Source: Candidatus Latescibacterota bacterium
GTDB taxonomy: Bacteria > Latescibacterota > UBA2968 > GCA-2709665
NCBI GenBank assembly: GCA_965248435.1
Contig: OZ252100.1
Coordinates: 5,056,001-5,120,000, forward strand
DNA: 64,000 bases
Direction: 5' to 3'
Part shown: positions 1 to 64,000 of the stretch, one piece after another
Layout: each line of letters begins with the position of its first letter
Position numbering within the stretch: the stretch's first letter is position 1
Translations under genes and position numbers: made by a program
Notes under the pieces: model-generated
Seen by the model: the letters and a program-made list of their open reading frames with translations, nothing else
What the model was told of the DNA's origin: nothing
The model's database searches: none

Positions 1-65
1 GGCGTGCCTGATCAGCGCTGGAGACAATATCTGTTTCTGGATTAGGACTTCGCCAAACGCGTCGC

Positions 66-143
66 AAACACGGGTACCGGGGTTCAGGTACCGGGTACCG
101 TAGAACGATCGAATTTCCATTTCCGAAATCCGCAATTTCGTAA
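66..143 (+). repeat. Partial copy of the GGTACC-rich dispersed element plus an inverted GCGGATT-type heptamer run
   Basis: caaacacgggtaccggggttcaggtaccgggtaccg matches the core seen at 16061, 22504, 28501, 36317 and 50157; ttccgaaatccgcaatt at 121-137 is the reverse complement of the heptamer runs at 16110 and 62714. Confidence 0.7.
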
Positions 144-153
144 AGGGCTTTGA

Positions 154-915
154 ATGAATTTCCAGATCGATTCCGGTTCAAAGACCTACGGCGTCAAGCT
201 GGAGATCTTCCAGGGACCGCTGGACCTGCTTCTGTTCCTGATTCAGAAGGACGAGATCGACATCTATGACATCCCCGTTGCCGAGATTACCAAGCAGTTC
301 CTGGAGTATGTGGAGGTGATGCAGGCCCTGGATCTGGAACAGGCCGGGGACTTTGTGTTGATGGCGGCCACCCTGATGAAGATCAAGTCCAGAATGCTGC
401 TGCCCTCAGATCCGGATGATGAGGAGTCGCTCGAGGATCCGAGAGAGGAGCTCATCAGGCGCCTCCTCGAGTACAGACAGTTCAAAGAAGTGGCCAATTG
501 GATGGGCGAGGCGCAGGACTCCTGGCGCAATGCCTACTATCGAGGCTCCTCATTGATGCAGGAGGAACCGGAACCTGTCTCAGAAGAAGCGAGCTATGAG
601 GCCTATCGGTCGGTCAGTCTGTTCGACCTCCTCAAGGCCTATAAACTTGCGCTCGATACCGCGCCGACCGAGAGCACGCACGACGTCAGGGGTGTGGATG
701 TAACGACCGAGGAGCGCGCGCAGGTCGTCCTGGAGGCGCTGGCCGATGCGGGACGCGTGGCTTTTTCGGACCTGATCTCGGGTATTCCGCGAATCGTGAT
801 GATCGTAACCTTCATTGCTATCCTCGAGCTGATCAAGGCCGGAAAGATCCGGGTCCTTCAAGCAGCACAGGAAGGAGATATCTGGGTATACGGCCAGGAA
901 GGGACTCCGGTATGA
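154..915 (+). CDS. scpA: Segregation and condensation protein A
   Basis: N-terminal FQGPLDLLLFLI...IDIYDIPVAEIT and FVLMAATLMKIKSRMLLP motifs; adjacent to scpB. Confidence 0.95.
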   Translation: MNFQIDSGSKTYGVKLEIFQGPLDLLLFLIQKDEIDIYDIPVAEITKQFLEYVEVMQALDLEQAGDFVLMAATLMKIKSRMLLPSDPDDEESLEDPREELIRRLLEYRQFKEVANWMGEAQDSWRNAYYRGSSLMQEEPEPVSEEASYEAYRSVSLFDLLKAYKLALDTAPTESTHDVRGVDVTTEERAQVVLEALADAGRVAFSDLISGIPRIVMIVTFIAILELIKAGKIRVLQAAQEGDIWVYGQEGTPV

Positions 916-1616
916 CACCAGACTGTCCAGACGTGCAAGAGGGAAAGGTAGACGAACTGACGCCGGATGAAGAAGCGCAGAACAGGGCCATTCTCGAGGC
1001 CCTGTTGATCGCCTCTGATGAGGTGATTGGCGTCGGAAAGTTGACCTCTGTGATCCAGGGCGCGGGACCGCGGGAGATCAGGAAATATGTCGAGGACCTG
1101 AATGAGGACTACCTGAGGGGCGGTCGAAGCTTCAAGATCATCGATGTGGCGGGCGGCTTTCAGTTCATGGTCCACCCGGACTTCGCACCGTGGGTACGTC
1201 GCCTGTTTCGGGAAAAGGCCCCGTCCAGGTTTTCCCAGGCCTCTCTGGAAACCCTCGCGATCGTGGCTTTCAAGCAGCCGGTGACGAAGGCAGAAGTCGA
1301 ACACGTCCGCGGCGTCGCGGCGGATGGCGTGCTGCGCCTGCTTCTGGAGAAAGGGTTCCTCCGAATCGCGGGCCGTGCGGAAGGGGTTGGGCGGCCTCTG
1401 CTCTACGGGACAACTCGGGGGTTTCTAAAACATTTCGGCCTGAAGACGCTGTCCGATCTGCCCAAGCTGACAGAACTCGAAGAACTGTTGAAGGAGGCAG
1501 AACCAGAATTAGAACCAGAACCAGAACCAGAGGCAGAGGCAGTCGAGGCCCCCGTATCGTTGGAAGATGCCGGGGTGGGCGAGGTGCCGGATCGGCCGGA
1601 GGAAGTATCGATATGA
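912..1616 (+). CDS. scpB: Segregation and condensation protein B
   Basis: LETLAIVAFKQPVTKAEVEHVRGV and GRPLLYGTTxxFLxHFGLxxLSDLP motifs; acidic EP-repeat tail. Confidence 0.95.
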   Translation: MTPDCPDVQEGKVDELTPDEEAQNRAILEALLIASDEVIGVGKLTSVIQGAGPREIRKYVEDLNEDYLRGGRSFKIIDVAGGFQFMVHPDFAPWVRRLFREKAPSRFSQASLETLAIVAFKQPVTKAEVEHVRGVAADGVLRLLLEKGFLRIAGRAEGVGRPLLYGTTRGFLKHFGLKTLSDLPKLTELEELLKEAEPELEPEPEPEAEAVEAPVSLEDAGVGEVPDRPEEVSI

Positions 1617-1642
1617 AACGGCCTCAGGCCTGAATCGACCGG

Positions 1643-3112
1643 ATGGAGCGCTTGAACCGATTCTTGGCTCGGTCTGGAATCGCGTCTCGTCGCGCCAGCG
1701 ACCGGTTGATCCTGGCGGGCAGGGTCCAGGTGAACGGGCTACCGGTTGTTCTCCCGGGAACCCGGATCGATCCTTCCAGGGATCGGGTCGTCTTTGAGGG
1801 CAGGCAGGTCGAGCCTCCTGATGCCTTCACCACCATCGTCCTCAACAAGCCCGCCGGATACCTCGTTTCATCCCAAGATCCGCATCATACCAGAACGGTT
1901 TTTGATCTGCTGCAAGGCCTCCCGAGGCTGTTTTCCGTGGGAAGGTTGGACCTGGATACGGAGGGTGTTCTGCTGCTGACCGATGATGGGGAGCTGGGTC
2001 ATCGGTTGTCCCATCCCCGATACGGCGTCACGAAAACCTATCGTGTCACGGTAGAGGACCTCCCTTCAGACGGTGCGCTCACGAGACTTCGCGAAGGCGT
2101 GACGCTCGAAGATGGAGTCACGGCTCCCTCTGAGGTTCAGATGATCGAGCCGGAGGGAGGAAGGGCCGTTCTGACGATGACGTTGAAAGAGGGCCGGAAC
2201 CGGCAGGTGAAGCGGATGTGCAGGGCGGTCGGCCACCCGGTCCAGAGATTAGAGCGCATTTCCTTCGGCGGAATCACATCGGATGGGCTGAAGGTTGGGG
2301 ATTGGCGGCATCTTTCGGCATCTGAGGTCGACCTGCTTAAAGAACGGGTGGGGCTGCACCCCGGCGCAGCCGGAGGACAACCGGTGAGGAAGCGGGGAAT
2401 CGTCATTGCGATCGATGGGCCCGCCGGGTCGGGAAAGAGCACAACGGCTCGGGAGGTTGCCCGTCGTCTAGACTATTTGTATCTCGACACCGGTGCGATG
2501 TATCGTGCGCTCGGTCTTGCGTTGATTCGTTCGGGCACCAGCCCTGACGACCCTGAGGCCAGTGTCCGAATAGCCCGGGAGGTCCGGATCGAATTTCGGC
2601 ACGACCTCGAGGGTCAGCTCACGTTACTGGACGGGGATGACGTGACGGAAGCGATTCGGGCCCCGGAGGTCTCGGACGCGGCGTCCCGAGTGGCCGTACA
2701 TCCCTCCGTTCGAGAACACCTCGTTGCCCGGCAGCAGGAAATCGGCGGCGACGGGGGGATCGTTCTGGAGGGCAGGGACACAGGCACCGTGGTCTTCTCC
2801 GACGCAGAGCTCAAGGTCTTTTTGGTCGCGGACGAGGTCGTGAGGGCGGAGCGGCGTGCGGAGGAATTGGCCGCTCGGGGTGAGGCAAAGGACCTTTCCG
2901 CCCTGATCGAGCAGAATCGCCTCCGGGATGCGCGGGATGAGGCGACGCAGAGCCGGTCGGGGAAATGGCCGGCGCCTGATGCGCTAAGGGTGGATACATC
3001 GGATCTTTCGATCGAAGCGCAGGTGGATCGGGTGGTCAGCCTGGCCGTCGATCGGGGGGCGCAGCTGCCCGAAAACAGGAATGAGTCAATCGAGGATTCA
3101 AAGGAGTTATGA
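1643..3112 (+). CDS. cmk: Fused pseudouridine synthase (RluB/RsuA family) and cytidylate kinase (Cmk)
   Basis: N-terminal half has an S4 domain (ERLNRFLARSGIASRR), LNKP, GRLDLDTEG and EGRNRQV; C-terminal half has IAIDGPAGSGKST, YLDTGAMYR and EGRDTGTVVF; one uninterrupted frame. Confidence 0.9.
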   Translation: MERLNRFLARSGIASRRASDRLILAGRVQVNGLPVVLPGTRIDPSRDRVVFEGRQVEPPDAFTTIVLNKPAGYLVSSQDPHHTRTVFDLLQGLPRLFSVGRLDLDTEGVLLLTDDGELGHRLSHPRYGVTKTYRVTVEDLPSDGALTRLREGVTLEDGVTAPSEVQMIEPEGGRAVLTMTLKEGRNRQVKRMCRAVGHPVQRLERISFGGITSDGLKVGDWRHLSASEVDLLKERVGLHPGAAGGQPVRKRGIVIAIDGPAGSGKSTTAREVARRLDYLYLDTGAMYRALGLALIRSGTSPDDPEASVRIAREVRIEFRHDLEGQLTLLDGDDVTEAIRAPEVSDAASRVAVHPSVREHLVARQQEIGGDGGIVLEGRDTGTVVFSDAELKVFLVADEVVRAERRAEELAARGEAKDLSALIEQNRLRDARDEATQSRSGKWPAPDALRVDTSDLSIEAQVDRVVSLAVDRGAQLPENRNESIEDSKEL

Positions 3113-3717
3113 GCTTTTATCGAGGCTGTTGGTGGATCGCCTACGGCCTCTTCCGCCTTTTATTCCGCCTTCGTGTCCAGGGGGTTGAGCACATTCCAGC
3201 CGAAGGCGGATTGATCGTCGCGAGCAACCATTGCTCCTACGTAGACCCTCTGCTGATCGGGGTTGCGACGTTTCGGGAACTTTCGTATGTTACGAAGCGT
3301 GAAGTTTTCGGGGTGCCCCTTGTGGGATGGCTCCTTCGGAATCTGAACGCGATTCCGATCGACCGTTCACGGGGTGATCGGTCCGCGCTGATCGCGGCCG
3401 AAGACCGGCTGAAGGCGGGAGGGGGACTGTTTCTCTTCCCGGAGGGGACCCGGAACAAGACCGGTCGCTTCCTCGATCCCAAGCCGGGTATCGGCAGAAT
3501 GGCAAGCCGCGCATCCGTGCCGATCGTGCCCGCCTATGTTTCCGGGACTGTGAATGTTTGGACGAGTCTGATCGGGCTCAGTGAAGTCTTCGTGCGGTTC
3601 GGTGAACCGATTCGGCACCGGTTCTGTGAGGACGAAAAGAACCGGAGGGAGACCTATCGGACCATCAGCCGTGAAGTGATGTGCAGGATCGTAGCCCTGA
3701 AAGCGCTTCGGCGGTAA
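3109..3717 (+). CDS. plsC: 1-acyl-sn-glycerol-3-phosphate acyltransferase
   Basis: NHCSYVD (NHxxxxD) and FPEGTR motifs; cmk-plsC-rpsA context. Confidence 0.9.
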   Translation: MSFYRGCWWIAYGLFRLLFRLRVQGVEHIPAEGGLIVASNHCSYVDPLLIGVATFRELSYVTKREVFGVPLVGWLLRNLNAIPIDRSRGDRSALIAAEDRLKAGGGLFLFPEGTRNKTGRFLDPKPGIGRMASRASVPIVPAYVSGTVNVWTSLIGLSEVFVRFGEPIRHRFCEDEKNRRETYRTISREVMCRIVALKALRR

Positions 3718-3798
3718 GGTTGGAAGTCGAGCGTTTCAGGACTGTAGGTGTTTCGCTGTTGGCCAACCGTGGTTTCGCAAGACGGAGGAAGCGTCTGT

Positions 3799-6138
3799 AT
3801 GTCTGATACACAAGAAAGGGAGAGCCTGGAACTGGAGCCGGAAGGGGATCAAGCCCCTGAGGCGGTTCGTACGCGCTCCGAAGATGCCCTAAAGGCACTT
3901 GACGAAAGCGAGTACTCAGACGAAGAGTTCGAAGAGATGATGGGTCTCTACGAAGACACGCTGCAAAACATCAAGGAAGGCGAAATCGTCAACGGAACCG
4001 TCCTCGCCATCGACGAAAACGGTGTTGTCGTGGATATCGGATTCAAGTCAGAGGGTTCGATTCCCGTGTCTGAGTTCACCGACCCTTCGGAAATCGAGGT
4101 CGGCCAGGAGATCGAGGTCTACCTGGAGACCGTCGAAGATAACGAAGGCCAGATCGTCCTGTCCAAGCAGAAGGCCGATTTCATGCGGGTCTGGGATCGG
4201 ATCAAGGAGGCCTACGATAACGATCAGATCATAGAGGGGCGTCTGGTGCGCCGAATCAAGGGCGGGATCGTCGTCGACTTGTTCGGCGTGGACGCTTTTC
4301 TTCCCGGCTCCCAGATCGATATCAAACAGGTCAAAAACTTCGACCAGTTCATCAACGAGGTTTTTCCGTTCCGCATCATCAAACTGAACAAGGCCAGGCG
4401 GAACATCGTCGTATCCCGACGCGTGGTTCTTGAAGAGGAGCGGGCACGGCTCCGCAAGCAAATTCTCGAAACGCTGGAGGTCGGGCAGATTCGAGAGGGA
4501 GTCGTCAAGAATATCACTGACTTTGGAGCGTTCATCGACCTGGGCGGCCTGGACGGCTTGCTCCACATCACGGATATCTCCTGGGGACGCGTCGGGCATC
4601 CTTCCGAGGCCCTGGGCATCGGAGACCAGTTGCAGGTGAAGGTCCTGAATTACGACGAGGAGAGAGAGCGCATCTCCCTGGGGATGAAGCAGCTCACACC
4701 GCATCCCTGGGAAGAAATCGACGAAAAGTACGTGGTAGACACACGCGTCATGGGCCGGGTCGTCAGCATCACGGACTACGGCGCCTTTGTGGAACTGGAA
4801 CGCGGGGTTGAGGGGCTTGTTCATATATCTGAAATGTCCTGGACCCAGCATATCCGGCATCCTTCAAAAATCCTGACGATCGACGATGAGGTCGAGGTCC
4901 TTATCCTCAACGTGGACAAGGAAGGCCAGAAGATCTCACTCGGTTTGAAGCAGGTGACGCCCGATCCCTGGCTGACGCTGGATGAAAAATACCCGCCCGG
5001 GAAGAGGATGAACGGCAGGGTGCGAAATCTAGTGAATTTCGGCGCATTCGTGGAGATCGAGGAGGGCATCGACGGTCTCGTTCACATTTCAGACATGTCG
5101 TGGACGAAGCGTATCCGGCACCCCAGCGAGATCGTCCAGAAGGCCGATGAAGTAGAGGTTGTCGTCCTCAGCGTCGACAAGAGTCGCAGACGCATATCCC
5201 TCGGCCTTAAACAGACCCTCGAGAATCCGTGGGCGGAACTCGCGGTTCGCTACGCCGTGGGCCAACAGACGCACGGCAAAATCACGAGGCTTCTCGAGCG
5301 CGGCGTCGTCGTCGATCTGGAAGGGGATGTGGAGGGATTCGTACCCGTGTCACAGGTCGGCATTCCCGACCTGAAGCATCCCCAGAGTCATTTCTCCGAA
5401 GGGGACGACCTGCCGATGAAGGTCGTGGAATTCGACGAAGAGCAGAGGAAGATCGTCCTGAGTGTTCGGGAGTATCTACGCGATGCCGAGCAGGCAGAAG
5501 TGAATGAATACATCGAAAGTCACAAGGCGCGCCCGGTGACCGTCCAGGAGTTCGTGGCCGAGGATGCGGAAGGCGATGCCTGGGGGGGTGTGGGAACATC
5601 CGCGCCCGATGCTGGGACCGGGGGTGACGTCGCTGAGGAAGGAACCACTGAGGTCGAAGTCGCGGTCGGTGATGAGGCAGATCAGGAAAGCGACGTCGTC
5701 TCCGCCGAACCGTCTGCCGAGGACGCAGGAGACACCGAGGGTCCGCAGGCCGCCGATGAATCCGCATCAGACGTGTTCGCTGAGGAAGGAAGCGCCGGGG
5801 TCGACGTCGCGGTCGGTGATGAGGCAGATCAGGCGAGCGATGCAGTCTCTGATGAAACGTCCGCCGGTCCCGAGGCTTTGGCACCCGCCGTGTCCGATGA
5901 AGTGGCGGTCGGCGATGAGGCCGATCAGGCGAGCGATGCAGTCTCTGATGAAACGTCCGCAGGTCCCGAGGCTTTGGCGCCCACCGTGTCCGATGAAGTG
6001 GCGGTCGGCGGAACAGAGGAAGTGGCGGAGTCGTCTGAAACTTCTGAACCTGACGCCGCGGAAGAGGAATTCAAATCGGATGATGAGGGGGAAGAGAACG
6101 GACCCGCGGCCGAGAGGGAGGATGAACCTCAGGCGTGA
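3799..6138 (+). CDS. rpsA: 30S ribosomal protein S1 with a long acidic, repeat-containing C-terminal extension
   Basis: Six S1 domains (DIGFKSEG, AFLPGSQ, FGAFIDLGGLDGLLHITD, GLVHISEMSW and others); ATG at 3799 follows GGAGG. Confidence 0.95.
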   Translation: MSDTQERESLELEPEGDQAPEAVRTRSEDALKALDESEYSDEEFEEMMGLYEDTLQNIKEGEIVNGTVLAIDENGVVVDIGFKSEGSIPVSEFTDPSEIEVGQEIEVYLETVEDNEGQIVLSKQKADFMRVWDRIKEAYDNDQIIEGRLVRRIKGGIVVDLFGVDAFLPGSQIDIKQVKNFDQFINEVFPFRIIKLNKARRNIVVSRRVVLEEERARLRKQILETLEVGQIREGVVKNITDFGAFIDLGGLDGLLHITDISWGRVGHPSEALGIGDQLQVKVLNYDEERERISLGMKQLTPHPWEEIDEKYVVDTRVMGRVVSITDYGAFVELERGVEGLVHISEMSWTQHIRHPSKILTIDDEVEVLILNVDKEGQKISLGLKQVTPDPWLTLDEKYPPGKRMNGRVRNLVNFGAFVEIEEGIDGLVHISDMSWTKRIRHPSEIVQKADEVEVVVLSVDKSRRRISLGLKQTLENPWAELAVRYAVGQQTHGKITRLLERGVVVDLEGDVEGFVPVSQVGIPDLKHPQSHFSEGDDLPMKVVEFDEEQRKIVLSVREYLRDAEQAEVNEYIESHKARPVTVQEFVAEDAEGDAWGGVGTSAPDAGTGGDVAEEGTTEVEVAVGDEADQESDVVSAEPSAEDAGDTEGPQAADESASDVFAEEGSAGVDVAVGDEADQASDAVSDETSAGPEALAPAVSDEVAVGDEADQASDAVSDETSAGPEALAPTVSDEVAVGGTEEVAESSETSEPDAAEEEFKSDDEGEENGPAAEREDEPQA
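5806..6009 (+). repeat. 96-bp (32-aa) in-frame tandem repeat in the rpsA tail
   Basis: VAVGDEADQASDAVSDETSAGPEALAP(A/T)VSDE units start at 5806 and 5902, with a partial copy at 5998 and a diverged copy at 5659. Confidence 0.9.
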
Positions 6139-6210
6139 TGTGTCCGGGGGAGTGTGTGTCCTGTTTCTTCAAAGAGTTGAGGAAAACTTCCTCAGCTCTT
6201 TGTCGTATCT

Positions 6211-7524
6211 ATGCTGAAAGATTATATGCACAACAAGCGGGTTTCATTCTACACGTTGGGGTGTAAGCTCAACGCATACGATACGGAATGGTACCGACAG
6301 CAGTTCGAGGGGTCGGGCTATCGCGTCGTCGCGTTCGGTGAGCCGGCTGACGTCACGGTCGTGAATACGTGCACAGTTACAGGCGCGGCTGACGCGCAAG
6401 CGCGCCAGGCGCTTCGCAGGGCGCACCGGAACTCTCCCGAGGGGACGGTCGTTGCCGTGGGGTGCTACGCGCAGACCGATCCAGACACGCTCGCCGACAT
6501 GCCTGAAGTCGACCTGGTCGTGGGGACGAGGGAGAAGACACAGTTGCTCGACCTGATCAACGACACCTGTTCGATCGGCCGAAGTTTCGTCACGCGCAGC
6601 AGGGCCTCCGAGTTTCAGGATATGGACATCTCCAACTTCGGGACTCGGGCGCGCGCCTTCGTCAAGATCCAGGAGGGGTGCAACGAGTTCTGCAGCTTCT
6701 GCATCATTCCTTTCGCGCGAGGACGCAGCAGGAGCCGCACCCTGGAAAGCACGGTCAATCAGGTGCAGCGTCTCGCGGCCGAAGGCTACCAGGAGGTGGT
6801 CCTCACCGGCGTGCATATCGGAGACTATGCCGATGGGGAGGGCGGGGGGCTTCTGGAGGTCCTGGAGGCGCTTGAAGGCCTGGATGGCCTCCGGCGATTC
6901 CGGGTCAGCTCGATCGAAGCGTCCTACGTCACGGATGCGATGATCGATTTTTTCGCGGCATCAGAGAAGTTCTGCCGTCACCTGCACGTCCCGCTCCAGA
7001 GCGGGGATGATCGAATCTTGAAGGCGATGCGGAGGCCCTATTGCCGTGCCGAATATCTGGACCTGGTCGGCCGCCTGCAGGACCGCATTCCGGGCATCGG
7101 CATCGGTGGCGACGTGATGGTCGGGTTCCCCGGAGAGACGGAGGCGGCGTTCCAGAACACTTATGACTTGATCTCGCAAAGCCCGATGGTCTACCTGCAC
7201 GTCTTCCCCTATTCACCGAGGGGGAACACGCCTGCCGCGAGGATGGCCGATCAGGTCGACCCAAAGGTGAAGAAGGAACGCGCTGGAGCCCTTCGCGAGC
7301 TCGGCGAGCAGAAGGCGCTTGCCTTTCGGTCTCAATTTGTAGGAGAGCAACTGGAAGTCCTGTTCGAAAACCGGAGGGAGCCCGCCACGGGATTCCTTCA
7401 GGGGGTGTCCGACAACTACATTCGATGTTTTGCCCCCGGACCCGATTCCGCGATAGATCAGATCCGTCAGGTCCGTCTGAATCAGGAGGAAGACGGCCGG
7501 ATGGTGGGTGAGATCGTCGACTAG
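6211..7524 (+). CDS. mtaB: tRNA t6A37 methylthiotransferase (radical SAM)
   Basis: TLGCKLN, NTCTVT, GCYAQ, CNEFCSFC radical-SAM motif, LTGVHIG and HVFPYSPRGNTPAA. Confidence 0.9.
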   Translation: MLKDYMHNKRVSFYTLGCKLNAYDTEWYRQQFEGSGYRVVAFGEPADVTVVNTCTVTGAADAQARQALRRAHRNSPEGTVVAVGCYAQTDPDTLADMPEVDLVVGTREKTQLLDLINDTCSIGRSFVTRSRASEFQDMDISNFGTRARAFVKIQEGCNEFCSFCIIPFARGRSRSRTLESTVNQVQRLAAEGYQEVVLTGVHIGDYADGEGGGLLEVLEALEGLDGLRRFRVSSIEASYVTDAMIDFFAASEKFCRHLHVPLQSGDDRILKAMRRPYCRAEYLDLVGRLQDRIPGIGIGGDVMVGFPGETEAAFQNTYDLISQSPMVYLHVFPYSPRGNTPAARMADQVDPKVKKERAGALRELGEQKALAFRSQFVGEQLEVLFENRREPATGFLQGVSDNYIRCFAPGPDSAIDQIRQVRLNQEEDGRMVGEIVD

Positions 7525-7534
7525 GACGAGGCCT

Positions 7535-8497
7535 TTGTCCGCACTTCTTATCACTGGCGGGGCCGGATTTATCGGTTCGCACCTGACGGAAAGGCTGCTG
7601 AGCCGGGGGGACCGGGTCGTCGTCGTAGACGATTTCAACGACCATTACCTGCCCGCGCTCAAGCGTCACAATCTTTCCGACGTTCTGGACGATCCCAACT
7701 TCACGCTCGTTGAGTGCGATATCCGCGACGCCGGCGCGATCACCCAGGTGCTGAACGGACACGACGTCTCGCGCGTCGTCCACCTGGCTGCCTACGCGGG
7801 GGTCCGCGCGTCGATCGAGCAGCCCCTGCTCTACGAAGAAGTGAACGTGCGCGGCACGCTCAACGTCCTCGAGGCGTGCCGCGAGGCCGATATCGAGAAC
7901 CTTCTGGTGGCCTCCTCTTCTTCGGTCTACGGCGCGAGTTCGCGGCTTCCTTATCGCGAGGACGACCCAGCGGACCGCCCGATCTCCCCGTATGCGGCGA
8001 CCAAGCGGAGCGCCGAGCTGCTCTGCCATACCTACCACCACCTCTACGACATCCCGATCACCTGCGTCCGTTTTTTTACAGTCTACGGTCCGAGACAGCG
8101 TCCGGACATGGCCTTCCACACCTTCGCGCGGAACATCACCGAGGGGAACCCTATCAAGGCGTTCGGGGACGGGAGCACACGAAGGGACTACACCTTTGTT
8201 TCGGATATCGTGGATGGGCTTACAGCTGCGGTGGATCGCCCACAGCCGTTCGAAACAGTCAACTTCGGGAATACGAAGACGGTGGAGCTGCGCCGCGTTC
8301 TGGAGATCTTTCAGGAGCTGTTCGAAGGGGTGCAGATCGAGTACGCCTCCGAGCAGCCCGGTGACGTGAAGGTGACACACTCCGACGTCTCAAAGGCAAG
8401 AAAGCTTTTCGGATATGAGCCGAAGGTGGACGTGGAGGAGGGGATTGCCCGATTTCACGAGTGGTTTATGCGGCTCAAAGAAGAGGGGATTCTTTAG
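7535..8497 (+). CDS. NAD-dependent nucleotide-sugar epimerase (UDP-glucuronate 4-epimerase-like)
   Basis: GGAGFIG, HLAAxAGVR, SSSSVYG, YAATK and RFFTVYGPRQRPDMA; likely TTG start at 7535. Confidence 0.88.
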   Translation: MSALLITGGAGFIGSHLTERLLSRGDRVVVVDDFNDHYLPALKRHNLSDVLDDPNFTLVECDIRDAGAITQVLNGHDVSRVVHLAAYAGVRASIEQPLLYEEVNVRGTLNVLEACREADIENLLVASSSSVYGASSRLPYREDDPADRPISPYAATKRSAELLCHTYHHLYDIPITCVRFFTVYGPRQRPDMAFHTFARNITEGNPIKAFGDGSTRRDYTFVSDIVDGLTAAVDRPQPFETVNFGNTKTVELRRVLEIFQELFEGVQIEYASEQPGDVKVTHSDVSKARKLFGYEPKVDVEEGIARFHEWFMRLKEEGIL

Positions 8498-8527
8498 AGA
8501 CTGGTCGAATTTTAAGGAGGGAAAGTG

Positions 8528-8562
8528 AAAGGCAGGAGGTTGTTCAACCTCCTGCCTTTTCT
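8528..8562 (+). terminator. Rho-independent (probably bidirectional) terminator
   Basis: aaaggcaggaggttg-ttc-aacctcctgcctttt near-perfect hairpin between convergent units. Confidence 0.85.
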
Positions 8563-8565
8563 TCA

Positions 8566-8800
8566 TTATTCCGAACTCAAAAGCGTTGAACGCCACTTCA
8601 GGTAATCATCCATGGCGAACTCCACAAATAATCCCGGGGTGGTAAGCAGATTGTCAACCAGCTCGTTCTGCACAGGCTGATCCTTCGCCAGGTGGTGTTG
8701 GTAATAGCCCGACGTTTTCAGGAAACAGCGACCGTTTCGTGTCCTCAAGTTGTGTGGTCACGTCGAAACTGATCATGGTCCAAGTCCAGTGGCTAGACAT
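8566..8800 (-). pseudogene. Frameshifted C-terminal gene remnant of a hypothetical protein
   Basis: Minus strand reads MISFDVTTQLEDTKRSLF in one frame and LKTSGYYQHHL...PGLFVEFAMDDY in the next; one extra base near 8723 separates them. Confidence 0.4.
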
Positions 8801-8972
8801 ATTAGCCGAAGACCACCAGAGAAGGGCATTCTAACTATCCTCCCCACCTATGGAATCGATTCGCTTCACCACGAACACGAAACGAACCTTAAATGCCAGC
8901 AGTGCAGACGCAGAATTTGTCAGTCCTGTCTGCTCACTCAGATGCTTCATCAGGGCCCTCCAAAAGACCGAT

Positions 8973-9521
8973 CTAGAACCTCAATGACGCGGTCAGCGCC
9001 AGAGCACCATCCTGACGGGGCAAGACGCCCACTCGTATACGCTCCAAAGGTACGGATTCCCAAATATCGCTTTCCATGCTTGCACCAATTGCAGTGCCGA
9101 ATACCAGGCCAATGCCGCCCAATACACCCCCCAAAATCAGGGCCTTATCTTGGGCAGTGAAGAGGCCCGATTCATCATCATCACCACCGGCAAACCCTAT
9201 GATTGCGCCAACAGCCCCACCTGAAACGAGCCCGAAAAGGGCACCGTTTGCTAGATTCCCCTTCGATCCGGTGCGCACGTCGAGTCTTTCAAGCGAAGCA
9301 ATGGGAATGGCCAAGAGAGCAGCGTCCTTCTTCGCCCTGAACTGGATCGTATCGCGGCTTACTGTTACAGCCGTTCCCACAAGCCGGTGCTTAGATACGG
9401 AACGCGCCATGATTCGCACACGTGCGCCGGGAGTAACAGGCAAAGACTCCTGTGCCAAAGAGGGCACCCAAAGGATGTGGATCAAAAAGGCACCCATCAG
9501 AACAGCATTCAGATGTTTCAT
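8973..9521 (-). CDS. Exported hypothetical protein with a glycine-zipper hairpin and C-terminal Phe
   Basis: ATG at 9521 after GGAGG; signal peptide; GALFGLVSGGAVGAIIG and GGVLGGIGLVFGTAIG; ends ALALTASLRF. Confidence 0.7.
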   Translation of the reverse strand: MKHLNAVLMGAFLIHILWVPSLAQESLPVTPGARVRIMARSVSKHRLVGTAVTVSRDTIQFRAKKDAALLAIPIASLERLDVRTGSKGNLANGALFGLVSGGAVGAIIGFAGGDDDESGLFTAQDKALILGGVLGGIGLVFGTAIGASMESDIWESVPLERIRVGVLPRQDGALALTASLRF

Positions 9522-9601
9522 CACGAACCCTCCACCTATGAGTTGGCCGCTACTAGAATTGCGCTTATCCATTTCACGGTTGACCCTCCGGATGATTGCG
9601 G

Positions 9602-10054
9602 CTAGACGCCGAGACGCGTAGCTACGAAGTTTATTGCTCGATTACTGGATCCAGCAAATGCCGCGGTTTCAGGATCGAACCTGTATCCCTCCCTGGTGGG
9701 TCTGACTTCTACGACCCCCTGGGGTGCGAAAAAGCTCACTCGGTACTCCCCGTTCACATTGGTCAAGGTGCGTCTTGTTTCCGCGACGGGATCGACGATT
9801 GTCATGGTTATGGCCACGTCAGGAACTCTCGTTTCAACAGAATTACGGTACTCGACCACAGTACCTGTGATCGCCCAATGTTGGCTTTCGGTGGAGTCAG
9901 AATGGGAACTATTTGGGCTTTCACAGCCACTCCCGCCCGTACTTCCACCGCCACCTGAACTTTTACTTTGAGTCTGGCAGTTTACGATCAGGAGCATTCC
10001 AAACAGGAAGGGAATCCCCAGTCTGAACGTGCGATTGAGCCTCGAGTTTGTCAT
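9602..10054 (-). CDS. Putative lipoprotein with a carboxypeptidase-regulatory/transthyretin-like beta domain (paralog 3 of 3)
   Basis: Shared leader MTNSRLNRTFRLGIPFLFGMLLIVNC, GGSGC, VEVRPTREGYRFDP and NFVATR. Confidence 0.75.
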   Translation of the reverse strand: MTNSRLNRTFRLGIPFLFGMLLIVNCQTQSKSSGGGGSTGGSGCESPNSSHSDSTESQHWAITGTVVEYRNSVETRVPDVAITMTIVDPVAETRRTLTNVNGEYRVSFFAPQGVVEVRPTREGYRFDPETAAFAGSSNRAINFVATRLGV

Positions 10055-10075
10055 CTTTCAGTCCTCCCTGGAATG

Positions 10076-10495
10076 CTAACCGCCAGTCCGCGAAGCCGTA
10101 AAGTTTACCCCCCCGCGAGGACGTCCACGATAGACCGTGGGATTGAATCTGTATCCCTCCCTTGATGGCCGGACTTCCACCGAGTTCACACCCCCGACGT
10201 GCAACCGGAAATTTCCGCCGCCGTTGGTCTTGACCTTGAGGATGTTGCTTGCGGCCGCTTGTGGATTGATGATCACGGACAGAGTAACGTCGGGCACGTT
10301 CGTTACGACACCATTGCGGGACTCGAACACGGTTCCACTGACCACCGTTTGAACATGTGGGGTTTGTGTCGGGGCCACGGGACTTGCGCAGCCGCTCCCA
10401 CTTCCGCCCTCAGATACGCAGTTGACGACCAGCATCATCCCGAAGAGGATCGGGATCCCCGTTCTGAGCGTGCGGTTGAACCTGGAGTTAGTCAT
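10076..10495 (-). CDS. Putative lipoprotein, same family (paralog 2 of 3)
   Basis: MTNSRFNRTLRTGIPILFGMMLVVNC, GSGC, VEVRPSREGYRFNP and NFTASR. Confidence 0.75.
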   Translation of the reverse strand: MTNSRFNRTLRTGIPILFGMMLVVNCVSEGGSGSGCASPVAPTQTPHVQTVVSGTVFESRNGVVTNVPDVTLSVIINPQAAASNILKVKTNGGGNFRLHVGGVNSVEVRPSREGYRFNPTVYRGRPRGGVNFTASRTGG

Positions 10496-10517
10496 TTCTT
10501 AACTCCCATCGAGACTG

Positions 10518-10964
10518 CTAGACGCCAGAGCGCGAAGCTGTAAAGTTCAGGGCCTGGCTGGGAGGTCCCCGAAAGACTTCAGGATCGAACCTGTATCCCG
10601 CCTTTGTCGGCCTGACTTCTACCTCCCCTGCCCGTGGGCTGAGTTCCAGCCGGAACTGTCCGTTGATGTCGGTCTTGACCGTCATTACGTTCAGGACCCG
10701 GGGTTTGGTCCCGTAAGATTGATGCGTTTTGACTGTAACCGTCACGGCGACGCCGGGAACTTTCGTCTTGCCGGAACCTTGGGACTCGATTATGGCACCG
10801 CCGACCACCTTGGGTCTTGGGGCTCCGCCTCCTTGAGACATATTCGGCATCTCGCAGCCGCTCCCGCCTTTGCTTCCCTCCGACGCGCAGTTCACGACCA
10901 GCATCATTCCGAACAGGAAAGGGATGGTCATTCTCAACGCTCGATTGGATCCTGGATTCGTCAT
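10518..10964 (-). CDS. Putative lipoprotein, same family (paralog 1 of 3)
   Basis: MTNPGSNRALRMTIPFLFGMMLVVNC, GGSGC, VEVRPTKAGYRFDP and NFTASR; GGGAGG RBS. Confidence 0.75.
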   Translation of the reverse strand: MTNPGSNRALRMTIPFLFGMMLVVNCASEGSKGGSGCEMPNMSQGGGAPRPKVVGGAIIESQGSGKTKVPGVAVTVTVKTHQSYGTKPRVLNVMTVKTDINGQFRLELSPRAGEVEVRPTKAGYRFDPEVFRGPPSQALNFTASRSGV

Positions 10965-11029
10965 CTCTGACCTCCCAGTTTTCGGACTTAGTTTCGATCA
11001 AAGAATCTATCTCTCTACCCGGTCTCCAT

Positions 11030-11045
11030 TGCAAGCCCCGTGCCG
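11030..11045 (-). promoter_or_regulatory. Sigma54 (-24/-12) promoter for the lipoprotein operon
   Basis: Minus strand CGGCACG-GGGC-TTGCA matches YGGCACG-N4-TTGCW, about 65 bp upstream of the start at 10964. Confidence 0.7.
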
Positions 11046-11490
11046 CTTCAGTGAATCCGTTCTTTGAATGCTTTTAAGGGTAATATTTACAATGGTATAG
11101 GAGGGTATTTCGGACGGCCGTGTCTCTGAATCCTGGTATCTGGAAGACTGCATAGACTTGCGCTTCTTTGCGCGAAGCTTCGCGAGATGGCATAGCGTCG
11201 CTTTCGGAATAGGTTTTGGTGAAGGGCTCGATCTCATATCGCGTCGCCCCCAGCGAACAAGGAATTTCCTCTACCCAATCTCCGAGGATCCGCTATATTC
11301 CTTCCAGGCGCCTCTAGCTGGAGTTGCCTCGTTTCATCCAGTGGTTGCAGCGGGCGCTGACCTCTCCCTCGCTGAAGAACACACCGAACTCTCCTCCATA
11401 GATCCTGTCCATTCGAAGCCACGCAGGCCTTTGACCCCGATCCGTTCATCGGAGTTCAATGGTCTCAAGTGTCAGCCTTGTCCCGAATCC

Positions 11491-11961
11491 ATGATCTCGA
11501 TCGATCGCGCCGAGCCCTCAGATTTTCTGGCCATCGCCCATCTGGATCGCATCGCCTGGCTGAAGTATCCTCAATCCGAGTTCATCCCGGACGGCGAACA
11601 CGTCTGGCGGCTCTGGGTCGAGCACGCGTTCGTCTACTGCGCCAGGGAGGCGGACAGTATCGTCGGGGCGGTCCTCGTCTTTCCGACGTTGACCGGACCG
11701 TTCTGCCTCCACAAGGCTTTTGTGGCAGAGGAACACCGGGGGAAAGGGATCGGGACGAAGCTGATCGACGCCGTCCTGTCGGAGGTGGATGATGCGGGAG
11801 GGGACTGTTTTCTGACTGTCAACCCCTCCAACGAGGCGGCGCTGCGGCTTTACGAGTCCTGGGGGTTCACGGAGCGGAAGTTTGTGGCCGGGTTCTACCG
11901 GGAACAGGAGGATCGGTTCGTGCTCACGCGCAGGGCCGCGAACGGGCGCGGGGCCGAATGA
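11491..11961 (+). CDS. GNAT family N-acetyltransferase
   Basis: FVAEEHRGKGIGTKL and VNPSNEAALRLYESWGF; likely start ATG 11491. Confidence 0.85.
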   Translation: MISIDRAEPSDFLAIAHLDRIAWLKYPQSEFIPDGEHVWRLWVEHAFVYCAREADSIVGAVLVFPTLTGPFCLHKAFVAEEHRGKGIGTKLIDAVLSEVDDAGGDCFLTVNPSNEAALRLYESWGFTERKFVAGFYREQEDRFVLTRRAANGRGAE

Positions 11962-12590
11962 TACTGTTCGTCGCGATCTTCATTCCGGCCGTACTGCTGC
12001 TGCAGGCCAACCCCTTCGCCCTGTTCGAGGCGGGCCGCTTCGAAGCGGCCAGGGCAGGCTTCGAGCGCCGGCTGGAGACCCGTCCGAACGACCCGGAGGC
12101 GCTTTACTTTCTTGGACGGCTTTCACCATCAGGGGCGGTGTCCAGGGGCTTCTTCGAAAGGCTGCTGGCGGCACACCCGAAGCACGCGCTGGCGGATGAC
12201 GCCCTTTTCGAGCTGGCCGAGGCCGACTACGGCGGGGGACAGGGGCTCTACCTCACGGCCCGGCGCCGTTATCGACGCCTTCTGTCTTCCTATCGCGACA
12301 GCCCCCTGGCGCCGCGGGCCCACTACAGAGTCGGGCTGACCTTTCTGATCACCCGGAAGCCAGACTCCGCGGCCGTCGCGTTCAGGGCCGTGCTGGACCG
12401 GTTCCCGAGGTCTGATGTCAGGGCGCTTGCCCACCTCGGCATCGTGGACGCGAACGTCCAGGGGAATCACAGGGAAGCGGCGCTGCGGGAGGCGGAGGCC
12501 TTGCTGGCCAGTGATCCGGAAGGGATAAGAGAGATTGTGGAGGAGCGCATTCGACGGTTGAAATACGCCAGCGCTGGGGGAATGGAGTAA
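11958..12590 (+). CDS. Secreted TPR protein (YbgF/BamD-like repeats)
   Basis: Signal peptide; ALYFLG, ADDALFELA and APRAHYRVG TPR helices with xP.S.xA linkers. Confidence 0.75.
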   Translation: MILFVAIFIPAVLLLQANPFALFEAGRFEAARAGFERRLETRPNDPEALYFLGRLSPSGAVSRGFFERLLAAHPKHALADDALFELAEADYGGGQGLYLTARRRYRRLLSSYRDSPLAPRAHYRVGLTFLITRKPDSAAVAFRAVLDRFPRSDVRALAHLGIVDANVQGNHREAALREAEALLASDPEGIREIVEERIRRLKYASAGGME

Positions 12591-12770
12591 TGGAGTATTG
12601 GAGTAATGGGAAACAAGAATCCGGAGTATTGGAGATTTGGAAAACTATGGCCGAATGCAGTCCGTTTATCCAACACTCCATCATTCCAGTACTGTCATAC
12701 TACAGAATCCCAGAGCCCGTAGCTTGACGAACAGCAATGAGGAATGGAGTAATTTGGATTGATGGAATAC
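12581..12770. repeat. Octamer (TGGAGTAW) tandem arrays in forward-inverted-forward arrangement upstream of the four-helix-bundle gene
   Basis: aatggagtaatggagtattggagtaatggg at 12581; inverted tccaacactccatcattccagtact at 12669; ggaatggagtaatttggattgatgg at 12741. Confidence 0.85.
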
Positions 12771-13337
12771 ACTACTTTCAGAAATAAAAACCGCGGGTAC
12801 ATGAAGTTGGAGGTCTGGCAGAAGTCGATGGAACTTTTCGACTTTACATGGAGATTGGTTAAGAATTCAGATGTCGACCTCAGGCTTCGGTCACAGATTT
12901 ACGGTTCTGTTCAATCAATTTCGGCGAATATCGCTGAAGGGTATTCTCGTCGTACCGTGAACGATTATCTGAGGTTTCTGTACATATCTCTTGGTTCATT
13001 GTCGGAATCCCTGACGAGGCTGGCTGGCCTGAAGGAAACGGGTCAGATCTCAAGCTCGCAGTTCGAAGAAATAGACAAGCTCCACTACGAGGTCGAAAAC
13101 AAGCTTTTGAGGCTCGTGCAGTCGCTTGAAAACAAGAAAGATGAAGGGTCTTGGATGGACCGAATTTCAGAAGAGGAGGAAATATATATCCCGGGTTCTG
13201 AGAGTCTAGAACTGGATAAGGAGAGTAATGAGAACGCAGACGTTCCAATACTCCAACACTCCAGTACTGCAATACTCCAGAGTCGGGCAGCTGAAAAGCT
13301 GGTAACAGGGGATTGGAGTAAGCGAGGTAATGGATAG
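12762..13337 (+). CDS. Four-helix-bundle protein (TIGR02436 / 23S rRNA IVP-like)
   Basis: KLEVWQKSMEL, SQIxxSVQSISANIAEGYSR and YLRFLYISLGSLSESLT; more AT-rich than its neighbours. Confidence 0.9.
   Translation: MEYTTFRNKNRGYMKLEVWQKSMELFDFTWRLVKNSDVDLRLRSQIYGSVQSISANIAEGYSRRTVNDYLRFLYISLGSLSESLTRLAGLKETGQISSSQFEEIDKLHYEVENKLLRLVQSLENKKDEGSWMDRISEEEEIYIPGSESLELDKESNENADVPILQHSSTAILQSRAAEKLVTGDWSKRGNG
13243..13335. repeat. Inverted octamer array at the 3' side of the four-helix-bundle gene
   Basis: ttccaatactccaacactccagtactgcaatactccag, then forward ggattggagtaa running into the mutS start. Confidence 0.85.
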
Positions 13338-15990
13338 GAAAATAGAAAAAGGAACCACACCGGCCATGGAGCAGTTTCTGGGCTTCAAGGCCGAATACCC
13401 GGACGCCATTCTGCTGTTTCGGATGGGGGACTTCTACGAGACCTTCTACGATGACGCGGTGGAGGCGTCCCACCTGCTGGGCCTGACCCTGACCGCACGC
13501 AACAACGGCCGTACGGACAAGGTGCCCATGGCCGGGGTTCCCCATCATGCCGTGGACGCCTATCTCGCCCGGTTGATCAAGGCCGGAAAGAAGGTGGCCA
13601 TATGCGAGCAGATGGAGCCGCCCCAGGCAGGAAAAAAGATCGTGCGTCGTGAAGTCGTTCAGGTGGTCTCTCCAGGCACGGCACTTTCAGAGAACCTGCT
13701 GGATCAGAGGAGAAACAACTACCTCGCAGCGCTCTGTCTCCTGGATGACCGGGTGGGTCTGGCCGTGATCGATCATTCGACGGGCGCCTTCCGGGTGTCG
13801 GAGGACAGCCCCGACCGCCTCTGGGAGGCGCTGCAGAGCGTCGATCCGGCCGAGATCGTCGCGCCGGAGTCCTGGGCGGAGGCCAACGAAACATTGTGTC
13901 TCCAGAAGTTGCCCGGTGCTGTTCTGAGCGGTTACGAGGAGTGGACCTTCAGTTACAACTACGCCTACGATGCCCTTCGGGAGCAGTTTCGAGTCTCCTC
14001 CCTCAAAGGGTTCGACTGCGAGGATTTGAAGGCGGGGATCTGCGCGGCGGGTGGAGCGGTCGCATATCTCAAGCGAAACCAAAAGGGCGAGCTTTCTCAC
14101 CTTACCCGCATGTCCCGGGAACGTACAGGGGTCTCGATGACCCTGGATCTGGTGACCCAGCGGAATCTGGAGCTGATTACGTCCATTCAGGAGCATCGAC
14201 GAGATGGCACGCTGCTTTCCGTGTTGGACAGAACGGGCACCTCTATGGGTGCTCGAATGATCCGAACCTGGCTGACCGCCCCTCTGTTGGAGATCTCCAG
14301 GATCGACGCTCGGCTGGACGCAGTGGAGGAATTCGTTCAGGCACCGGCGTTGAGAGCTGCAGTTCGTGAGGGGCTTCGAGACGTGGGGGATCTGGAGCGA
14401 CTGATGTCCAGGGTCTGCTGCGGCCGAGCCAATCCCCGGGACGTGGCGGGGCTGAAGACGTCGGTGCTTGCCCTGCCGCCCCTTCGGGATGCGCTCCAGG
14501 AGGCCTGTTCCCGGCTGCTGAAAACGATACGGGAAGCGGAGATGCCCGACCTGGGGCGGCTCGCCGATCTGATCGACCAAACGCTGGCAGAGGAGCCCCC
14601 AGCTACGCTGAGCGATGGGGGAATCATCCGGAAGGGTTTGAACGCGGATCTGGATGAGCTCAGGGAAGTGGCCTCGGGCGGGCGATCGTGGGTCGCCGCC
14701 CTGCAGACCCAGGAACGCAAGCGAACGGGTATTCCTTCATTGAAAGTGGGCTACAACAGGGCATTCGGATATTACATCGAGGTGACGAAGGCGAACGCAG
14801 ATCGCGCGCCGAGCGACTACATCCGAAAACAGACCCTGGTGAATGCCGAAAGGTATATCACGCCCGAGCTGAAAGACTGGGAGGCCAGGATCCTGGGGGC
14901 CGACGATCGGGCGAAGGAGCTTGAAAAGGAGCTGTTTCTCCAGTTGATACAGAAAATCGCGGGATGGGTCGAGGCTGTTCAGTGGAACGCCCGGAGCGTG
15001 GCCAGGGTGGATGTCCTGGCTTCGCTGGCAGAGGTGGCTGCGTTGAACGACTATGTCCGTCCGACCGTTGTGGAGGATAAAGTCATCCAGATCGATGCGG
15101 GCCGTCATCCGGTCGCGGAACAGCTCTTGCCCGACGGGAAGTTCGTGCCGAACGATGTCCTCGTGGACGCGCAGCAGGCGCAGATCCTGATCATCACCGG
15201 TCCGAACATGGCCGGGAAGTCGACGATCCTGCGCCAGGTCGGTCTGATCGTGATGATGGCCCAGCTGGGCAGCTTCGTGCCAGCAGCATCGGCGAGGGTG
15301 GGCGTCGTGGACCGGATCTTTACGCGCGTGGGCGCTTCGGACAATCTCGCCGCGGGAGAAAGTACCTTCCTGGTGGAGATGAACGAGGCCGCCAACATCC
15401 TCAACAATGCGACGCCCAGGAGCCTGGTGCTCCTGGATGAGATCGGAAGGGGGACGAGCACCTTCGACGGGTTGAGCATCGCGTGGGCGATGACGGAGCA
15501 CCTGCACAATTCCGCGGGAATCTGTCCACGGACGCTTTTCGCGACCCATTATCACGAGCTTACGGAACTGGAGGAGGTCCTGCCTCGTGTGGTGAATCAG
15601 AGTGTGGCCGTTCGCAAGGTGGGGGATGAGATCGCCTTCCTGCACCGGCTCGTGCCAGGGGGATGTGATCGGAGCTACGGGATCGAGGTCGCACGATTGG
15701 CCGGTATGCCGACCGAACTGATTGCGCGCGCCAAGGAGGTCCTCGCTCGGCTGGAAACGAACGACCTGACGCTGAAGGGCTCGGCTGTCAGCCGCTCACG
15801 ACGTCGGAATGAACGCACCGATCAGATGGGTCTGTTCGCACCGGGCGAGGAACCGCCAGCCCAGCCGGAAGCGCATCTCATCCTGTCGGAACTTCGGGAC
15901 CTGGATATCGGGAACACAACACCTGTCGAGGCCCTGCGAAGGCTGGATGCGTGGAAACGGCAGGTCGATGGGGAAGGAACGAACCCCTAA
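13330..15990 (+). CDS. mutS: DNA mismatch repair protein MutS
   Basis: FRMGDFYE, PMAGVP, ITGPNMAGKST, DRIFTRVGASD, STFLVEM, DEIGRGTST and FATHYHEL. Confidence 0.98.
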   Translation: MDRKIEKGTTPAMEQFLGFKAEYPDAILLFRMGDFYETFYDDAVEASHLLGLTLTARNNGRTDKVPMAGVPHHAVDAYLARLIKAGKKVAICEQMEPPQAGKKIVRREVVQVVSPGTALSENLLDQRRNNYLAALCLLDDRVGLAVIDHSTGAFRVSEDSPDRLWEALQSVDPAEIVAPESWAEANETLCLQKLPGAVLSGYEEWTFSYNYAYDALREQFRVSSLKGFDCEDLKAGICAAGGAVAYLKRNQKGELSHLTRMSRERTGVSMTLDLVTQRNLELITSIQEHRRDGTLLSVLDRTGTSMGARMIRTWLTAPLLEISRIDARLDAVEEFVQAPALRAAVREGLRDVGDLERLMSRVCCGRANPRDVAGLKTSVLALPPLRDALQEACSRLLKTIREAEMPDLGRLADLIDQTLAEEPPATLSDGGIIRKGLNADLDELREVASGGRSWVAALQTQERKRTGIPSLKVGYNRAFGYYIEVTKANADRAPSDYIRKQTLVNAERYITPELKDWEARILGADDRAKELEKELFLQLIQKIAGWVEAVQWNARSVARVDVLASLAEVAALNDYVRPTVVEDKVIQIDAGRHPVAEQLLPDGKFVPNDVLVDAQQAQILIITGPNMAGKSTILRQVGLIVMMAQLGSFVPAASARVGVVDRIFTRVGASDNLAAGESTFLVEMNEAANILNNATPRSLVLLDEIGRGTSTFDGLSIAWAMTEHLHNSAGICPRTLFATHYHELTELEEVLPRVVNQSVAVRKVGDEIAFLHRLVPGGCDRSYGIEVARLAGMPTELIARAKEVLARLETNDLTLKGSAVSRSRRRNERTDQMGLFAPGEEPPAQPEAHLILSELRDLDIGNTTPVEALRRLDAWKRQVDGEGTNP

Positions 15991-16230
15991 GAACCGGGTA
16001 CCGGGATAGGTAGATAGGTTACAGAGACCTGACGGTTTGGGGGCGACGCCTGCGTCGCCCCGGGAAATCAAGACACGGGTACCGGGTACCGCAAGGCCTG
16101 AAAGCCATTCAATTGCGGATTGCGGATTTGGGATTGGCGATTGAAAGGCTGTCCCCTCCTTGGAGGAGTGCCCGGTTCGCAGTTCACAGGGGATAGCTGC
16201 GGCACGATGTAAGCAGGGGGCGGGGTGGGT
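15988..16230 (+). repeat. Mosaic of intergenic repeats: GGTACC element, GC-rich palindrome, GCGGATT heptamers and a CCCCTCC-type half element
   Basis: taagaaccgggtaccggg; gggcgacgcctgcgtcgccc; gggaaatcaagacacgggtaccgggtaccgcaa; caattgcggattgcggatttgggattg; gtcccctccttggaggag...ggggtgggt. Confidence 0.8.
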
Positions 16231-16353
16231 AATTTGGCGAGCGGAAATGAATCAGGGGTCCGACGACATAATGTCGGGCCCCTTTGTCGTTCCTCGAATC
16301 TGAACGTTGTTCATCGTGCGGTCGGCGGTCGGCCGTCCGCGGTCTGCCCTTGG

Positions 16354-18543
16354 CTACGCATCGTCCGGCGCTTCGTCCACGCGCTGCACATCTGTCACAC
16401 CCCGTACTTCGAGGAGCTTCTTAAAAAGCGTGGCGAGTTGATCTCTGCTTTTGATTTCAACCAGGAATCGGTCGCCAACGACGCCGTCCGCGGATTTTAA
16501 CTCGCCTTCGAGCACCTGGACCCCCTGGTCGGACATGGCGTGAGTGACGTCCCGTAAAAAGTTGGGCCGGTCTTCACCCGAGACTTTGATCTCGATCGAA
16601 TAGGAGACTTCCTGTTCCGTGTCCCAGTCCAGATCCAGGATGCGATCTTGCTCCACTTCCGAGTTCGAGACATTGAGGCAGTCCCTCCTGTGCACTGAAA
16701 CACCCCGGCCGCGAGTGATGATCCCCAGGATCGGATCGCCCGGGATGGGCCGGCAGCAGCGCGCAAAGTGGGTCAGCAGGTTGTTGAGGCCCCGAATGTT
16801 GATGAGGCTCTTGTGGTCGTTGCGTGAAGGCTCGGTCCGGAGCGGCCGGATCGCGGGACGGGCCTTCGGGAAAAGTTTTTGAAAGACTCTGTCCAGGCTA
16901 ACGTCCCCGTTGCCGATTCCCGCGTAGAGCTGTTCCGCGTTCCGAAATCCGGTGTCGACCGCCGCCTGAAGGAGCTTCTCGTCCTCGACCCGTTTCCTGC
17001 GTTTCTTGAGTTCCCGGCTGACCATGTCCCGGCCGAGCTTCACGCTCTGCGAGTGTTCCTCCTCTCGAAGCCAGCGGCGAATTCGACTCCGGGCCTTCGC
17101 GCTCTTGATGAAATGCAGCCAGTCTCGACTGGGATGCTGATGCGGGGAGGTCATCACCTCGACCGTATTCCCGGTCTGAAGCGCGGTCGATAGCGGGACC
17201 ATCTGCCCCTTGACCCTCGCCCCCGTGCAGCGCAGCCCGATGTCCGTATGTATCGCAAACGCAAAATCGATCGGGGTGGCGCCCTCGGGGAGCCTGATAA
17301 GATCGCCCTTGGGTGTGAACACGAATATCTCTCTCGGAAAGAGGTCGACCTTCAGATCTTCCATGAACTCCTGAGGGTCGGTCGTCTCTCTAATCCATTC
17401 GAGAAGACCGCGGAGCCAGACGACGTGTCGGTCCAGGTCGGAGGGTGCCTGCTTCCCCTCCTTGTATCGCCAATGAGATGCGATTCCGACCTCGGCGATT
17501 TGATGCATCTCCCACGTCCTGATCTGGACTTCCATCATCATCCCTTTTGGCCCGATGATGGTCGTGTGAAGGGATTGATACATGTTCGCCTTGGGCGTCG
17601 CGATAAAGTCCTTGAACCTGGCCATGACCGGGGTGTAGAGGCTGTGGACGATACCGAGCACCTCGTAGCATTCGGGGACCGTGTTGAGGATGATCCTTAC
17701 GGCCATCAGGTCATACATCTCATCGATGGACACGCCGCGGCGTTTCATCTTACCGTATATGCTGTAGTAACTCTTGGGTCGCCCCGTGATATCGGCTTCG
17801 ATTTCCGCCTTTTCCAATGCCTGCTGGATCGGCAGCCGGGCCTCCTCGATATAGGCCTCGCGTTCCTCCTTCGTTAGATTGATCCTCTCCTCGATCGTCT
17901 GGTAGGTCTCAGACTCCAGCCATTTGAGGCTCAAGTCTTCCATCTCTGCGCGGATGCGGGCCATGCCGAGACGATGCGCGAGGGGGGCATAGATGTCTCT
18001 GCTTTCGAGCGCCATCCTTTGTTGGATGTCAGGCTCGAGGAACTGCAGGGTGTGCAGATTATGGAGGCGGTCTGCGAATTTGATCAGCACAACGCGGATG
18101 TCCTTGACCGTAGAAAGGAGCATCTTGCGGAAGTTCTCGGCCTGTTCCGCTTCGGGCGATTGGAAGGTGAGGTCTTTGATACGGGTCACGCCGTCGACGA
18201 GCGTCGCGATCGCCTCCCCGAACTCGGTTTCGATGTCGCCGAGTGGGACATCGGTGTTCTCGACGACGTCGTGGAGCAGGCCGGCTGCCACCGTGGAGGA
18301 ATCCAGGTTGAGCTCTGCGATGATGTTCGCGACCTGGGTTACGTGGTGGATGTAGGGCTGTCCTGATTTTCTGAATTGGTTCTCGTGGACGCGTTCGGCG
18401 AACTCGTAGGCTCTGGAGATCAACTCCACGTCGTGGTTATGCCGGACGGCCGAAGCGGCCTTGAGAAGTTCCTGGAGTCCGAAGGGTCTGGAGTCTGCGG
18501 GGATGAAATCCGAAGCGGCGTTATGCTCGACAAGCGATGCCAA
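16354..18543 (-). CDS. spoT: Long RelA/SpoT homologue, (p)ppGpp synthetase/hydrolase
   Basis: HD domain, ADRLHN, YAPLAHRLG, GRPKSYYSI, YQSLHT, EVQIRT, TGS domain (VFTPKG...DFAFAIHT), CCxPIPGD and ACT domain. Confidence 0.95.
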   Translation of the reverse strand: MASLVEHNAASDFIPADSRPFGLQELLKAASAVRHNHDVELISRAYEFAERVHENQFRKSGQPYIHHVTQVANIIAELNLDSSTVAAGLLHDVVENTDVPLGDIETEFGEAIATLVDGVTRIKDLTFQSPEAEQAENFRKMLLSTVKDIRVVLIKFADRLHNLHTLQFLEPDIQQRMALESRDIYAPLAHRLGMARIRAEMEDLSLKWLESETYQTIEERINLTKEEREAYIEEARLPIQQALEKAEIEADITGRPKSYYSIYGKMKRRGVSIDEMYDLMAVRIILNTVPECYEVLGIVHSLYTPVMARFKDFIATPKANMYQSLHTTIIGPKGMMMEVQIRTWEMHQIAEVGIASHWRYKEGKQAPSDLDRHVVWLRGLLEWIRETTDPQEFMEDLKVDLFPREIFVFTPKGDLIRLPEGATPIDFAFAIHTDIGLRCTGARVKGQMVPLSTALQTGNTVEVMTSPHQHPSRDWLHFIKSAKARSRIRRWLREEEHSQSVKLGRDMVSRELKKRRKRVEDEKLLQAAVDTGFRNAEQLYAGIGNGDVSLDRVFQKLFPKARPAIRPLRTEPSRNDHKSLINIRGLNNLLTHFARCCRPIPGDPILGIITRGRGVSVHRRDCLNVSNSEVEQDRILDLDWDTEQEVSYSIEIKVSGEDRPNFLRDVTHAMSDQGVQVLEGELKSADGVVGDRFLVEIKSRDQLATLFKKLLEVRGVTDVQRVDEAPDDA

Positions 18544-18802
18544 GAAACGATCTCCGAAGCGATCGGATGGGAACGGCCTGTAAACGTGGATCGGGCGATG
18601 CGCTGAGCAGCCGCCCTATGGGACCTCAAAACCGGGTCCCAGGCAGGACCATAATATAGACAATTCGCGGTCCGAATTCCAGCCGGGCCCGGGTATTGAA
18701 AAACCTCGCTTCTGTCGTGGATTTTCACAGCTGTGCCTGGAAGGAGACAGTGCGGGGCACCGAATCGGAACGGGACCCGGGCGGGTTGCGGAGGTAAGCA
18801 GA

Positions 18803-18847
18803 TGGCACAGGTTTTGCGATGTGATAATGATGTGATAAGAATGTGAT
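18803..18847 (+). promoter_or_regulatory. Sigma54-like promoter followed by three ATGTGAT direct repeats at 11-bp period
   Basis: TGGCAC-AGGTT-TTGC at 18803-18817; ATGTGAT at 18819, 18830 and 18841. Confidence 0.6.
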
Positions 18848-18903
18848 CAGGCAGGCGAAGTCGGCGATGGCACATCCTTCTGTATCTCATACGGGACAGT
18901 CCC

Positions 18904-19347
18904 ATGGGAAAGTTAATTCCGATTCTGCTGCTCTTGACGCTCGCCGGATGCGGCGTCGTGGATCCGACCCTCCTCGGGGGTCCGGTCGCCGAGGGGCTGG
19001 CGACGAGCGAACTCGTGAATGCCTCCGTTATCGTCCTTCAAGATGAAGGGTATACGGTGATCACGGCAGATTCGGAGGCCGGGGTTGTGACGACAGATTG
19101 GCGAGCAGAGTCGAGCTTCGCCGGACAGCTCCTTCTTCAAGAGTCGCACCGAACCCGAATTTCGGTTGTCGTGGATCTGTCTACGCACAATCTCAGCGTT
19201 CAGATGACGAGGCAGGTGAAGGACGGGGACGCCCCCTGGCGAAACCGGGGGCTCACGGGGAAAGACAATTCACGGCTCCGGTCTATCCTCTCTCGCATAC
19301 AGGCTCGCTCTTGGGACCTGACCGAGCGGAAAGATGGAAACCTCTGA
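18904..19347 (+). CDS. Hypothetical lipoprotein
   Basis: LAGC lipobox; GYTVITADSEAGVVTTDW motif reminiscent of BamC/DUF3576-like lipoproteins. Confidence 0.7.
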   Translation: MGKLIPILLLLTLAGCGVVDPTLLGGPVAEGLATSELVNASVIVLQDEGYTVITADSEAGVVTTDWRAESSFAGQLLLQESHRTRISVVVDLSTHNLSVQMTRQVKDGDAPWRNRGLTGKDNSRLRSILSRIQARSWDLTERKDGNL

Positions 19348-19365
19348 TGGATTTCTTAAAATCGG

Positions 19366-19395
19366 TTGACAAGGATCGGAACGCAGGTCTATATT
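19366..19395 (+). promoter_or_regulatory. Sigma70-like promoter upstream of the HD-GYP gene
   Basis: TTGACA-18 bp-TATATT. Confidence 0.5.
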
Positions 19396-19557
19396 AAACA
19401 AAGTTCGGGGGTTTCAAGTGGGTCACGAAGTGTCGGGGGTAAACACGGTATAACGCCAAATACTGTTCCGAGGTCTAATGGCTGAGCTCTGTCCTGAGAT
19501 GAGGGAGACGAATTCGGCCGTTTTTGTTTTGGGTATCAGAATGAAACCTGAGGCACG

Positions 19558-20799
19558 ATGAAGAAGAAAATCAATATCGACCAGCTCAAGGTCGGCATGT
19601 TCATGGAGGCAGACGTCAAGGAGGGCGGCAAGAGCAAGGGCTCGTCCAACAAGAACGTCCTGCTGCTGGGCAAGGGGATGCTGGTCACCTCAGAGAATCA
19701 GATCCGACGTCTGAAAGAGGCGGGCCTCGGAGAGGTGACCATCGACACGACCAAGGGGGCCGACGCGCCAGGCGGAAGGCCGGTTTCGGCTGCTGTTCCC
19801 CAGATGCCCCGGGAGCCCAAGAAAAAGCCTCCCCCTCCAGGTCGCGAGGCCCATTACAAGGATGAGCTCAAGGTTGCGCGGGCGACCCGGGCTGCCGCCA
19901 CAAAAGCGGTGAAGGAGACCCTGACGAGCGTGGCCATGGGCGGATCGATGGACAAGCAGAAGATCGATGCGGCCGGAAAACTGATCACCAAGAGCGTGAT
20001 GCGGAACGTGGACGCCATGGTGGGGTTGACTCGAATCAAGGAGCACGACGCCTACACGGCGACCCACTGCATCAACGTGTGCGTCCTGGTTCTGGCCGTG
20101 CTGCACGCCGAGGGCGTGGATGAAGAAACGGCGGAGACGGTGGCCACCGCGGCGCTGCTGCACGATATCGGCAAGACGAAGGTGCCGCTCGAGATCCTGA
20201 ACAAACCGGGCCGCTTCGAGCCGCACGAGCTGGAAGAGATGCGGAAACACACGGTCTACAGCGAGGAGATCCTGCGGGAGATGTCGGGCATTACGGAAGA
20301 AGGCTTCTTTATCGCCACGCAGCACCACGAAATGCTGAATGGCAGCGGCTACCCCCATAGCCTGAAGGGTGGCGAGATCCACCGACTCGGGCAGATTACC
20401 GCGATATCCGATGTCTACGATGCGCTGACGTCAGCGCGTGTTTACAAACCGGCGTTGACGCCCCATACCGCGCTCAGCCGGATCTACGGAAACCGGGACA
20501 AGGAGTTTCGGAGCGATGTCGTCGAACTCTTTATCAAGGCTCTGGGTCTCTATCCTGTCAGCAGCCTTGTGGCCTTGAATACGGGCGAAGTCGGCGTGGT
20601 CTGCGAACCCAATCCGGAGGATTCGCGCCAGCCCAAAGTCGGAGTGATTATCACGCGATACAAGAAGCGGCGGGCGACGCCGTTGGTCGTGGACCTTGCG
20701 GACCCTCACGCATCTGAGGAGCGAAAGATCATTAAAGTGATGGATCCCGAAAAATATAACGTGGACATCGAAAAAATCCTCAAGATGTCGACGGGTTGA
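19558..20799 (+). CDS. HD-GYP cyclic-di-GMP phosphodiesterase with an N-terminal DUF3391-like domain
   Basis: KKINIDQLKVGMF, YTATHC, LHDIGK, HHEMLNGSGYP, DVYDALTSARVYK and GLYPVSSLV. Confidence 0.9.
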   Translation: MKKKINIDQLKVGMFMEADVKEGGKSKGSSNKNVLLLGKGMLVTSENQIRRLKEAGLGEVTIDTTKGADAPGGRPVSAAVPQMPREPKKKPPPPGREAHYKDELKVARATRAAATKAVKETLTSVAMGGSMDKQKIDAAGKLITKSVMRNVDAMVGLTRIKEHDAYTATHCINVCVLVLAVLHAEGVDEETAETVATAALLHDIGKTKVPLEILNKPGRFEPHELEEMRKHTVYSEEILREMSGITEEGFFIATQHHEMLNGSGYPHSLKGGEIHRLGQITAISDVYDALTSARVYKPALTPHTALSRIYGNRDKEFRSDVVELFIKALGLYPVSSLVALNTGEVGVVCEPNPEDSRQPKVGVIITRYKKRRATPLVVDLADPHASEERKIIKVMDPEKYNVDIEKILKMSTG

Positions 20800-20836
20800 G
20801 TTCGTTCAGCGACCCGCGACCCCTTCCAACTTCTGA

Positions 20837-21871
20837 CTACCCTTTCAACGTCTGCTGACGTCTTCTGCGGGCCAGTTCGCGCATGTCGGTGACCTGGTCG
20901 AACTCGTCGACGATTTCCCTTCCCAAAATTTCTTCCAGTACATCTTCCAACGTCAGTACGCCGGCCAACCCCCCGAACTCGTCGATCACGATGAACAGGT
21001 GCTGGCGGCGTTCCAGGAACATTTTGAGGATTCTGTCCAGCGTCGTCGACTCGGAGACGAAGTGCACCGGCCGCATGAGTTCGGAGAGTTTCACGTTTCC
21101 GCGGCCTTCCGCCCTCGCGGAGAGCGCGTCCCGTCGAAGGACGATTCCAACGATGTCTTCAAACTCTTTGTCGTAGACCGGTACTCGACTGTGTTCCCAG
21201 ATTCCGGATTCTTCGTGGGCCTCATCCACCGAAAGCTGGTCGCTGAGGCCAAAGACGACGGTTCTGGGGGTCATCGCGTCTCGCGCGGCCTTGGATTTGA
21301 GGGAGAGGATGTTTTGAATCACCCTCGCCTCATCGGCATCTATGACCCCGGCGCGATGTCCTGCAAGCGCCATCGAAACGACTTCATCTCCGGATATGAC
21401 ATCATCGGTCTTACCACGAGAAATCATCCGCGTGACGATCCTGAGCACGGAGACCAGCGGTGTGAAGATCCAGACCAGGGCCAGAAGCGGACGGGCAATG
21501 AATCCAGACAGCGGGCGATTGTAGACGACCCCCACGGTCTTCGGCAGCACTTCGGAAAAGAACAGCACGGAGAACGTGATGCCGATCGTGAAATAGACCT
21601 CCCACTCAGGTCCGAACACCTTGATGAACGCCACGCCCGCGATGAATGCGCCGCCCGTGTTCGCGATGGTATTGAGCGACAGGATGGCGGAAATCGGCCG
21701 GTCTACGTTTTCACTTTTCCTGAGCCTGCGCAGGATCTGACCCGACGTTCGCCCCGCCTGTGCCAGCGACTCGATATGGCTGAAGGGAACGGAATAGAGG
21801 ACCGCTTCGAACAGGGAACAGAGTGCGGAGATGATAATGACGGCGCTTACCGCCAGGATCAGTTCGGTCAT
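20837..21871 (-). CDS. CNNM/DUF21-CBS (HlyC/CorC family) membrane protein
   Basis: SALCSLFEA, ILSLNTIAN, FSEVLPK, MTPR, HSRVPVY and VIDEFGGLAGVLTLEDVLEE. Confidence 0.9.
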   Translation of the reverse strand: MTELILAVSAVIIISALCSLFEAVLYSVPFSHIESLAQAGRTSGQILRRLRKSENVDRPISAILSLNTIANTGGAFIAGVAFIKVFGPEWEVYFTIGITFSVLFFSEVLPKTVGVVYNRPLSGFIARPLLALVWIFTPLVSVLRIVTRMISRGKTDDVISGDEVVSMALAGHRAGVIDADEARVIQNILSLKSKAARDAMTPRTVVFGLSDQLSVDEAHEESGIWEHSRVPVYDKEFEDIVGIVLRRDALSARAEGRGNVKLSELMRPVHFVSESTTLDRILKMFLERRQHLFIVIDEFGGLAGVLTLEDVLEEILGREIVDEFDQVTDMRELARRRRQQTLKG

Positions 21872-22069
21872 CGTTTTTGCCTCGCTGTCTGAGACTGGGT
21901 CCGGAGATCGGCTGCAGGTTGATCCGATCGATCTTGAGTGGAGTTCACACGATCTCTATAAGGGATCTAGAGGTCGAGGTCAAGGGCTTTCAACCCCGTG
22001 CCCGGGCCGGGCCTGTGGCCGAAATCCGAGTTTTTGCTTGCCCGGTATTGCTCGGATTGGTAACTTTTT

Positions 22070-22453
22070 ATGGCACTTAAACCCTTTGACCGATCGAGAT
22101 TTATGTCAGGCATCAGATACGATACCGTTTTAGAGCGCTGTTTCCCGGATACGGAGCAGATCCTCATGTCGTTTATTTGGAAGCACGTCCTCGGCGTGAA
22201 TGGTGGACCTCCCTTCAAGCCGGACCGTCCCGATCCCATTCGGCTCGCCCAGGTGAAGGATGTGATGGAGACGGTCGTTTCGGGCCGGAAATACGAGGTC
22301 CTGCTCCTCCGCCTTCAAGGCAAGACCGTGGGCGAGATCGCGATGCTTCTTTCGATTTCAAAGAGCTCCGTGAGGAGCCACTACCGCGGTGCCGTCATTC
22401 AGGTGCGAAGGGCGATTGGACTCGAACCCGCTGTGTTTTCTCCTCCCGCTTAA
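22070..22453 (+). CDS. Small protein with a sigma70 region 4-like HTH
   Basis: RKYEVLLLRLQGKTVGEIAMLLSISKSSVRSHYRGA; no region 2 recognisable. Confidence 0.65.
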   Translation: MALKPFDRSRFMSGIRYDTVLERCFPDTEQILMSFIWKHVLGVNGGPPFKPDRPDPIRLAQVKDVMETVVSGRKYEVLLLRLQGKTVGEIAMLLSISKSSVRSHYRGAVIQVRRAIGLEPAVFSPPA

Positions 22454-22503
22454 TTTCCTTCCGAAGCCTTCCTTTTTACCCACCTCTTTTTCTTCACTGT
22501 TAC

Positions 22504-23028
22504 ATGCCGGGTACCGGGAAATCAAAACACGGGTATCGGGTACCGCAAAACCGGGCATCTTGGATCGTGATTCGTAATCGAAACTACTCGCGATCTAAAT
22601 GACCCGTAGGGGCAGGCCTCCGCGCCTGCCCTTAAATCTTTCACCAAGTAAATGACACCCCCGGTACCCGGTACCGGAATGCCGGGTACCGGGAAACCAA
22701 AACACGGGTATCGGGTACCGCAAAACCAGGCATCTTGGATCGTGATTCGTAGTCGAAACTAGCCGCGATCTAAATGACCTGTAGGGGCAGGCCTCCGCGC
22801 CTGCCCTTAAATCTTTCACCAAGTAAATGACACCCCCGGTACCCGGTACCCAGAATGCCGGGTACCGGGAAATCAAAACACGGGTATCGGGTACCGCAAA
22901 ACCGGGCATCTTGGATCGTGATTCGTAATCGAAACTACTCGCGATCTAAATGACCCGTAGGGGCAGGCCTCCGCGCCTGCCCTTAAATCTTTCACCAAGT
23001 AAATGACACCCCACGGTACCCGGTACCC
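22504..23028 (+). repeat. Three near-identical tandem copies of a 175/176-bp composite unit
   Basis: Units start at 22504, 22679 and 22855; each has the GGTACC element, CGTGATT-type heptamers and a GTAG-REP hairpin (gtaggggcaggcctccgcgcctgccc). Confidence 0.95.
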
Positions 23029-23060
23029 GAACCCCGGTACCCGGTCCGTGCGAGATTTTC

Positions 23061-24074
23061 TCAAAAGGCGACGTCGCTTCTGCGGGAAAGCAAAAAGAGG
23101 AAGAAGGGACAACCCAGCGCAGAGGTGATGATCCCGATGGGGATCTCTGACGGGGCCGCGAGGATTCGAGCGAGGATGTCCGCGAGGACCATCAGGAGCG
23201 CGCCCGCGAGGGCCGACACCGGGATGAGCCGGAAATGGTCGGGTCCGACGACCAGGCGGACGAGGTGGGGGACGACCAGGCCGACGAACCCGATCAGGCC
23301 GCTGACGGAGACCGCGGCGGCGGCGAGGAGGGCAGAGGCCCCGAGTACCATTCGTTTGACGCCCTCGACCTCCACTCCGGTGTGATGGGCCGTCTCTTCT
23401 CCCAGGAGGAGGAGGTTCAGGTCTCTCGCGTAGGCCCAGATCACGGCGATTCCAAACGCGACGTAGGGGAGGATCATCTGGACGTGGTCCCAGCGTCTGG
23501 ACGAGAGGCTGCCCAGCAGCCAGAAGAGGATGAGCCTCAGGTCTTCGTCTCCAAGGATCATCAGGAAGGAGGTCCCTGCTGCGGCCAGGGCGCCGACAGC
23601 GACGCCGATCAGGAGGAGCAGGGTGACCGGCACGCGTCCGCCGCGAAGGGCGAGGGCGTAGACCAGAAAGGTGACAGAGAGGGCGCCCGCGAAGGCGAGG
23701 ATCGGCGTGGCGCTCAGCCCGGCGAACCAGAAGTCGATGTGCAGCACCATCCCGATCGTGGCCCCGAAGGCGGCGCCGGAAGAGACGCCCACGATGTAGG
23801 GATCGGCCATCGGGTTCCGGAAAAACCCCTGCATGGCCGCGCCGGCCACGGCCAGGGCGGCCCCGATCAGGATGCCGAGGATCAGACGTGGGAGCCGGAT
23901 GTCGCGAACGATCGTGCCGGCCGGTCCTTCCAGCTTTTCGCCGGTGAGGATTCCGGCCACGTCCCGGAGGGGGATCTCGGCCGTGCCGACCCCGAGCGAG
24001 AGCAGACCCGAGCCGGCGAGCAGGAGGATCAGGATGGGGACGATCAGCGCCGGCCTTTGCCAGATGCGTGTCAT
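23061..24074 (-). CDS. btuC: Cobalamin/iron-chelate ABC transporter permease (FecCD/BtuC family)
   Basis: IRLPR, QGFFRNPMADPYIVGVSSGA and GLIGFVGLVVPH; downstream of a B12 riboswitch. Confidence 0.85.
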   Translation of the reverse strand: MTRIWQRPALIVPILILLLAGSGLLSLGVGTAEIPLRDVAGILTGEKLEGPAGTIVRDIRLPRLILGILIGAALAVAGAAMQGFFRNPMADPYIVGVSSGAAFGATIGMVLHIDFWFAGLSATPILAFAGALSVTFLVYALALRGGRVPVTLLLLIGVAVGALAAAGTSFLMILGDEDLRLILFWLLGSLSSRRWDHVQMILPYVAFGIAVIWAYARDLNLLLLGEETAHHTGVEVEGVKRMVLGASALLAAAAVSVSGLIGFVGLVVPHLVRLVVGPDHFRLIPVSALAGALLMVLADILARILAAPSEIPIGIITSALGCPFFLFLLSRRSDVAF

Positions 24075-24982
24075 TTCTTGAATCTGCCGGGGTGAAGGAG
24101 GGCCGCGAGGCGCTCGAGGCCGTCCACGAGGCGGGGTCCGGGCCGGCCCAGGAGATCGAGATCCAGGTGATAGATCCGACCCGTCTTCACGGCATCGATC
24201 GTTTTCCAGCCTGACGTCTCTCTGAGTCTGGCGATGTCCTTCGGGATGCTCTCGGGAGACTCGACAGAAACGATTATGACTTCCGGATTCCGGTCGACGA
24301 CGGTTTCCAGGCCGATTTGCGGCCAGGTGTTTCCAGATCCGATGATGTTCACGCCTCCAGCCGCGCGAATGAGGTCATCGATGAAGCTCCCCGGGCCGGC
24401 CGAGTAGAACGGAGCGGCCAGCCGGCCCCAGATGACGCGGGGACGGTCCTCCTGACCGATCGCCGACACGATCTTCCGCACGGCCTCGATCCTGCTCTCC
24501 AGCTGCTTTATCAGACGGGACGTGGCGTCCTCTTCTCCGATGAGCCGTCCGGTCTGCCGGATGACCCGGATCGTCTCCTCCAGAGTAGAAGGGGCCAGGA
24601 CGAAGACCGGGATGTCGAAGCGCTTGAGACTCTCCAGGGCCTCGAGGGGGTTCAAACGCGCGGCGACGACGAGGTCGGGCTGTACGGAGACGATGAGCTC
24701 CAGGCTCGCGTCCGAGAAGCCCCCGATTCGGGGCAGGTGCTCGACCTCAGGTGGATAATCACAGTAGTTCGTCACAGCCACGATCCGGTCCCCGGCGCCG
24801 AGGGCGAACAGGATTTCGGTGTTGCTCGGGGCCAGAGAGACGATGCGCTCCGGATAGGCGTTCAGGGTGATCCGGTCGCCCAACGCGTCTGTGGCCTCGA
24901 TGGGGAGGTCTGCGACGGCAGGAGCACTGGCGGCCAGGATCAGGGTGATGATTACATGTATACGGAGAGGCATGTTGTTCAT
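24071..24982 (-). CDS. btuF: Cobalamin-binding periplasmic protein
   Basis: RIVSLAPSNTEILFALG, CDYPPE, GPGSFIDDLIRAAGG and RPGPRL. Confidence 0.85.
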   Translation of the reverse strand: MNNMPLRIHVIITLILAASAPAVADLPIEATDALGDRITLNAYPERIVSLAPSNTEILFALGAGDRIVAVTNYCDYPPEVEHLPRIGGFSDASLELIVSVQPDLVVAARLNPLEALESLKRFDIPVFVLAPSTLEETIRVIRQTGRLIGEEDATSRLIKQLESRIEAVRKIVSAIGQEDRPRVIWGRLAAPFYSAGPGSFIDDLIRAAGGVNIIGSGNTWPQIGLETVVDRNPEVIIVSVESPESIPKDIARLRETSGWKTIDAVKTGRIYHLDLDLLGRPGPRLVDGLERLAALLHPGRFKK

Positions 24983-25053
24983 CCGTTCATCAATTGCGGA
25001 TTGCGGACCGAACTTGCCGCCGCACGGCTTGACCATCAGAGTCCTGGCGCCGG

Positions 25054-25164
25054 ACCCACCCCTAAATCCCCTCCAAGGAGGGGACTTTCGTATTCACTGA
25101 GTTTACCCACATGGTCACTCAAAATCCCCTCCTGGGAGGGGTGCCCCGCAGGGGTGGGGTGGGT
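25054..25164. repeat. Palindromic intergenic element (ACCCACCCC...CCCCTCC-GGAGGGG...GGGGTGGGT)
   Basis: Terminal inverted repeats and two internal CCCCTCC-n-GGAGGGG hairpins; related half copy at 16151-16230. Confidence 0.75.
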
Positions 25165-25168
25165 TCTA

Positions 25169-25954
25169 TCACCCAGCATCGCGCGCCGCAAACGGCGTGA
25201 TCTGCGGAAATCCGCTGACCGGATTCGACTGCACGACGGCGTCGACGCCGTAGACATTCCGGATATGTTCCGGAGTGAGGATCTCTTCCGGCGGCCCCGA
25301 TGCAACGACGCGGCCTCCCTCCATCAGCATCAGGCGCTCGCAGTAGGCGGAGGCCAGGTTCAGGTCGTGTGACACGCAGAGGAGGGTCGTGTCCTGGGCC
25401 GTGTTGAGGTGCCTGAGGAGCTCGAAGACCTCGATCTGATGCCCGATGTCCAGGTGGCTGTCCGGCTCGTCCAGCAAGAGGAGCACAGGTTCCTGGGCCA
25501 GGGCCCGGGCGATGACAGCCCGCTGGCGCTCCCCGCCCGAGAGCTCGGTGACCTTGCGATCTCTCAGGTCGAGCAGATCGGTCTGTCGGAGGGTCTCCAT
25601 CGCCAGGTCGTGGTCGTGGCTCGACGCGCGCTGAAAGCGCTTCAGGTGGGGCGTTCTGCCCATCAGGACCATCTCCAGGACAGAGAACTCGAACAGGAGC
25701 ACGGTATCCTGGGGGATGACGGCGATTTGCCTCGCCACCTCGCGCCGCGAGAGGCCGCCGATTTCGCGGCCGTTGAGCGTCACGGCGCCGGCCGGCGCCT
25801 TCAGGAGGCCGGTGAGGGCGCGCAGGAGGGTGCTCTTCCCGCAGCCGTTCGGGCCGATGACCCCGACGAAGTCGCCGGGCGAGAGGCTGAAACTGACGTT
25901 GCGCAGAACAGGGTCAGCGCCGTACCCGCACGTTAAATTTCTGACGTTTAACAT
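25169..25954 (-). CDS. btuD: Cobalamin/iron-chelate ABC transporter ATPase
   Basis: GPNGCGKST, LSGGERQR, LLLDEP and SHDLNLA; start MLNVRNL at 25954. Confidence 0.85.
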   Translation of the reverse strand: MLNVRNLTCGYGADPVLRNVSFSLSPGDFVGVIGPNGCGKSTLLRALTGLLKAPAGAVTLNGREIGGLSRREVARQIAVIPQDTVLLFEFSVLEMVLMGRTPHLKRFQRASSHDHDLAMETLRQTDLLDLRDRKVTELSGGERQRAVIARALAQEPVLLLLDEPDSHLDIGHQIEVFELLRHLNTAQDTTLLCVSHDLNLASAYCERLMLMEGGRVVASGPPEEILTPEHIRNVYGVDAVVQSNPVSGFPQITPFAARDAG

Positions 25955-25972
25955 CGCGTATTTCGTGACACT

Positions 25973-26019
25973 GTAGAGACGCCCCGGTGGGGCGTCTCCC
26001 CCCGGTGGGGCGTCTCTAC
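25973..26019. repeat. GTAG-family REP doublet
   Basis: gtagagacgccccggtggggcgtctc followed by inverted ccggtggggcgtctctac; related copy at 31913-31939. Confidence 0.75.
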
Positions 26020-26055
26020 CACGTGGTAAATCGGAAAACCCATTACGACCACGGC

Positions 26056-26100
26056 AAAACAAAAACCCGGGCCATTCGAAAGGCGCCGGGTTTGATTTTT
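26056..26100 (-). terminator. Riboswitch-controlled intrinsic terminator (attenuator)
   Basis: Minus strand aaacccggcgcc-tttcgaat-ggcccgggtttttgttttg between the aptamer and btuD. Confidence 0.7.
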
Positions 26101-26146
26101 TGTGCGAAATCGCCCGCGCTCTTCCCTCGAAGGCGGTTGGGTTCTT

Positions 26147-26327
26147 CGCGTCAGGGCAGGTCTCCTGGCTTTCGACGGCCGCTCCCGGCCTTCCCGGTCT
26201 TGAATGACCAGTGGCTATCCGCGAGAGGGCCTGACGTCGATCACAGTGGCGGGGCCACGCCGGATTCTCACCGGCTTCCCTATTCTCCGGATTGGACGAA
26301 CTGTCCTTCCGGCACCAGTGACGCAGG
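26147..26327 (-). ncRNA. Cobalamin riboswitch
   Basis: Minus strand GGTGCC...AATAGGGAAGCCGGTGAGAATCCGGCGTGGCCCCGCCACTGTG...GGGAAGG...AGCCAGGAGACCTGCC (B12 box), upstream of btu-like genes. Confidence 0.95.
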
Positions 26328-26672
26328 TGCGACAAATATAGGAGTAACCGACTGTTTCTCAAAGTGCTTTCTCGAAGAGCACCCGCCCGATCTCAGAGAT
26401 CTCGAATCGAACAGTTTCAAAGGAATTGTGCCCTACATGACCGTGCCCTATATTGCTCCCTCAAATTGCTCAGAACAAAATGTTGAGAATATTAGCAGAA
26501 GCTCCAATTTTGGTGTAAATGGTCACATACTGAAAGTCGCACATAACCTAACTTACAGGTTAGGTGAATACCATTTAGCACACCGTACGCAGTCCGTGCC
26601 CAGGTGGTCACGGGGTCGTACCCGGTAGGAGCCGTCTCCAGACGGCGAACAGTTCATCAGAAGGGAGGGTTT

Positions 26673-27743
26673 ATGAAACGCGTCTTTCTTTTCGCAGTAT
26701 TCTTATTGATTCCACTTGGCCTGGTTGTGGCCCAGGAGCAGACGGCCCCTGGTCCACCGGTCCGAGTGGACTTCGAGGGCATCCATCCGTTCGAGGCGCC
26801 GTCGGCTGGTGGGCCCATCGAGATCGGCCCTCCGCTGCGCGTAGACTTCGAGGGAAGCCATCCGCTGTCGACCTCTTCTGGTGAGGCCGCAGGGCCTTCT
26901 GAGATGGGTGGCCTGGAGCGAGTGGATTTCGAAGGGACACATCCGGCCCCGGCCGGATCGCAGCAGGCAGTCGGACCCCGTGGGGGGGGTCCGTCAGGGA
27001 CCGCGGCTCAAGGCGGTCAGGCGAGTGGAGCTGCAGGTCAGCCCCAGGGGGGTGCATCTGCGAGCGGCACGCAGCCGGGTGGACAGGCGGGCATCGGCCC
27101 CGCCGGGCAGGCCGGCCAACAACCGCCGGGACCCCCTGGGATCGGACAGAAGCCTCAGCCAGGAAAGACACCGCCTCATCCGAGGCCTCCCGGGCGCGTC
27201 GCACCCAAGCCTCCTCCAAGCAGTGCCGGACGCGCCCCTAAGTCGGTTAGGCCGCCCCGTCCCCGCTTCGGACCAAAGCCTCCCCCTCAGAGGAAAGAGC
27301 CTCCAAAGCCGGGACCCTCGAATGTGAGGGGCGGTCGGCCTCCGGCTCCTGCCTCTTCAGCGCTGCGTCCTCCTTCGCGTTCCCCGCAGCCCGGGCGCCC
27401 GGGGGCTCCTCTGCAGCCGGGGACCGCAGGGATTCAAGGGAAGGTTGTCATCAAGGGGTATAAGCACGACGGCCCCTGCCCAAAGAAGAACGGGCCGTTA
27501 GTGATTAACGGCCGTGGATTCGGGCGAGGTCCCGGTGCCTATCGCCTGATGCTGGTCCTGGATGGGACGCGAACCAAGCTTTCGCTGCCCATAAGGCGCT
27601 GGTCAGACAATCAGATCGAGACCTTCATACCTAACAATCCGAGAATACGGTCGGGTGACAGGTTTACCTACTACGTCGGACTGCAGGACCGACGTGGAAA
27701 CTGGGCCAGCAACACGGACAAGAAATTCACGATCTGTCAATAA
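26673..27743 (+). CDS. Secreted Pro/Gly-rich protein with three RVDFEGxHP repeats and a C-terminal IPT/TIG-like domain
   Basis: GGAGG RBS, signal peptide, repeats, low-complexity linker and LVINGRGFG...RWSDNQIETFIP. Confidence 0.7.
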   Translation: MKRVFLFAVFLLIPLGLVVAQEQTAPGPPVRVDFEGIHPFEAPSAGGPIEIGPPLRVDFEGSHPLSTSSGEAAGPSEMGGLERVDFEGTHPAPAGSQQAVGPRGGGPSGTAAQGGQASGAAGQPQGGASASGTQPGGQAGIGPAGQAGQQPPGPPGIGQKPQPGKTPPHPRPPGRVAPKPPPSSAGRAPKSVRPPRPRFGPKPPPQRKEPPKPGPSNVRGGRPPAPASSALRPPSRSPQPGRPGAPLQPGTAGIQGKVVIKGYKHDGPCPKKNGPLVINGRGFGRGPGAYRLMLVLDGTRTKLSLPIRRWSDNQIETFIPNNPRIRSGDRFTYYVGLQDRRGNWASNTDKKFTICQ

Positions 27744-27772
27744 GATTCGCAATCCAAGAGGAGGTTGTGACT

Positions 27773-28426
27773 ATGAAACGCATCGTTCTACTGTTGGTCG
27801 TCGGCTGTGCTGTTCTGGGGGTGGTGTCAGTCTGGGCAGCCAGGGTCCAACAACCGGAAGCCCCCAATGCCCACCCCTCCAAGATATACGGGTATATCTC
27901 GCTAAGGGATCCGTCGACACGCCAGCTTCACTTCACGGCAAACCCTTCGAATGTCATCCCGACAGGCGTATCGGTAGTTTTTCGCTCTGTGGACGGCGTG
28001 GAGCAATCTGTGGCCCTCACGCTCGGGGAAATCACAACGACGGACGTCGGACAGGGTCAGTATCGTGAACAGCAAGCGGAGGAAACCCCAATCCTTTTTC
28101 GCTTTGTCAACAGCGACGGAAGCGCACTTGATCATCATCACAACCCCCGAGATGTTCCGGATGATGCCGTGGCCATCCTTTATGAAATCACCTTGGAGCA
28201 GGGTCGAGATTTTGGTGCCCCTGTATCCTCACAAGAGGCGACGACGAGGGCGAGGAGTGATGAGCAGCAGAACACCTATCCGCCAGTTATTCAGTATAAT
28301 CCGGAGCAATGGAGTTACGAGCGTGTAGAAATCGGACAGCTGGAGTGGATGACCCCGACCGGCGCGGTGGCCGTGCCGGTATCGAAGCGATCGAACCCGT
28401 ATCACCAATTCGGCGAACCTCGATAA
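27773..28426 (+). CDS. Secreted hypothetical protein
   Basis: AGGAGG RBS; signal peptide MKRIVLLLVVGCAVLGVVSVWA; followed by a terminator. Confidence 0.7.
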   Translation: MKRIVLLLVVGCAVLGVVSVWAARVQQPEAPNAHPSKIYGYISLRDPSTRQLHFTANPSNVIPTGVSVVFRSVDGVEQSVALTLGEITTTDVGQGQYREQQAEETPILFRFVNSDGSALDHHHNPRDVPDDAVAILYEITLEQGRDFGAPVSSQEATTRARSDEQQNTYPPVIQYNPEQWSYERVEIGQLEWMTPTGAVAVPVSKRSNPYHQFGEPR

Positions 28427-28449
28427 TCAGAAATGACCAAGTGCCTGCG

Positions 28450-28483
28450 AAAGGCCCTCGGAGGGAGACCTCCGGGGGCCTTT
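28450..28483 (+). terminator. Intrinsic terminator-like hairpin
   Basis: aaaggccctcggagg-gaga-cctccgggggccttt. Confidence 0.7.
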
Positions 28484-28584
28484 CGTATTGCGGATTCAAA
28501 AACCGGGTACCGGGAAAGCAAAACACGGGCTAAAGTCCGTTGATCGCGAATCGTCGTTCGTTGATCGCATCTACCGCGCACCGC

Positions 28585-28747
28585 TTTGTCATTCCGAGCG
28601 CCAGCGAGGAATCTCAACAGGCCACGCAGCAGCTGTTACTTCAAGAAATGATTCAGTGAATTCCTCCCTCTTGAGATCCCTCGTCGCCTGATTGCTCTGA
28701 GGTACGGAACCGTCGTATTGATTTGCAGGGCTCCTCGGGATGACAAA
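28585..28747. mobile_element. MITE-like palindromic element (TGTCATT/C...ATGACA)
   Basis: Terminal IRs TTTGTCATTCCGAG / CTCGGGATGACAAA (13/14 match); internal IR CGAGGAATCTCAA / TTGAGATCCCTCG. Confidence 0.7.
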
Positions 28748-28917
28748 TCTGGCTGTAGTACAGGTGATGCATTGTTAACCCCGTGGATCCCAAGATCTGC
28801 CTCCTGATAGATACCGTGAAAGGTATCGCGCTGATTGACCAAGTGATTTCAATAACTTATATTGAGCTGTGTGATCTACAACATGGTCTTAAAACGATGT
28901 AAAGAAAGGAGCCGTCG

Positions 28918-29301
28918 ATGGCGTTGTTTCTGCATACCCGAATCCGGGTGAGCGATATGGACCGCTCGATCAAATTCTACGAAGGCCTGGGCTTCAGGGT
29001 CAAGAGCGGGCCCAACACCTCACCGGCGGGAAATACGATCATCCATCTGGAGATGCCGGGGAACGAGCATACCCTGGAGCTGACCCATTCGCCCGATTAC
29101 GAAGTAAAAGTACCCGAGGACCTGATGCACATCGCGATCGGGGTCAAGGATATCATCGCCACCTGCGACGAGCTGGAGAAGAAGGGGATCGAGATCTGGC
29201 CCGATGGGTGGCGGGAGAAGTTCGAGTCCGGACGGAAGATGGCCTTCATCGACGACCCCGACGGGTATGAGATCGAGTATCTCGAGCGCGAGGGTGGCTG
29301 A
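28918..29301 (+). CDS. VOC/glyoxalase family protein (lactoylglutathione lyase-like)
   Basis: HTRIRVSDMDRSIKFY, LELT, HIAIGV and FIDDPDGYEIE. Confidence 0.88.
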   Translation: MALFLHTRIRVSDMDRSIKFYEGLGFRVKSGPNTSPAGNTIIHLEMPGNEHTLELTHSPDYEVKVPEDLMHIAIGVKDIIATCDELEKKGIEIWPDGWREKFESGRKMAFIDDPDGYEIEYLEREGG

Positions 29302-29803
29302 CAGCCTGCAATACGCACCCGGTACGGAGCGGCTCAGGTTTCGGGCGGCGACCGGGGAAGACCTGTCTGAGATCGCCGTGATCTTCGAGGCGGTCTGCAG
29401 AGATCCGGAGACCGCGAGCCATTTCGTGCGGCGCATCGGCTCGGCAGACGATTTACTTGATGGATGGCGCGAATCGATCTATCGTATCCTGGTGGCCGAG
29501 GACAGCGATACCCTCACGGGATTCGCGGCCTGGCGGCAGGATGAGGGTGTGGGGGTCGTGGATATCGTGGCTGCGCGGCCCGAATGGCAGGGGCGGGGTG
29601 CGGGTCGGGCGCTGCTGGGTAGGCTGGTCAGAGACCTGCGGGCCGAGGGCCTCCACGTGCTGGAGGCGAGGCTTCCGGAGTCGGGCGACGCCGAGGCCGC
29701 GGGGTTTCGGGAGATCGGTCGCTTACCGAGCCCTTCGGGGAGCACGTGGGTGCACTATCAGAGACGTCTCGTAAAGGAACGAAACCGGGGGGTCGGGCGT
29801 TAG
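29294..29803 (+). CDS. GNAT family N-acetyltransferase
   Basis: ARPEWQGRGAGRALL and GFREIG; GTG start overlapping the VOC stop. Confidence 0.75.
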   Translation: MADSLQYAPGTERLRFRAATGEDLSEIAVIFEAVCRDPETASHFVRRIGSADDLLDGWRESIYRILVAEDSDTLTGFAAWRQDEGVGVVDIVAARPEWQGRGAGRALLGRLVRDLRAEGLHVLEARLPESGDAEAAGFREIGRLPSPSGSTWVHYQRRLVKERNRGVGR

Positions 29804-29851
29804 AGGGGGCAATCCTCATTTGATCGCCCGTCCGGGATCCAAAGAGGAAAT

Positions 29852-30226
29852 ATGGCCAAGATTCTCATCGTAGACGACAATCCAAGCATCCTGCAGCTCC
29901 TGTCTGATTTTTTCGGGAACCTGAAGGGGCATACGGTCTACCTGGCCGGGGACGCGGATGAGGCGATCCGTCTGACGCGCGAGCATCTCCCCGATCTGGC
30001 GCTGTGCGACATCATGATGCCCGGCACCCACGGGGTGGATGCGCTCCTGATGATGAAACAGGTGTCGGCCGACATCAGGGTCATCATGATAACAGCCGTG
30101 GATGACGAAGAGATCGCCCGCGAGGCCATGGCAAGAGGCGCGGTGGATTATGTCACGAAGCCGCTAGACCTGAACTACCTGGATACCCTCGTGACATTTC
30201 AGCTCACTGAACAGGAAGGGGGATGA
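29852..30226 (+). CDS. Single-domain response regulator
   Basis: ILIVDD, CDIMMP, MITA and YVTKP. Confidence 0.9.
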   Translation: MAKILIVDDNPSILQLLSDFFGNLKGHTVYLAGDADEAIRLTREHLPDLALCDIMMPGTHGVDALLMMKQVSADIRVIMITAVDDEEIAREAMARGAVDYVTKPLDLNYLDTLVTFQLTEQEGG

Positions 30227-30906
30227 CTGTGCGTCATCGCAGCGTGACGGGCCGGCCCTGGGACAGGGTGTTGAAGGAATACACGAAGTCCATCTTCTTT
30301 GCGATCTTCCTCGCGGTCTTGATCCGTGCCACATTGGTGCAGGCCTATCACATCCCTTCCGCGTCTATGGAGAATACGCTTCTGGTCGGAGATTATGTCC
30401 TGGGCGACAAGCTCACTTTCGGGACGCAGATCCCGGACCGGCTGCCGTTACTCAACGTGAAGCTCCCCTCCTTCCGAATGCCGGGGTTTCGAGACCCCAG
30501 ACCGGGCGACATCGTCATCTTCGAATTCCCTCACGATCCGTCTCGGGATTTTATCAAAAGGTGCGTCGCGGTTGGGGGTCAAACGATCGAAATCATAAAC
30601 AAGAACGTCTTCGTTGACGGGCAGCGGTTTGCCGACGCCAGCGGTGTCAAACATATCGACCCGGGGAACCCACCGCGGCACCTGTCCAAAAGAGACAACT
30701 ACGGCCCGTTTACGGTGCCCCCGGGGCACATCTTCGTTATGGGAGATAATCGGGACGCCAGTGATGACAGCCGCTTCTGGGGGACGGTTTCGCTCCGGAA
30801 GCTGAAGGCGCATCCTGTACTCATCTACTTTTCCTGGGACCAGAATGCCCCGATCTGGAACCCCTTTAGAAAGATCCGATGGTCGCGGTTGGGTTGGGTG
30901 GGTTAA
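30223..30906 (+). CDS. lepB: Signal peptidase I
   Basis: IPSASMENTLLVGD, FIKRCV and GDNRDASDDSRFWG. Confidence 0.93.
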   Translation: MTVRHRSVTGRPWDRVLKEYTKSIFFAIFLAVLIRATLVQAYHIPSASMENTLLVGDYVLGDKLTFGTQIPDRLPLLNVKLPSFRMPGFRDPRPGDIVIFEFPHDPSRDFIKRCVAVGGQTIEIINKNVFVDGQRFADASGVKHIDPGNPPRHLSKRDNYGPFTVPPGHIFVMGDNRDASDDSRFWGTVSLRKLKAHPVLIYFSWDQNAPIWNPFRKIRWSRLGWVG

Positions 30907-30928
30907 GGGAAAGCGGACTGGAGGAGGA

Positions 30929-31564
30929 ATGAACGTTTTATTTCCTGGATCGATGCGCTGGACGGCTGCCCTGACGTTAGCGGTCTGCGGTTTCTGGGCC
31001 GGTTGTGGACCGATCCCGACCGCACCCGAAGTCGACATCAGTGACACCGGCGGGGAGAGGATCTATGCCAACGACCAATGGGGATTTGAGATTACGATCC
31101 CGGGCAATGACGACTGGGGGTTTACGGCCCAGACCAGTTTTCGACAGCGATTGGCCAATGGACTTCCCAGTGTAGAGGTCGTGATTTCGAAGAATGTGGA
31201 CGCAACCGGAACTGGCGACCGGCCTACGCTGACTTTGAGACCCCGCGCCCTCGCGCTGGGCACGAATGCCGGCATCCTGGCAACCATGCTGGAAGAGGAG
31301 TTCCGTTCGGCCTTTCTGGGCTACTCGCCGCAGCAGAAGCAGAGTCTGAACCTGCCCGCGTCACAACCAGGCGGGGATTCTGTTCGGGCGATAGAATGGG
31401 AGTTCACGTCGAGAATACCTGTCGGGTTTTTCTCCAGGTTCATCGTGACCGCCCTCGTGGATAAGGATCGGCGGGGTTATGTCTTTATCGGTGCCGGCAC
31501 GCCAAATGTCTTCCCCGTGGACGAATACAAACAGATCGCCTCGACACTCCGGTTTACGCGCTGA
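30929..31564 (+). CDS. Hypothetical lipoprotein (possible PsbP-like fold)
   Basis: GGAGGA RBS; WAGC lipobox; YxNxxWGFEITIP..W and C-terminal IASTLRF. Confidence 0.65.
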   Translation: MNVLFPGSMRWTAALTLAVCGFWAGCGPIPTAPEVDISDTGGERIYANDQWGFEITIPGNDDWGFTAQTSFRQRLANGLPSVEVVISKNVDATGTGDRPTLTLRPRALALGTNAGILATMLEEEFRSAFLGYSPQQKQSLNLPASQPGGDSVRAIEWEFTSRIPVGFFSRFIVTALVDKDRRGYVFIGAGTPNVFPVDEYKQIASTLRFTR

Positions 31565-31705
31565 CTGGCACCGGCAAGCCTGCTATTAACGTACTGATTT
31601 ATATAGTCTTATGAATTAGTTGGCCGGCCATGGAAAGACCGATTCAAGAGTGGGTCTTCGAATGCCGATAAAGAGAATGACCAAGCGGTATCACTTGCTT
31701 CGACG

Positions 31706-31747
31706 AGGCCTCTTCGGGTTTCCCCAACCCGGGGGGCCTTTTTTTAT
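31706..31747 (+). terminator. Intrinsic terminator
   Basis: aggcctcttcgggtt-tcccc-aacccggggggcctttttt. Confidence 0.75.
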
Positions 31748-31935
31748 CACGGAGGCTATCGCAGAATCGGCAAAGACACAGAAAGAGTCGAGCGGGGTGC
31801 AAATTACCTGAATTGGCGCTGGATGAGAAGGACCATGGGTGCGCGGAGGGCCACGGAGAAAATCGCGGAAACGTCGTTCGTGGATCGTCGATCGCAGACC
31901 AAATCTCACGGCGGAGACGCCCCGCCGGGGCGTCT

Positions 31936-33537
31936 CTACGGTTTGCACGGTTTCCGAAGGACGACGAGACCTAGCCCCTTACTGTCCAGGGCCTCGCGAA
32001 AGACGGATCGTATCTTTTCCTCAGGATCCTCATCCTCGACCGTCCAGATGGACGATACACCGCAGGCGGTGGCGATGTCGTGGATCCCTATCGTCGGGCC
32101 TCTTCGTCCATCACGTAGAAGCCCTCGGTCGGGCGTCTGCTGTCCGCCCGTCGTGTGTGACCCTCCGTTGTCGAACAGGAGCATCAGGAGGTCTGTCTCG
32201 GTCACCCTGGCCTGCATCAGGGCGTTGACTCCGCCGTGATAGAAGGCGGAATCTCCGAAGGCCGCGACCGCTTTCTGTGCAAAACCCGTACGTTTGACCC
32301 CCGCAGCAACGCTGATCGCGGATCCCATGGAATGTTTGGCGTCGAGGTGGCGCATGCCGGCGACGACGCAGCCTGGATCGGCCGCGATGAAGGGGTTCTG
32401 ACCGAGCGCCTCCGCCTCTTCCCTGAACACCCCTAGAATCTGCTCAAACGGGCAGCCCGCGCACGGATTCTTCCTCTCCGGTTTTTCCTTTTCCCATTCC
32501 GCTTCGGTGTATCGCCTGTCCGGAGAGAACCCCGGAAGATAGCTGCCCAGGGTCTCCTGGATGTGCCAGCGAAAGAGCTCCCCCTCCCAGTTGACGTGTC
32601 CCGTGCGCTTGCCCAGGACCTTCGACGTGGCGCCCGCGTCGTAGCCGATCCATTTGATCGCGTCCTCGAGGTACGGCGACACCTCTTCGAGGACCAGCAC
32701 CTCATCACAGCCCTTCAGGAATCGAGCGATGAGGTCCTTCGGAAGCGGGTAGAGCGCGCCGAGCTTGAGCCAGCAGATCTCCGATAGATCCGCTCCGGAG
32801 ACGGCGTCCAGAAATTTGGTGTGGGCGAATCCGCCGGTCAAGACGCCCCGGGTGCCGGAACCTGAGATCTCGTTGAACGGGAGGTCCCCGAATCGCTCCT
32901 CCGCGATCTCGAGGGCCCTATGGCGCCTGCGGTCATTCTCCACCGTGTTGATCGCCGTGGAGATCCAGCGCATCGGCTCCCGATCTATCGGACGCGCCGG
33001 CCGCTCTGCCGGGGCCTCGATTTCGGGCAGATCCTCGACCCGCTGCGTGAAACCCCGGGTCACCCGAACGATGACGAGGGTGCCGAGATCCTCGGAAAGA
33101 TCGAAGGCGAACCGCATCATCCGGCGTCCCTCGTCCGGGGTCGCCGGTTCGAGGATAGACACTTCCGCCAACGGGCCCTGGAGACGAGAATCCTGCTCGT
33201 TCTGAGAGCCCCAGGCGCCCGGATCATCCCCGATCATGACGACCAACCCGGGCGCTCCCGTCATGTTCAGGGTCATCAGGGTATCCGAGGCGACGTTCAT
33301 TCCGACGCTTTTGATACAGACGAGGACCCTGCGGCCTCCCTGCACCGCCCCCGCGGCCACGTCGAGCGCGACCTTCTCGTTCGTGCACCATTCGGTCTGA
33401 TGGCCATAAACTTCGGCGGTTTCGGTAAGCGTGTTGAACACACCGGTTCCTGGAGAACCCGGATAGCCGGTCACAAGGCTGACGCCCGCTTCAACTGCGC
33501 CCCAGGCAAGGGCGTGATCACCATCAATCTCTGGCAT
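31936..33537 (-). CDS. Indolepyruvate:ferredoxin oxidoreductase alpha-subunit-like TPP enzyme
   Basis: GYPGSP, NEKVA, KSVGMNVA, DDPGAWGSQNEQD, PCAGCP and GDSAFYHGG...DN; no C-terminal ferredoxin domain. Confidence 0.8.
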   Translation of the reverse strand: MPEIDGDHALAWGAVEAGVSLVTGYPGSPGTGVFNTLTETAEVYGHQTEWCTNEKVALDVAAGAVQGGRRVLVCIKSVGMNVASDTLMTLNMTGAPGLVVMIGDDPGAWGSQNEQDSRLQGPLAEVSILEPATPDEGRRMMRFAFDLSEDLGTLVIVRVTRGFTQRVEDLPEIEAPAERPARPIDREPMRWISTAINTVENDRRRHRALEIAEERFGDLPFNEISGSGTRGVLTGGFAHTKFLDAVSGADLSEICWLKLGALYPLPKDLIARFLKGCDEVLVLEEVSPYLEDAIKWIGYDAGATSKVLGKRTGHVNWEGELFRWHIQETLGSYLPGFSPDRRYTEAEWEKEKPERKNPCAGCPFEQILGVFREEAEALGQNPFIAADPGCVVAGMRHLDAKHSMGSAISVAAGVKRTGFAQKAVAAFGDSAFYHGGVNALMQARVTETDLLMLLFDNGGSHTTGGQQTPDRGLLRDGRRGPTIGIHDIATACGVSSIWTVEDEDPEEKIRSVFREALDSKGLGLVVLRKPCKP

Positions 33538-33633
33538 CGTCTCAATCCTTTCTATGCGTCGTTTACGAATCTTTTACGATCGTGATGGTACAGCCCCGTT
33601 CGTGCATTGTCAAGGGGTTGAACCTTCTCTGGC

Positions 33634-35001
33634 CTAGATGAATCCGATCAGGGTCCAGTAGAGCAGGTTGAGGGGCAGCAGGAGAAAGAGGGTGACCAGG
33701 GAGATCAGGGTCATGACGATGACGAACTGACCGAGGCGTACATATCGAAAGCCGTAAGCGACGACGAAGGGCGCGGACTGATAGGGTAAGAAGATCGTAC
33801 CTGCGGCGGTCGCGATGCTGAGCGCGACAGGAAGGGCCGGCAGGCCGGCTCCCTCGGCGAAGTCAAGGATCGCGTGGCTGAGGATTCCGGCCACCGTCGC
33901 GGTGTCCATAAGGAAGTCGAACGGGACGACCATGAAGGTGACCGCGGCCAGTTGGAAAATCGTTTTCCCCCCAAGAAGTTCCAGCCAGCCCGTGGCGAGG
34001 GCGGCCAGATGTGTGTTCAGGCCGGTGCTCTCCATGGCGTAGCCCAGGGAGAAGAAGGCGGCGATGTAGATAAGCATGGGGAAGTTGGCGGTCTTCAGGT
34101 GTTCCGGCTTCAGGGGACCCCAGCCCGGAAGGGTGCAAAGCAGGACCAGGAGGAGGCCGATGTAGGCCGGATGGATGCCGTGAACGGCGTCGGAGGCCCA
34201 GAGGAGGACCCCGAGGACCAGGAGGAAAGCCATCTTCTTTTCACCCGTCGTAAGGGAATCGGAAAAGCCCCGCGAGTCGGGGGAGGGGATGGGCTCCCGG
34301 GGCAGCGGGAAGATGAGACGGATCAAGAGGTAACAGCAGGCGACCCTCAGGAGGCCGAAGACGGGATACATCAGGACGGCCCAACTGCCCCAGTAGATCG
34401 TAGAGCCCCGGGATTCCATAATCCCCAGGATGACCAGATTCGGGACGGAGGCAGTGAGGATCCCGGTGCCTGCGTAATAGGTCGAGCAGACGACGCCAAG
34501 GATCAGGGCGGCACAGACGGGCGATCCTGGCTTCTGATTTGTGGTCTTGATGAGCTGGACGACGATGGGCATCAGGAGAAGGACACGGACGAAGCCCGAA
34601 GGGATCAGGATGGCCATTCCGGCTCCGAGCAGGTGCAGGCCAAGGAGCAACCTGGTGTAGTTGCCCGTGCGGGCAATGACCCACCGCCCTACACGCTCGC
34701 TGAGCGCGGTCTCTTTCAGGCCATGGCTCAAAACCAGACCTGAGAAGACGAGCCAGATCGCCTTCTCGGAGAATGCGGCGAAGGCGCGAGGGAAGGGGAT
34801 CACTTCCAGAAGGGGGAAGAGCAGGAGGACCAGAAGGGAGGTGTATTCGACCGGGACGGGCTCGAAGGTCCAGAAGAAGACCGTAAAGAGCGTAATGCCC
34901 AGGGCGAGGCGGGCCGGCAGGTCGAGGTCGAGCGGAAGGAGCAGCGCGGCAGACACTCCAAGCGTGGCCAGGACGAGGCCGACTGTCTGTTTTAGATGCA
35001 T
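33634..35001 (-). CDS. SLC13/DASS family anion permease
   Basis: Many TM helices; IPSGFVR, LTASVPN and PYQSAP hairpin motifs. Confidence 0.8.
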   Translation of the reverse strand: MHLKQTVGLVLATLGVSAALLLPLDLDLPARLALGITLFTVFFWTFEPVPVEYTSLLVLLLFPLLEVIPFPRAFAAFSEKAIWLVFSGLVLSHGLKETALSERVGRWVIARTGNYTRLLLGLHLLGAGMAILIPSGFVRVLLLMPIVVQLIKTTNQKPGSPVCAALILGVVCSTYYAGTGILTASVPNLVILGIMESRGSTIYWGSWAVLMYPVFGLLRVACCYLLIRLIFPLPREPIPSPDSRGFSDSLTTGEKKMAFLLVLGVLLWASDAVHGIHPAYIGLLLVLLCTLPGWGPLKPEHLKTANFPMLIYIAAFFSLGYAMESTGLNTHLAALATGWLELLGGKTIFQLAAVTFMVVPFDFLMDTATVAGILSHAILDFAEGAGLPALPVALSIATAAGTIFLPYQSAPFVVAYGFRYVRLGQFVIVMTLISLVTLFLLLPLNLLYWTLIGFI

Positions 35002-35198
35002 GGAACCGTCTGGTTTATGAGATAGGGGGAATCAAAGAGGAACAAGATACCTAAGTCCCTTGAAGTTTCCAATCCTTCCCATCATCTTACACGGGAGCAC
35101 CGGACCCTTGACAATCGAAGATGCGAGCGTGATATTCAGAGCCTCGAAACCTTTTTTGCAAGCCGGATTCGGCAGGATTCAAGGACGGAGGACGGAGG

Positions 35199-36200
35199 AT
35201 GAAAGCGGTGCGCTTCCTGGGAGACCGGAACCTGGAAATCGCTGAGTTTCCGGATCCGAGCGCAGGACAGGGCGAAGTCGTCGTCCAGATGAAGGCAGCC
35301 GCGGTCTGCGGCAGCGACCTGCACGGCTACCGGAGCGAGCAGGCCTGGCCGGTTATTCCTGGACACGAACCGTGTGGTGTGGTGGCAGAGACCGGTCCCG
35401 GGGTGACGAGATTCCAGGAAGGGGATCGGGTGATCGTCTACCACATCCAGGGGTGCGGCTTCTGCGGCACGTGCCGAAAAGGGTATCCGATGTATTGCAA
35501 AGAGAAGCAGGGCTACGGCGGGGACCGACACGGATCGGATGCCGACCTTGTCCTTGCGGCGGAACGGAACGTGTTTCTCCTGCCGGACGACATGACGTTC
35601 GCAGAGGGGGCATTTCTTGCGTGCAATGCGGGCACGGCTTACCAGTCGGCCCTGGAGCTTGACCTGACCGGGGAAGATACGGTGGTCATTTACGGGCTGG
35701 GTCCTGTCGGACAGTGTGAGATCGTGGTGGCCAAAGCGTTCGGGGCGAGGGTGATCGCCGTCGACCCCGTGGCCGAACGACGCAGGCTTGCAGAGGCGGT
35801 GGGTGCGGACGAGGTGCTGGACGGCTCGAAGGAGGACGTCGTCGACAGGGTGAAGGCGCTAACCGGCGGGGAAGGCCCCCCAGCGGCCTTCGATTTCACG
35901 GGCGTCCCTCAGGCACGGCAGAACGCGCTCGATTCCGTGTGCCCGTTCGGGCGAGTCGGGCTGATCGGTATGCCCTGGTCGCCCGAGATTTCCTACCGGG
36001 GTCACGGATACATCAAGGTTACGGCGAACTGGATCTTTCCCTCGACTGCCTACGAGGAGATCGTGGCGTTTTTCAGGAGAAACCGACTGCCGTTGGACAG
36101 GATCATCACGGATCGTTACCCGATTTCCGAGGCCGAGCGGGCGTTTGAAGTCTATGACCGGCACGGAACGGTGGGTAAGGTTTTGTTTGAATGGCCGTAG
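35199..36200 (+). CDS. Zinc-dependent medium-chain dehydrogenase
   Basis: CGSDLH, GHE, CGFCGTC...C and GLGPVG. Confidence 0.9.
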   Translation: MKAVRFLGDRNLEIAEFPDPSAGQGEVVVQMKAAAVCGSDLHGYRSEQAWPVIPGHEPCGVVAETGPGVTRFQEGDRVIVYHIQGCGFCGTCRKGYPMYCKEKQGYGGDRHGSDADLVLAAERNVFLLPDDMTFAEGAFLACNAGTAYQSALELDLTGEDTVVIYGLGPVGQCEIVVAKAFGARVIAVDPVAERRRLAEAVGADEVLDGSKEDVVDRVKALTGGEGPPAAFDFTGVPQARQNALDSVCPFGRVGLIGMPWSPEISYRGHGYIKVTANWIFPSTAYEEIVAFFRRNRLPLDRIITDRYPISEAERAFEVYDRHGTVGKVLFEWP

Positions 36201-36254
36201 GTAAGTGATTCGTGGATCGTGAATCGTCGTTCGCAATCCAGACATCGTAGAGGC

Positions 36255-36372
36255 ATGCCCTACAGGTCATTTGGATCGCGAGTAATTGGGTTCGAATAGG
36301 GAACCACGATACCCGCTTTTACGGTACCCGGTACCCGTGTTTTGGTTCCCCGGTACCCGGTTCTTACGATCC
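36255..36372 (-). repeat. Dispersed single copy of the 175-bp-unit family (minus strand)
   Basis: Reverse complement reads gatcgtaagaaccgggtaccggggaaccaaaacacgggtaccgggtaccgtaaaa...tactcgcgatccaaatgacctgtaggg, collinear with the 22504 unit. Confidence 0.85.
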
Positions 36373-36438
36373 ACGCGATCACTAGAAATGGCGCGGTATA
36401 CTTCGGAGTGAAGATCGGAAGATAGGCCAGGAAGAAAC

Positions 36439-37098
36439 TCACTCAACAGGCCGATGGTCCGGAGGCGGCGAGTAGGGCCGCGTGACCTCGACTTCGTACT
36501 CCGAATCTGCGATGAGCCCGGCCCGGTTCATGAGAGACAGAAGACGATTCCTGGCCCGCAGAGCGGGGTCTGGATCACTCAGGCGGGGCGCATTCTGCGG
36601 GCTCAGGGCGAGATGACACAGGAGGAGGGCCTCGCCCAGGTTCAATCGGTCGTGTGCGATGCCGAAGTAGACGCGGGCCGCTTCGGCGAAGCCCTGGATG
36701 GGGCTGCCATTCACGCTGCCCACGAAAGCCCGGTTGAGGCAGAACGCAGCCAGGGTTTTCCTGGAATAGCCGTGTGCGAGGAGTGCAGCGTAGCCGATCC
36801 TCCTTGTGGTCTGTTCGACCTCGCTTCCTTGCTCGACGATCAGCCTGGCGAAGGTCCCGCTTAAGTCGGGGAGACCGAGACGCGGGCTTCCCATCGCCCT
36901 GGCGAAGCCTGGATGATGGAAGGCCTCCAGCGCACGCAAGAGGGGCCCCGCGAAGGCGGAATAGGGGAGGTCGTTCGGGGCGGGCTCCAGCACACGGTCC
37001 AGTTCCTGAGAAAAACTCAACAGGACGAGACCGACGAACAGGGAGAAGATGATCACGAACGCAAGAAGAAATGCGAAACGGGTCGCGTTGTTTCTCAT
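36439..37098 (-). CDS. Degenerate GT51 transglycosylase-domain membrane protein
   Basis: N-terminal TM; YSRKTLxxxxLNRAFVG, GFAEAARVYFG, LNLGEALLL and ARNRLLxxMxxxGLI match the GT51 C-terminal half; EDxxF and GxSTxTQQ are absent. Confidence 0.65.
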   Translation of the reverse strand: MRNNATRFAFLLAFVIIFSLFVGLVLLSFSQELDRVLEPAPNDLPYSAFAGPLLRALEAFHHPGFARAMGSPRLGLPDLSGTFARLIVEQGSEVEQTTRRIGYAALLAHGYSRKTLAAFCLNRAFVGSVNGSPIQGFAEAARVYFGIAHDRLNLGEALLLCHLALSPQNAPRLSDPDPALRARNRLLSLMNRAGLIADSEYEVEVTRPYSPPPDHRPVE

Positions 37099-37152
37099 TA
37101 TTGCTTGGAGTCCCTTTTGGCTTGAACCTTCTCAGTCAGGGATCATTGGCCG

Positions 37153-37743
37153 ATGAACAGGCGCAGGCAAGGGTTGGATCCACAGGTTGACGAAGAGTGG
37201 GGAATCGTGTCGGCGGACACCCTCCAGGGTGAGCGCGAGGACACGCGGTCAGTCTTGGCTGGTGTCCAGGTCTTTGAGTCGTTGTCTCCAGAGGAACTCG
37301 GCCTGGTTGACCGGATCGTCCACCGGCGGGTCTACAACCCCATGGAGGTGATCGTCAATCAGGGCGTACCTGGCGTCGGCATGTACATCATAGAAAGCGG
37401 GAGCGCAGAGGTGGTTCTGGATGCAGACGACGGTCGGCGAACACGGCTGGCGACGCTTACCGATGGAAACTTTTTCGGAGAGATGTCTCTGCTGGATGGA
37501 TCCGCTCGAGCTGCCTCAGTCGTCGCCACAGAGAGATCGCAACTTATCGGGTTTTTTCGTGCAGATTTGATGGACCTAATCGCTCGGAGTCCGAGGCTCG
37601 GCTTCAAGATCGTTTCTCACATCACGCAGCTGCTGGCGGAGCGACTGAGGAGCACGGTGAAGGAGTACCGCAGCCTCGAAGCTTCGCTTGGGGATCTTGA
37701 AGTGCACGAACAGGAGGACGAATTGGATCCGAGTCAGGTCTGA
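37153..37743 (+). CDS. Cyclic nucleotide-binding domain protein
   Basis: MYIIESG and FFGEMSLLDGSARAASV; no clear HTH. Confidence 0.85.
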   Translation: MNRRRQGLDPQVDEEWGIVSADTLQGEREDTRSVLAGVQVFESLSPEELGLVDRIVHRRVYNPMEVIVNQGVPGVGMYIIESGSAEVVLDADDGRRTRLATLTDGNFFGEMSLLDGSARAASVVATERSQLIGFFRADLMDLIARSPRLGFKIVSHITQLLAERLRSTVKEYRSLEASLGDLEVHEQEDELDPSQV

Positions 37744-37802
37744 CGTGTTCGTTTATTCGTTCACCCAATAACGGGATAGGTCAAGCTTAATGAAAGAGAG
37801 AG

Positions 37803-38903
37803 TTGTTCGTGGATAAAGAGGCCTGGAAGACGTGGGGCCAGGTGATCCTGCTGGCCTGTGTGCTCTACGTCTTTCTTGTGAGCATTGGTCTGATGGGCGG
37901 GGCCTTCAAGCTGTTTGGTAAGGGATTTGCACAGCAGCTCGTCGCCGCGACTTCCAATCCCTTCGTCGGTCTATTTTCAGGCATCCTGGCCACGACCCTC
38001 GTACAGAGTTCATCCACGACGACGTCGATTACCGTGGGACTCGTGGCCGCTGGGGGCCTCACGATAGAGGGCGCTATCCCCATCGTCATGGGGGCCAACA
38101 TCGGCACGAGCGTCACGAACACGCTCGTTTCCATGGGTCACATCACGCGCCGTGAAGAGTTCAGGAGAGCGCTTGCAGGCGCGACGGTGCACGACTTTTT
38201 TAACTTGATCAGCGTGGTCGTACTGTTTCCCCTCGAGCTCTTCACGGGCTACATGAGAACCGTTTCCAGTTACGTCGCCCAGGGTTTTATCGGGGTCGGC
38301 GGGCTTCAGTTTACCAGTCCAATTAAAACGGCCGTAAAACCGTCCGTGAACCTGCTGATCGGTCTCATGGAAAGTAACGGCACGCTGATCCTCATCGTTT
38401 CCTTGGTGATGATGTATTTGGCCCTCAAATTCCTCGTAGACCTTGCCAGAGGGCTGGTGGTTCAAAAGGCGGAGCGGTTCCTTCACAAGTACATGTTCGG
38501 GGCTCCACTCCTGGCCATGCTGTTTGGAGCGGTGTTGACGGTTCTGGTTCAGAGCAGCTCGATTTCAACCTCGTTGATCATCCCACTCGTGGGAGCGGGC
38601 ATCATTACTCTCGAGCAGATCTTTCCGTATACTCTGGGGGCCAACGTCGGAACGACGGTTACCGCCATGCTGGCGGCCCTCTCTACGGCCAACGTCGCAG
38701 CGATCACGATCGCCTTCGCCCATCTCTTTTTCAATCTGAGTGGCATTGTTCTGGTTTACCCCGTGAGGCTCATCAGAAAGATTCCAATCAAGATGGCCAC
38801 CCTGCTCGCCGAGGTCACGAGCCGCAAAAGGGCACTGGCGGTGGCGTATATCGTGCTGGTTTTCTATATTATTCCTCTGGGCGTCGTTTTTTTGTGGAGG
38901 TAA
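37803..38903 (+). CDS. Na+/Pi cotransporter (NptA/SLC34 family)
   Basis: Twin QSSS motifs; GANIGTSVT / GANVGTTVT; GATVHDFFN. Confidence 0.9.
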   Translation: MFVDKEAWKTWGQVILLACVLYVFLVSIGLMGGAFKLFGKGFAQQLVAATSNPFVGLFSGILATTLVQSSSTTTSITVGLVAAGGLTIEGAIPIVMGANIGTSVTNTLVSMGHITRREEFRRALAGATVHDFFNLISVVVLFPLELFTGYMRTVSSYVAQGFIGVGGLQFTSPIKTAVKPSVNLLIGLMESNGTLILIVSLVMMYLALKFLVDLARGLVVQKAERFLHKYMFGAPLLAMLFGAVLTVLVQSSSISTSLIIPLVGAGIITLEQIFPYTLGANVGTTVTAMLAALSTANVAAITIAFAHLFFNLSGIVLVYPVRLIRKIPIKMATLLAEVTSRKRALAVAYIVLVFYIIPLGVVFLWR

Positions 38904-38910
38904 AAGCGGG

Positions 38911-39564
38911 ATGCTAAGAAGAATCTGGAAGGGTGAAGAGACGAGTGGGCTGATCTATGACGCGCTCGAGGAAGTCTATGCCATGCTGGAGCGCGAGGAG
39001 TCTATGTTCAAGGCCGTTTGCGATCTTCTATTCCTGGGCAAGGAACTTACGGTGGACGTCCTCCTTCAAGACGAAGATATCAACATGGGTGAACGGATGG
39101 TGCGCCGTATGGTATTCGAGCATCTTTCCCTGAATCCGAAACGAGACCTCCCAGCCAGCGTGTCCCTCATCAGCGTCGTCCACGACGCGGAGCGGATCGG
39201 CGATTACACCAAGAGCCTTTTGGAGTTGGTCAAGTGGCGTTCAGAATCGGTTTCCGGACAGAAGTATTGCCCCAGCTGTTCAGAAATCAGGGAGAAGATC
39301 GAGCCGCTGTTTGGAATGACACTCGAAGCATTCAGGGAAGGCGATTCAGAACTGGCGCGGGAGGTGATGCGACGGCACCGAGAGATCAAGACTCAAACAG
39401 ACGTCTACGTCGAATCCATGATGCAGGATCCCGAAGTCGGCCGTGAGGGCATCGTTTTCAGCTTCGCATCGCGTTTTCTGAGGCGAATCAGCGCTCACCT
39501 TTCGAACATCTCATCCAGCATTGCCAATCCGTTTGACCGGATTGGGAAAGACGACGAGCCTTAA
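38911..39564 (+). CDS. PhoU-domain protein
   Basis: DEDIN, DAERIGDY and LRRISAHLSNI; follows the Na/Pi symporter. Confidence 0.8.
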   Translation: MLRRIWKGEETSGLIYDALEEVYAMLEREESMFKAVCDLLFLGKELTVDVLLQDEDINMGERMVRRMVFEHLSLNPKRDLPASVSLISVVHDAERIGDYTKSLLELVKWRSESVSGQKYCPSCSEIREKIEPLFGMTLEAFREGDSELAREVMRRHREIKTQTDVYVESMMQDPEVGREGIVFSFASRFLRRISAHLSNISSSIANPFDRIGKDDEP

Positions 39565-39565
39565 A

Positions 39566-40432
39566 TCAGCGGAGTTCCCCGACTTCATCGGCTTCCAAAA
39601 AGGCCGATACATATTCTGCCTTGGCTTCGCGGGCATCGAGAACAAGACCGTAGAGGGCCCTGAAGGCTGATGTATGCCTTCGGATGCCACGCTTCTCGCT
39701 GCAGAAGTCGACCAGGATATCCTCCAGTACTTCGAGATCGTGCCACTTTCCAAGCGTCTCTTGAAGGACCTTCAGCCTGGAGATCTGTTCCTCTACGTCG
39801 TGGGTTTGAAGGCCTTTCGCGACCTCCAGGATATATCTCAGCCGTTTTGCCGCGATACGCACATTGTGCAGGTCCTTCGGAAGGCGTGTTTTTCGAGCCA
39901 GAGCGGATGCCTCTCGAAATTCCTCTTCTCTGCGGGCCAGTTTCGACGCGATACGCTTGACAACCTTCCCTGTGTCTGGACCGTCCGAGAAGCATTCATC
40001 GAGTAGATCCTCGAGCCGGATTTTCGAATCCCGAAGCTTCAGTCTTTCCAGCCCTTCGCGAAGGTCCGCCTGAATTTCCTCCCGCCTCGATCGCAGATGG
40101 GTCTGCAGGAGCTTTACACCGCGGTCCAGATCGGACGTTGCCTCCTCTTGTTTGCCGTTCCCAATGATCTCTATCACGACGTCCACGTCTCTTGCAAGCG
40201 TCTGAAGGCGGCGGGCCTTGCGGATTTCGCCCAAGACATCCGCCCTGTCGCCCGTCTTCGGCAGGACCACCTGAAGGATTTCCTGAAGACGACGACTCGC
40301 AACACGCATGTCGTGGACCGCGTCGGGGTCATCACCGCGCAGGACGGCATCCAGGGGCGAAAAGAATGCCTGCATCTGGGTCTGCAGCGCCTGCTTCAAC
40401 AGGCTGCTCACCGAGGTCACTTGCTCTGTCAT
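39566..40432 (-). CDS. CHAD domain (polyphosphate-binding) protein
   Basis: VHDMRVASRRL, RDVDV, LHNVRIAAKRLRY and LQETLGKWHD. Confidence 0.9.
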   Translation of the reverse strand: MTEQVTSVSSLLKQALQTQMQAFFSPLDAVLRGDDPDAVHDMRVASRRLQEILQVVLPKTGDRADVLGEIRKARRLQTLARDVDVVIEIIGNGKQEEATSDLDRGVKLLQTHLRSRREEIQADLREGLERLKLRDSKIRLEDLLDECFSDGPDTGKVVKRIASKLARREEEFREASALARKTRLPKDLHNVRIAAKRLRYILEVAKGLQTHDVEEQISRLKVLQETLGKWHDLEVLEDILVDFCSEKRGIRRHTSAFRALYGLVLDAREAKAEYVSAFLEADEVGELR

Positions 40433-40513
40433 GAACTCTATTCGGAAAGAAATCTGGCCAGGTCCCGTCGACCTGGCCTGGTCTGTTTTCAACCGCTGGG
40501 CTGATTCACGATG

Positions 40514-42676
40514 CTATCGGGACTGTTTCGCTTTCGACCGTTGTCCAGCACCTCGATGCGGTCCGTTTGAAGGCGGCCTGACGAGGGATCCGGAAAAGAA
40601 ATCTGGAATTTCGGGATGCTCACCCAGCGCCAGGGCCATCATCGCATCCTGCAGAGAAATAGGAGACTTGCCGTCGGTGAGGGCCAGGCGTCGGTAAGAT
40701 CCGTCAGTCTGAAGTTCCCAGGCCTGGAGGGTATCGGCGGTACAGCCGGAGAGCATTTGCGTTCGGATCTTCCGTTTGAGGTCCGGGTCCTCGACCGGAC
40801 AGAGGACCTCCACCCGCCTCCGCAGGTTTCGGGGCATCCAGTCGGCACTGCCGATGTAGACCTCCGGGTTTCCACCATTCTCGAACGAGTAGATTCGGCT
40901 GTGTTCCAGGTACCGGCCCACGATGCTTCGGACACGGATCCGATCGCTGACACCCGGAATTCCCGGGCGAAGGCAGCAGATTCCGCGTACGGTCAAGTCG
41001 ATGTCCACACCACTCTGGGATGCCTCGTAAAGTGCGCGGATTACGCTCGAATCCTGCAGGGCGTTCATCTTGGCCACAATCCGCGCGGGCCGACCCCCCT
41101 TTGCGTGCCCTATTTCGCGGTGGATCTTGTCCAGGATTCCGTCGAGCATGGTAAAAGGCGCGACGAGAAACTTTCTGATCTGGGGGTCCGGAGACTGCGT
41201 GGTGAGCAGATTAAAGACCTCTGCCACATCGGCGGTGATATCCTCTCGGGCGGTCATCAGTCCGAGATCGGTGTAGAGTCTGGCCGTGACCGGGTTGTAG
41301 TTTCCGGTGCCGATGTGGGCGTAACGCCGAGGGCCGTCGGCGTCATTTCGGATGACCAGAGAGAGTTTGCAGTGGGTTTTCAGTCCGACCACCCCGTAGA
41401 CGACGCAGACCCCCGCATCCTGAAGTCTCTGCGCCCATCGGATGTTGGACGCCTCATCGAATCGGGCCTTCAGTTCCACCACAACGGTCACTTCCTTGCC
41501 GGCTTCCCCGGCATCGGTCAACGCCTCTATGATGGGTGATTCCTCGTTGGTTCGATAGAGCGTCTGTTTGATCGCCAGGACATCGGGATCCTCTGCAGCG
41601 GAAGTCACAAACTGTTCGACCGATTTGAAGGAGTCAAAAGGATGATGCAGAAGGATATCGCGCTGTCGGATCTCTGCAAACAGGGTGTCCATCTCTTCAC
41701 TGAACTTATGTTCGGCCGGCTGGAATGGAGGATATTTCAGGTCTGGCCGGGAGGTGGCGGTGTAGAGCATCATGAGCCGATTCAGGTTTACGGGTCCTTC
41801 CGCGAGGTAGACCTGGTCTTCTCGGAGGTTGTAGATGGCCTTGAGGCGCCGGACGATCGGTTCGGGTGCATTGGCGTCTATCTCGAGCCGGACCGTCGCC
41901 CCTCTCCGCCTCCTTCTGAGCTCGTCTTCGATGGCCGTCAGCAGGTCCTGGGCCTCTTCTTCGTTCAGGTAGAGGTCGCTGTTCCGTGTGATTCGGAAGG
42001 CCGCCGTCGCCAGAATCCGGTATCCCCGGAAGAGTTCGGGGATGTGTGCCCTCACCAGATCGGCCAGGAAGACGTAATCGACACGACGCCCCTCCTCTTC
42101 CCTGGGCAGGCGGATAATCCGGGGAAGGAGGCGCGGGACGGTGACGACCCCGAAGATCGTCTCATTCTCTTTTCCGCGCAGGAGCACGGCCAGACAGAGC
42201 GCCTTGTTCACGACGCGGGGAAAGGGGTGTGCCGGGTTCACGGTAAGCGGGGTCAGGACCGGGTGGAGCTCCTGTTGACAGTAGTCCTGAATGAATTTTC
42301 GCTCGAATTCGGACAGGCTCTCGAGAGACCTGATGTGAACGTCCGCCTCGCGAAGCTCCGAAAGGAGTTCGTCGTTCCAGCAAGCGTACTGGTCCTGCAC
42401 GAGGCGATGCGCCTCTTCTGAGATCGCCTCCAGCTGTTCCTGGGGGAGCATGCCATCGGAGTGAGACTCGGCCAGGCCGGCCTCCGTCTGTTGAAGCAGT
42501 CCGGCGACACGGACCTCGAAAAACTCGTCCAGGTTGTTGGCCGCGATGGCGAGGAACTTGACGCGTTCCAGAAGGGGATTCCGAAGATTCCGGGCCTCCT
42601 GAAGCACACGCTGGTTGAAGCTCAACCAGGAGAGCTCCCTGTTGATGTAGAGCTGGGGGTCTTGAAGATCTTCCAT
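40514..42676 (-). CDS. ppk1: Polyphosphate kinase 1
   Basis: NRELSWLSFNQRVL, HHPFDSF, ELKARFDE, KTHCK, GTGNYN and GRYLEHSR. Confidence 0.97.
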   Translation of the reverse strand: MEDLQDPQLYINRELSWLSFNQRVLQEARNLRNPLLERVKFLAIAANNLDEFFEVRVAGLLQQTEAGLAESHSDGMLPQEQLEAISEEAHRLVQDQYACWNDELLSELREADVHIRSLESLSEFERKFIQDYCQQELHPVLTPLTVNPAHPFPRVVNKALCLAVLLRGKENETIFGVVTVPRLLPRIIRLPREEEGRRVDYVFLADLVRAHIPELFRGYRILATAAFRITRNSDLYLNEEEAQDLLTAIEDELRRRRRGATVRLEIDANAPEPIVRRLKAIYNLREDQVYLAEGPVNLNRLMMLYTATSRPDLKYPPFQPAEHKFSEEMDTLFAEIRQRDILLHHPFDSFKSVEQFVTSAAEDPDVLAIKQTLYRTNEESPIIEALTDAGEAGKEVTVVVELKARFDEASNIRWAQRLQDAGVCVVYGVVGLKTHCKLSLVIRNDADGPRRYAHIGTGNYNPVTARLYTDLGLMTAREDITADVAEVFNLLTTQSPDPQIRKFLVAPFTMLDGILDKIHREIGHAKGGRPARIVAKMNALQDSSVIRALYEASQSGVDIDLTVRGICCLRPGIPGVSDRIRVRSIVGRYLEHSRIYSFENGGNPEVYIGSADWMPRNLRRRVEVLCPVEDPDLKRKIRTQMLSGCTADTLQAWELQTDGSYRRLALTDGKSPISLQDAMMALALGEHPEIPDFFSGSLVRPPSNGPHRGAGQRSKAKQSR

Positions 42677-42820
42677 AAGTGCTTTGCCTTTAAGTGGGAT
42701 CCGTCCGCTGCCACCCCTCGAAAATACTTGGATATGCCCTCCATGTCAATCTCAAACGAACGTATCCGAGAGCAGAATTATTTTCCTAATGTGTTGTAGA
42801 ACATTTATTTATGGGCATAT

Positions 42821-44401
42821 TCAATTCGAAACCTCCGGCTCTACCTGAACATCCAGTCTTCGCCCAAAGACCTTTTGGAATGCGCTGATATGGTTTTGAA
42901 CGCCCCATATCTCCACCTGACAATCATGATCGGCATCTATGGCCAAAAACACAGGTCCGGATTTCTCTTGATGGAATCGTGCGTGGCGGACCAGGCCGGC
43001 GTGCGCCCGGTCCAGGTTTTCGGCGATTCTGAGCAGCACACAGAGAATCTGGACGATTTCCCTTGACCTCTTGTCCAGCTGGGCAAACTGGGGATGTCTC
43101 TTGCGCGGAAAGGCCTTCCGGTGGTAATAGGCCGTGGCCGCGATGATCGAGAGCTCGGTCTGATCGAAACCGAGGAGATCGGCGTTTCTGATCAGGTAAT
43201 AGGTGTGCGCGTGGTGATCGCTGTAGGTGAGAAAGGCACCGATGTCGTGCAGGAGCGCTGAATAGTAGAGAAGCTCGCGCTCCCACGCCCCCAACTTGTG
43301 CATTCCCGAAGCTCGCGAACTGTCGAAAAGCTCCACGGCCAGTCGTGAGGCGGTCTTTCCGTGGGCTTCGTCGAAATTGCACGCACGCCCCAGCTGAATC
43401 ACGCTCTGCTCACGGACCGACATTTCCTCCATAAACGGGGCATGCCCCTCTTTCAAAAGGGTGTCGACCAGAAGGCCATCCCTCAGCCCCCGGTCCGTAA
43501 TGCTGATCTCAGAGAGATCCAACTCATCCATGAGTGTATCCAGGATCGCGGCGCCTCCTATGATGATGTCGGCGCGCTCCGGGTTGAGTCCGGGAACTTC
43601 CCTTCTCTTTTTCAGCGAAAGGGAGCAAAGCCCTTTTACGATCTCACGGAGGTGCGACCGGGAAAGGACATCGTCAGGCTGAAGCCGCCGTTCGTGAAAC
43701 TGCCTTGCCGCGATGTCTGCGAGGTTCTCGATCGTGCCGGAGCTGCCGATCGCGAGATCGATTCGATGCTTTTGCGCCCTCAGGATCGTGGGCAGGGCGT
43801 AGTGGCGTACGTAGCGTCGAATCTTTTCGTACTCTGAGTGGGTCAGTGCCTCCTTTTGAGAATCCAGGAAGAGCGAACTTAGTCTTACCGCACCGAGTTT
43901 CAGGGAGTCCAGATACTGATGTTCACGCTGGCTGCCGACGATGATTTCTGTGCTTCCCCCTCCGATATCGATGAAGAGGGCCTGCTTTTCATCCAGGTGA
44001 ACACCGCTGGCAGCCCCGAGGAATATCAGGCGGGCCTCTTCCTTTCCGGAAACCACGCGAATGTCCAGCTTGGCCTGCTGCCACAGGCGTTCGACGAATT
44101 CGGCCTGGTTTTCCGCCTCGCGCGTCGCGGCGGTGGCGACCGCGGTGATCTCGGTGGCCCCATAAGACCTCGCCAGATCCGCGAATTTCTGGAGTACGAG
44201 CGCGGCCCGGTCCATGGCCCGGGGCTGCAGCTTCTGATCCGCGAATTCGCCCTCCCCGAGCCTGACCGTCTGTTTCAGCTGACTCAAAACCGTGGTAGAG
44301 TGGTTCGGGTTTATGCGGACCAGGAGCAGCCGGATCGAGTTGGTCCCCATGTCGATGAAACCGACGATTCGGCCGGGGTCTGGTGACGGATCTGAGGACA
44401 T
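42821..44401 (-). CDS. ppx: Ppx/GppA exopolyphosphatase with a C-terminal HD domain
   Basis: DMGTNS, ATAATREA, EEAR, DIGGGSTE, RADII, GLRDG and LHDIG. Confidence 0.93.
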   Translation of the reverse strand: MSSDPSPDPGRIVGFIDMGTNSIRLLLVRINPNHSTTVLSQLKQTVRLGEGEFADQKLQPRAMDRAALVLQKFADLARSYGATEITAVATAATREAENQAEFVERLWQQAKLDIRVVSGKEEARLIFLGAASGVHLDEKQALFIDIGGGSTEIIVGSQREHQYLDSLKLGAVRLSSLFLDSQKEALTHSEYEKIRRYVRHYALPTILRAQKHRIDLAIGSSGTIENLADIAARQFHERRLQPDDVLSRSHLREIVKGLCSLSLKKRREVPGLNPERADIIIGGAAILDTLMDELDLSEISITDRGLRDGLLVDTLLKEGHAPFMEEMSVREQSVIQLGRACNFDEAHGKTASRLAVELFDSSRASGMHKLGAWERELLYYSALLHDIGAFLTYSDHHAHTYYLIRNADLLGFDQTELSIIAATAYYHRKAFPRKRHPQFAQLDKRSREIVQILCVLLRIAENLDRAHAGLVRHARFHQEKSGPVFLAIDADHDCQVEIWGVQNHISAFQKVFGRRLDVQVEPEVSN

Positions 44402-44675
44402 CGGATGGTATCCAATTAGCAGGTTCTTAATGGATCTTATTCGTCCAAATAGACGTAGTAACAAAGCAACTCGCTCGCTCGCCTAATTCAATGGCAAATC
44501 CTGTAAATGTCCAGTACTTTTCCTTGTCTATTCAGGGTTGTGATCCGAAAATAGGTTGACGCCACTCTACGCATAAGGCACATTTTCTCGATGTGCTGGA
44601 TGCGTTACAGGGAGGTCAGGCTCGTATGAGAAGGGGATCAGGTCTGGTTTCATCCCACTTTGTTCGGAGGTCGAT

Positions 44676-45644
44676 ATGAAGTTGATGTGGGTGAGCTTTT
44701 GGGGCGTGGTTCTGGTTTGCTCAAGACTGGCAGGACTGGCTGAGGGCGCCGAGGGGAAGTTGAAGGGTCTCATGTTCGGCGACTACTATTACGTCGTCAG
44801 CGGGACAGAGAAAGAGCAGAACGGGTTTCGATTTCGCAGGGTATACCTGACGTATGATCTGAAATGGGACGAGCAGTTCTCCGGCCGTCTTCGACTGGAG
44901 GCAAAGGATGCGGGTTTCGGGAAAAGCGACAAGATGGAACCTTTCGTGAAACACGCCTACCTGTGCTATCACAAGAATGGCCGAGAGGTCTACTTCGGAC
45001 TTGCCGGTACGCCTACGTGGAACGTTTCGGAACGCGTGTGGGGCTATCGCCCAATTTCGAAGACGATTATAGATCTGGCCAAGGCCGGTTCCTCCGCGGA
45101 CATCGGCATCGCCTTCAAGGGGAAGCTGGACGAATCGGGGAAAGTCAACGCTCAGGTCACGCTGGGCAACGGGAGCGGCCAGAGTCCGGAGGTGGATGAG
45201 GGGAAAAAGATCTACGCCTTGTTGCATTTAAAGCCTGCGGGGACGTTCGAGGCGACCGCCTACGCAGACTGGGAGGGCAAAGCTGGAGGGGAAGACCGGA
45301 TCACGTATGCCGGCTTTCTGGGCACATCGGGTAAGAGATTTCACGGGGGGGTTGAAGGTTTTATGCGGACGAACAAGGACCCGGGCGGAGACGTCAAAGT
45401 GAAAGGCATCTCTCTGTTCGGAGCGGGTCGGGTGAGCCCGAAAGCCAAGCTGTTCGGGAGGGTGGATCTTACCGATCCGAGCGACCGGGCCGCGGACGAT
45501 CACGAGATTATGGTCATCGGTGGGGTGGATCTGGTCCCGGCAAAAGACATCCACATTATGCCGAACCTGCTCGCAACATCGTTCCAGGCCGAAGGAGTGG
45601 ACACCGAAGTGATTCCAAGGGTCACGGTCTACTATAAATTCTGA
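44676..45644 (+). CDS. Outer-membrane beta-barrel protein (phosphate-selective porin-like)
   Basis: Signal peptide; FRFRRVYLTY, amphipathic strands and C-terminal YYKF; divergent from ppx. Confidence 0.7.
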   Translation: MKLMWVSFWGVVLVCSRLAGLAEGAEGKLKGLMFGDYYYVVSGTEKEQNGFRFRRVYLTYDLKWDEQFSGRLRLEAKDAGFGKSDKMEPFVKHAYLCYHKNGREVYFGLAGTPTWNVSERVWGYRPISKTIIDLAKAGSSADIGIAFKGKLDESGKVNAQVTLGNGSGQSPEVDEGKKIYALLHLKPAGTFEATAYADWEGKAGGEDRITYAGFLGTSGKRFHGGVEGFMRTNKDPGGDVKVKGISLFGAGRVSPKAKLFGRVDLTDPSDRAADDHEIMVIGGVDLVPAKDIHIMPNLLATSFQAEGVDTEVIPRVTVYYKF

Positions 45645-45864
45645 TGGAATCGATCTTTCACGATCGTCTCCGTTTTGTCCCACGGCTGTAACCTCCTCGG
45701 CCACATTATCATCCTAAGAGAATCGTGAATCGTAGTTGGGTTGATCGAAATTCGTTTCAACGCGTGAATTCTGGTCTTGCGATCTCAAAAAGGTCTTTCT
45801 GTATTGGCAGAAACCCTTACATTTAAACTGCTTGAGCGCTTATCAAGGACTCCAGAGACAGGAA

Positions 45865-46392
45865 ATGATCAAGAGGGAACCCCACCCCCACGACGTCAGG
45901 GCCAGGTTTTGTGAACGCTGCGGGCAGGGGCTTGACGGGAAGTTGATCGAGGGGATCGAACGGGCCTTCTGCCCAGCCTGCGGTTTTGTCGTCTACCGGG
46001 ACCCGAAGGTTGCCTCAGGCACGATCTTCGCCCTGGATGGACGGGTCGTGCTGCTGAAACGAGGCATCGAGCCTTCCATCGGAAAATGGGTGTTCCCCGG
46101 CGGCTACGTGGACCGCGGAGAGCCGGTCCATCTCGCGGCGATACGGGAGACGCGGGAAGAGGTCGGGCTGGATGTCCAGATCGAGGACCTCCTGGGTGTC
46201 TTCTCCTACGAAGGGGTCCCGGTCGTGCTCGTCGTTTACGCCGGCCGTGTGATCGGTGGGGAACTGAAGGGGAACGAGGAGACCCTGGAGGTGCAAAGCT
46301 ATCGCGAGAGCGAGATTCCGTGGACTGAACTGGCATTCCAGAGTACCGAAGACGCGCTCCGGCTGTGGTTGGAACGGAACGGAAAATCGTAG
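45865..46392 (+). CDS. NUDIX hydrolase with an N-terminal zinc ribbon
   Basis: FCERCG...CPACG and Nudix box GGYVDRGEPVHLAAIRETREEVGL. Confidence 0.9.
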   Translation: MIKREPHPHDVRARFCERCGQGLDGKLIEGIERAFCPACGFVVYRDPKVASGTIFALDGRVVLLKRGIEPSIGKWVFPGGYVDRGEPVHLAAIRETREEVGLDVQIEDLLGVFSYEGVPVVLVVYAGRVIGGELKGNEETLEVQSYRESEIPWTELAFQSTEDALRLWLERNGKS

Positions 46393-46400
46393 GCGGACGA

Positions 46401-47345
46401 ATGGACAGAAAGAGAGATATGTTTAAATCGATCGAAGAGGTGGAAACGCAGTTCGCCCGGAACGGCTACATCGCCGATCGCACGCTCGCGACGACGATCT
46501 ACCTGGCGTCCGTGTTGAAGAAGCCGGTGTTTCTGGAGGGGGAGCCCGGGGTCGGGAAGACGGAAGTCGCGAAGGTCATGGCCCAGATCCTGCAGACCGA
46601 CCTGATCCGGCTCCAGTGCTATGAAGGGCTGGATGCCAACACCGCGCTCTACGAGTGGAATTATCCGCGACAGATGCTGGAGCTGCGTCTGGAGGAGGCG
46701 CGCGGAACCGCGAAGGAGGAGATCGGACGCAACATCTTCAGCGAGGACTTCCTTCTCAAGCGGCCGCTCCTGCAAGCCATCCAGAGCGACGGCGCAAACG
46801 TTCCCGTCCTGCTCGTGGACGAAGTCGACCGTACGGATGAGGAGTTCGAGGCCTTCCTCCTGGAGGTCCTCTCCGATTTTCAGATCACGATCCCCGAGAT
46901 CGGGACGATCCGGTCGAAGTCGATCCCGTTCGTCGTACTGACCTCCAACCGGACCCGCGAGCTCCACGATGCGCTCAAGCGGCGATGTCTTTACCTCTGG
47001 ATCGACTATCCAACGTTCGAGAAGGAGCTGAGGATCATCAAGACGCGTGTTTCAGGAATCGGGGAGGGACTTGCCCACGAGGTCTGCGGGTTTATGCAGC
47101 TCATGCGCACCCGGGACTTCTACAAGCGACCGGGAATCGCGGAGACGATCGACTGGGGGCTTGCCCTGATGTCGCTCGATGTCGAAGACCTGGATTCCGA
47201 GACTGTGGACGCCACACTGGGGTGCATCCTGAAGTATAAAGAGGATATCCAAAAGCTCCAGGAGGACGGCCTGCCACAGATCCTGGAGCGGGCCCGGATG
47301 ATGAAGGCAGGGAGGGCTGCCCAACCCAAGGCGGTCAAGGTCTAG
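46401..47345 (+). CDS. MoxR family AAA+ ATPase (CoxD-like)
   Basis: EGEPGVGKT, RLQCYEGLD, LVDEVD and TSNRTRELHDALKRRC. Confidence 0.9.
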   Translation: MDRKRDMFKSIEEVETQFARNGYIADRTLATTIYLASVLKKPVFLEGEPGVGKTEVAKVMAQILQTDLIRLQCYEGLDANTALYEWNYPRQMLELRLEEARGTAKEEIGRNIFSEDFLLKRPLLQAIQSDGANVPVLLVDEVDRTDEEFEAFLLEVLSDFQITIPEIGTIRSKSIPFVVLTSNRTRELHDALKRRCLYLWIDYPTFEKELRIIKTRVSGIGEGLAHEVCGFMQLMRTRDFYKRPGIAETIDWGLALMSLDVEDLDSETVDATLGCILKYKEDIQKLQEDGLPQILERARMMKAGRAAQPKAVKV

Positions 47346-47347
47346 CC

Positions 47348-48499
47348 ATGGTCACAACCGCAGGGCGTCGCAACATGCTCGAACAGGTCGTCGCCTTCTC
47401 AAGGGCGCTTCACGGGGCGGGTGTAGAGGTGAATTCGGGAAACCTGATCGATCTCTGCCAGAGCCTCCGATACGTGAATCTGTCCGATCGAAGGGACTTC
47501 TATGCGGCCGCCCGCGCCACGCTGGTGTCCCGGTATGACGACCTTGACACTTTCGACGAGGTGTTTCGTTTCTTCTGGGAGGCAGCAGACCGGGTCTTCG
47601 TTGAAGAGCCGGACGAGACGGCGGACCTGAATCAGGAGAGCGAGGTCGAAGGCGAGCTGGACTGGATGGAGAACGCCGAGGACGCGGACGAAAGCTCCGA
47701 GGACGGTGAAGAGGAGTCTGACGCGGTCAGTTACAGTCCGGAAGAAGCGTTGATGGGCAAGGACCTGGCCGGGATGTCGGACAAGGAGGTCGAGAAGGCC
47801 AGGCGCATCATCTCGGAGATCGTCGCGATCCTGGCCAACCGGCGGAGCCGACGGCGAGTACCCGAGAGACGCGGTCCGGAGCTCGATTTTCGGAGGACGT
47901 GGCGGAAGAACGCGCTCTACGGTCGAGACGGCTTGGCACTGGCCATGCGTCGTCGCCGGATCAAGAAGACGAAGCTCATGGTCCTGTGTGACGTGAGCGG
48001 TTCGATGGATTGTTACAGCCAGTTCTTGATCCAGTTTATCTACGCCATGAAGCGGGAAATCCGAGACGTCGAGGTGGGTGTATTTTCGACGCGGCTGACC
48101 GTCATCTCCAGGCTGTTGAAATCGAAGGGCGTGGAGGAATCGCTGCGTCAGGTGTCGAAGACCGTGCAGGACTGGGCCGGAGGTACGGACATCGGGGGTT
48201 GCCTGCGCGAGTTCAACGACCGCTTCGCGAGAGATATGTTGAGGTCGCGCACCGTCATGATCATCGTAAGTGACGGCTGGGACCGCGGAGATGCGGACCT
48301 CATGCGCCTGGAGATGGAACGACTTCAGAGGCGTGCCCACAAGCTGATATGGTTGAACCCCCTGCTGGGCAGCCCGGGCTATCAGCCGCTCTGCCTGGGG
48401 ATGAAGACCGCACTGCCCTATCTCGACTATTTTCTGCCCGCTCATAACCTTGAAAGCCTGATACAGCTCGCGAAGACGCTTCGATCGGTCTGGCACTGA
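47348..48499 (+). CDS. VWA domain protein (CoxE-like)
   Basis: DVSGSM, FSTRL, WAGGTDIG, SDGWDRG and WLNPL. Confidence 0.9.
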   Translation: MVTTAGRRNMLEQVVAFSRALHGAGVEVNSGNLIDLCQSLRYVNLSDRRDFYAAARATLVSRYDDLDTFDEVFRFFWEAADRVFVEEPDETADLNQESEVEGELDWMENAEDADESSEDGEEESDAVSYSPEEALMGKDLAGMSDKEVEKARRIISEIVAILANRRSRRRVPERRGPELDFRRTWRKNALYGRDGLALAMRRRRIKKTKLMVLCDVSGSMDCYSQFLIQFIYAMKREIRDVEVGVFSTRLTVISRLLKSKGVEESLRQVSKTVQDWAGGTDIGGCLREFNDRFARDMLRSRTVMIIVSDGWDRGDADLMRLEMERLQRRAHKLIWLNPLLGSPGYQPLCLGMKTALPYLDYFLPAHNLESLIQLAKTLRSVWH

Positions 48500-48526
48500 G
48501 GCGCAGCGAACAAGGAGGTTCTGCAG

Positions 48527-49624
48527 ATGCAGGACGTATTCAAAGAGGCGCTTGGCCTGATCTCGGGCGGAGCGCGTGGAGCGCTTTCGACGATCGTATC
48601 GAGCACGGGGTCTCTGCCGATGAGCAAGAAGGCCAAGATGCTGGTCCTTCCGGATGGGAAGATTCTGGGGACCGTCGGGGGGGGGTGCCTGGAGGCGGAC
48701 GTATGGGCCGAGGCAAAAAGCGTGATGGATTCAGGGGAGCCGACGCTGCAGAAATTTATCCTGACCGAGGAACACGCGGGGGAGGGTGGACTGAACTGCG
48801 GGGGAAATGTAGAAATCTTTACGGAGCCGTTGTTCCCGGGACAATCGGAAGAGATTCTGGGCGAAATCGCAGCGATCAATGAAAGACGGGAATCGGCGGT
48901 GTTGGCCACGCTCGTTTCGGGAGATGAAATGGAGAGGTTGGGTCGTAAGCTCCTGATCCGTCCTGACCTCACGACGCTCGGCAGCCTGGGTGACGCCAAG
49001 GCCGATGGGGCGGTGCTGCGAGAAGTGAAAGATCTGGAGTCGATCCCCGAGGACCTGCTCGAGGTGATCGACCTGGAGCTTGAGCACAAAAAGATCAAGG
49101 TTTTTCTGGAATCGACCTGCCCCCCGCCAACGCTTTACCTGTTCGGGGGCGGACACGTCTCGCTGGCGATCGCCCGAATCGCGTCTACGGTAGGGTTCCG
49201 GATCGTCGTTGTGGACGACCGGCCCATGTTTGCGAGTCCGGAGCGATTTCCCATGGCCGATGAGACGCTTGTCCTGGAGATGGAAACCGCGTTCGAACAG
49301 ATCAACGTCGACGACAGGTCTTACGTCCTGGCCATCACGAGAGGACACCAGCACGACAAACCGGTGGTCGAGCAGGCCCTGCGAACAGACGCTGCATTTA
49401 TCGGGATGATCGGCAGCAGGCGAAAGATCGCGTTGATGTGGAAGGAACTCGAGGCGAAGGGGATCCCGCGTGAACGTCTGCATGCGGTACACGCACCCCT
49501 CGGTCTGGACATTGGAGCGGACAATCCCGAGGAGATCGCCGTGAGCGTTGTCGCCGAACTGATCAGCAACCGGAGATCCGGCGGCAAGCCCGCGCACGAA
49601 GTGCGATCGATGTCGGCGAAGTGA
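48527..49624 (+). CDS. XdhC/CoxF family molybdoenzyme maturation factor
   Basis: GTVGGGCLE, CGG, FGGGHV, TRGHQHD, GMIGSRRK and GLDIGADNPEEIAVS. Confidence 0.9.
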   Translation: MQDVFKEALGLISGGARGALSTIVSSTGSLPMSKKAKMLVLPDGKILGTVGGGCLEADVWAEAKSVMDSGEPTLQKFILTEEHAGEGGLNCGGNVEIFTEPLFPGQSEEILGEIAAINERRESAVLATLVSGDEMERLGRKLLIRPDLTTLGSLGDAKADGAVLREVKDLESIPEDLLEVIDLELEHKKIKVFLESTCPPPTLYLFGGGHVSLAIARIASTVGFRIVVVDDRPMFASPERFPMADETLVLEMETAFEQINVDDRSYVLAITRGHQHDKPVVEQALRTDAAFIGMIGSRRKIALMWKELEAKGIPRERLHAVHAPLGLDIGADNPEEIAVSVVAELISNRRSGGKPAHEVRSMSAK

Positions 49625-49803
49625 GCAGGGCAGTTCACGGGCAGAACCGGAAAGATCTTCCGCTGCGAAACCCGTCAGAAGGCGCATCAGGCTCGCAAAA
49701 AGGGGACCGTTCGTGGTCGTAGAGGCCGCATCCAGAATGGCCCGGGGTTTGCTTAATGACTAGGTCATCACACAGACAGATCTGCACGCCTTCGGAGGAC
49801 GCG

Positions 49804-50148
49804 ATGAACCTGGGACCCCTTCACGATGACAAGAAACGACCCTATCTCGATGCCGACATCCTGGGCGATCTCAGGACCAAGCAGCAGCTCATCACGGCCG
49901 CTTGCCAGTGTCTTGAGGATCACGGCGCGTATATCTTTTTTGATGGGCTTGCTTCTCTTGCGAAAATGGAGCCTGATACCCGAGAGCAGTTCTTGAATCG
50001 ATTCGAAAATTCGGGGACCTATCGAGCCGACGAGCTGGCAGCGCTGAGGAGGCTCGTGATGAGCGGGGGCGCGAGCGCATTCAAGGAGTTCATTGACCAT
50101 ATCAGGGAGATAAAGATCGAACAAGAGATTCAGGAGATGGCTTCGTAA
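49804..50148 (+). CDS. Hypothetical protein
   Basis: GGAGG RBS before ATG 49804; helical acidic protein; followed by a repeat and a terminator. Confidence 0.6.
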   Translation: MNLGPLHDDKKRPYLDADILGDLRTKQQLITAACQCLEDHGAYIFFDGLASLAKMEPDTREQFLNRFENSGTYRADELAALRRLVMSGGASAFKEFIDHIREIKIEQEIQEMAS

Positions 50149-50156
50149 AGCCCGTC

Positions 50157-50490
50157 GATCGTAAGGACCGGGCACCGTGAAAGCGAAACACGGGTACCGC
50201 AAATTCAGGCAAGGGGCAGGGCGTTTATAGACGCTCTGCCTTTTTTTATTTTGCCAATCTAATCAAATTATATATGTGGTAGGAGCCAACTCCTGTTGGC
50301 GAAGGTGAAAATCGCGCTCTTTCAGAGGCCGTATCGGGACGCGTATCTCGTATCTCGCGGGCCCGTGATCCTGCCGGTTCATAAGTTTCGCAGAATTCGT
50401 GTCCTACTTTCTTGCCCGTCTTTCTCAACTACAGGATACATGCTACGAGATACGCTTCACGGGATCCGAGATACGTTTCACGAGATACGT
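50157..50490. repeat. Mosaic: GGTACC-element copy, terminator-like hairpin, GTAG-REP and an inverted GAGATAC heptamer pair
   Basis: gatcgtaaggaccgggcaccgtgaaagcgaaacacgggtaccgcaaa; aaggggcagggcgt...acgctctgccttttttt; gtaggagccaactcctgttggcga; gcgtatctcgtatctcg versus cgagatacg x3. Confidence 0.75.
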
Positions 50491-51551
50491 TAATCAGGGA
50501 CGTCTTCTCTCACAGCGCGGTCGAGGAGTTCCTTTTCGGCAGCCTCTCTTGCCCGCGGTGTGCCTATCGGCGTTACCGTGACTCCTGGACCCGGTTCTGG
50601 AATCAGGATCCTCGAGGCCCCGGCTTCGCGGAGCGCGCTGACGATCGGTTCCGGATCCAGAGTCAGGGCGATAATGGTCCCACCCTTGCCTGCGCCGGCG
50701 AGCTTCGCTCCGAGTGCACCGGCACTCAGAGCGGCCTGGATCAGGCTGTCGACCCGGTCGCCCGCCCCGCCCAGGTCGCTCTGGATCTTGTGATTTTCCA
50801 CCATCAGCCGCCCGAGGTGTTCCCAGTCTTCTCGCAGGAGGGCGCGCTTGCCCTCACGCGCGAGCTGGGCGATGCGTCGGTAGCCGTCCACGACTTTTCG
50901 CTCTCCACGAAGCCAGCGTTCCCTGATCGGATTGTGCACGCTTCCCGAGTCTCGTCTCGTCCCCGTGTGCGCGATCACATAAGGGTGTTTTTCCACGAGG
51001 GTGTGTAGCGGTTCCATCGTAGCGAAAGGATCCTCCCCGAAGTCACTGAAGGACTCTTTGTCCCGAAAGTCCATGTAGTTCAGTCCCCCGAAGGTACACA
51101 TATAGGCATCCTGGTAGCCACAAAAGACGAGATGCCGCAGTTCGGCGTGGCGCGCCATCTCTGCACGCACGAAGATGTGTTCCGAGCGACCGACGAAGGC
51201 AAGCACGGCATTCATGATGGCGACGACCATCGCGGAAGAACTGGATAGACCTGCGCTGAAGGGGATGTCGCACGACCACTTGATCGAGAAGCGGGGAGCG
51301 TCAGGGTCGAGGAAGGCGAGGACCGCCTTTGCGACGTCAAAGACGCCCCCGTCGATCGTCAGGTCCCGGGGGTCCCTGACGACGCACTTCCGGCCCGCGA
51401 CCTCGAAACTCAGATGCTCCGCCGCCTCGATCAGGACGGCCGCCCGCTCCTTCGTGGAGCAGGAAATTACGCTGCCTCCATACATATCGGTGGGGTTTCC
51501 GATGATACTGGACCGCCCGGGGGCTGTCGATAAGAAGGTCTCTGTCGTCAC
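50490..51551 (-). CDS. GHMP family sugar kinase (glucuronokinase-like)
   Basis: APGR..IIGNPTDMYGG, IPFSAGLSSSSA, CGYQD and AKLAGAGKGG. Confidence 0.85.
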   Translation of the reverse strand: MTTETFLSTAPGRSSIIGNPTDMYGGSVISCSTKERAAVLIEAAEHLSFEVAGRKCVVRDPRDLTIDGGVFDVAKAVLAFLDPDAPRFSIKWSCDIPFSAGLSSSSAMVVAIMNAVLAFVGRSEHIFVRAEMARHAELRHLVFCGYQDAYMCTFGGLNYMDFRDKESFSDFGEDPFATMEPLHTLVEKHPYVIAHTGTRRDSGSVHNPIRERWLRGERKVVDGYRRIAQLAREGKRALLREDWEHLGRLMVENHKIQSDLGGAGDRVDSLIQAALSAGALGAKLAGAGKGGTIIALTLDPEPIVSALREAGASRILIPEPGPGVTVTPIGTPRAREAAEKELLDRAVREDVPD

Positions 51552-51658
51552 GTTTCCTCTCAGCCCTTGCTCCTTTTAAGGATCAGACTTGACTATTTTG
51601 ATCTCAACGTTTAAAGTTTTCCAGGGATACCGTTTCGCGGCCAATCAGAGGGAAGGTT

Positions 51659-52216
51659 ATGGCGGAAGAAGATCCGGAACAGGAAGAAGGTGGGGAGGAG
51701 GAGGAAGAACCCAAAGGGTCACGGCTAAAGCAGTTCATCATTTTGGCCATCATCGTCCTTCTGGGTCAAAGCGCGATCGCCTACGTCGTGGTTACCCGGC
51801 TTATTCTCCCCAAGCAGGAGGTTTCAAACGGCGAAGGAGAGGGACAAGTCGTGAGCCGGGTGTCCTCGGGCGAACGCGAGGAAATTCCGATCGAAGATCC
51901 CCTGTTGTTCCGGTTCGACAGGATCCTTGTTAATTTGCAGGATGAATATGCGCTGCGATACCTCAGCACCAAAGTCGCAATCGAACTGGAAAACCTGGAA
52001 ACGTTCGACGAACTGGTTGCGGAAGATGGGATTGTCATGGTGGAGGTCAAAGACCTGATCTACCGAACCTTGAACCAGATGCCCGTCAGCCAGACGGACG
52101 AGGCGCACGAACGGAAAAAGGTCCGCGACATCCTGAGGAGGAGGATAAATGCATCAGGCCTCCTGGAGAACGGGGAAGTCACGGCCGTCTACTTCGAGGT
52201 CTTTGTGGTTCAATAA
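51659..52216 (+). CDS. FliL-like flagellar basal body-associated protein
   Basis: Single TM; ILVNL..RYL; IN..L..GEVTAVYFEVFVVQ C-terminus. Confidence 0.75.
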   Translation: MAEEDPEQEEGGEEEEEPKGSRLKQFIILAIIVLLGQSAIAYVVVTRLILPKQEVSNGEGEGQVVSRVSSGEREEIPIEDPLLFRFDRILVNLQDEYALRYLSTKVAIELENLETFDELVAEDGIVMVEVKDLIYRTLNQMPVSQTDEAHERKKVRDILRRRINASGLLENGEVTAVYFEVFVVQ

Positions 52217-52236
52217 TAACCTGAGATAGCCTATAG

Positions 52237-52270
52237 AAAACAGCAGGGAGAGGAATCTCCCTGCTGTTTC
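52237..52270. terminator. Bidirectional terminator
   Basis: aaacagcagggaga-ggaa-tctccctgctgttt between convergent genes. Confidence 0.85.
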
Positions 52271-52293
52271 TGTTTTCGTGAAGCGTGAGTGGA

Positions 52294-52626
52294 TCAGTTC
52301 GTCTGAAGTACTGCCTCGACCTTTTCCACCAGGTGGTTTTTTGGAACTGCGCCAGTTATCTGATCTGCCAGTTTGCCGTCCTTGAAGATCAAAAGCGTGG
52401 GAATGCTCCTGATACCGAATTCTGAGGCCACCTTCTGTTCGGAATCGACGTCCACCTTCCCCACTTTCAGCCGACCTTCGTATTCCTGAGACAGCTCGTC
52501 CACGATCGGGGCCACCATGCGGCAGGGTCCGCACCACGTTGCCCAGAAATCGACCAGTACGGGCACCGCCGATTGGATGACTTCGGCTTCAAAGCTTTCA
52601 TCAGTCAGGGCTACAGGACCTGCCAC
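52294..52626 (-). CDS. trxA: Thioredoxin
   Basis: [13 protein letters not shown] and IRSIPT. Confidence 0.97.
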
Positions 52627-52725
52627 TTTTTCACCGCCTTTCTATGCATTATTTCTGAGTAAGAATTCTGACGCGAAAATCTACTAAGTTTCTCGAACCT
52701 TGTCAAGTCGGCCGCCGGAAAGCGC

Positions 52726-53781
52726 TTAGGCGTAGCGTTTCCATTCGGATGCGTGGGATTCCGGCGTCTTCCCGCAGATCTGGTGGACCAGCCTGGACAG
52801 GATGACGTGCGCCGAGCTGGAACGCCATTTGAGTCGGTCGTCTGCTTCGAAGAGTGCCCGAAAGGCTGCCCAAAGGGTATCGTCGTCAAATCGCGAGGCC
52901 TGGTCCAGGTACTTCGAAAGGAAGTAGGGTGGGACCTTCAGCTGTCCGGCCAGCTGCCCCCTGGGTAGCCGCATGCCCTGCAGGGATCGTGCCTTCCTGA
53001 GGATCGAGAGGTGCCGGCCGAGGATGGCAAGGACGCCGATCGCGTTTTCCCCTCGATCCATCAGCCGTTTCAAGATGGCCAGGGCCTCGTCCCGTTGCTG
53101 GCTTCCGACCGCGTCCGCGAACTCGAAAGCAGAGGCACCCCTCGAAGCGTTTACAACAAAAGCGACATCATCGGCAGAGATGGTCTTTCTGCCGCCCGTG
53201 TAGATCGCGAGTTTTTCCAGCTCATTAGCCAGATCTCTCGGTTGCGGGCCTACACTCAAGTGCAGCAGATGCGCAGCCTCTGGTTCCATCTCTTTTTCGA
53301 GCGCCCTGGTGAGCTTTTCGATCCACTCCGGAATCTGGTTCTCGTAGGGGGTCTTGAACTCGAGAGAAAGGGCGGCCTTGCGGAGTTCCCGGAAGGTCTT
53401 CTTGCGCGCATCTACTTTATTCGCGGTGTAAATCTGGACTGTCGTCTCGGGCGGGGACAGAATGATGGGGAGCAGGGCCTGGGCCGAGGAATCGTGCAGC
53501 CGATCGACTCGCTTGATCACGATCACTCGGCGAGCGGCCATCATAGGGAAGGCGATGGCCCGGGCGAGGACGTCGGCGACGTCAAGGTCCTCGGAATGCA
53601 GCACATCCAGGTTGAAGGCCCGAGAGGCGGGATCGGTAGCCCGGTCGATGAGCTCTCTCAGCACCTCTTCTTTTTTAAACTCTTCGGGGCCGTGTAGAAA
53701 GTAGACCGACGCGAAGTCGCCCTTCCGGATTTGGGCAAGGGCCTTTGACAGCGGTGTGGGTGAAGCGGAACGCTTACTCAA
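52726..53781 (-). CDS. holA: DNA polymerase III delta subunit
   Basis: VYFLHGPEEF, FNLDV, PMMAARRVIVIK and NELEKL. Confidence 0.9.
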   Translation of the reverse strand: MSKRSASPTPLSKALAQIRKGDFASVYFLHGPEEFKKEEVLRELIDRATDPASRAFNLDVLHSEDLDVADVLARAIAFPMMAARRVIVIKRVDRLHDSSAQALLPIILSPPETTVQIYTANKVDARKKTFRELRKAALSLEFKTPYENQIPEWIEKLTRALEKEMEPEAAHLLHLSVGPQPRDLANELEKLAIYTGGRKTISADDVAFVVNASRGASAFEFADAVGSQQRDEALAILKRLMDRGENAIGVLAILGRHLSILRKARSLQGMRLPRGQLAGQLKVPPYFLSKYLDQASRFDDDTLWAAFRALFEADDRLKWRSSSAHVILSRLVHQICGKTPESHASEWKRYA

Positions 53782-53837
53782 GGCAGGAATCCACTTTGAG
53801 ACCGTGGAAAATTGCGAGGGGATCGAAAAAGGGGAGG

Positions 53838-54557
53838 TCAGCTAAACTTGTAGACTTTGTGCTGCTCTGCCCATCGCACGCCGGCCTTCTTCGCCTGACT
53901 GCGGAAGTTTCCGTGGTCGTCGGGGTAGTGCATCAGATAGATCTTCTTGCGGATCTCCTTGGGCAGCGTGGCGAGTTCATCCAGGCTTGCGTGGATCCCC
54001 CCCTTGAAGAACTGGCAGTCGTGGAAGATCGCCTCTGCCGTCGAACCGTAGCCTCGTAGCATGCTCGGCATGAACTGAGTGTCACCCGAAAAGAGGATGC
54101 GATTGTCGATCATCAGACCGCAGCAAAACTTTTTCGGCACGTGGAAGGTCGGGATGATCTCGAACCTCGTGCTCTCAATCTCAAATTCAGTCGGTTCCTC
54201 TATCACATGAAAATACCCGTCGAGCTCCATTTTTCCGCTGTCGATATCCTCGAGGCCTCCACGGAGAGAGTTTTCCCACAGCGTGTCGATCAGCTCGTGG
54301 GGAAGATGGAGCTTCGGTTTTCTCCCCCCGAAGAAAAACCGGTTCAAGAAAGCGCATTCTTCGAGTCCGCCGATGTGATCAGCGTGCGTGTGCGTGATGA
54401 AGATGTGATCGATGTCTTTGAACGAGCGCCCGGTATCGTGGAGGCTGCGCCCGGCAGAGGCCCCGCAGTCGATCAGGATATTGCCGTTGACGAGAAGGTT
54501 GGTCTGGTAATGTTTCTTCGCAAAGGCGCTGCCAACGCCGAGGAATTCTAGCGTCAT
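53838..54557 (-). CDS. MBL-fold metallo-hydrolase (RNase Z/phosphodiesterase-like)
   Basis: FLGVGSAF, IDCG, THTHADHIGG, FSGDT, FHDC and LMHY. Confidence 0.88.
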   Translation of the reverse strand: MTLEFLGVGSAFAKKHYQTNLLVNGNILIDCGASAGRSLHDTGRSFKDIDHIFITHTHADHIGGLEECAFLNRFFFGGRKPKLHLPHELIDTLWENSLRGGLEDIDSGKMELDGYFHVIEEPTEFEIESTRFEIIPTFHVPKKFCCGLMIDNRILFSGDTQFMPSMLRGYGSTAEAIFHDCQFFKGGIHASLDELATLPKEIRKKIYLMHYPDDHGNFRSQAKKAGVRWAEQHKVYKFS

Positions 54558-54593
54558 CCTGTACCTCTTCGTTTCACGCGGGCAAAAGATTTT

Positions 54594-54788
54594 TCAAGCG
54601 TCCAGATCCTTGAATTCGGCGTCCCGAACCTGTTCGTCCTGAGCCCACGCGGACTCCTCGGGCTTGTGCGAGGTGCTTGTCCGGTGAAGTCGTGTCCAGG
54701 ACTTTAAATTGCGGATCTTCTTCCTGACGATTGCGTAAGCCAGAACAAGAAGCAAACCAAGAATGAGAAGACGTAAGAGCATGGGCAC
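54594..54788 (-). CDS. Small membrane protein
   Basis: N-terminal TM; C-terminal VRDAEFKD motif; packed in an operon after purM. Confidence 0.55.
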   Translation of the reverse strand: MPMLLRLLILGLLLVLAYAIVRKKIRNLKSWTRLHRTSTSHKPEESAWAQDEQVRDAEFKDLDA

Positions 54789-54791
54789 GAT

Positions 54792-55835
54792 CTACACAAT
54801 CTGGACGGCGTGATCGGGATCTTCAACAATCTCACCTAAATGAAATGCGGACTCTCCTGCCCTTGAAAGGCTTTCCAATGCTCTTTCCTGTTGCCCGGCA
54901 GGGACGATCAAGGCCAAACCGACCCCCATGTTGAAGGTCTGAAACATTTCCAGATCCTCGATTTGTCCGACCTCCTGCAACAACGAAAAGATGGGCGGCT
55001 CCTCCCACGCGCCACGCCGGATTCGTGCTCCCAACGGCTCCGGCAGGGCTCTGGGCAGGTTGTCGATGAGCCCCCCTCCGGTGATGTGCGCCATTGCTTT
55101 TACATCCGTGGACGCCAACAGCGGCAGCACGGATGGGACATAACAGCGGTGCGGCGCCATCAGGCCCTCCCCCACGGTCGCGCCCAGCTGCTCGACGTGG
55201 GTGTCGACTGTCAAACCTGCTGTTTCAAACAAAAGTTTGCGTGCGAGGCTGTATCCGTTCGTATGGAGGCCCGTAGACGCGAGTCCGATCAAGAGGTCGC
55301 CGGGACGAACGCGGGATTCGTCTATCAACTTCTCCCTTTCCGCGATCCCGACAATCGTTCCGGCCAGGTCGTATTCTCCCTCCGCATAGATCCCCGGAAG
55401 TTCGGCCATCTCCCCCCCGAGGAGCGCACATCCGCACGTCTTACAGCCCTCGGCAATACCTCTGATGACCTCCTCGACTGTCTCGGGGTCGTGGCGGCCC
55501 ATGCCCAGATAATCCAAGAAAAAAAGGGGCCTGGCCCCCTGGACGAGAATATCATTTGCACAATGCGCGACGATATCTGCTCCGACGACGTCGTGGTCGC
55601 CCGTGATAAATGCGATCTTCAACTTTGTCCCCACACTGTCTGTACTTGCCACGAGAGCAGGTTCCGTGTAATCCTTCCAGGGGGGGACGTAGATGCCGCC
55701 GAAACTTCCGATGTTGGACAGCACCTCTGAGCCGAGTGTAGATCGAACGACCTCACCGATCCGCTTCTTGGTTCGGTTCGCAGCATCGATATCCACACCC
55801 GCTGCTGCGTAGGCCTTCTGTCTGACCACGTGCAC
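54792..55835 (-). CDS. purM: Phosphoribosylformylglycinamidine cyclo-ligase (AIR synthase)
   Basis: YAAAGVDI, TDSVGTK, FFLDY, GGEMAELPG, GLHTNGYSL, HITGGG and TFNMGVG. Confidence 0.97.
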   Translation of the reverse strand: MHVVRQKAYAAAGVDIDAANRTKKRIGEVVRSTLGSEVLSNIGSFGGIYVPPWKDYTEPALVASTDSVGTKLKIAFITGDHDVVGADIVAHCANDILVQGARPLFFLDYLGMGRHDPETVEEVIRGIAEGCKTCGCALLGGEMAELPGIYAEGEYDLAGTIVGIAEREKLIDESRVRPGDLLIGLASTGLHTNGYSLARKLLFETAGLTVDTHVEQLGATVGEGLMAPHRCYVPSVLPLLASTDVKAMAHITGGGLIDNLPRALPEPLGARIRRGAWEEPPIFSLLQEVGQIEDLEMFQTFNMGVGLALIVPAGQQERALESLSRAGESAFHLGEIVEDPDHAVQIV

Positions 55836-55946
55836 CTCGGAGGTATATCAGGAGGGGGCCTTGGGGAAGGAAAGGTGAGTGACCCACAATCGCGTGACAG
55901 GCAATGCTGCTGCCCCGAGTGATCAGGTCAGCGGCTTCGTTGTGTA

Positions 55947-57680
55947 TCAGGAAGGGACCTTGTCGACGTGCACTTCGATCGGACTGCCATTGTGTTTAGC
56001 CGTGTCAAGGGCGCTTATTCCCTGGGAGTACAGGGCCCGCTGAAGGTCTTTCGGCGTAATCCCCTTGAGATTGTCCAGACCGGAAATCCCGATGTTGACC
56101 TTGATGGAGACGGTATCACCTTGTAGATCGAAGCGTCTGGAAGTGAGGTCTTTGTGCAAGGCTTCCGCGCGTTTGCGGAGCTGACGTTGGGGCATGCCCG
56201 GGACGACCAGGGCAAAACTGGTCCCTTCAAGGTGGCAGAGACGTTCGCCGCGCTTGATCGATTCTTTGATGCATTCCGAGAATTTCTTGATCAGAAGGTC
56301 TCCCTTCGATCGACCCAGTTTTCCATTGATCTCGATCATGCCCTCTGGAGAGATAAAGATACATCCCAGCGGCTGTCTGTTTGCGACGGCCTGTTTGAAT
56401 GCACCGGGAAGCATGACTTTGAACAGCATCACCTTGTTAGGCAGGCCGCTCACCTCAGAGATTCCCGCGAGCCTCATCCAGCGTTTGTTTTCCTCGTCCA
56501 GATGCGCAATCTTTTCCTGAAGATTACCGGACCCCGAAGCAGAAGGCGCGGGCTCAGTCACGGCAACCGGCGCCCCGGACGGAGCAGGCTCGGAAGCCTC
56601 CTCTGCGACCTGGACTTCGGTCGCCACGGAAGGGCTGGCCGCCGGTTCCTGGGCCTCGGGCGCAGGAGCGGAACTCGGCGCTTGAGGGGGGAGCCCCTCG
56701 GCGGATTGTGGTCTATCTTCGAGGCCTTTTTCCCGACGTTCTTTCAGCGCGCGCAGCTCTCTGCCCCGATCTCCCGCTTTTTCCAGAAAATCCTTGGCGC
56801 GGTTGACGGCTCCACCGACGATGTTCTTGTCGTTGATGACACTCATGCACTTCGCCATCGCCCCGCTGAAGAGACTCAGTGCTTTCTTGAAGTCCTCTTC
56901 CTGGTCCGTCAATTCGTAGACGCGATATCCGATCTCCGCGATGAGGGTCATCAACCGCATTTCGTCATCGAGACTGGCTTCCTGCAGCGAGGAGAAATTC
57001 CACTCGAAGCACGCCAGCGTCAACCGGAGTGCCCCTATCTCATCGACCGCGATCTCGGGAACCAGGGGATAGTCGCTGTTTGGTGGGAGGCCTTCTTTCC
57101 AGGGGCCGGAGGCCCTGGACAGGCAGTCGCGAATCGTTGAGCTGCCCGCGGACACGCCGAAGAGACGTTCTTCATCCCGTAAGATCCAGGCGACCCTCAA
57201 GTAGGAACGGGCGAGAATGCTCGGGGCGGGGGAACTCTTCAGGCATTCGGTAAAGATACCGAGATAGAATTGTGCCAGGAGGGTCCCGAAGACGTCTTGA
57301 GGCTGAATGCCCTTTCCCAGGGCCTGGGCGGCGTTCTGGCCGGTGTCGGCGCCCCTGGACAGGCTTTCGAGCGCATCATCGTGATACATCGCGAGATACT
57401 TGGCCGTCCCCTTTTTCTTCCACTGCCGGTAAACGGCATCGTCCAGCTGTGCCGTGTAGTAACATCGGCTGCAGCTGGCCCAGAAGTAGCTCAGCGGTGT
57501 CAGCTCGATGGGATAGTCACCCTTCTCAATCCAGGAGTATTCGAGAGGATGGCCGTCCGGTTCCTGGCTCTTTACCCGGTATATGTCCATCTTCAGCCGC
57601 GGATACCGGTTGTCGGTACCACAGGCGGGACAGGGTATGGTATAAACCCTACAGAGCTTTTGTTCTATCTCTTCGGTCAC
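55947..57680 (-). CDS. DUF2225-like (zinc-finger/helical) domain fused to a degenerate GGDEF domain
   Basis: CPAC...CSRCYY, YLRVAWILR and LIAEIGYR; Pro/Ala linker; SGLPN, INGKLGRSKGD, LEGTSF, VNIGIS and ALDTAK. Confidence 0.7.
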   Translation of the reverse strand: MTEEIEQKLCRVYTIPCPACGTDNRYPRLKMDIYRVKSQEPDGHPLEYSWIEKGDYPIELTPLSYFWASCSRCYYTAQLDDAVYRQWKKKGTAKYLAMYHDDALESLSRGADTGQNAAQALGKGIQPQDVFGTLLAQFYLGIFTECLKSSPAPSILARSYLRVAWILRDEERLFGVSAGSSTIRDCLSRASGPWKEGLPPNSDYPLVPEIAVDEIGALRLTLACFEWNFSSLQEASLDDEMRLMTLIAEIGYRVYELTDQEEDFKKALSLFSGAMAKCMSVINDKNIVGGAVNRAKDFLEKAGDRGRELRALKERREKGLEDRPQSAEGLPPQAPSSAPAPEAQEPAASPSVATEVQVAEEASEPAPSGAPVAVTEPAPSASGSGNLQEKIAHLDEENKRWMRLAGISEVSGLPNKVMLFKVMLPGAFKQAVANRQPLGCIFISPEGMIEINGKLGRSKGDLLIKKFSECIKESIKRGERLCHLEGTSFALVVPGMPQRQLRKRAEALHKDLTSRRFDLQGDTVSIKVNIGISGLDNLKGITPKDLQRALYSQGISALDTAKHNGSPIEVHVDKVPS

Positions 57681-57725
57681 TGCCTGGCTCCATACATAAG
57701 CTTAGGAAAGGGGCGATCGTCCCTT

Positions 57726-57950
57726 CTACCTTCTACCCCGCTTTGCCGACAGGAGTTCTTCCGCACGTCGCTGGGCCGCCGTCTTGGTCTGGGAGTCTGA
57801 AGGGGCCTGACCGAGGAAACGACTGGCGTTATGCAAATCCTGGGCCGAAAAGGTCCTGACGCGACCGTCTCCGAATTCCACGGCCACGGACTGCTGCGCC
57901 CCATCGTTGATCAATCTGACGTCCCGAATCTGCAGGTGTGGCGCGTCCAT
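57726..57950 (-). CDS. Small hypothetical protein
   Basis: AAGGAG RBS before ATG; fills the gap between folP and the DUF2225 gene on the same strand. Confidence 0.5.
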   Translation of the reverse strand: MDAPHLQIRDVRLINDGAQQSVAVEFGDGRVRTFSAQDLHNASRFLGQAPSDSQTKTAAQRRAEELLSAKRGRR

Positions 57951-58001
57951 TCGGCTCTCCTTGAGTGCTTTTCACAGGGTTCTGGACTGCCATGCAATCT
58001 A

Positions 58002-58913
58002 TTATCTCGGTTTGGCCTTGTCAAGTAGGTTTTGGGAGAAAGGCTTGCAGCGAACGATCTCTTCGGCCACCCGAATGGCCCGAATGGCCTCGCCTACATC
58101 GTGTACTCGAAGGATGTGGGCCCCACCCGCTACGCAAAACGCAAGCGCGGCAAGCGTGCCCTCGAGACGGTCCTTTGGCGGAAGATCCAGCGGGGCCCCG
58201 ACAAAGGTCTTTCGGGAAGGACCGAGCAGGAGCGGACGCCCCAGGGAATGAAACTCGGAGAGGCGGGAAAGGATCTCATAGTTGTGTTTGGGATGTTTGG
58301 CAAATCCAAGCCCAGGGTCCAGGATGATCTGTTCGGGTGCGATTCCGAGCGACCTGGCAGCGTCGCGGCGCTCGGCCAGAAAGCCAATGACCTCGCCGAT
58401 CAAGTCCTTATAACAGGGGTTGCTGTGCATCGTTTTGGGAGTGCCCTTCGTGTGCATCAGTACGACCGGTACTTCGGCCTCTGCCACGGTTTCTGCCATG
58501 TCCGGGTCGAACCTCAATGCGCCGATGTCGTTCACCATGGATGCACCGGCATCGAGTGCCCTCCGGGCCACTTCCGCTTTTGTGGTGTCGATGGAAATCG
58601 GGACGTGGACTCGGGATGCGACGCTTTCGACGACCGGGACGATCCGGCGGATTTCCTCTTCGGTCGATACGGGTTCTGCCCCTTCCCCGTAGGGCCCTGC
58701 CGGCCGTGTGGATTCTCCGCCCACGTCAATCAGGTCCGCTCCGGCCCCTGCCATACGTTCCGCGTGGCCAACTGCGTCTTCGACAGAGAGGTACCGACCC
58801 CCGTCCGAGAAGGAATCGGGGGTTACATTCAGGATGCCCATGACGAGGGTCCGGTCTCCGAGTTGGAGACGTCTTCCCCGGCAGGAAACTGAGTAGTGTG
58901 CTTTTGCATCCAA
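58002..58913 (-). CDS. folP: Dihydropteroate synthase
   Basis: MGILNVTPDSFSDGG, DVGGESTRP, LDPGLGFAK, SRK and RVHDV. Confidence 0.97.
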   Translation of the reverse strand: MDAKAHYSVSCRGRRLQLGDRTLVMGILNVTPDSFSDGGRYLSVEDAVGHAERMAGAGADLIDVGGESTRPAGPYGEGAEPVSTEEEIRRIVPVVESVASRVHVPISIDTTKAEVARRALDAGASMVNDIGALRFDPDMAETVAEAEVPVVLMHTKGTPKTMHSNPCYKDLIGEVIGFLAERRDAARSLGIAPEQIILDPGLGFAKHPKHNYEILSRLSEFHSLGRPLLLGPSRKTFVGAPLDLPPKDRLEGTLAALAFCVAGGAHILRVHDVGEAIRAIRVAEEIVRCKPFSQNLLDKAKPR

Positions 58914-58957
58914 CTGTCTGTCGTTCTCCGGAATGGATCGGACTCAGGCTTTGAAAC

Positions 58958-59003
58958 TAAAAAAGGATGCCAACAGCGACTCTGCCGCCCTGCCATCCTT
59001 TCC
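58958..59003 (-). terminator. Terminator-like hairpin after ftsH
   Basis: Minus strand aaggatggcagggcg...cgctgttggcatcctttttt. Confidence 0.55.
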
Positions 59004-59026
59004 TGGAAAGATTGTTGAGGTCGGCG

Positions 59027-61225
59027 CTACTGGTTTGAGGTAGGCTCCTCTCTAAGCGGGGGAGTGCCAGGGGACTTCGTTTCCCCATCCGATTTTCCGT
59101 CTCCTGAGATCTCACGTTCAGGCCGCGTCTCCGTGCTCTGAGATGTTTCCGTCTTCTTTGGCTGCCCATCACGCCTGCGCCCCCTGTTCCTGCGAGGTCG
59201 GGGCTTCTCTATCTTTTCACCACCTAACAGTTTATCCAGCTGCGAGGCGTCGAGGACTTCAAACTCGAGCAGCGTTTCCGCGAGCGTGTGGAGCATCTCG
59301 AGATTTTCCTCGAGCAGCTTTTCAGCCCGGTGCTCTGCGTTCAGCACCAGAGATTTTACTTCCGTATCGATCGTCTCCGCGGTCGTTTCGCTGTAGTCAC
59401 GACGCTGCGCCAATTCTCGCCCCAGGAAGATTTCCTCCTGGTTTTGCCCGTAGGAGAGCGGGCCCAGCCTGTCACTCATTCCCCAATCGCAGACCATATG
59501 CCTCGCGAGGGCCGTGGCCTGATTGTAGTCATTTGCGGATCCCGTCGTCACTTCCCCGAACACGATCCTCTCGGCTACCCGTCCACCCAGCGCATACGCG
59601 AGCCTGGCCAGGCAGTAACTTTTAGGATAGGTATGACGTTCGTCAATCGGCAGGTAGCTTGTGACGCCGAGCGCGCGACCCCGCGGAATGATCGTGACTT
59701 TGTGGACCGGGTCGCTTTCCGGAATGAGCCTCGCAACGAGCGCGTGTCCGGTTTCGTGGTAGGCGAGGAGTCTCTTTTCCTCGTCTGAAATCACCAGGCT
59801 GCGTCGCTCGGCCCCCATCATTACTTTGTCCTTGGCGTTTTCGAAATCATCCATCGTCACACGGGATCGATTGTAACGGGAGGCGAGGAGGGCCGCCTCG
59901 TTGACCAGGTTCGCAAGATCTGCCTGGGACAAGCCGGGGGTACCGCGCGCAAGGACTTTTACGTTGACATTTCTGGCGAGAGGGATGTTTCTCGTGTGGA
60001 CCTTCAAAACGCCCTCTCGACCCCGGATGTCGGGTCGGTCCACCACGACCTGGCGGTCGAAGCGGCCCGGCCTCAGTAGTGCCGGATCGAGCACATCGGG
60101 GCGGTTGGTTGCCGCGATGAGGATCACACCTTCCTTGGAGTCGAAGCCATCCATTTCCACGAGGAGCTGATTGAGCGTCTGTTCCCGCTCATCGTGTCCG
60201 CCACCGATGCCGGCACCGCGGTGGCGTCCTACCGCGTCGATTTCGTCGATAAAGATGATGCAGGGGGCGTTTCCCTTTCCCTGTTCGAACAGGTCCCTGA
60301 CTCTGGAGGCCCCCACGCCCACGAACATTTCAACAAAGTCGGATCCGCTCATGCTGAAGAAGGGCACGGCTGCTTCCCCTGCAACAGCCTTTGCCATGTA
60401 GGTCTTCCCGGTACCGGGAGGACCTACCAGGAGTACACCCTTGGGAATCCGCCCTCCCAGCCGCTGAAATTTTCTAGGGTCGCTCAGGAATTCGATGATT
60501 TCCTGAAGTTCCTGTTTGGCCTCTTCAGAACCCGCAACGTCTTTGAACGTGACGGTTGGTTTGTCCTCGGAGAAGAGCTTTGCCTTGCTCTTGCCAAAGC
60601 TGAACGCGCCCTTGGGGCCTCCCTGCATCTGCCGCAGAATGAAAAGCCAAAGGCCGATGAACAACAGCCAGGGCAGAAAGTTGAAGAAGACGTTCAGCCA
60701 GTTGAAGGGCTTGTCCTGAAAGCGGAAATCGACATCGTTTTCCTCCCATTCCGCGCGTGCCTCCGCGTCTACGACCCCAAGGTTGACGACGAAGGTCTCG
60801 TAGGACCGCTCAACTCCCCTTTCCACGCCATAGTAGACAGTGTCCCTCAACTTTCCGTGGAACTCGCTTTCGATGATGACGGCACTTTCGATCTTTCCAC
60901 CCTTAAGATGCTCTTTGTACTCTTTGTAGCTGATTTCTTTGATCCCAGAACTCGTGTCGCTTCCGACGAATTTGGAAGCGAGGATGGCCACGAGGAGAAA
61001 GAAGATCCAGAATGCGAGCGTTTTGGAGAACCGGCGCCAGGGTCGACCTCCACCGTCGTCAGGGGCGTCTTCGATCTTGGGAAGGTCCTGCCTCTGCGGG
61101 CGCCGGGGCCGTCCACGCCGAGGGCCTTCGCCCTCTTTGGACTCCGGCTTTCCCTGATCCTTCTGGGGCCTGGGCTTTTTCGACTGCGGTTCTTCGCCTT
61201 CCTTCTTTCTGTCCTTCTGATCCAT
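59027..61225 (-). CDS. ftsH: ATP-dependent zinc metalloprotease FtsH
   Basis: Two TMs; [34 protein letters not shown] and HETGH. Confidence 0.98.
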
Positions 61226-62685
61226 CAGAAATTCACCTTTTTATTTTTCGGAAACAGGTCCGTGGCTTGAAGCCATCCCCCTTTGAATCCAACCTCGAGG
61301 ACCTTCCTGGTCTGGTTCGTTATCGGGAAAGGTTGCGCCCTCCGAACACCCACAACCCAGAATATCGTATTCCCGCTGACCAGAAGGGGGATTTCGTCTC
61401 GGAGGGGTTCCGGAATCTTGGCGTCGATCAGGAGATCACTCAACTTTCTCGTCCCCGACATACCGTATGGGTGGAAGCGATCTCCCGACTTCCGATTCCT
61501 CAGCAGCAGGCCTTCGGGAACGGTTGAGGCATCGAAAAAGGCCCGAAGCGGTCCGGGATTGTCCAGCTGGTCCCTCACGGCATCGAGGGGCAAAACGCGG
61601 GTCTCGAGGGTGGCGCCCAGGGAGGGGATCTCCGTTTCGCCGGGAACCGAGATTTGAACCTCGAAAGGGACGGTCGGACTGGAAAGGATCAGCCAATCAG
61701 CGTTCCGACTCGCCTTGATCTCGGGCGTCACCTGGAGCGATCCCGACGGCAAAGATTGCAATTCAAAAAGGCGTTGAATGGTCTTAAAGGAGATGTCTTC
61801 TGCGGGCAGCCCGAGCCCCCGAAAAGCCTTTTGAAGCAGACGCCGCTGAATCGATATATGATAACCGAAAATCGTTGTTATATCAAGAATTATTTTCTGT
61901 TTACCGCTGTGTTCAAGCGCGTTTCTGAAGGCCTCTTCCGATAGCCCATCCAGTAGTTCATCTTCGTGTCGGAAGATGTCGGCCGTCCTCGAAAGAACCT
62001 TCTCGATCGCCGGTGAACCGTGTGCCTCGAGTCGTGGAATCAGGTCGTGTCGGATCCAGTTTCGGATGAAACGCCGGTCAAAGTTCGTCGCGTCCTGGCG
62101 CGCCTGGATACCCCTGAAGGCAACGTAGTTCTCGACCTCATCTCGGGAGGTCTGCAGCAGCGGACGGATCCAGATCCCATCACGAACCGGCCTCATCGCG
62201 CCCAGGCCCCTCCGGCCCGCCCCGCGCAGCAGCCGAAAGAGGACAGTTTCCGCCTGGTCGCTGCGGGTGTGGCCGAGTGCGATGCGCGCGCATCCGGTCT
62301 TTTCCCGGACGGTGCGGAGGAAGCGATGCCGGGCCATCCTTGCGGCCTCTTCCGGTGAACGCCCCTTGAGCGAACCATCATTCAAATCGGCCAAGCCGCT
62401 GTGACAGGGGAGGCTGAGCCGTCTGGCGAGTTCGGATACGAACTCGGCGTCTTTCTCCGACTGCTCACCTCTCAGGCCGTGATTCAGGTGGGCGATGTGC
62501 AGCGTGTGCTCAAACCGGTCTTTGAGCCTGCAGAGGAGGTCCAGCAGCGCCACTGAGTCGGGACCCCCGGAAACGGCCACGAGGACGCCTTCTCCGGGAG
62601 AGATCATCTGGTGGCCGTTGACGAACTCGCCCACTTCGACCAAGAGATCCCGTCTGTCCAGATCTGTCTGGTGTTCCCGGCTCAT
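61225..62685 (-). CDS. tilS: tRNA(Ile)-lysidine synthetase
   Basis: [15 protein letters not shown], EEAARx[16 protein letters not shown] and C-terminal GDRF...KLSDLLID. Confidence 0.95.
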
Positions 62686-62713
62686 TTGTGGCTCTTCACT
62701 CCGGCGGCCGCAC

Positions 62714-62849
62714 AATTGCGGATTTGGGATTGCGGAATGATGGCTACTTCGACGTTCGCTATAATTGTTTCTAGTTTCTAGTTTCTAGTTCATATCAAAT
62801 CCGTCGCGAATACGCTTAACGGTTTGTCTTTCAACTCGAAACTCGAAAC
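62714..62849. repeat. Heptamer arrays upstream of tilS: GCGGATT run and an inverted pair GTTTCTA x3 / AACTCGA x2
   Basis: caattgcggatttgggattgcggaat; gtttctagtttctagtttctagtt (62767-62790) is complementary, with mismatches, to aactcgaaactcgaaac (62833-62849). Confidence 0.75.
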
Positions 62850-62850
62850 G

Positions 62851-63903
62851 CTGGATTCAATGACTAAGTGCAACACTTGGACTTGAAGACTTCAGCTGGT
62901 GTTTTGAAGTTAAGACATTTTCTTGGTCGGTTGTTGATCCGGTTCTGAATTTTCTTTAACTCGTGTTTGCTGACCTTTGAGAAGTCTGTCTTCTTGGGGA
63001 GGTATCTGCGGACCAGACCGATAGCGTTTTCCACAGCGCCTCGCTCCCAGCTGTGGAACGGTTTGCAGAAATAGGATTTGGTGCCAAGCACCTCGTTGAC
63101 CCGTTGATGTTGGCCGTTTTCGGATCCGTTGTCATATGTGATGCTCTTCCTCATGTGGGGAGGATGTCGCCCAAGGCGTCGATTAATCGCTTCGGCGACC
63201 TCCGAGGGTCCGTTCTTTGCCAGCTTAGCCAGGTGTAGGTATCTCGACGATCGCTCAAGACAAGCGCCAACGGCCTGTTTGCTCTCACGAGAGATGATGG
63301 TGTCGGATTCCCAGTGGCCAGGTTGTTTCCGTTTTTCGATGTAACGGGGACGTCGATCGATCGAAATACGGCCTGGAATGTGGCTTTCCCGGTGTTTTCG
63401 GGTATGCCACCGCGGCTTTCGTTTTTTGTGAGCTCGGGATAAGCAAGCAACCAGATCCCGCTGCTTGTGCACCTTTGGATCGTAGATATACTGGTAGATG
63501 GCTTCGTGGCTGATACCCGCGCTCGGACGCTCCTCGGGAAGCCTCCCAGCGATCAACTCGGGAGACCATCCTTGCTTGAGTTTGGTCTCGACATATCGCC
63601 GGATAACCGGATTCTTCAGCCGTTTCCGCTTGCCGGCCTCCCGCTTACGTTTCTCAGCCCTTCTGTGAGCCTGGAGGCCCGAGTAACTCTCAGCTATCGG
63701 GGACGGATTACGTTTCAACTCTCTTGAAATCGTGCTGGCGCTCCGGTCAAGGGCCTTGGCAATATCTCTAAGGCTTGCACCAGTGGCTCGACAAAGCGCA
63801 ATCTGCTCGCGTTCGTCTATCGTAAGATGCTTGTAATTGTTTCCCATACACTTAGGATAGGACAGTTGCTACCCTAAGTGTTGCACTTCCTTATTGAACT
63901 CGG
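62851..63903 (-). mobile_element. IS30 family insertion sequence
   Basis: Imperfect terminal IRs TTCAATgactAAGTGCAACACTT (62856-62878) and AAGTGTTGCACTTccttATTGAA (63876-63898) enclosing a transposase; exact outer ends uncertain. Confidence 0.9.
62864..63847 (-). CDS. IS30 family transposase
   Basis: HLTIDEREQI HTH, STISRELKRN, WSPELI, GHWESDT, TYDNGSE, WERGAVEN and NNRPRKCL. Confidence 0.95.
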   Translation of the reverse strand: MGNNYKHLTIDEREQIALCRATGASLRDIAKALDRSASTISRELKRNPSPIAESYSGLQAHRRAEKRKREAGKRKRLKNPVIRRYVETKLKQGWSPELIAGRLPEERPSAGISHEAIYQYIYDPKVHKQRDLVACLSRAHKKRKPRWHTRKHRESHIPGRISIDRRPRYIEKRKQPGHWESDTIISRESKQAVGACLERSSRYLHLAKLAKNGPSEVAEAINRRLGRHPPHMRKSITYDNGSENGQHQRVNEVLGTKSYFCKPFHSWERGAVENAIGLVRRYLPKKTDFSKVSKHELKKIQNRINNRPRKCLNFKTPAEVFKSKCCT

Positions 63904-63914
63904 GAACTGCCTTT

Positions 63915-63938
63915 GCGAGATACGAGATACGAGATACG
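63915..63938 (+). repeat. GAGATAC heptamer x3
   Basis: gcgagatacgagatacgagatacg; same unit as at 50341-50489. Confidence 0.75.
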
Positions 63939-64000
63939 TTCCTTGTCCAGTGAGACTCCGGCTGCCCCCGAGCGGTTTCGTTAAAATCTGGTCTTGCGGC

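Follow-up and report, generated by a model that had tools for sequence, protein, structure and literature searches.

A PF05635-family gene bracketed by opposed octamer arrays forms a cassette that recurs in operons of many bacterial phyla

A gene for a four-helix-bundle protein of the PF05635/TIGR02436 family, situated between a TPR gene and mutS, is bracketed by opposed arrays of an octamer unit, and the gene and its opposed arrays are one conserved unit that recurs in many phyla and operons. The arrays adjoin the neighboring genes and supply stop and start codons. We are highly confident of this anatomy, i.e., of a conserved and selected cassette, and the cassette points to a widespread, apparently undescribed kind of genetic element.

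Anatomy of the cassette and its protein

In the window (the whole 64-kb stretch of DNA that was analyzed), a foreign cassette of ~780 bp occupies 12560-13341, within the presumed transcript running from the TPR gene to mutS (Table 1). An earlier note, made from the letters of the window, had described the arrays as ordered forward, inverted, forward, ORF, inverted, forward, and this order was borne out. Its further observations on the locus also held: the first array runs over the TPR stop codon (TAA, 12588-12590), which lies inside the first repeat unit, and the last runs into the mutS start (ATG 13330), which is overlapped by the cassette-ORF stop (TAG, 13335-13337). The ORF is more AT-rich than its neighbors and compositionally foreign in the window (GC 0.43 to 0.49 over 12500-13300 versus 0.61 to 0.70 on either side), and its tail is translated repeat, PILQHSSTAILQS being the reading of the inverted array at 13243-13280.

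Table 1. Features of the cassette locus (window coordinates)
Feature	Position	Strand	Remarks
TPR (YbgF-like) gene, upstream neighbor	11958-12590	+	final codons and stop TAA from first repeat units
Forward array 1	12581-12640	+	three TGGAGTAW units, then degenerate units; outer 5' arm
Inverted array 1	12669-12693	+	TCCA-type units; local gene-less hairpin possible with forward array 1
Forward array 2	12741-12770	+	last unit TGGAATAC holds ATG 12762 and codons for M-E-Y
Four-helix-bundle protein gene	12762-13337	+	191 aa; PF05635/TIGR02436
Inverted array 2	13243-13280	+	TCCAATAC-type units; 3' arm; translated as PILQHSSTAILQS
Forward array 3	13309-13337 (units 13309-13335)	+	carries mutS ATG 13330 and cassette-ORF stop TAG 13335-13337
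mutS, downstream neighbor	13330-15990	+	NF003810, 1057.9 bits; Pfam MutS domains I-V, domain I from residue 10

The exact heptamer TGGAGTA occurred nine times in the 64-kb window, and seven of these sites were located within 12583-13320. Shuffled windows contained 3.07 ± 1.82 sites, and nine were reached in 0 of 100 shuffles. When one mismatch to TGGAGTAW was allowed, there was no enrichment over the whole window (54 sites versus 47.99; reached in 14 of 100 shuffles), and 12 of the 54 sites clustered in 12563-13321. TRF reported period-8 repeats at 12581-12609 (3.6 copies, 90% matches) and 13244-13279 (4.5 copies, 78%), and also found heptamer arrays to be common in the window. The ORF likely starts at ATG 12762 rather than at TTG 12759, since the database form has 191 aa and homologues begin with MEY. 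In these homologues, the coding sequence opens where their upstream array ends, and ATGGAATA(Y) there specifies MEY.

Comparison of the neighboring genes with their relatives indicated how the arrays meet them. The closest TPR relatives (95, 90, and 78% identity) share the same end point after RIR(R/S)LK and differ in their short tails, and homologues at 50 to 61% are longer by ~100 residues, which include a SPOR domain. For MutS, a relative at 81% identity begins with MEKGTTPAM and the window reads IEKGTTPAM; thus, the native mutS ATG is ATA here (13342-13344). The new in-frame ATG at 13330 is located four codons upstream of the lost native start, within the array, and the database annotation places the start of mutS at another in-frame ATG, 13366. 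The named MutS relatives belong to Latescibacteria and Gemmatimonadetes (53 to 67% identity). At the gathering threshold, an Rfam search of the whole window yielded a cobalamin riboswitch as the sole match and no rRNA; with E values up to 5, 12400-13500 gave only a chance lncRNA match, and no family fitted the cassette. A tRNA search found none, and no paralogue of the cassette protein turned up in the window by tblastn. Neither a sense-strand promoter nor a terminator was detected in 11900-13700 by a consensus scan, the consensus saying little for a non-model phylum.

The cassette protein matched PF05635 with 81.2 bits (cutoff, 33.8; E = 7.5e-23) and TIGR02436 with 83 bits (cutoff, 24; E = 1.5e-23). 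In the AlphaFold2 model, a folded domain spans approximately residues 16 to 129 (helices at 17-35, 41-62, 67-93, and 99-129; mean pLDDT 79 to 98 in 10-residue blocks over 21-120), and the tail (133-192), which reads through the inverted array, is predicted to be disordered, with pLDDT <50 from residue 133. Foldseek returned target-normalized TM-scores of 0.88 for 2gsc, 0.85 for 2rld, and 0.83 for Avd (4dwl), so that both the TIGR02436 assignment and the fold kinship with Avd proposed in the earlier note stand; the sequence profile matched 2gsc at E = 3.2e-14. The 2gsc and 2rld entries comprise five chains each, and PMC4990558 describes the Xanthomonas protein as a homopentameric toroid. By analogy, the window protein may form a homopentameric ring.

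A single search returned 938 relatives for the subfamily of the window protein alone. The best of them, the sole member of its cluster, shares 65% identity, compared to 95, 90, and 78% for the TPR relatives and 81% for the MutS relative. This suggests that an orthologous cassette is absent from close relatives, with contig ends or missed gene calls as further possible causes. The protein is under purifying selection, with a dN/dS of ~0.09 in two clades of Verrucomicrobia. The arrays are still in place at dS 0.9 to 1.8, with synonymous sites saturated, which indicates that protein and arrays are both retained by selection.

Recurrence of the cassette in operons of other bacteria

Flanks were compared at 81 loci, namely the window and 80 relatives spanning at least 8 phyla; retrieval used protein motifs exclusively and was blind to the flanking sequence. 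Forward period-8 TGGA arrays were present upstream in 62 of the 81 loci and inverted arrays downstream in 63; 52 had both, and the opposite arrangement was never found (0/81). Our strict detector registered no arrays at eight loci. Five of these carried other-core or degenerate TGGA arrays, two had the downstream side only, and one (L071) had forward and inverted arrays, both downstream. Arrays occurred at a density of 1.81 per kb beside the gene versus 0.045 per kb elsewhere in the loci (~40-fold), and the autocorrelation of the flanks peaked at period 8. The earlier note had proposed a self-contained repeat-plus-protein module and had named, as an outcome speaking against it, relatives in which the gene persists in the absence of repeats. 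Such relatives were not seen among the 81 loci, and both the module and the enrichment of arrays beside homologues that it implied are supported by these counts. Since many loci are kin, e.g., 17 Chthoniobacterales rows in one context, independent events are fewer than the locus counts suggest.

The repeat unit varied with the protein. In the subfamily of the window protein, the TGGA core was constant across at least 8 phyla, and unit positions 5 to 8 varied; array size ranged from 3 to 13 units between loci and was mostly 3 to 6. More divergent proteins (35 to 44% identity) were paired with other cores (TGCATG, TGAATG, and TGGAAG). Opposed arrays also accompanied four of five more distant family genes encountered in the flanks, with other units and periods of 6 to 11 nt, and opposed heptamer arms were found at 9 of 13 plasmid-borne family genes of cultured cyanobacteria and Riemerella. 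Cultured carriers include Nostoc punctiforme PCC 73102, with a cassette at 1617-1982 of pNPUN01, and Anabaena sp. 90, where the cassette of pANA02 separates cas6 from cas4. Related loci contained gene-less array hairpins whose units belong to the class found in the resident cassette, and one internally deleted cassette copy was observed. A literature search, with most subscription journals outside its coverage, found no link between the PF05635/TIGR02436 family and flanking repeat arrays.

The operon setting that the note had given the module was likewise supported, as the cassette nearly always lies between co-directional, functionally linked genes: both neighbors were co-directional in 58 of the 81 loci, and for the upstream neighbor this held in 72 of the 73 cases that could be called. 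The operon contexts numbered at least 30, including ABC ATPase/permease, SufB/SufC, thiolase/3-hydroxyacyl-CoA dehydrogenase, xanthine dehydrogenase subunits, and Cas6/Cas4-Cas1. Arrays fill the spacer between the neighboring genes. The upstream stop was within an array or at most 15 nt from it in 37 of 56 loci, 35 of 63 cassette ORFs continued into their inverted array, and the downstream start was at most 40 nt from the array end in 43 of 49. Among the neighbors scanned with Pfam (72 upstream and 33 downstream), none was rRNA related, and most were protein-coding families.

Pairing of the arms and competing explanations

The best explanation that we can offer, and one in which we have moderate confidence, is that the arms pair in the polycistronic RNA and thereby close the cassette, with translational coupling and repeat recognition as further parts. 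The two arms would form an interrupted duplex of ~27 to 36 bp, a topology that would equal that of 23S rRNA intervening sequences (IVS), the stems of which are cut by RNase III. Through pairing or cutting, the cassette would be insulated, and its insertion between operon genes would thereby be tolerated. The G-rich upstream arm would double as ribosome-binding region for the cassette gene, translation that reads through the downstream arm would be coupled to the next gene, here mutS, and the cassette protein probably recognizes its own repeat unit.

That the arms are able to pair and to close the gene in a loop, as the earlier note had supposed, agrees with three lines of analysis. An inverted-repeat scan of 12500-13400 matched 12574-12609 with 13245-13280 (36-nt arms, 81% complementary). 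Folding of the module, which the note had recommended, placed the outer-arm stem, i.e., array 1 with 13245-13280, in both the MFE and the centroid structures, and duplex energies were -47.7 kcal/mol for F1-R2 and -36.4 kcal/mol for F1-R1. The alternative hairpins that it had envisaged are possible too: the local fold of 12570-12705, comprising array 1 and inverted array 1, reached -40.1 kcal/mol and resembles the gene-less hairpins of related loci. The fold of the whole module was only modestly better than shuffles (z = -2.79; 20 shuffles). Over the 52 loci with both arms, the duplex measured 27.5 bp on average, at about -40 kcal/mol.

Cognate arms matched each other in unit type. Unit positions 5 and 6 were identical between the arms in 45 of 52 loci, and summed arm matches amounted to 116 versus 78.9 ± 5.4 in permuted pairs (maximum of 97 in 2,000 permutations). 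Inverted 10-mers common to both arms occurred in 50 of 77 loci versus 7 of 114 control geometries, and mean 10-mer sharing was 4.40 for cognate versus 0.95 for noncognate arms. For these comparisons, 9- and 10-mers replaced 7-mers because the chance level of the latter was too high, and RNAduplex on 150 x 300-nt flanks was discarded since shuffles reached -60 to -100 kcal/mol. The antisense duplex was slightly stabler than the sense duplex (mean of -41.8 versus -39.7 kcal/mol; 36 versus 16 of 52 loci; Wilcoxon P = 0.01), and thus the G-U signature of an RNA stem formed by the sense strand is absent. Unit variants did not follow a mirrored order in the two arms (0.655 versus 0.648 permuted; P = 0.27), a comparison of low power with 3 to 5 units. 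As judged from this comparison, the arms are like-typed arrays and not base-for-base inverted copies. Both outcomes argue against precise selection for a stem in the sense-strand RNA. A plain stem leaves unexplained why the TGGA core is constant while the other four positions vary.

It is possible, if less probable than pairing, that the arrays serve as oriented binding sites and not as a stem. A ring oligomer would then sit on RNA or DNA at both gene ends, with about one unit per subunit, and would either autoregulate its gene or bridge the ends together with a catalytic partner acting in trans that maintains or moves the cassette and the hairpins. In some DNA transposons, subterminal repeat arrays bring the ends together. 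Conservation of TGGA across at least 8 phyla of the subfamily with variation at positions 5 to 8, the other cores of the divergent proteins, and the quite different units and periods of unrelated subfamilies would all suit recognition by a protein, as would the unmirrored unit order and the lack of a sense-strand G-U signal. Gene-less hairpins share the unit class of the resident cassette, and the fold relative Avd belongs to a ribonucleoprotein with DGR RNA (8ub7 and others). Arrays of mostly 3 to 6 units could correspond to the five chains of 2gsc and 2rld and to the Xanthomonas pentamer (PMC4990558). However, the association between clade and unit also follows from co-inheritance of a gene with its flanks. 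No recombinase, nuclease, or reverse transcriptase adjoins the cassette in the window, and no target-site duplication could be defined. Furthermore, the 17 Chthoniobacterales rows are one clade, and those scanned have the ABC ATPase upstream, which speaks for long vertical stability over frequent movement.

Less likely still, the host may have adopted the cassette as a mutS switch. A unit of 8 nt does not preserve the reading frame, so that one unit gained or lost changes the cassette-ORF stop, which would alter coupling and reversibly change the level of mismatch repair. Consistent with such a switch, the native mutS ATG has become ATA and the usable ATG 13330 lies in the last array under the cassette stop; gain or loss of one unit in 13243-13280 in silico made the ORF end 33 to 43 nt before ATG 13330; and copy number ranges from 3 to 13 units between loci. 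However, the cassette precedes unrelated genes in at least 30 contexts, and there is therefore nothing specific to mutS. In addition, mutS may not depend on coupling, since the second in-frame ATG (13366) is its annotated start.

Short-period repeats easily arise by slippage. The arrays could accordingly be functionless repeats beside a hitchhiking gene, or an assembly artifact; most of the related loci come from metagenome bins, and heptamer arrays are common in the window and, according to PMC4679880, in many genomes. We consider this very improbable, as orientation is fixed (0/81 reversed), density is raised 40-fold, cognate arms match, and the arrays persist at dS 0.9 to 1.8. Moreover, the same architecture is found on complete plasmids of cultured strains, and the loci were retrieved without reference to their flanks.

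The least credible reading is that the gene belongs to a diversity-generating retroelement (DGR) and encodes its Avd accessory protein: the fold resembles 4dwl and the DGR ribonucleoprotein entries, and PF05635 is called Avd-like in PMC10053308, but identity to Avd is just 10 to 12%, the matches by sequence are 2gsc and 2rld, and the reading is contradicted at this locus, with no adjoining reverse transcriptase (the long ORFs in 9000-18543 encode a GNAT protein, the TPR protein, MutS, and RelA/SpoT, with no candidate reverse transcriptase among them) and no template/variable pair seen in the inverted-repeat scan of 12500-13400, which returned mainly octamer-array pairs and did not cover direct repeats.

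Relation to known elements and wider significance

The closest parallel to the cassette is provided by the 23S rRNA IVS of Leptospira, Coxiella, Xanthomonas, and Brucella with their S23p/PF05635 ORF. Cassette and IVS have the protein family, complementary termini with the ORF in the loop of the terminal stem, and a sporadic distribution in common. As described in PMC4990558, the Coxiella IVS holds a PF05635-family gene inside a 28-bp terminal stem that is cut by RNase III in vitro (compared to 36-nt arms with 81% complementarity in the window and a mean of 27.5 bp over 52 loci), and its GC content is below that of the host, as is that of the cassette; the Coxiella ORF is reported to be decaying, whereas the cassette protein is under purifying selection. 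The two also differ in location and in the nature of their arms: IVS reside in helix 25 or 45 of 23S rRNA and have unique inverted repeats, whereas the cassette lies between protein-coding genes and has tandem 8-nt arrays.

The arrays themselves are similar to the STRR heptamer arrays of filamentous cyanobacteria, which also consist of tandem units (~7 nt) in operon spacers and have hairpin potential. Transcript stability or translational coupling has been proposed for STRR-type repeats (PMC2670836), and the TAACTGA repeats of Beggiatoaceae are described as mostly forward and ending just before the start codon (PMC4679880). Both the gene-less hairpins found here and the heptamer arms of the cyanobacterial family genes look STRR-like, whereas the cassette differs in its period of 8, its noncyanobacterial host, and the oriented pair of arrays around a specific gene. 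In the literature searched, no paper joined STRR-type or intergenic heptamer repeats with a PF05635 gene.

The Correia/NEMIS elements of Neisseria are non-autonomous inverted-repeat elements that are cotranscribed into mRNA and cut by RNase III; they lack a protein gene and terminate in unique inverted repeats accompanied by target duplications. They resemble the cassette as small elements in transcription units with ends that pair in RNA and with gene-less copies scattered between genes. The cassette differs in having unit-array ends, an autonomous-looking copy with a noncatalytic protein, and no definable target duplication. Avd shares the four-helix bundle (TM-score of 0.83) and is a nucleic acid-associated ring oligomer; it differs from the cassette protein in sequence (10 to 12% identity) and in the reverse transcriptase and template/variable repeat that were not seen at the cassette locus. 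As in transposons and MITEs, inverted ends are present; no transposase adjoins the cassette, the nearest being an IS30-like ORF at 62880-63850.

To our knowledge, no function has been assigned to the large PF05635/TIGR02436 family since the description of ORF-bearing rRNA IVS in the early 1990s, and we know of no explanation for STRR and similar short-period intergenic arrays, which have been puzzling for about equally long. A gene that is regularly bracketed by subfamily-specific opposed arrays, with gene and arrays both under selection inside operons of many phyla, makes the questions of family function and of the arrays directly testable. In annotation, array read-through accounts for translated-repeat tails such as ILQYSNTP, and stop or start codons of neighboring genes, as in the TPR gene and mutS, can come from arrays. 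The reported link between PF05635 and CRISPR may reflect insertion of a cassette between cas6 and cas4. Tentatively, we suggest that PF05635 proteins are sequence-specific partners of the STRR-type heptamer and octamer hairpins that occupy operon spacers in cyanobacteria, Bacteroidota, Verrucomicrobiota, and numerous further phyla, with a separate unit for each subfamily. Gene-bearing cassettes would then be autonomous and gene-less hairpins their derivatives, and ORF-bearing 23S IVS would be the same element landed in an rRNA helix. If true, one explanation would cover the function of the IVS proteins and the origins of both STRR arrays and rRNA intervening sequences.

Arrays, gene and junctions in the window

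Inspection of the sequence confirmed the layout of opposed TGGAGTAW octamer arrays that the earlier note had described around the PF05635/TIGR02436 four-helix-bundle ORF. Exact TGGAGTA occurred nine times in the 64 kb, seven of them within 12583-13320; the whole-window expectation was 3.07 ± 1.82, and no shuffle out of 100 attained nine. With up to one mismatch, TGGAGTAW was not enriched over the whole window (54 matches versus 47.99 expected), and 12 of the 54 matches fell in 12563-13321. The first repeat unit contains the stop codon of the upstream TPR gene, and the last array holds the mutS ATG at 13330, with the stop codon of the cassette ORF overlapping that ATG start. The ORF scored 81.2 bits against PF05635 (cutoff, 33.8) and 83 bits against TIGR02436 (cutoff, 24). 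It likely starts at ATG 12762, and ATGGAATAC, encoding M-E-Y, is the final repeat unit of the upstream array. As claimed previously for the ORF, the cassette is lower in GC than its neighbors (0.43 to 0.49 over 12500-13300 versus 0.61 to 0.70 in the flanks). No Rfam family matched the cassette region, and a consensus scan detected neither a sigma-70-like sense-strand promoter nor a terminator at the locus.

Features of the window (TRF, period-8 array detected by TRF)
Feature	Positions	Strand	Remark
Three tandem paralogous ORFs	9602-10964	-	139-150 aa
TPR gene	11958-12590		stop TAA 12588-12590
Array F1, forward	12581-12640		TRF 12581-12609
Array R1, inverted	12669-12693
Array F2, forward	12741-12770
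Cassette ORF	12762-13337		stop TAG 13335-13337
Array R2, inverted	13243-13280		TRF 13244-13279
Array F3, forward	13309-13335
mutS	13330-15990
175-bp element copy	15990-16136
ATTGCGG arrays	16112-16136; 24993-25007
RelA/SpoT-type (p)ppGpp synthetase/hydrolase gene	16354-18543	-	convergent with mutS
175-bp unit, three tandem copies	22504-23028
Cobalamin riboswitch	26138-26335	-	Rfam RF00174, 104.4 bits
175-bp element copy	36205-36360	reverse
IS30-like transposase ORF	62880-63850	-	HTH_38 + rve
Heptamer arrays beside IS30-like ORF	62715-62849; 63916-63938

RNA folding of 12560-13360 gave a minimum free energy (MFE) of -240.5 kcal/mol versus -221.8 ± 6.7 for 20 shuffles (z = -2.79). MFE and centroid structures alike paired F1 to the inverted array at 13244-13280, thus enclosing the entire module in the stem with the gene in its loop that had been proposed. 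The longest inverted pair joined 12574-12609 with 13245-13280 (36 nt, 81% complementary). The alternative hairpins also envisaged are possible, with five pairings at -47.7 (F1-R2), -36.4 (F1-R1), -26.4 (F2-R1), -24.0 (R2-F3) and -23.0 (F2-R2) kcal/mol, so that the locus resembles a gene-less hairpin (12581-12693) with a gene-bearing unit and then the last forward array after it.

The three closest relatives of the TPR protein (95, 90, and 78% identity) stop where it does, after RIR(R/S)LK, with short tails that differ among the three, and homologues at 50 to 61% identity extend into a C-terminal SPOR domain absent from all four. This break point of the TPR gene falls at the cassette's left edge. 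An 81% identical MutS relative begins MEKGTTPAM and the window reads IEKGTTPAM, so the native start position reads ATA here (13342-13344); the last array provides a new in-frame ATG four codons upstream. The database annotation of MutS begins at a later ATG (13366), without the conserved TPAM residues. TPR-SPOR and MutS relatives have contig sizes in common (17295, 15347, 34114, and 20619), and their linkage is therefore probably old. For the cassette protein, a homology search returned 938 relatives (typical length, 146 aa); the top non-self match was 65% identical and its own cluster has one member, a pattern suggesting that no orthologous cassette is present in close relatives.

Heptamer arrays and part of a 175-bp element occupy the 360-bp spacer between mutS and the RelA/SpoT-type gene. 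In each unit of this element, a CGGGTAC-type array at the 5' end pairs with a GGTACCC-type array at the 3' end, and one unit folds at -84.9 kcal/mol versus -50.6 ± 4.1 for shuffles; it is a gene-less, array-closed element in the same genome as the cassette. Arrays also lie beside the IS30-like ORF (ATTGCGG, GTTTCTA, and AACTCGA on one side, CGAGATA on the other). The three paralogous ORFs share a lipoprotein-like N terminus (MTNSR.NR...FLFGM.L.VNC) and had no Pfam match.

Recurrence of the cassette at related loci

Relatives were retrieved in a genome scan by protein motifs only (GYM[KN]L[EDI]VW and [VI]S[SA]NI[AS]EGY). The best 80 of 497 were kept (35 to 64% identity; source genome not in the set), from Verrucomicrobiota, Ignavibacteriota, Bacteroidota, Poribacteria, Calditrichota, Acidobacteriota, Fidelibacterota, and Lentisphaerota. 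With a detector requiring a TGGA core, an exact period of 8, and at least three units, the 77.5 kb adjoining the genes yielded 140 arrays (1.81 per kb) and the remaining 752 kb yielded 34 (0.045 per kb). Among these 80 loci plus the window, 62/81 had forward arrays upstream, 63/81 inverted arrays downstream, and 52/81 both; the opposite arrangement was never observed (0/81), in agreement with the suggestion that repeat and protein form a self-contained module. Eight of the 81 had no array by detector, and five of these, by eye, carried degenerate TGGA or other-core arrays on both sides (TGCATGNN in L077 and L079, TGAATGNN in L080). By eye, arrays were present downstream only at L050, which is truncated by a contig end, and at L058 (CATTAACC), and forward and inverted arrays were both downstream at L071. 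Base autocorrelation was maximal at period 8 both upstream (0.396) and downstream (0.377), with other periods at 0.24 to 0.32.

The two arms of a locus, i.e., the upstream forward and downstream inverted arrays, matched each other. Unit positions 5 and 6 were each identical between arms in 45/52 loci, and summed matches at positions 5 to 7 reached 116, versus 78.9 ± 5.4 with permuted partners (maximum, 97 in 2000). In a test assuming no core sequence, 50/77 loci shared an inverted 10-mer between flanks (mean, 4.40), versus 7/114 for control geometries placed at a distance of 3 kb (mean, 0.13); noncognate flank pairs averaged 0.95, and direct sharing occurred in 13/77. The arm duplex averaged 27.5 bp and about -40 kcal/mol, and cognate pairs were more stable per nucleotide than noncognate ones (-1.05 versus -0.86). 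There was no sense-strand advantage, the antisense duplex being slightly more stable (mean, -41.8 versus -39.7 kcal/mol; 36/52 loci; P = 0.01), and the order of unit variants was not mirrored between arms (0.655 versus 0.648 permuted; P = 0.27; no locus at ≤0.05). The arms are therefore arrays of like type set in opposed orientation rather than base-for-base inverted copies, and both results speak against a precise RNA stem. Nor does a plain stem predict a near-constant TGGA with four variable positions.

An AlphaFold2 model built from 17 aligned sequences showed four helices (residues 17-35, 41-62, 67-93, and 99-129; block-mean pLDDT mostly >90) and a tail disordered from residue 133. The best Foldseek matches, ranked on the target-normalised TM-score (TMt), were XCC0516 (2gsc; TMt, 0.88) and BT_0352 (2rld; 0.85), followed by Avd, the accessory protein of diversity-generating retroelements (4dwl; 0.83 at 12% identity). 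The sequence profile matched 2gsc (E = 3.2e-14) and 2rld, and both entries contain five chains; the Xanthomonas protein is reported as a homopentameric toroid (PMC4990558). As previously read, the ORF tail is translated repeat; several homologues from other phyla terminate in LQYSNTPILQYS, LQHSITP, or IQYSITPILQ, encoded by the same inverted octamer array, which was the first sign of the repeat traveling with the gene.

Operon context and history

Residence within operons, as previously claimed, was common. Using greedy ORF calls within 400 nt of the cassette, both neighbors were codirectional in 58/81 loci (upstream, 72/73 callable; downstream, 63/71). A Pfam scan of 72 upstream proteins and 33 of 70 downstream proteins (one chosen per context) distinguished at least 30 contexts, mostly linked operon genes on either side. 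ABC ATPase/ABC-2 permease accounted for about 20 Verrucomicrobia loci; others included LolD-like ATPase/MacB-FtsX, MacB/MacB, SufB/SufC, thiolase/3-hydroxyacyl-CoA dehydrogenase, xanthine-dehydrogenase subunits, permease/permease, MoxR/VWA, Lpd/lipoyl ligase, Cas6/Cas4-Cas1, and MutS2/DnaG. Arrays occupied the spacer: the upstream stop lay inside an array (8 loci) or ≤15 nt before it (29 loci) in 37/56, the cassette ORF entered the inverted array in 35/63 and traversed it entirely in 24, and the downstream start lay inside an array or ≤40 nt from its end in 43/49. Placement between cas6 and cas4(-cas1) was seen in Poribacteria (L071, L073, L074, and L076; about 5800-6650) and in the cyanobacterial plasmids pANA02 of Anabaena sp. 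90 (L084) and pPg_01 of Pseudanabaena galeata (L086). PF05635 has been listed among CRISPR-linked domains (PMC10910872), and this placement may stem from a site where insertion recurs or from a true functional link.

The ORF had a dN/dS of about 0.09 in two Verrucomicrobia clades (53/136 and 18/45 pairs, those with dS ≥3 excluded; median dS, 1.8 and 0.9), and arrays persisted in loci of both. In a quickly built tree with 79 rows, the phylum label took 18 changes (versus a minimum of 8 and a mean of 33.3 for shuffles), 17 Chthoniobacterales rows with one operon context formed a single clade, and the window protein grouped, without resolution, with rows from Ignavibacteriota, Acidobacteriota, Calditrichota, and Bacteroidota. 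The picture is one of cassettes that stay at a site through long vertical descent, are transferred occasionally, and occupy many independent sites. The 34 arrays distant from the cassette genes were mostly forward-inverted pairs spaced 20 to 90 nt apart; such gene-less hairpins (L024, L038 [two], L042, L048, L049, L055 [two], and L076) carried the unit class of the resident cassette. At L006, positions 4939-5087 join an upstream array and the first ~25 ORF codons to a downstream array and are therefore an internally deleted copy; the full copy, about 1 kb further downstream, has the same flanking sequence after its downstream array.

Generality and relation to known systems

Five more distant family genes lay in flanks of the related loci, four with opposed arrays of other units (ATATGGT/ACCATAT, period 7; TTGTTGAA/TTCAACAA, period 8; GGTTGTAC/GTACAAC, period 11; AGGTTG/AACCTT, period 6 to 7) and one without arrays. 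Among 13 plasmid loci inspected from 20 records with a relative, nine had opposed heptamer arms (orientation reversed at one Calothrix locus), two a downstream arm only with an adjoining IS element, one direct arrays on both sides, and one no arrays. Units of the opposed arms included CAGGAGT (Nostoc punctiforme), GGGAACA (Nostoc sp. C052), GGTGACA (Anabaena sp. 90), GGGTGTA (Calothrix brevissima), GGCAGAA (Stanieria), GGGAAAA (Geminocystis), and GGTTTAA (Riemerella). The P. galeata plasmid (around 380-1070) breaks the rule, with ~16 AAAAGCT units just 5' of the gene, ~10 AAAAGCC units in the same orientation 3' of it, and the inverted partner AGCTTTT further upstream.

ORF-bearing 23S rRNA intervening sequences (IVSs) have the protein family, a closing stem, and low GC in common with the cassette, but are inserted at a different host site and end in unique sequences instead of arrays. 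RNase III cutting of the Coxiella IVS has been shown in vitro (PMC4990558), and rRNA insertions of CPR bacteria are a further reported setting of PF05635 (bioRxiv 10.1101/2024.02.27.582315). Published work presents cyanobacterial short tandemly repeated repetitive (STRR) heptamers as repeats of unknown function that form hairpins between operon genes and may affect transcript stability or translational coupling (PMC2670836), and forward heptamer repeats ending at start codons are reported from Beggiatoaceae, cyanobacteria, and Bacteroidetes (PMC4679880). Neither paper mentions the PF05635 family. A literature search, with most subscription journals outside its range, returned no link of the protein family to flanking arrays; a prior description is possible. 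The cassette would act through a closing stem that RNase III processes, through binding of the protein to the repeats, or both. Its anatomy is well supported, and the feature is real, belonging to a cassette type that is widespread, conserved, and under selection.
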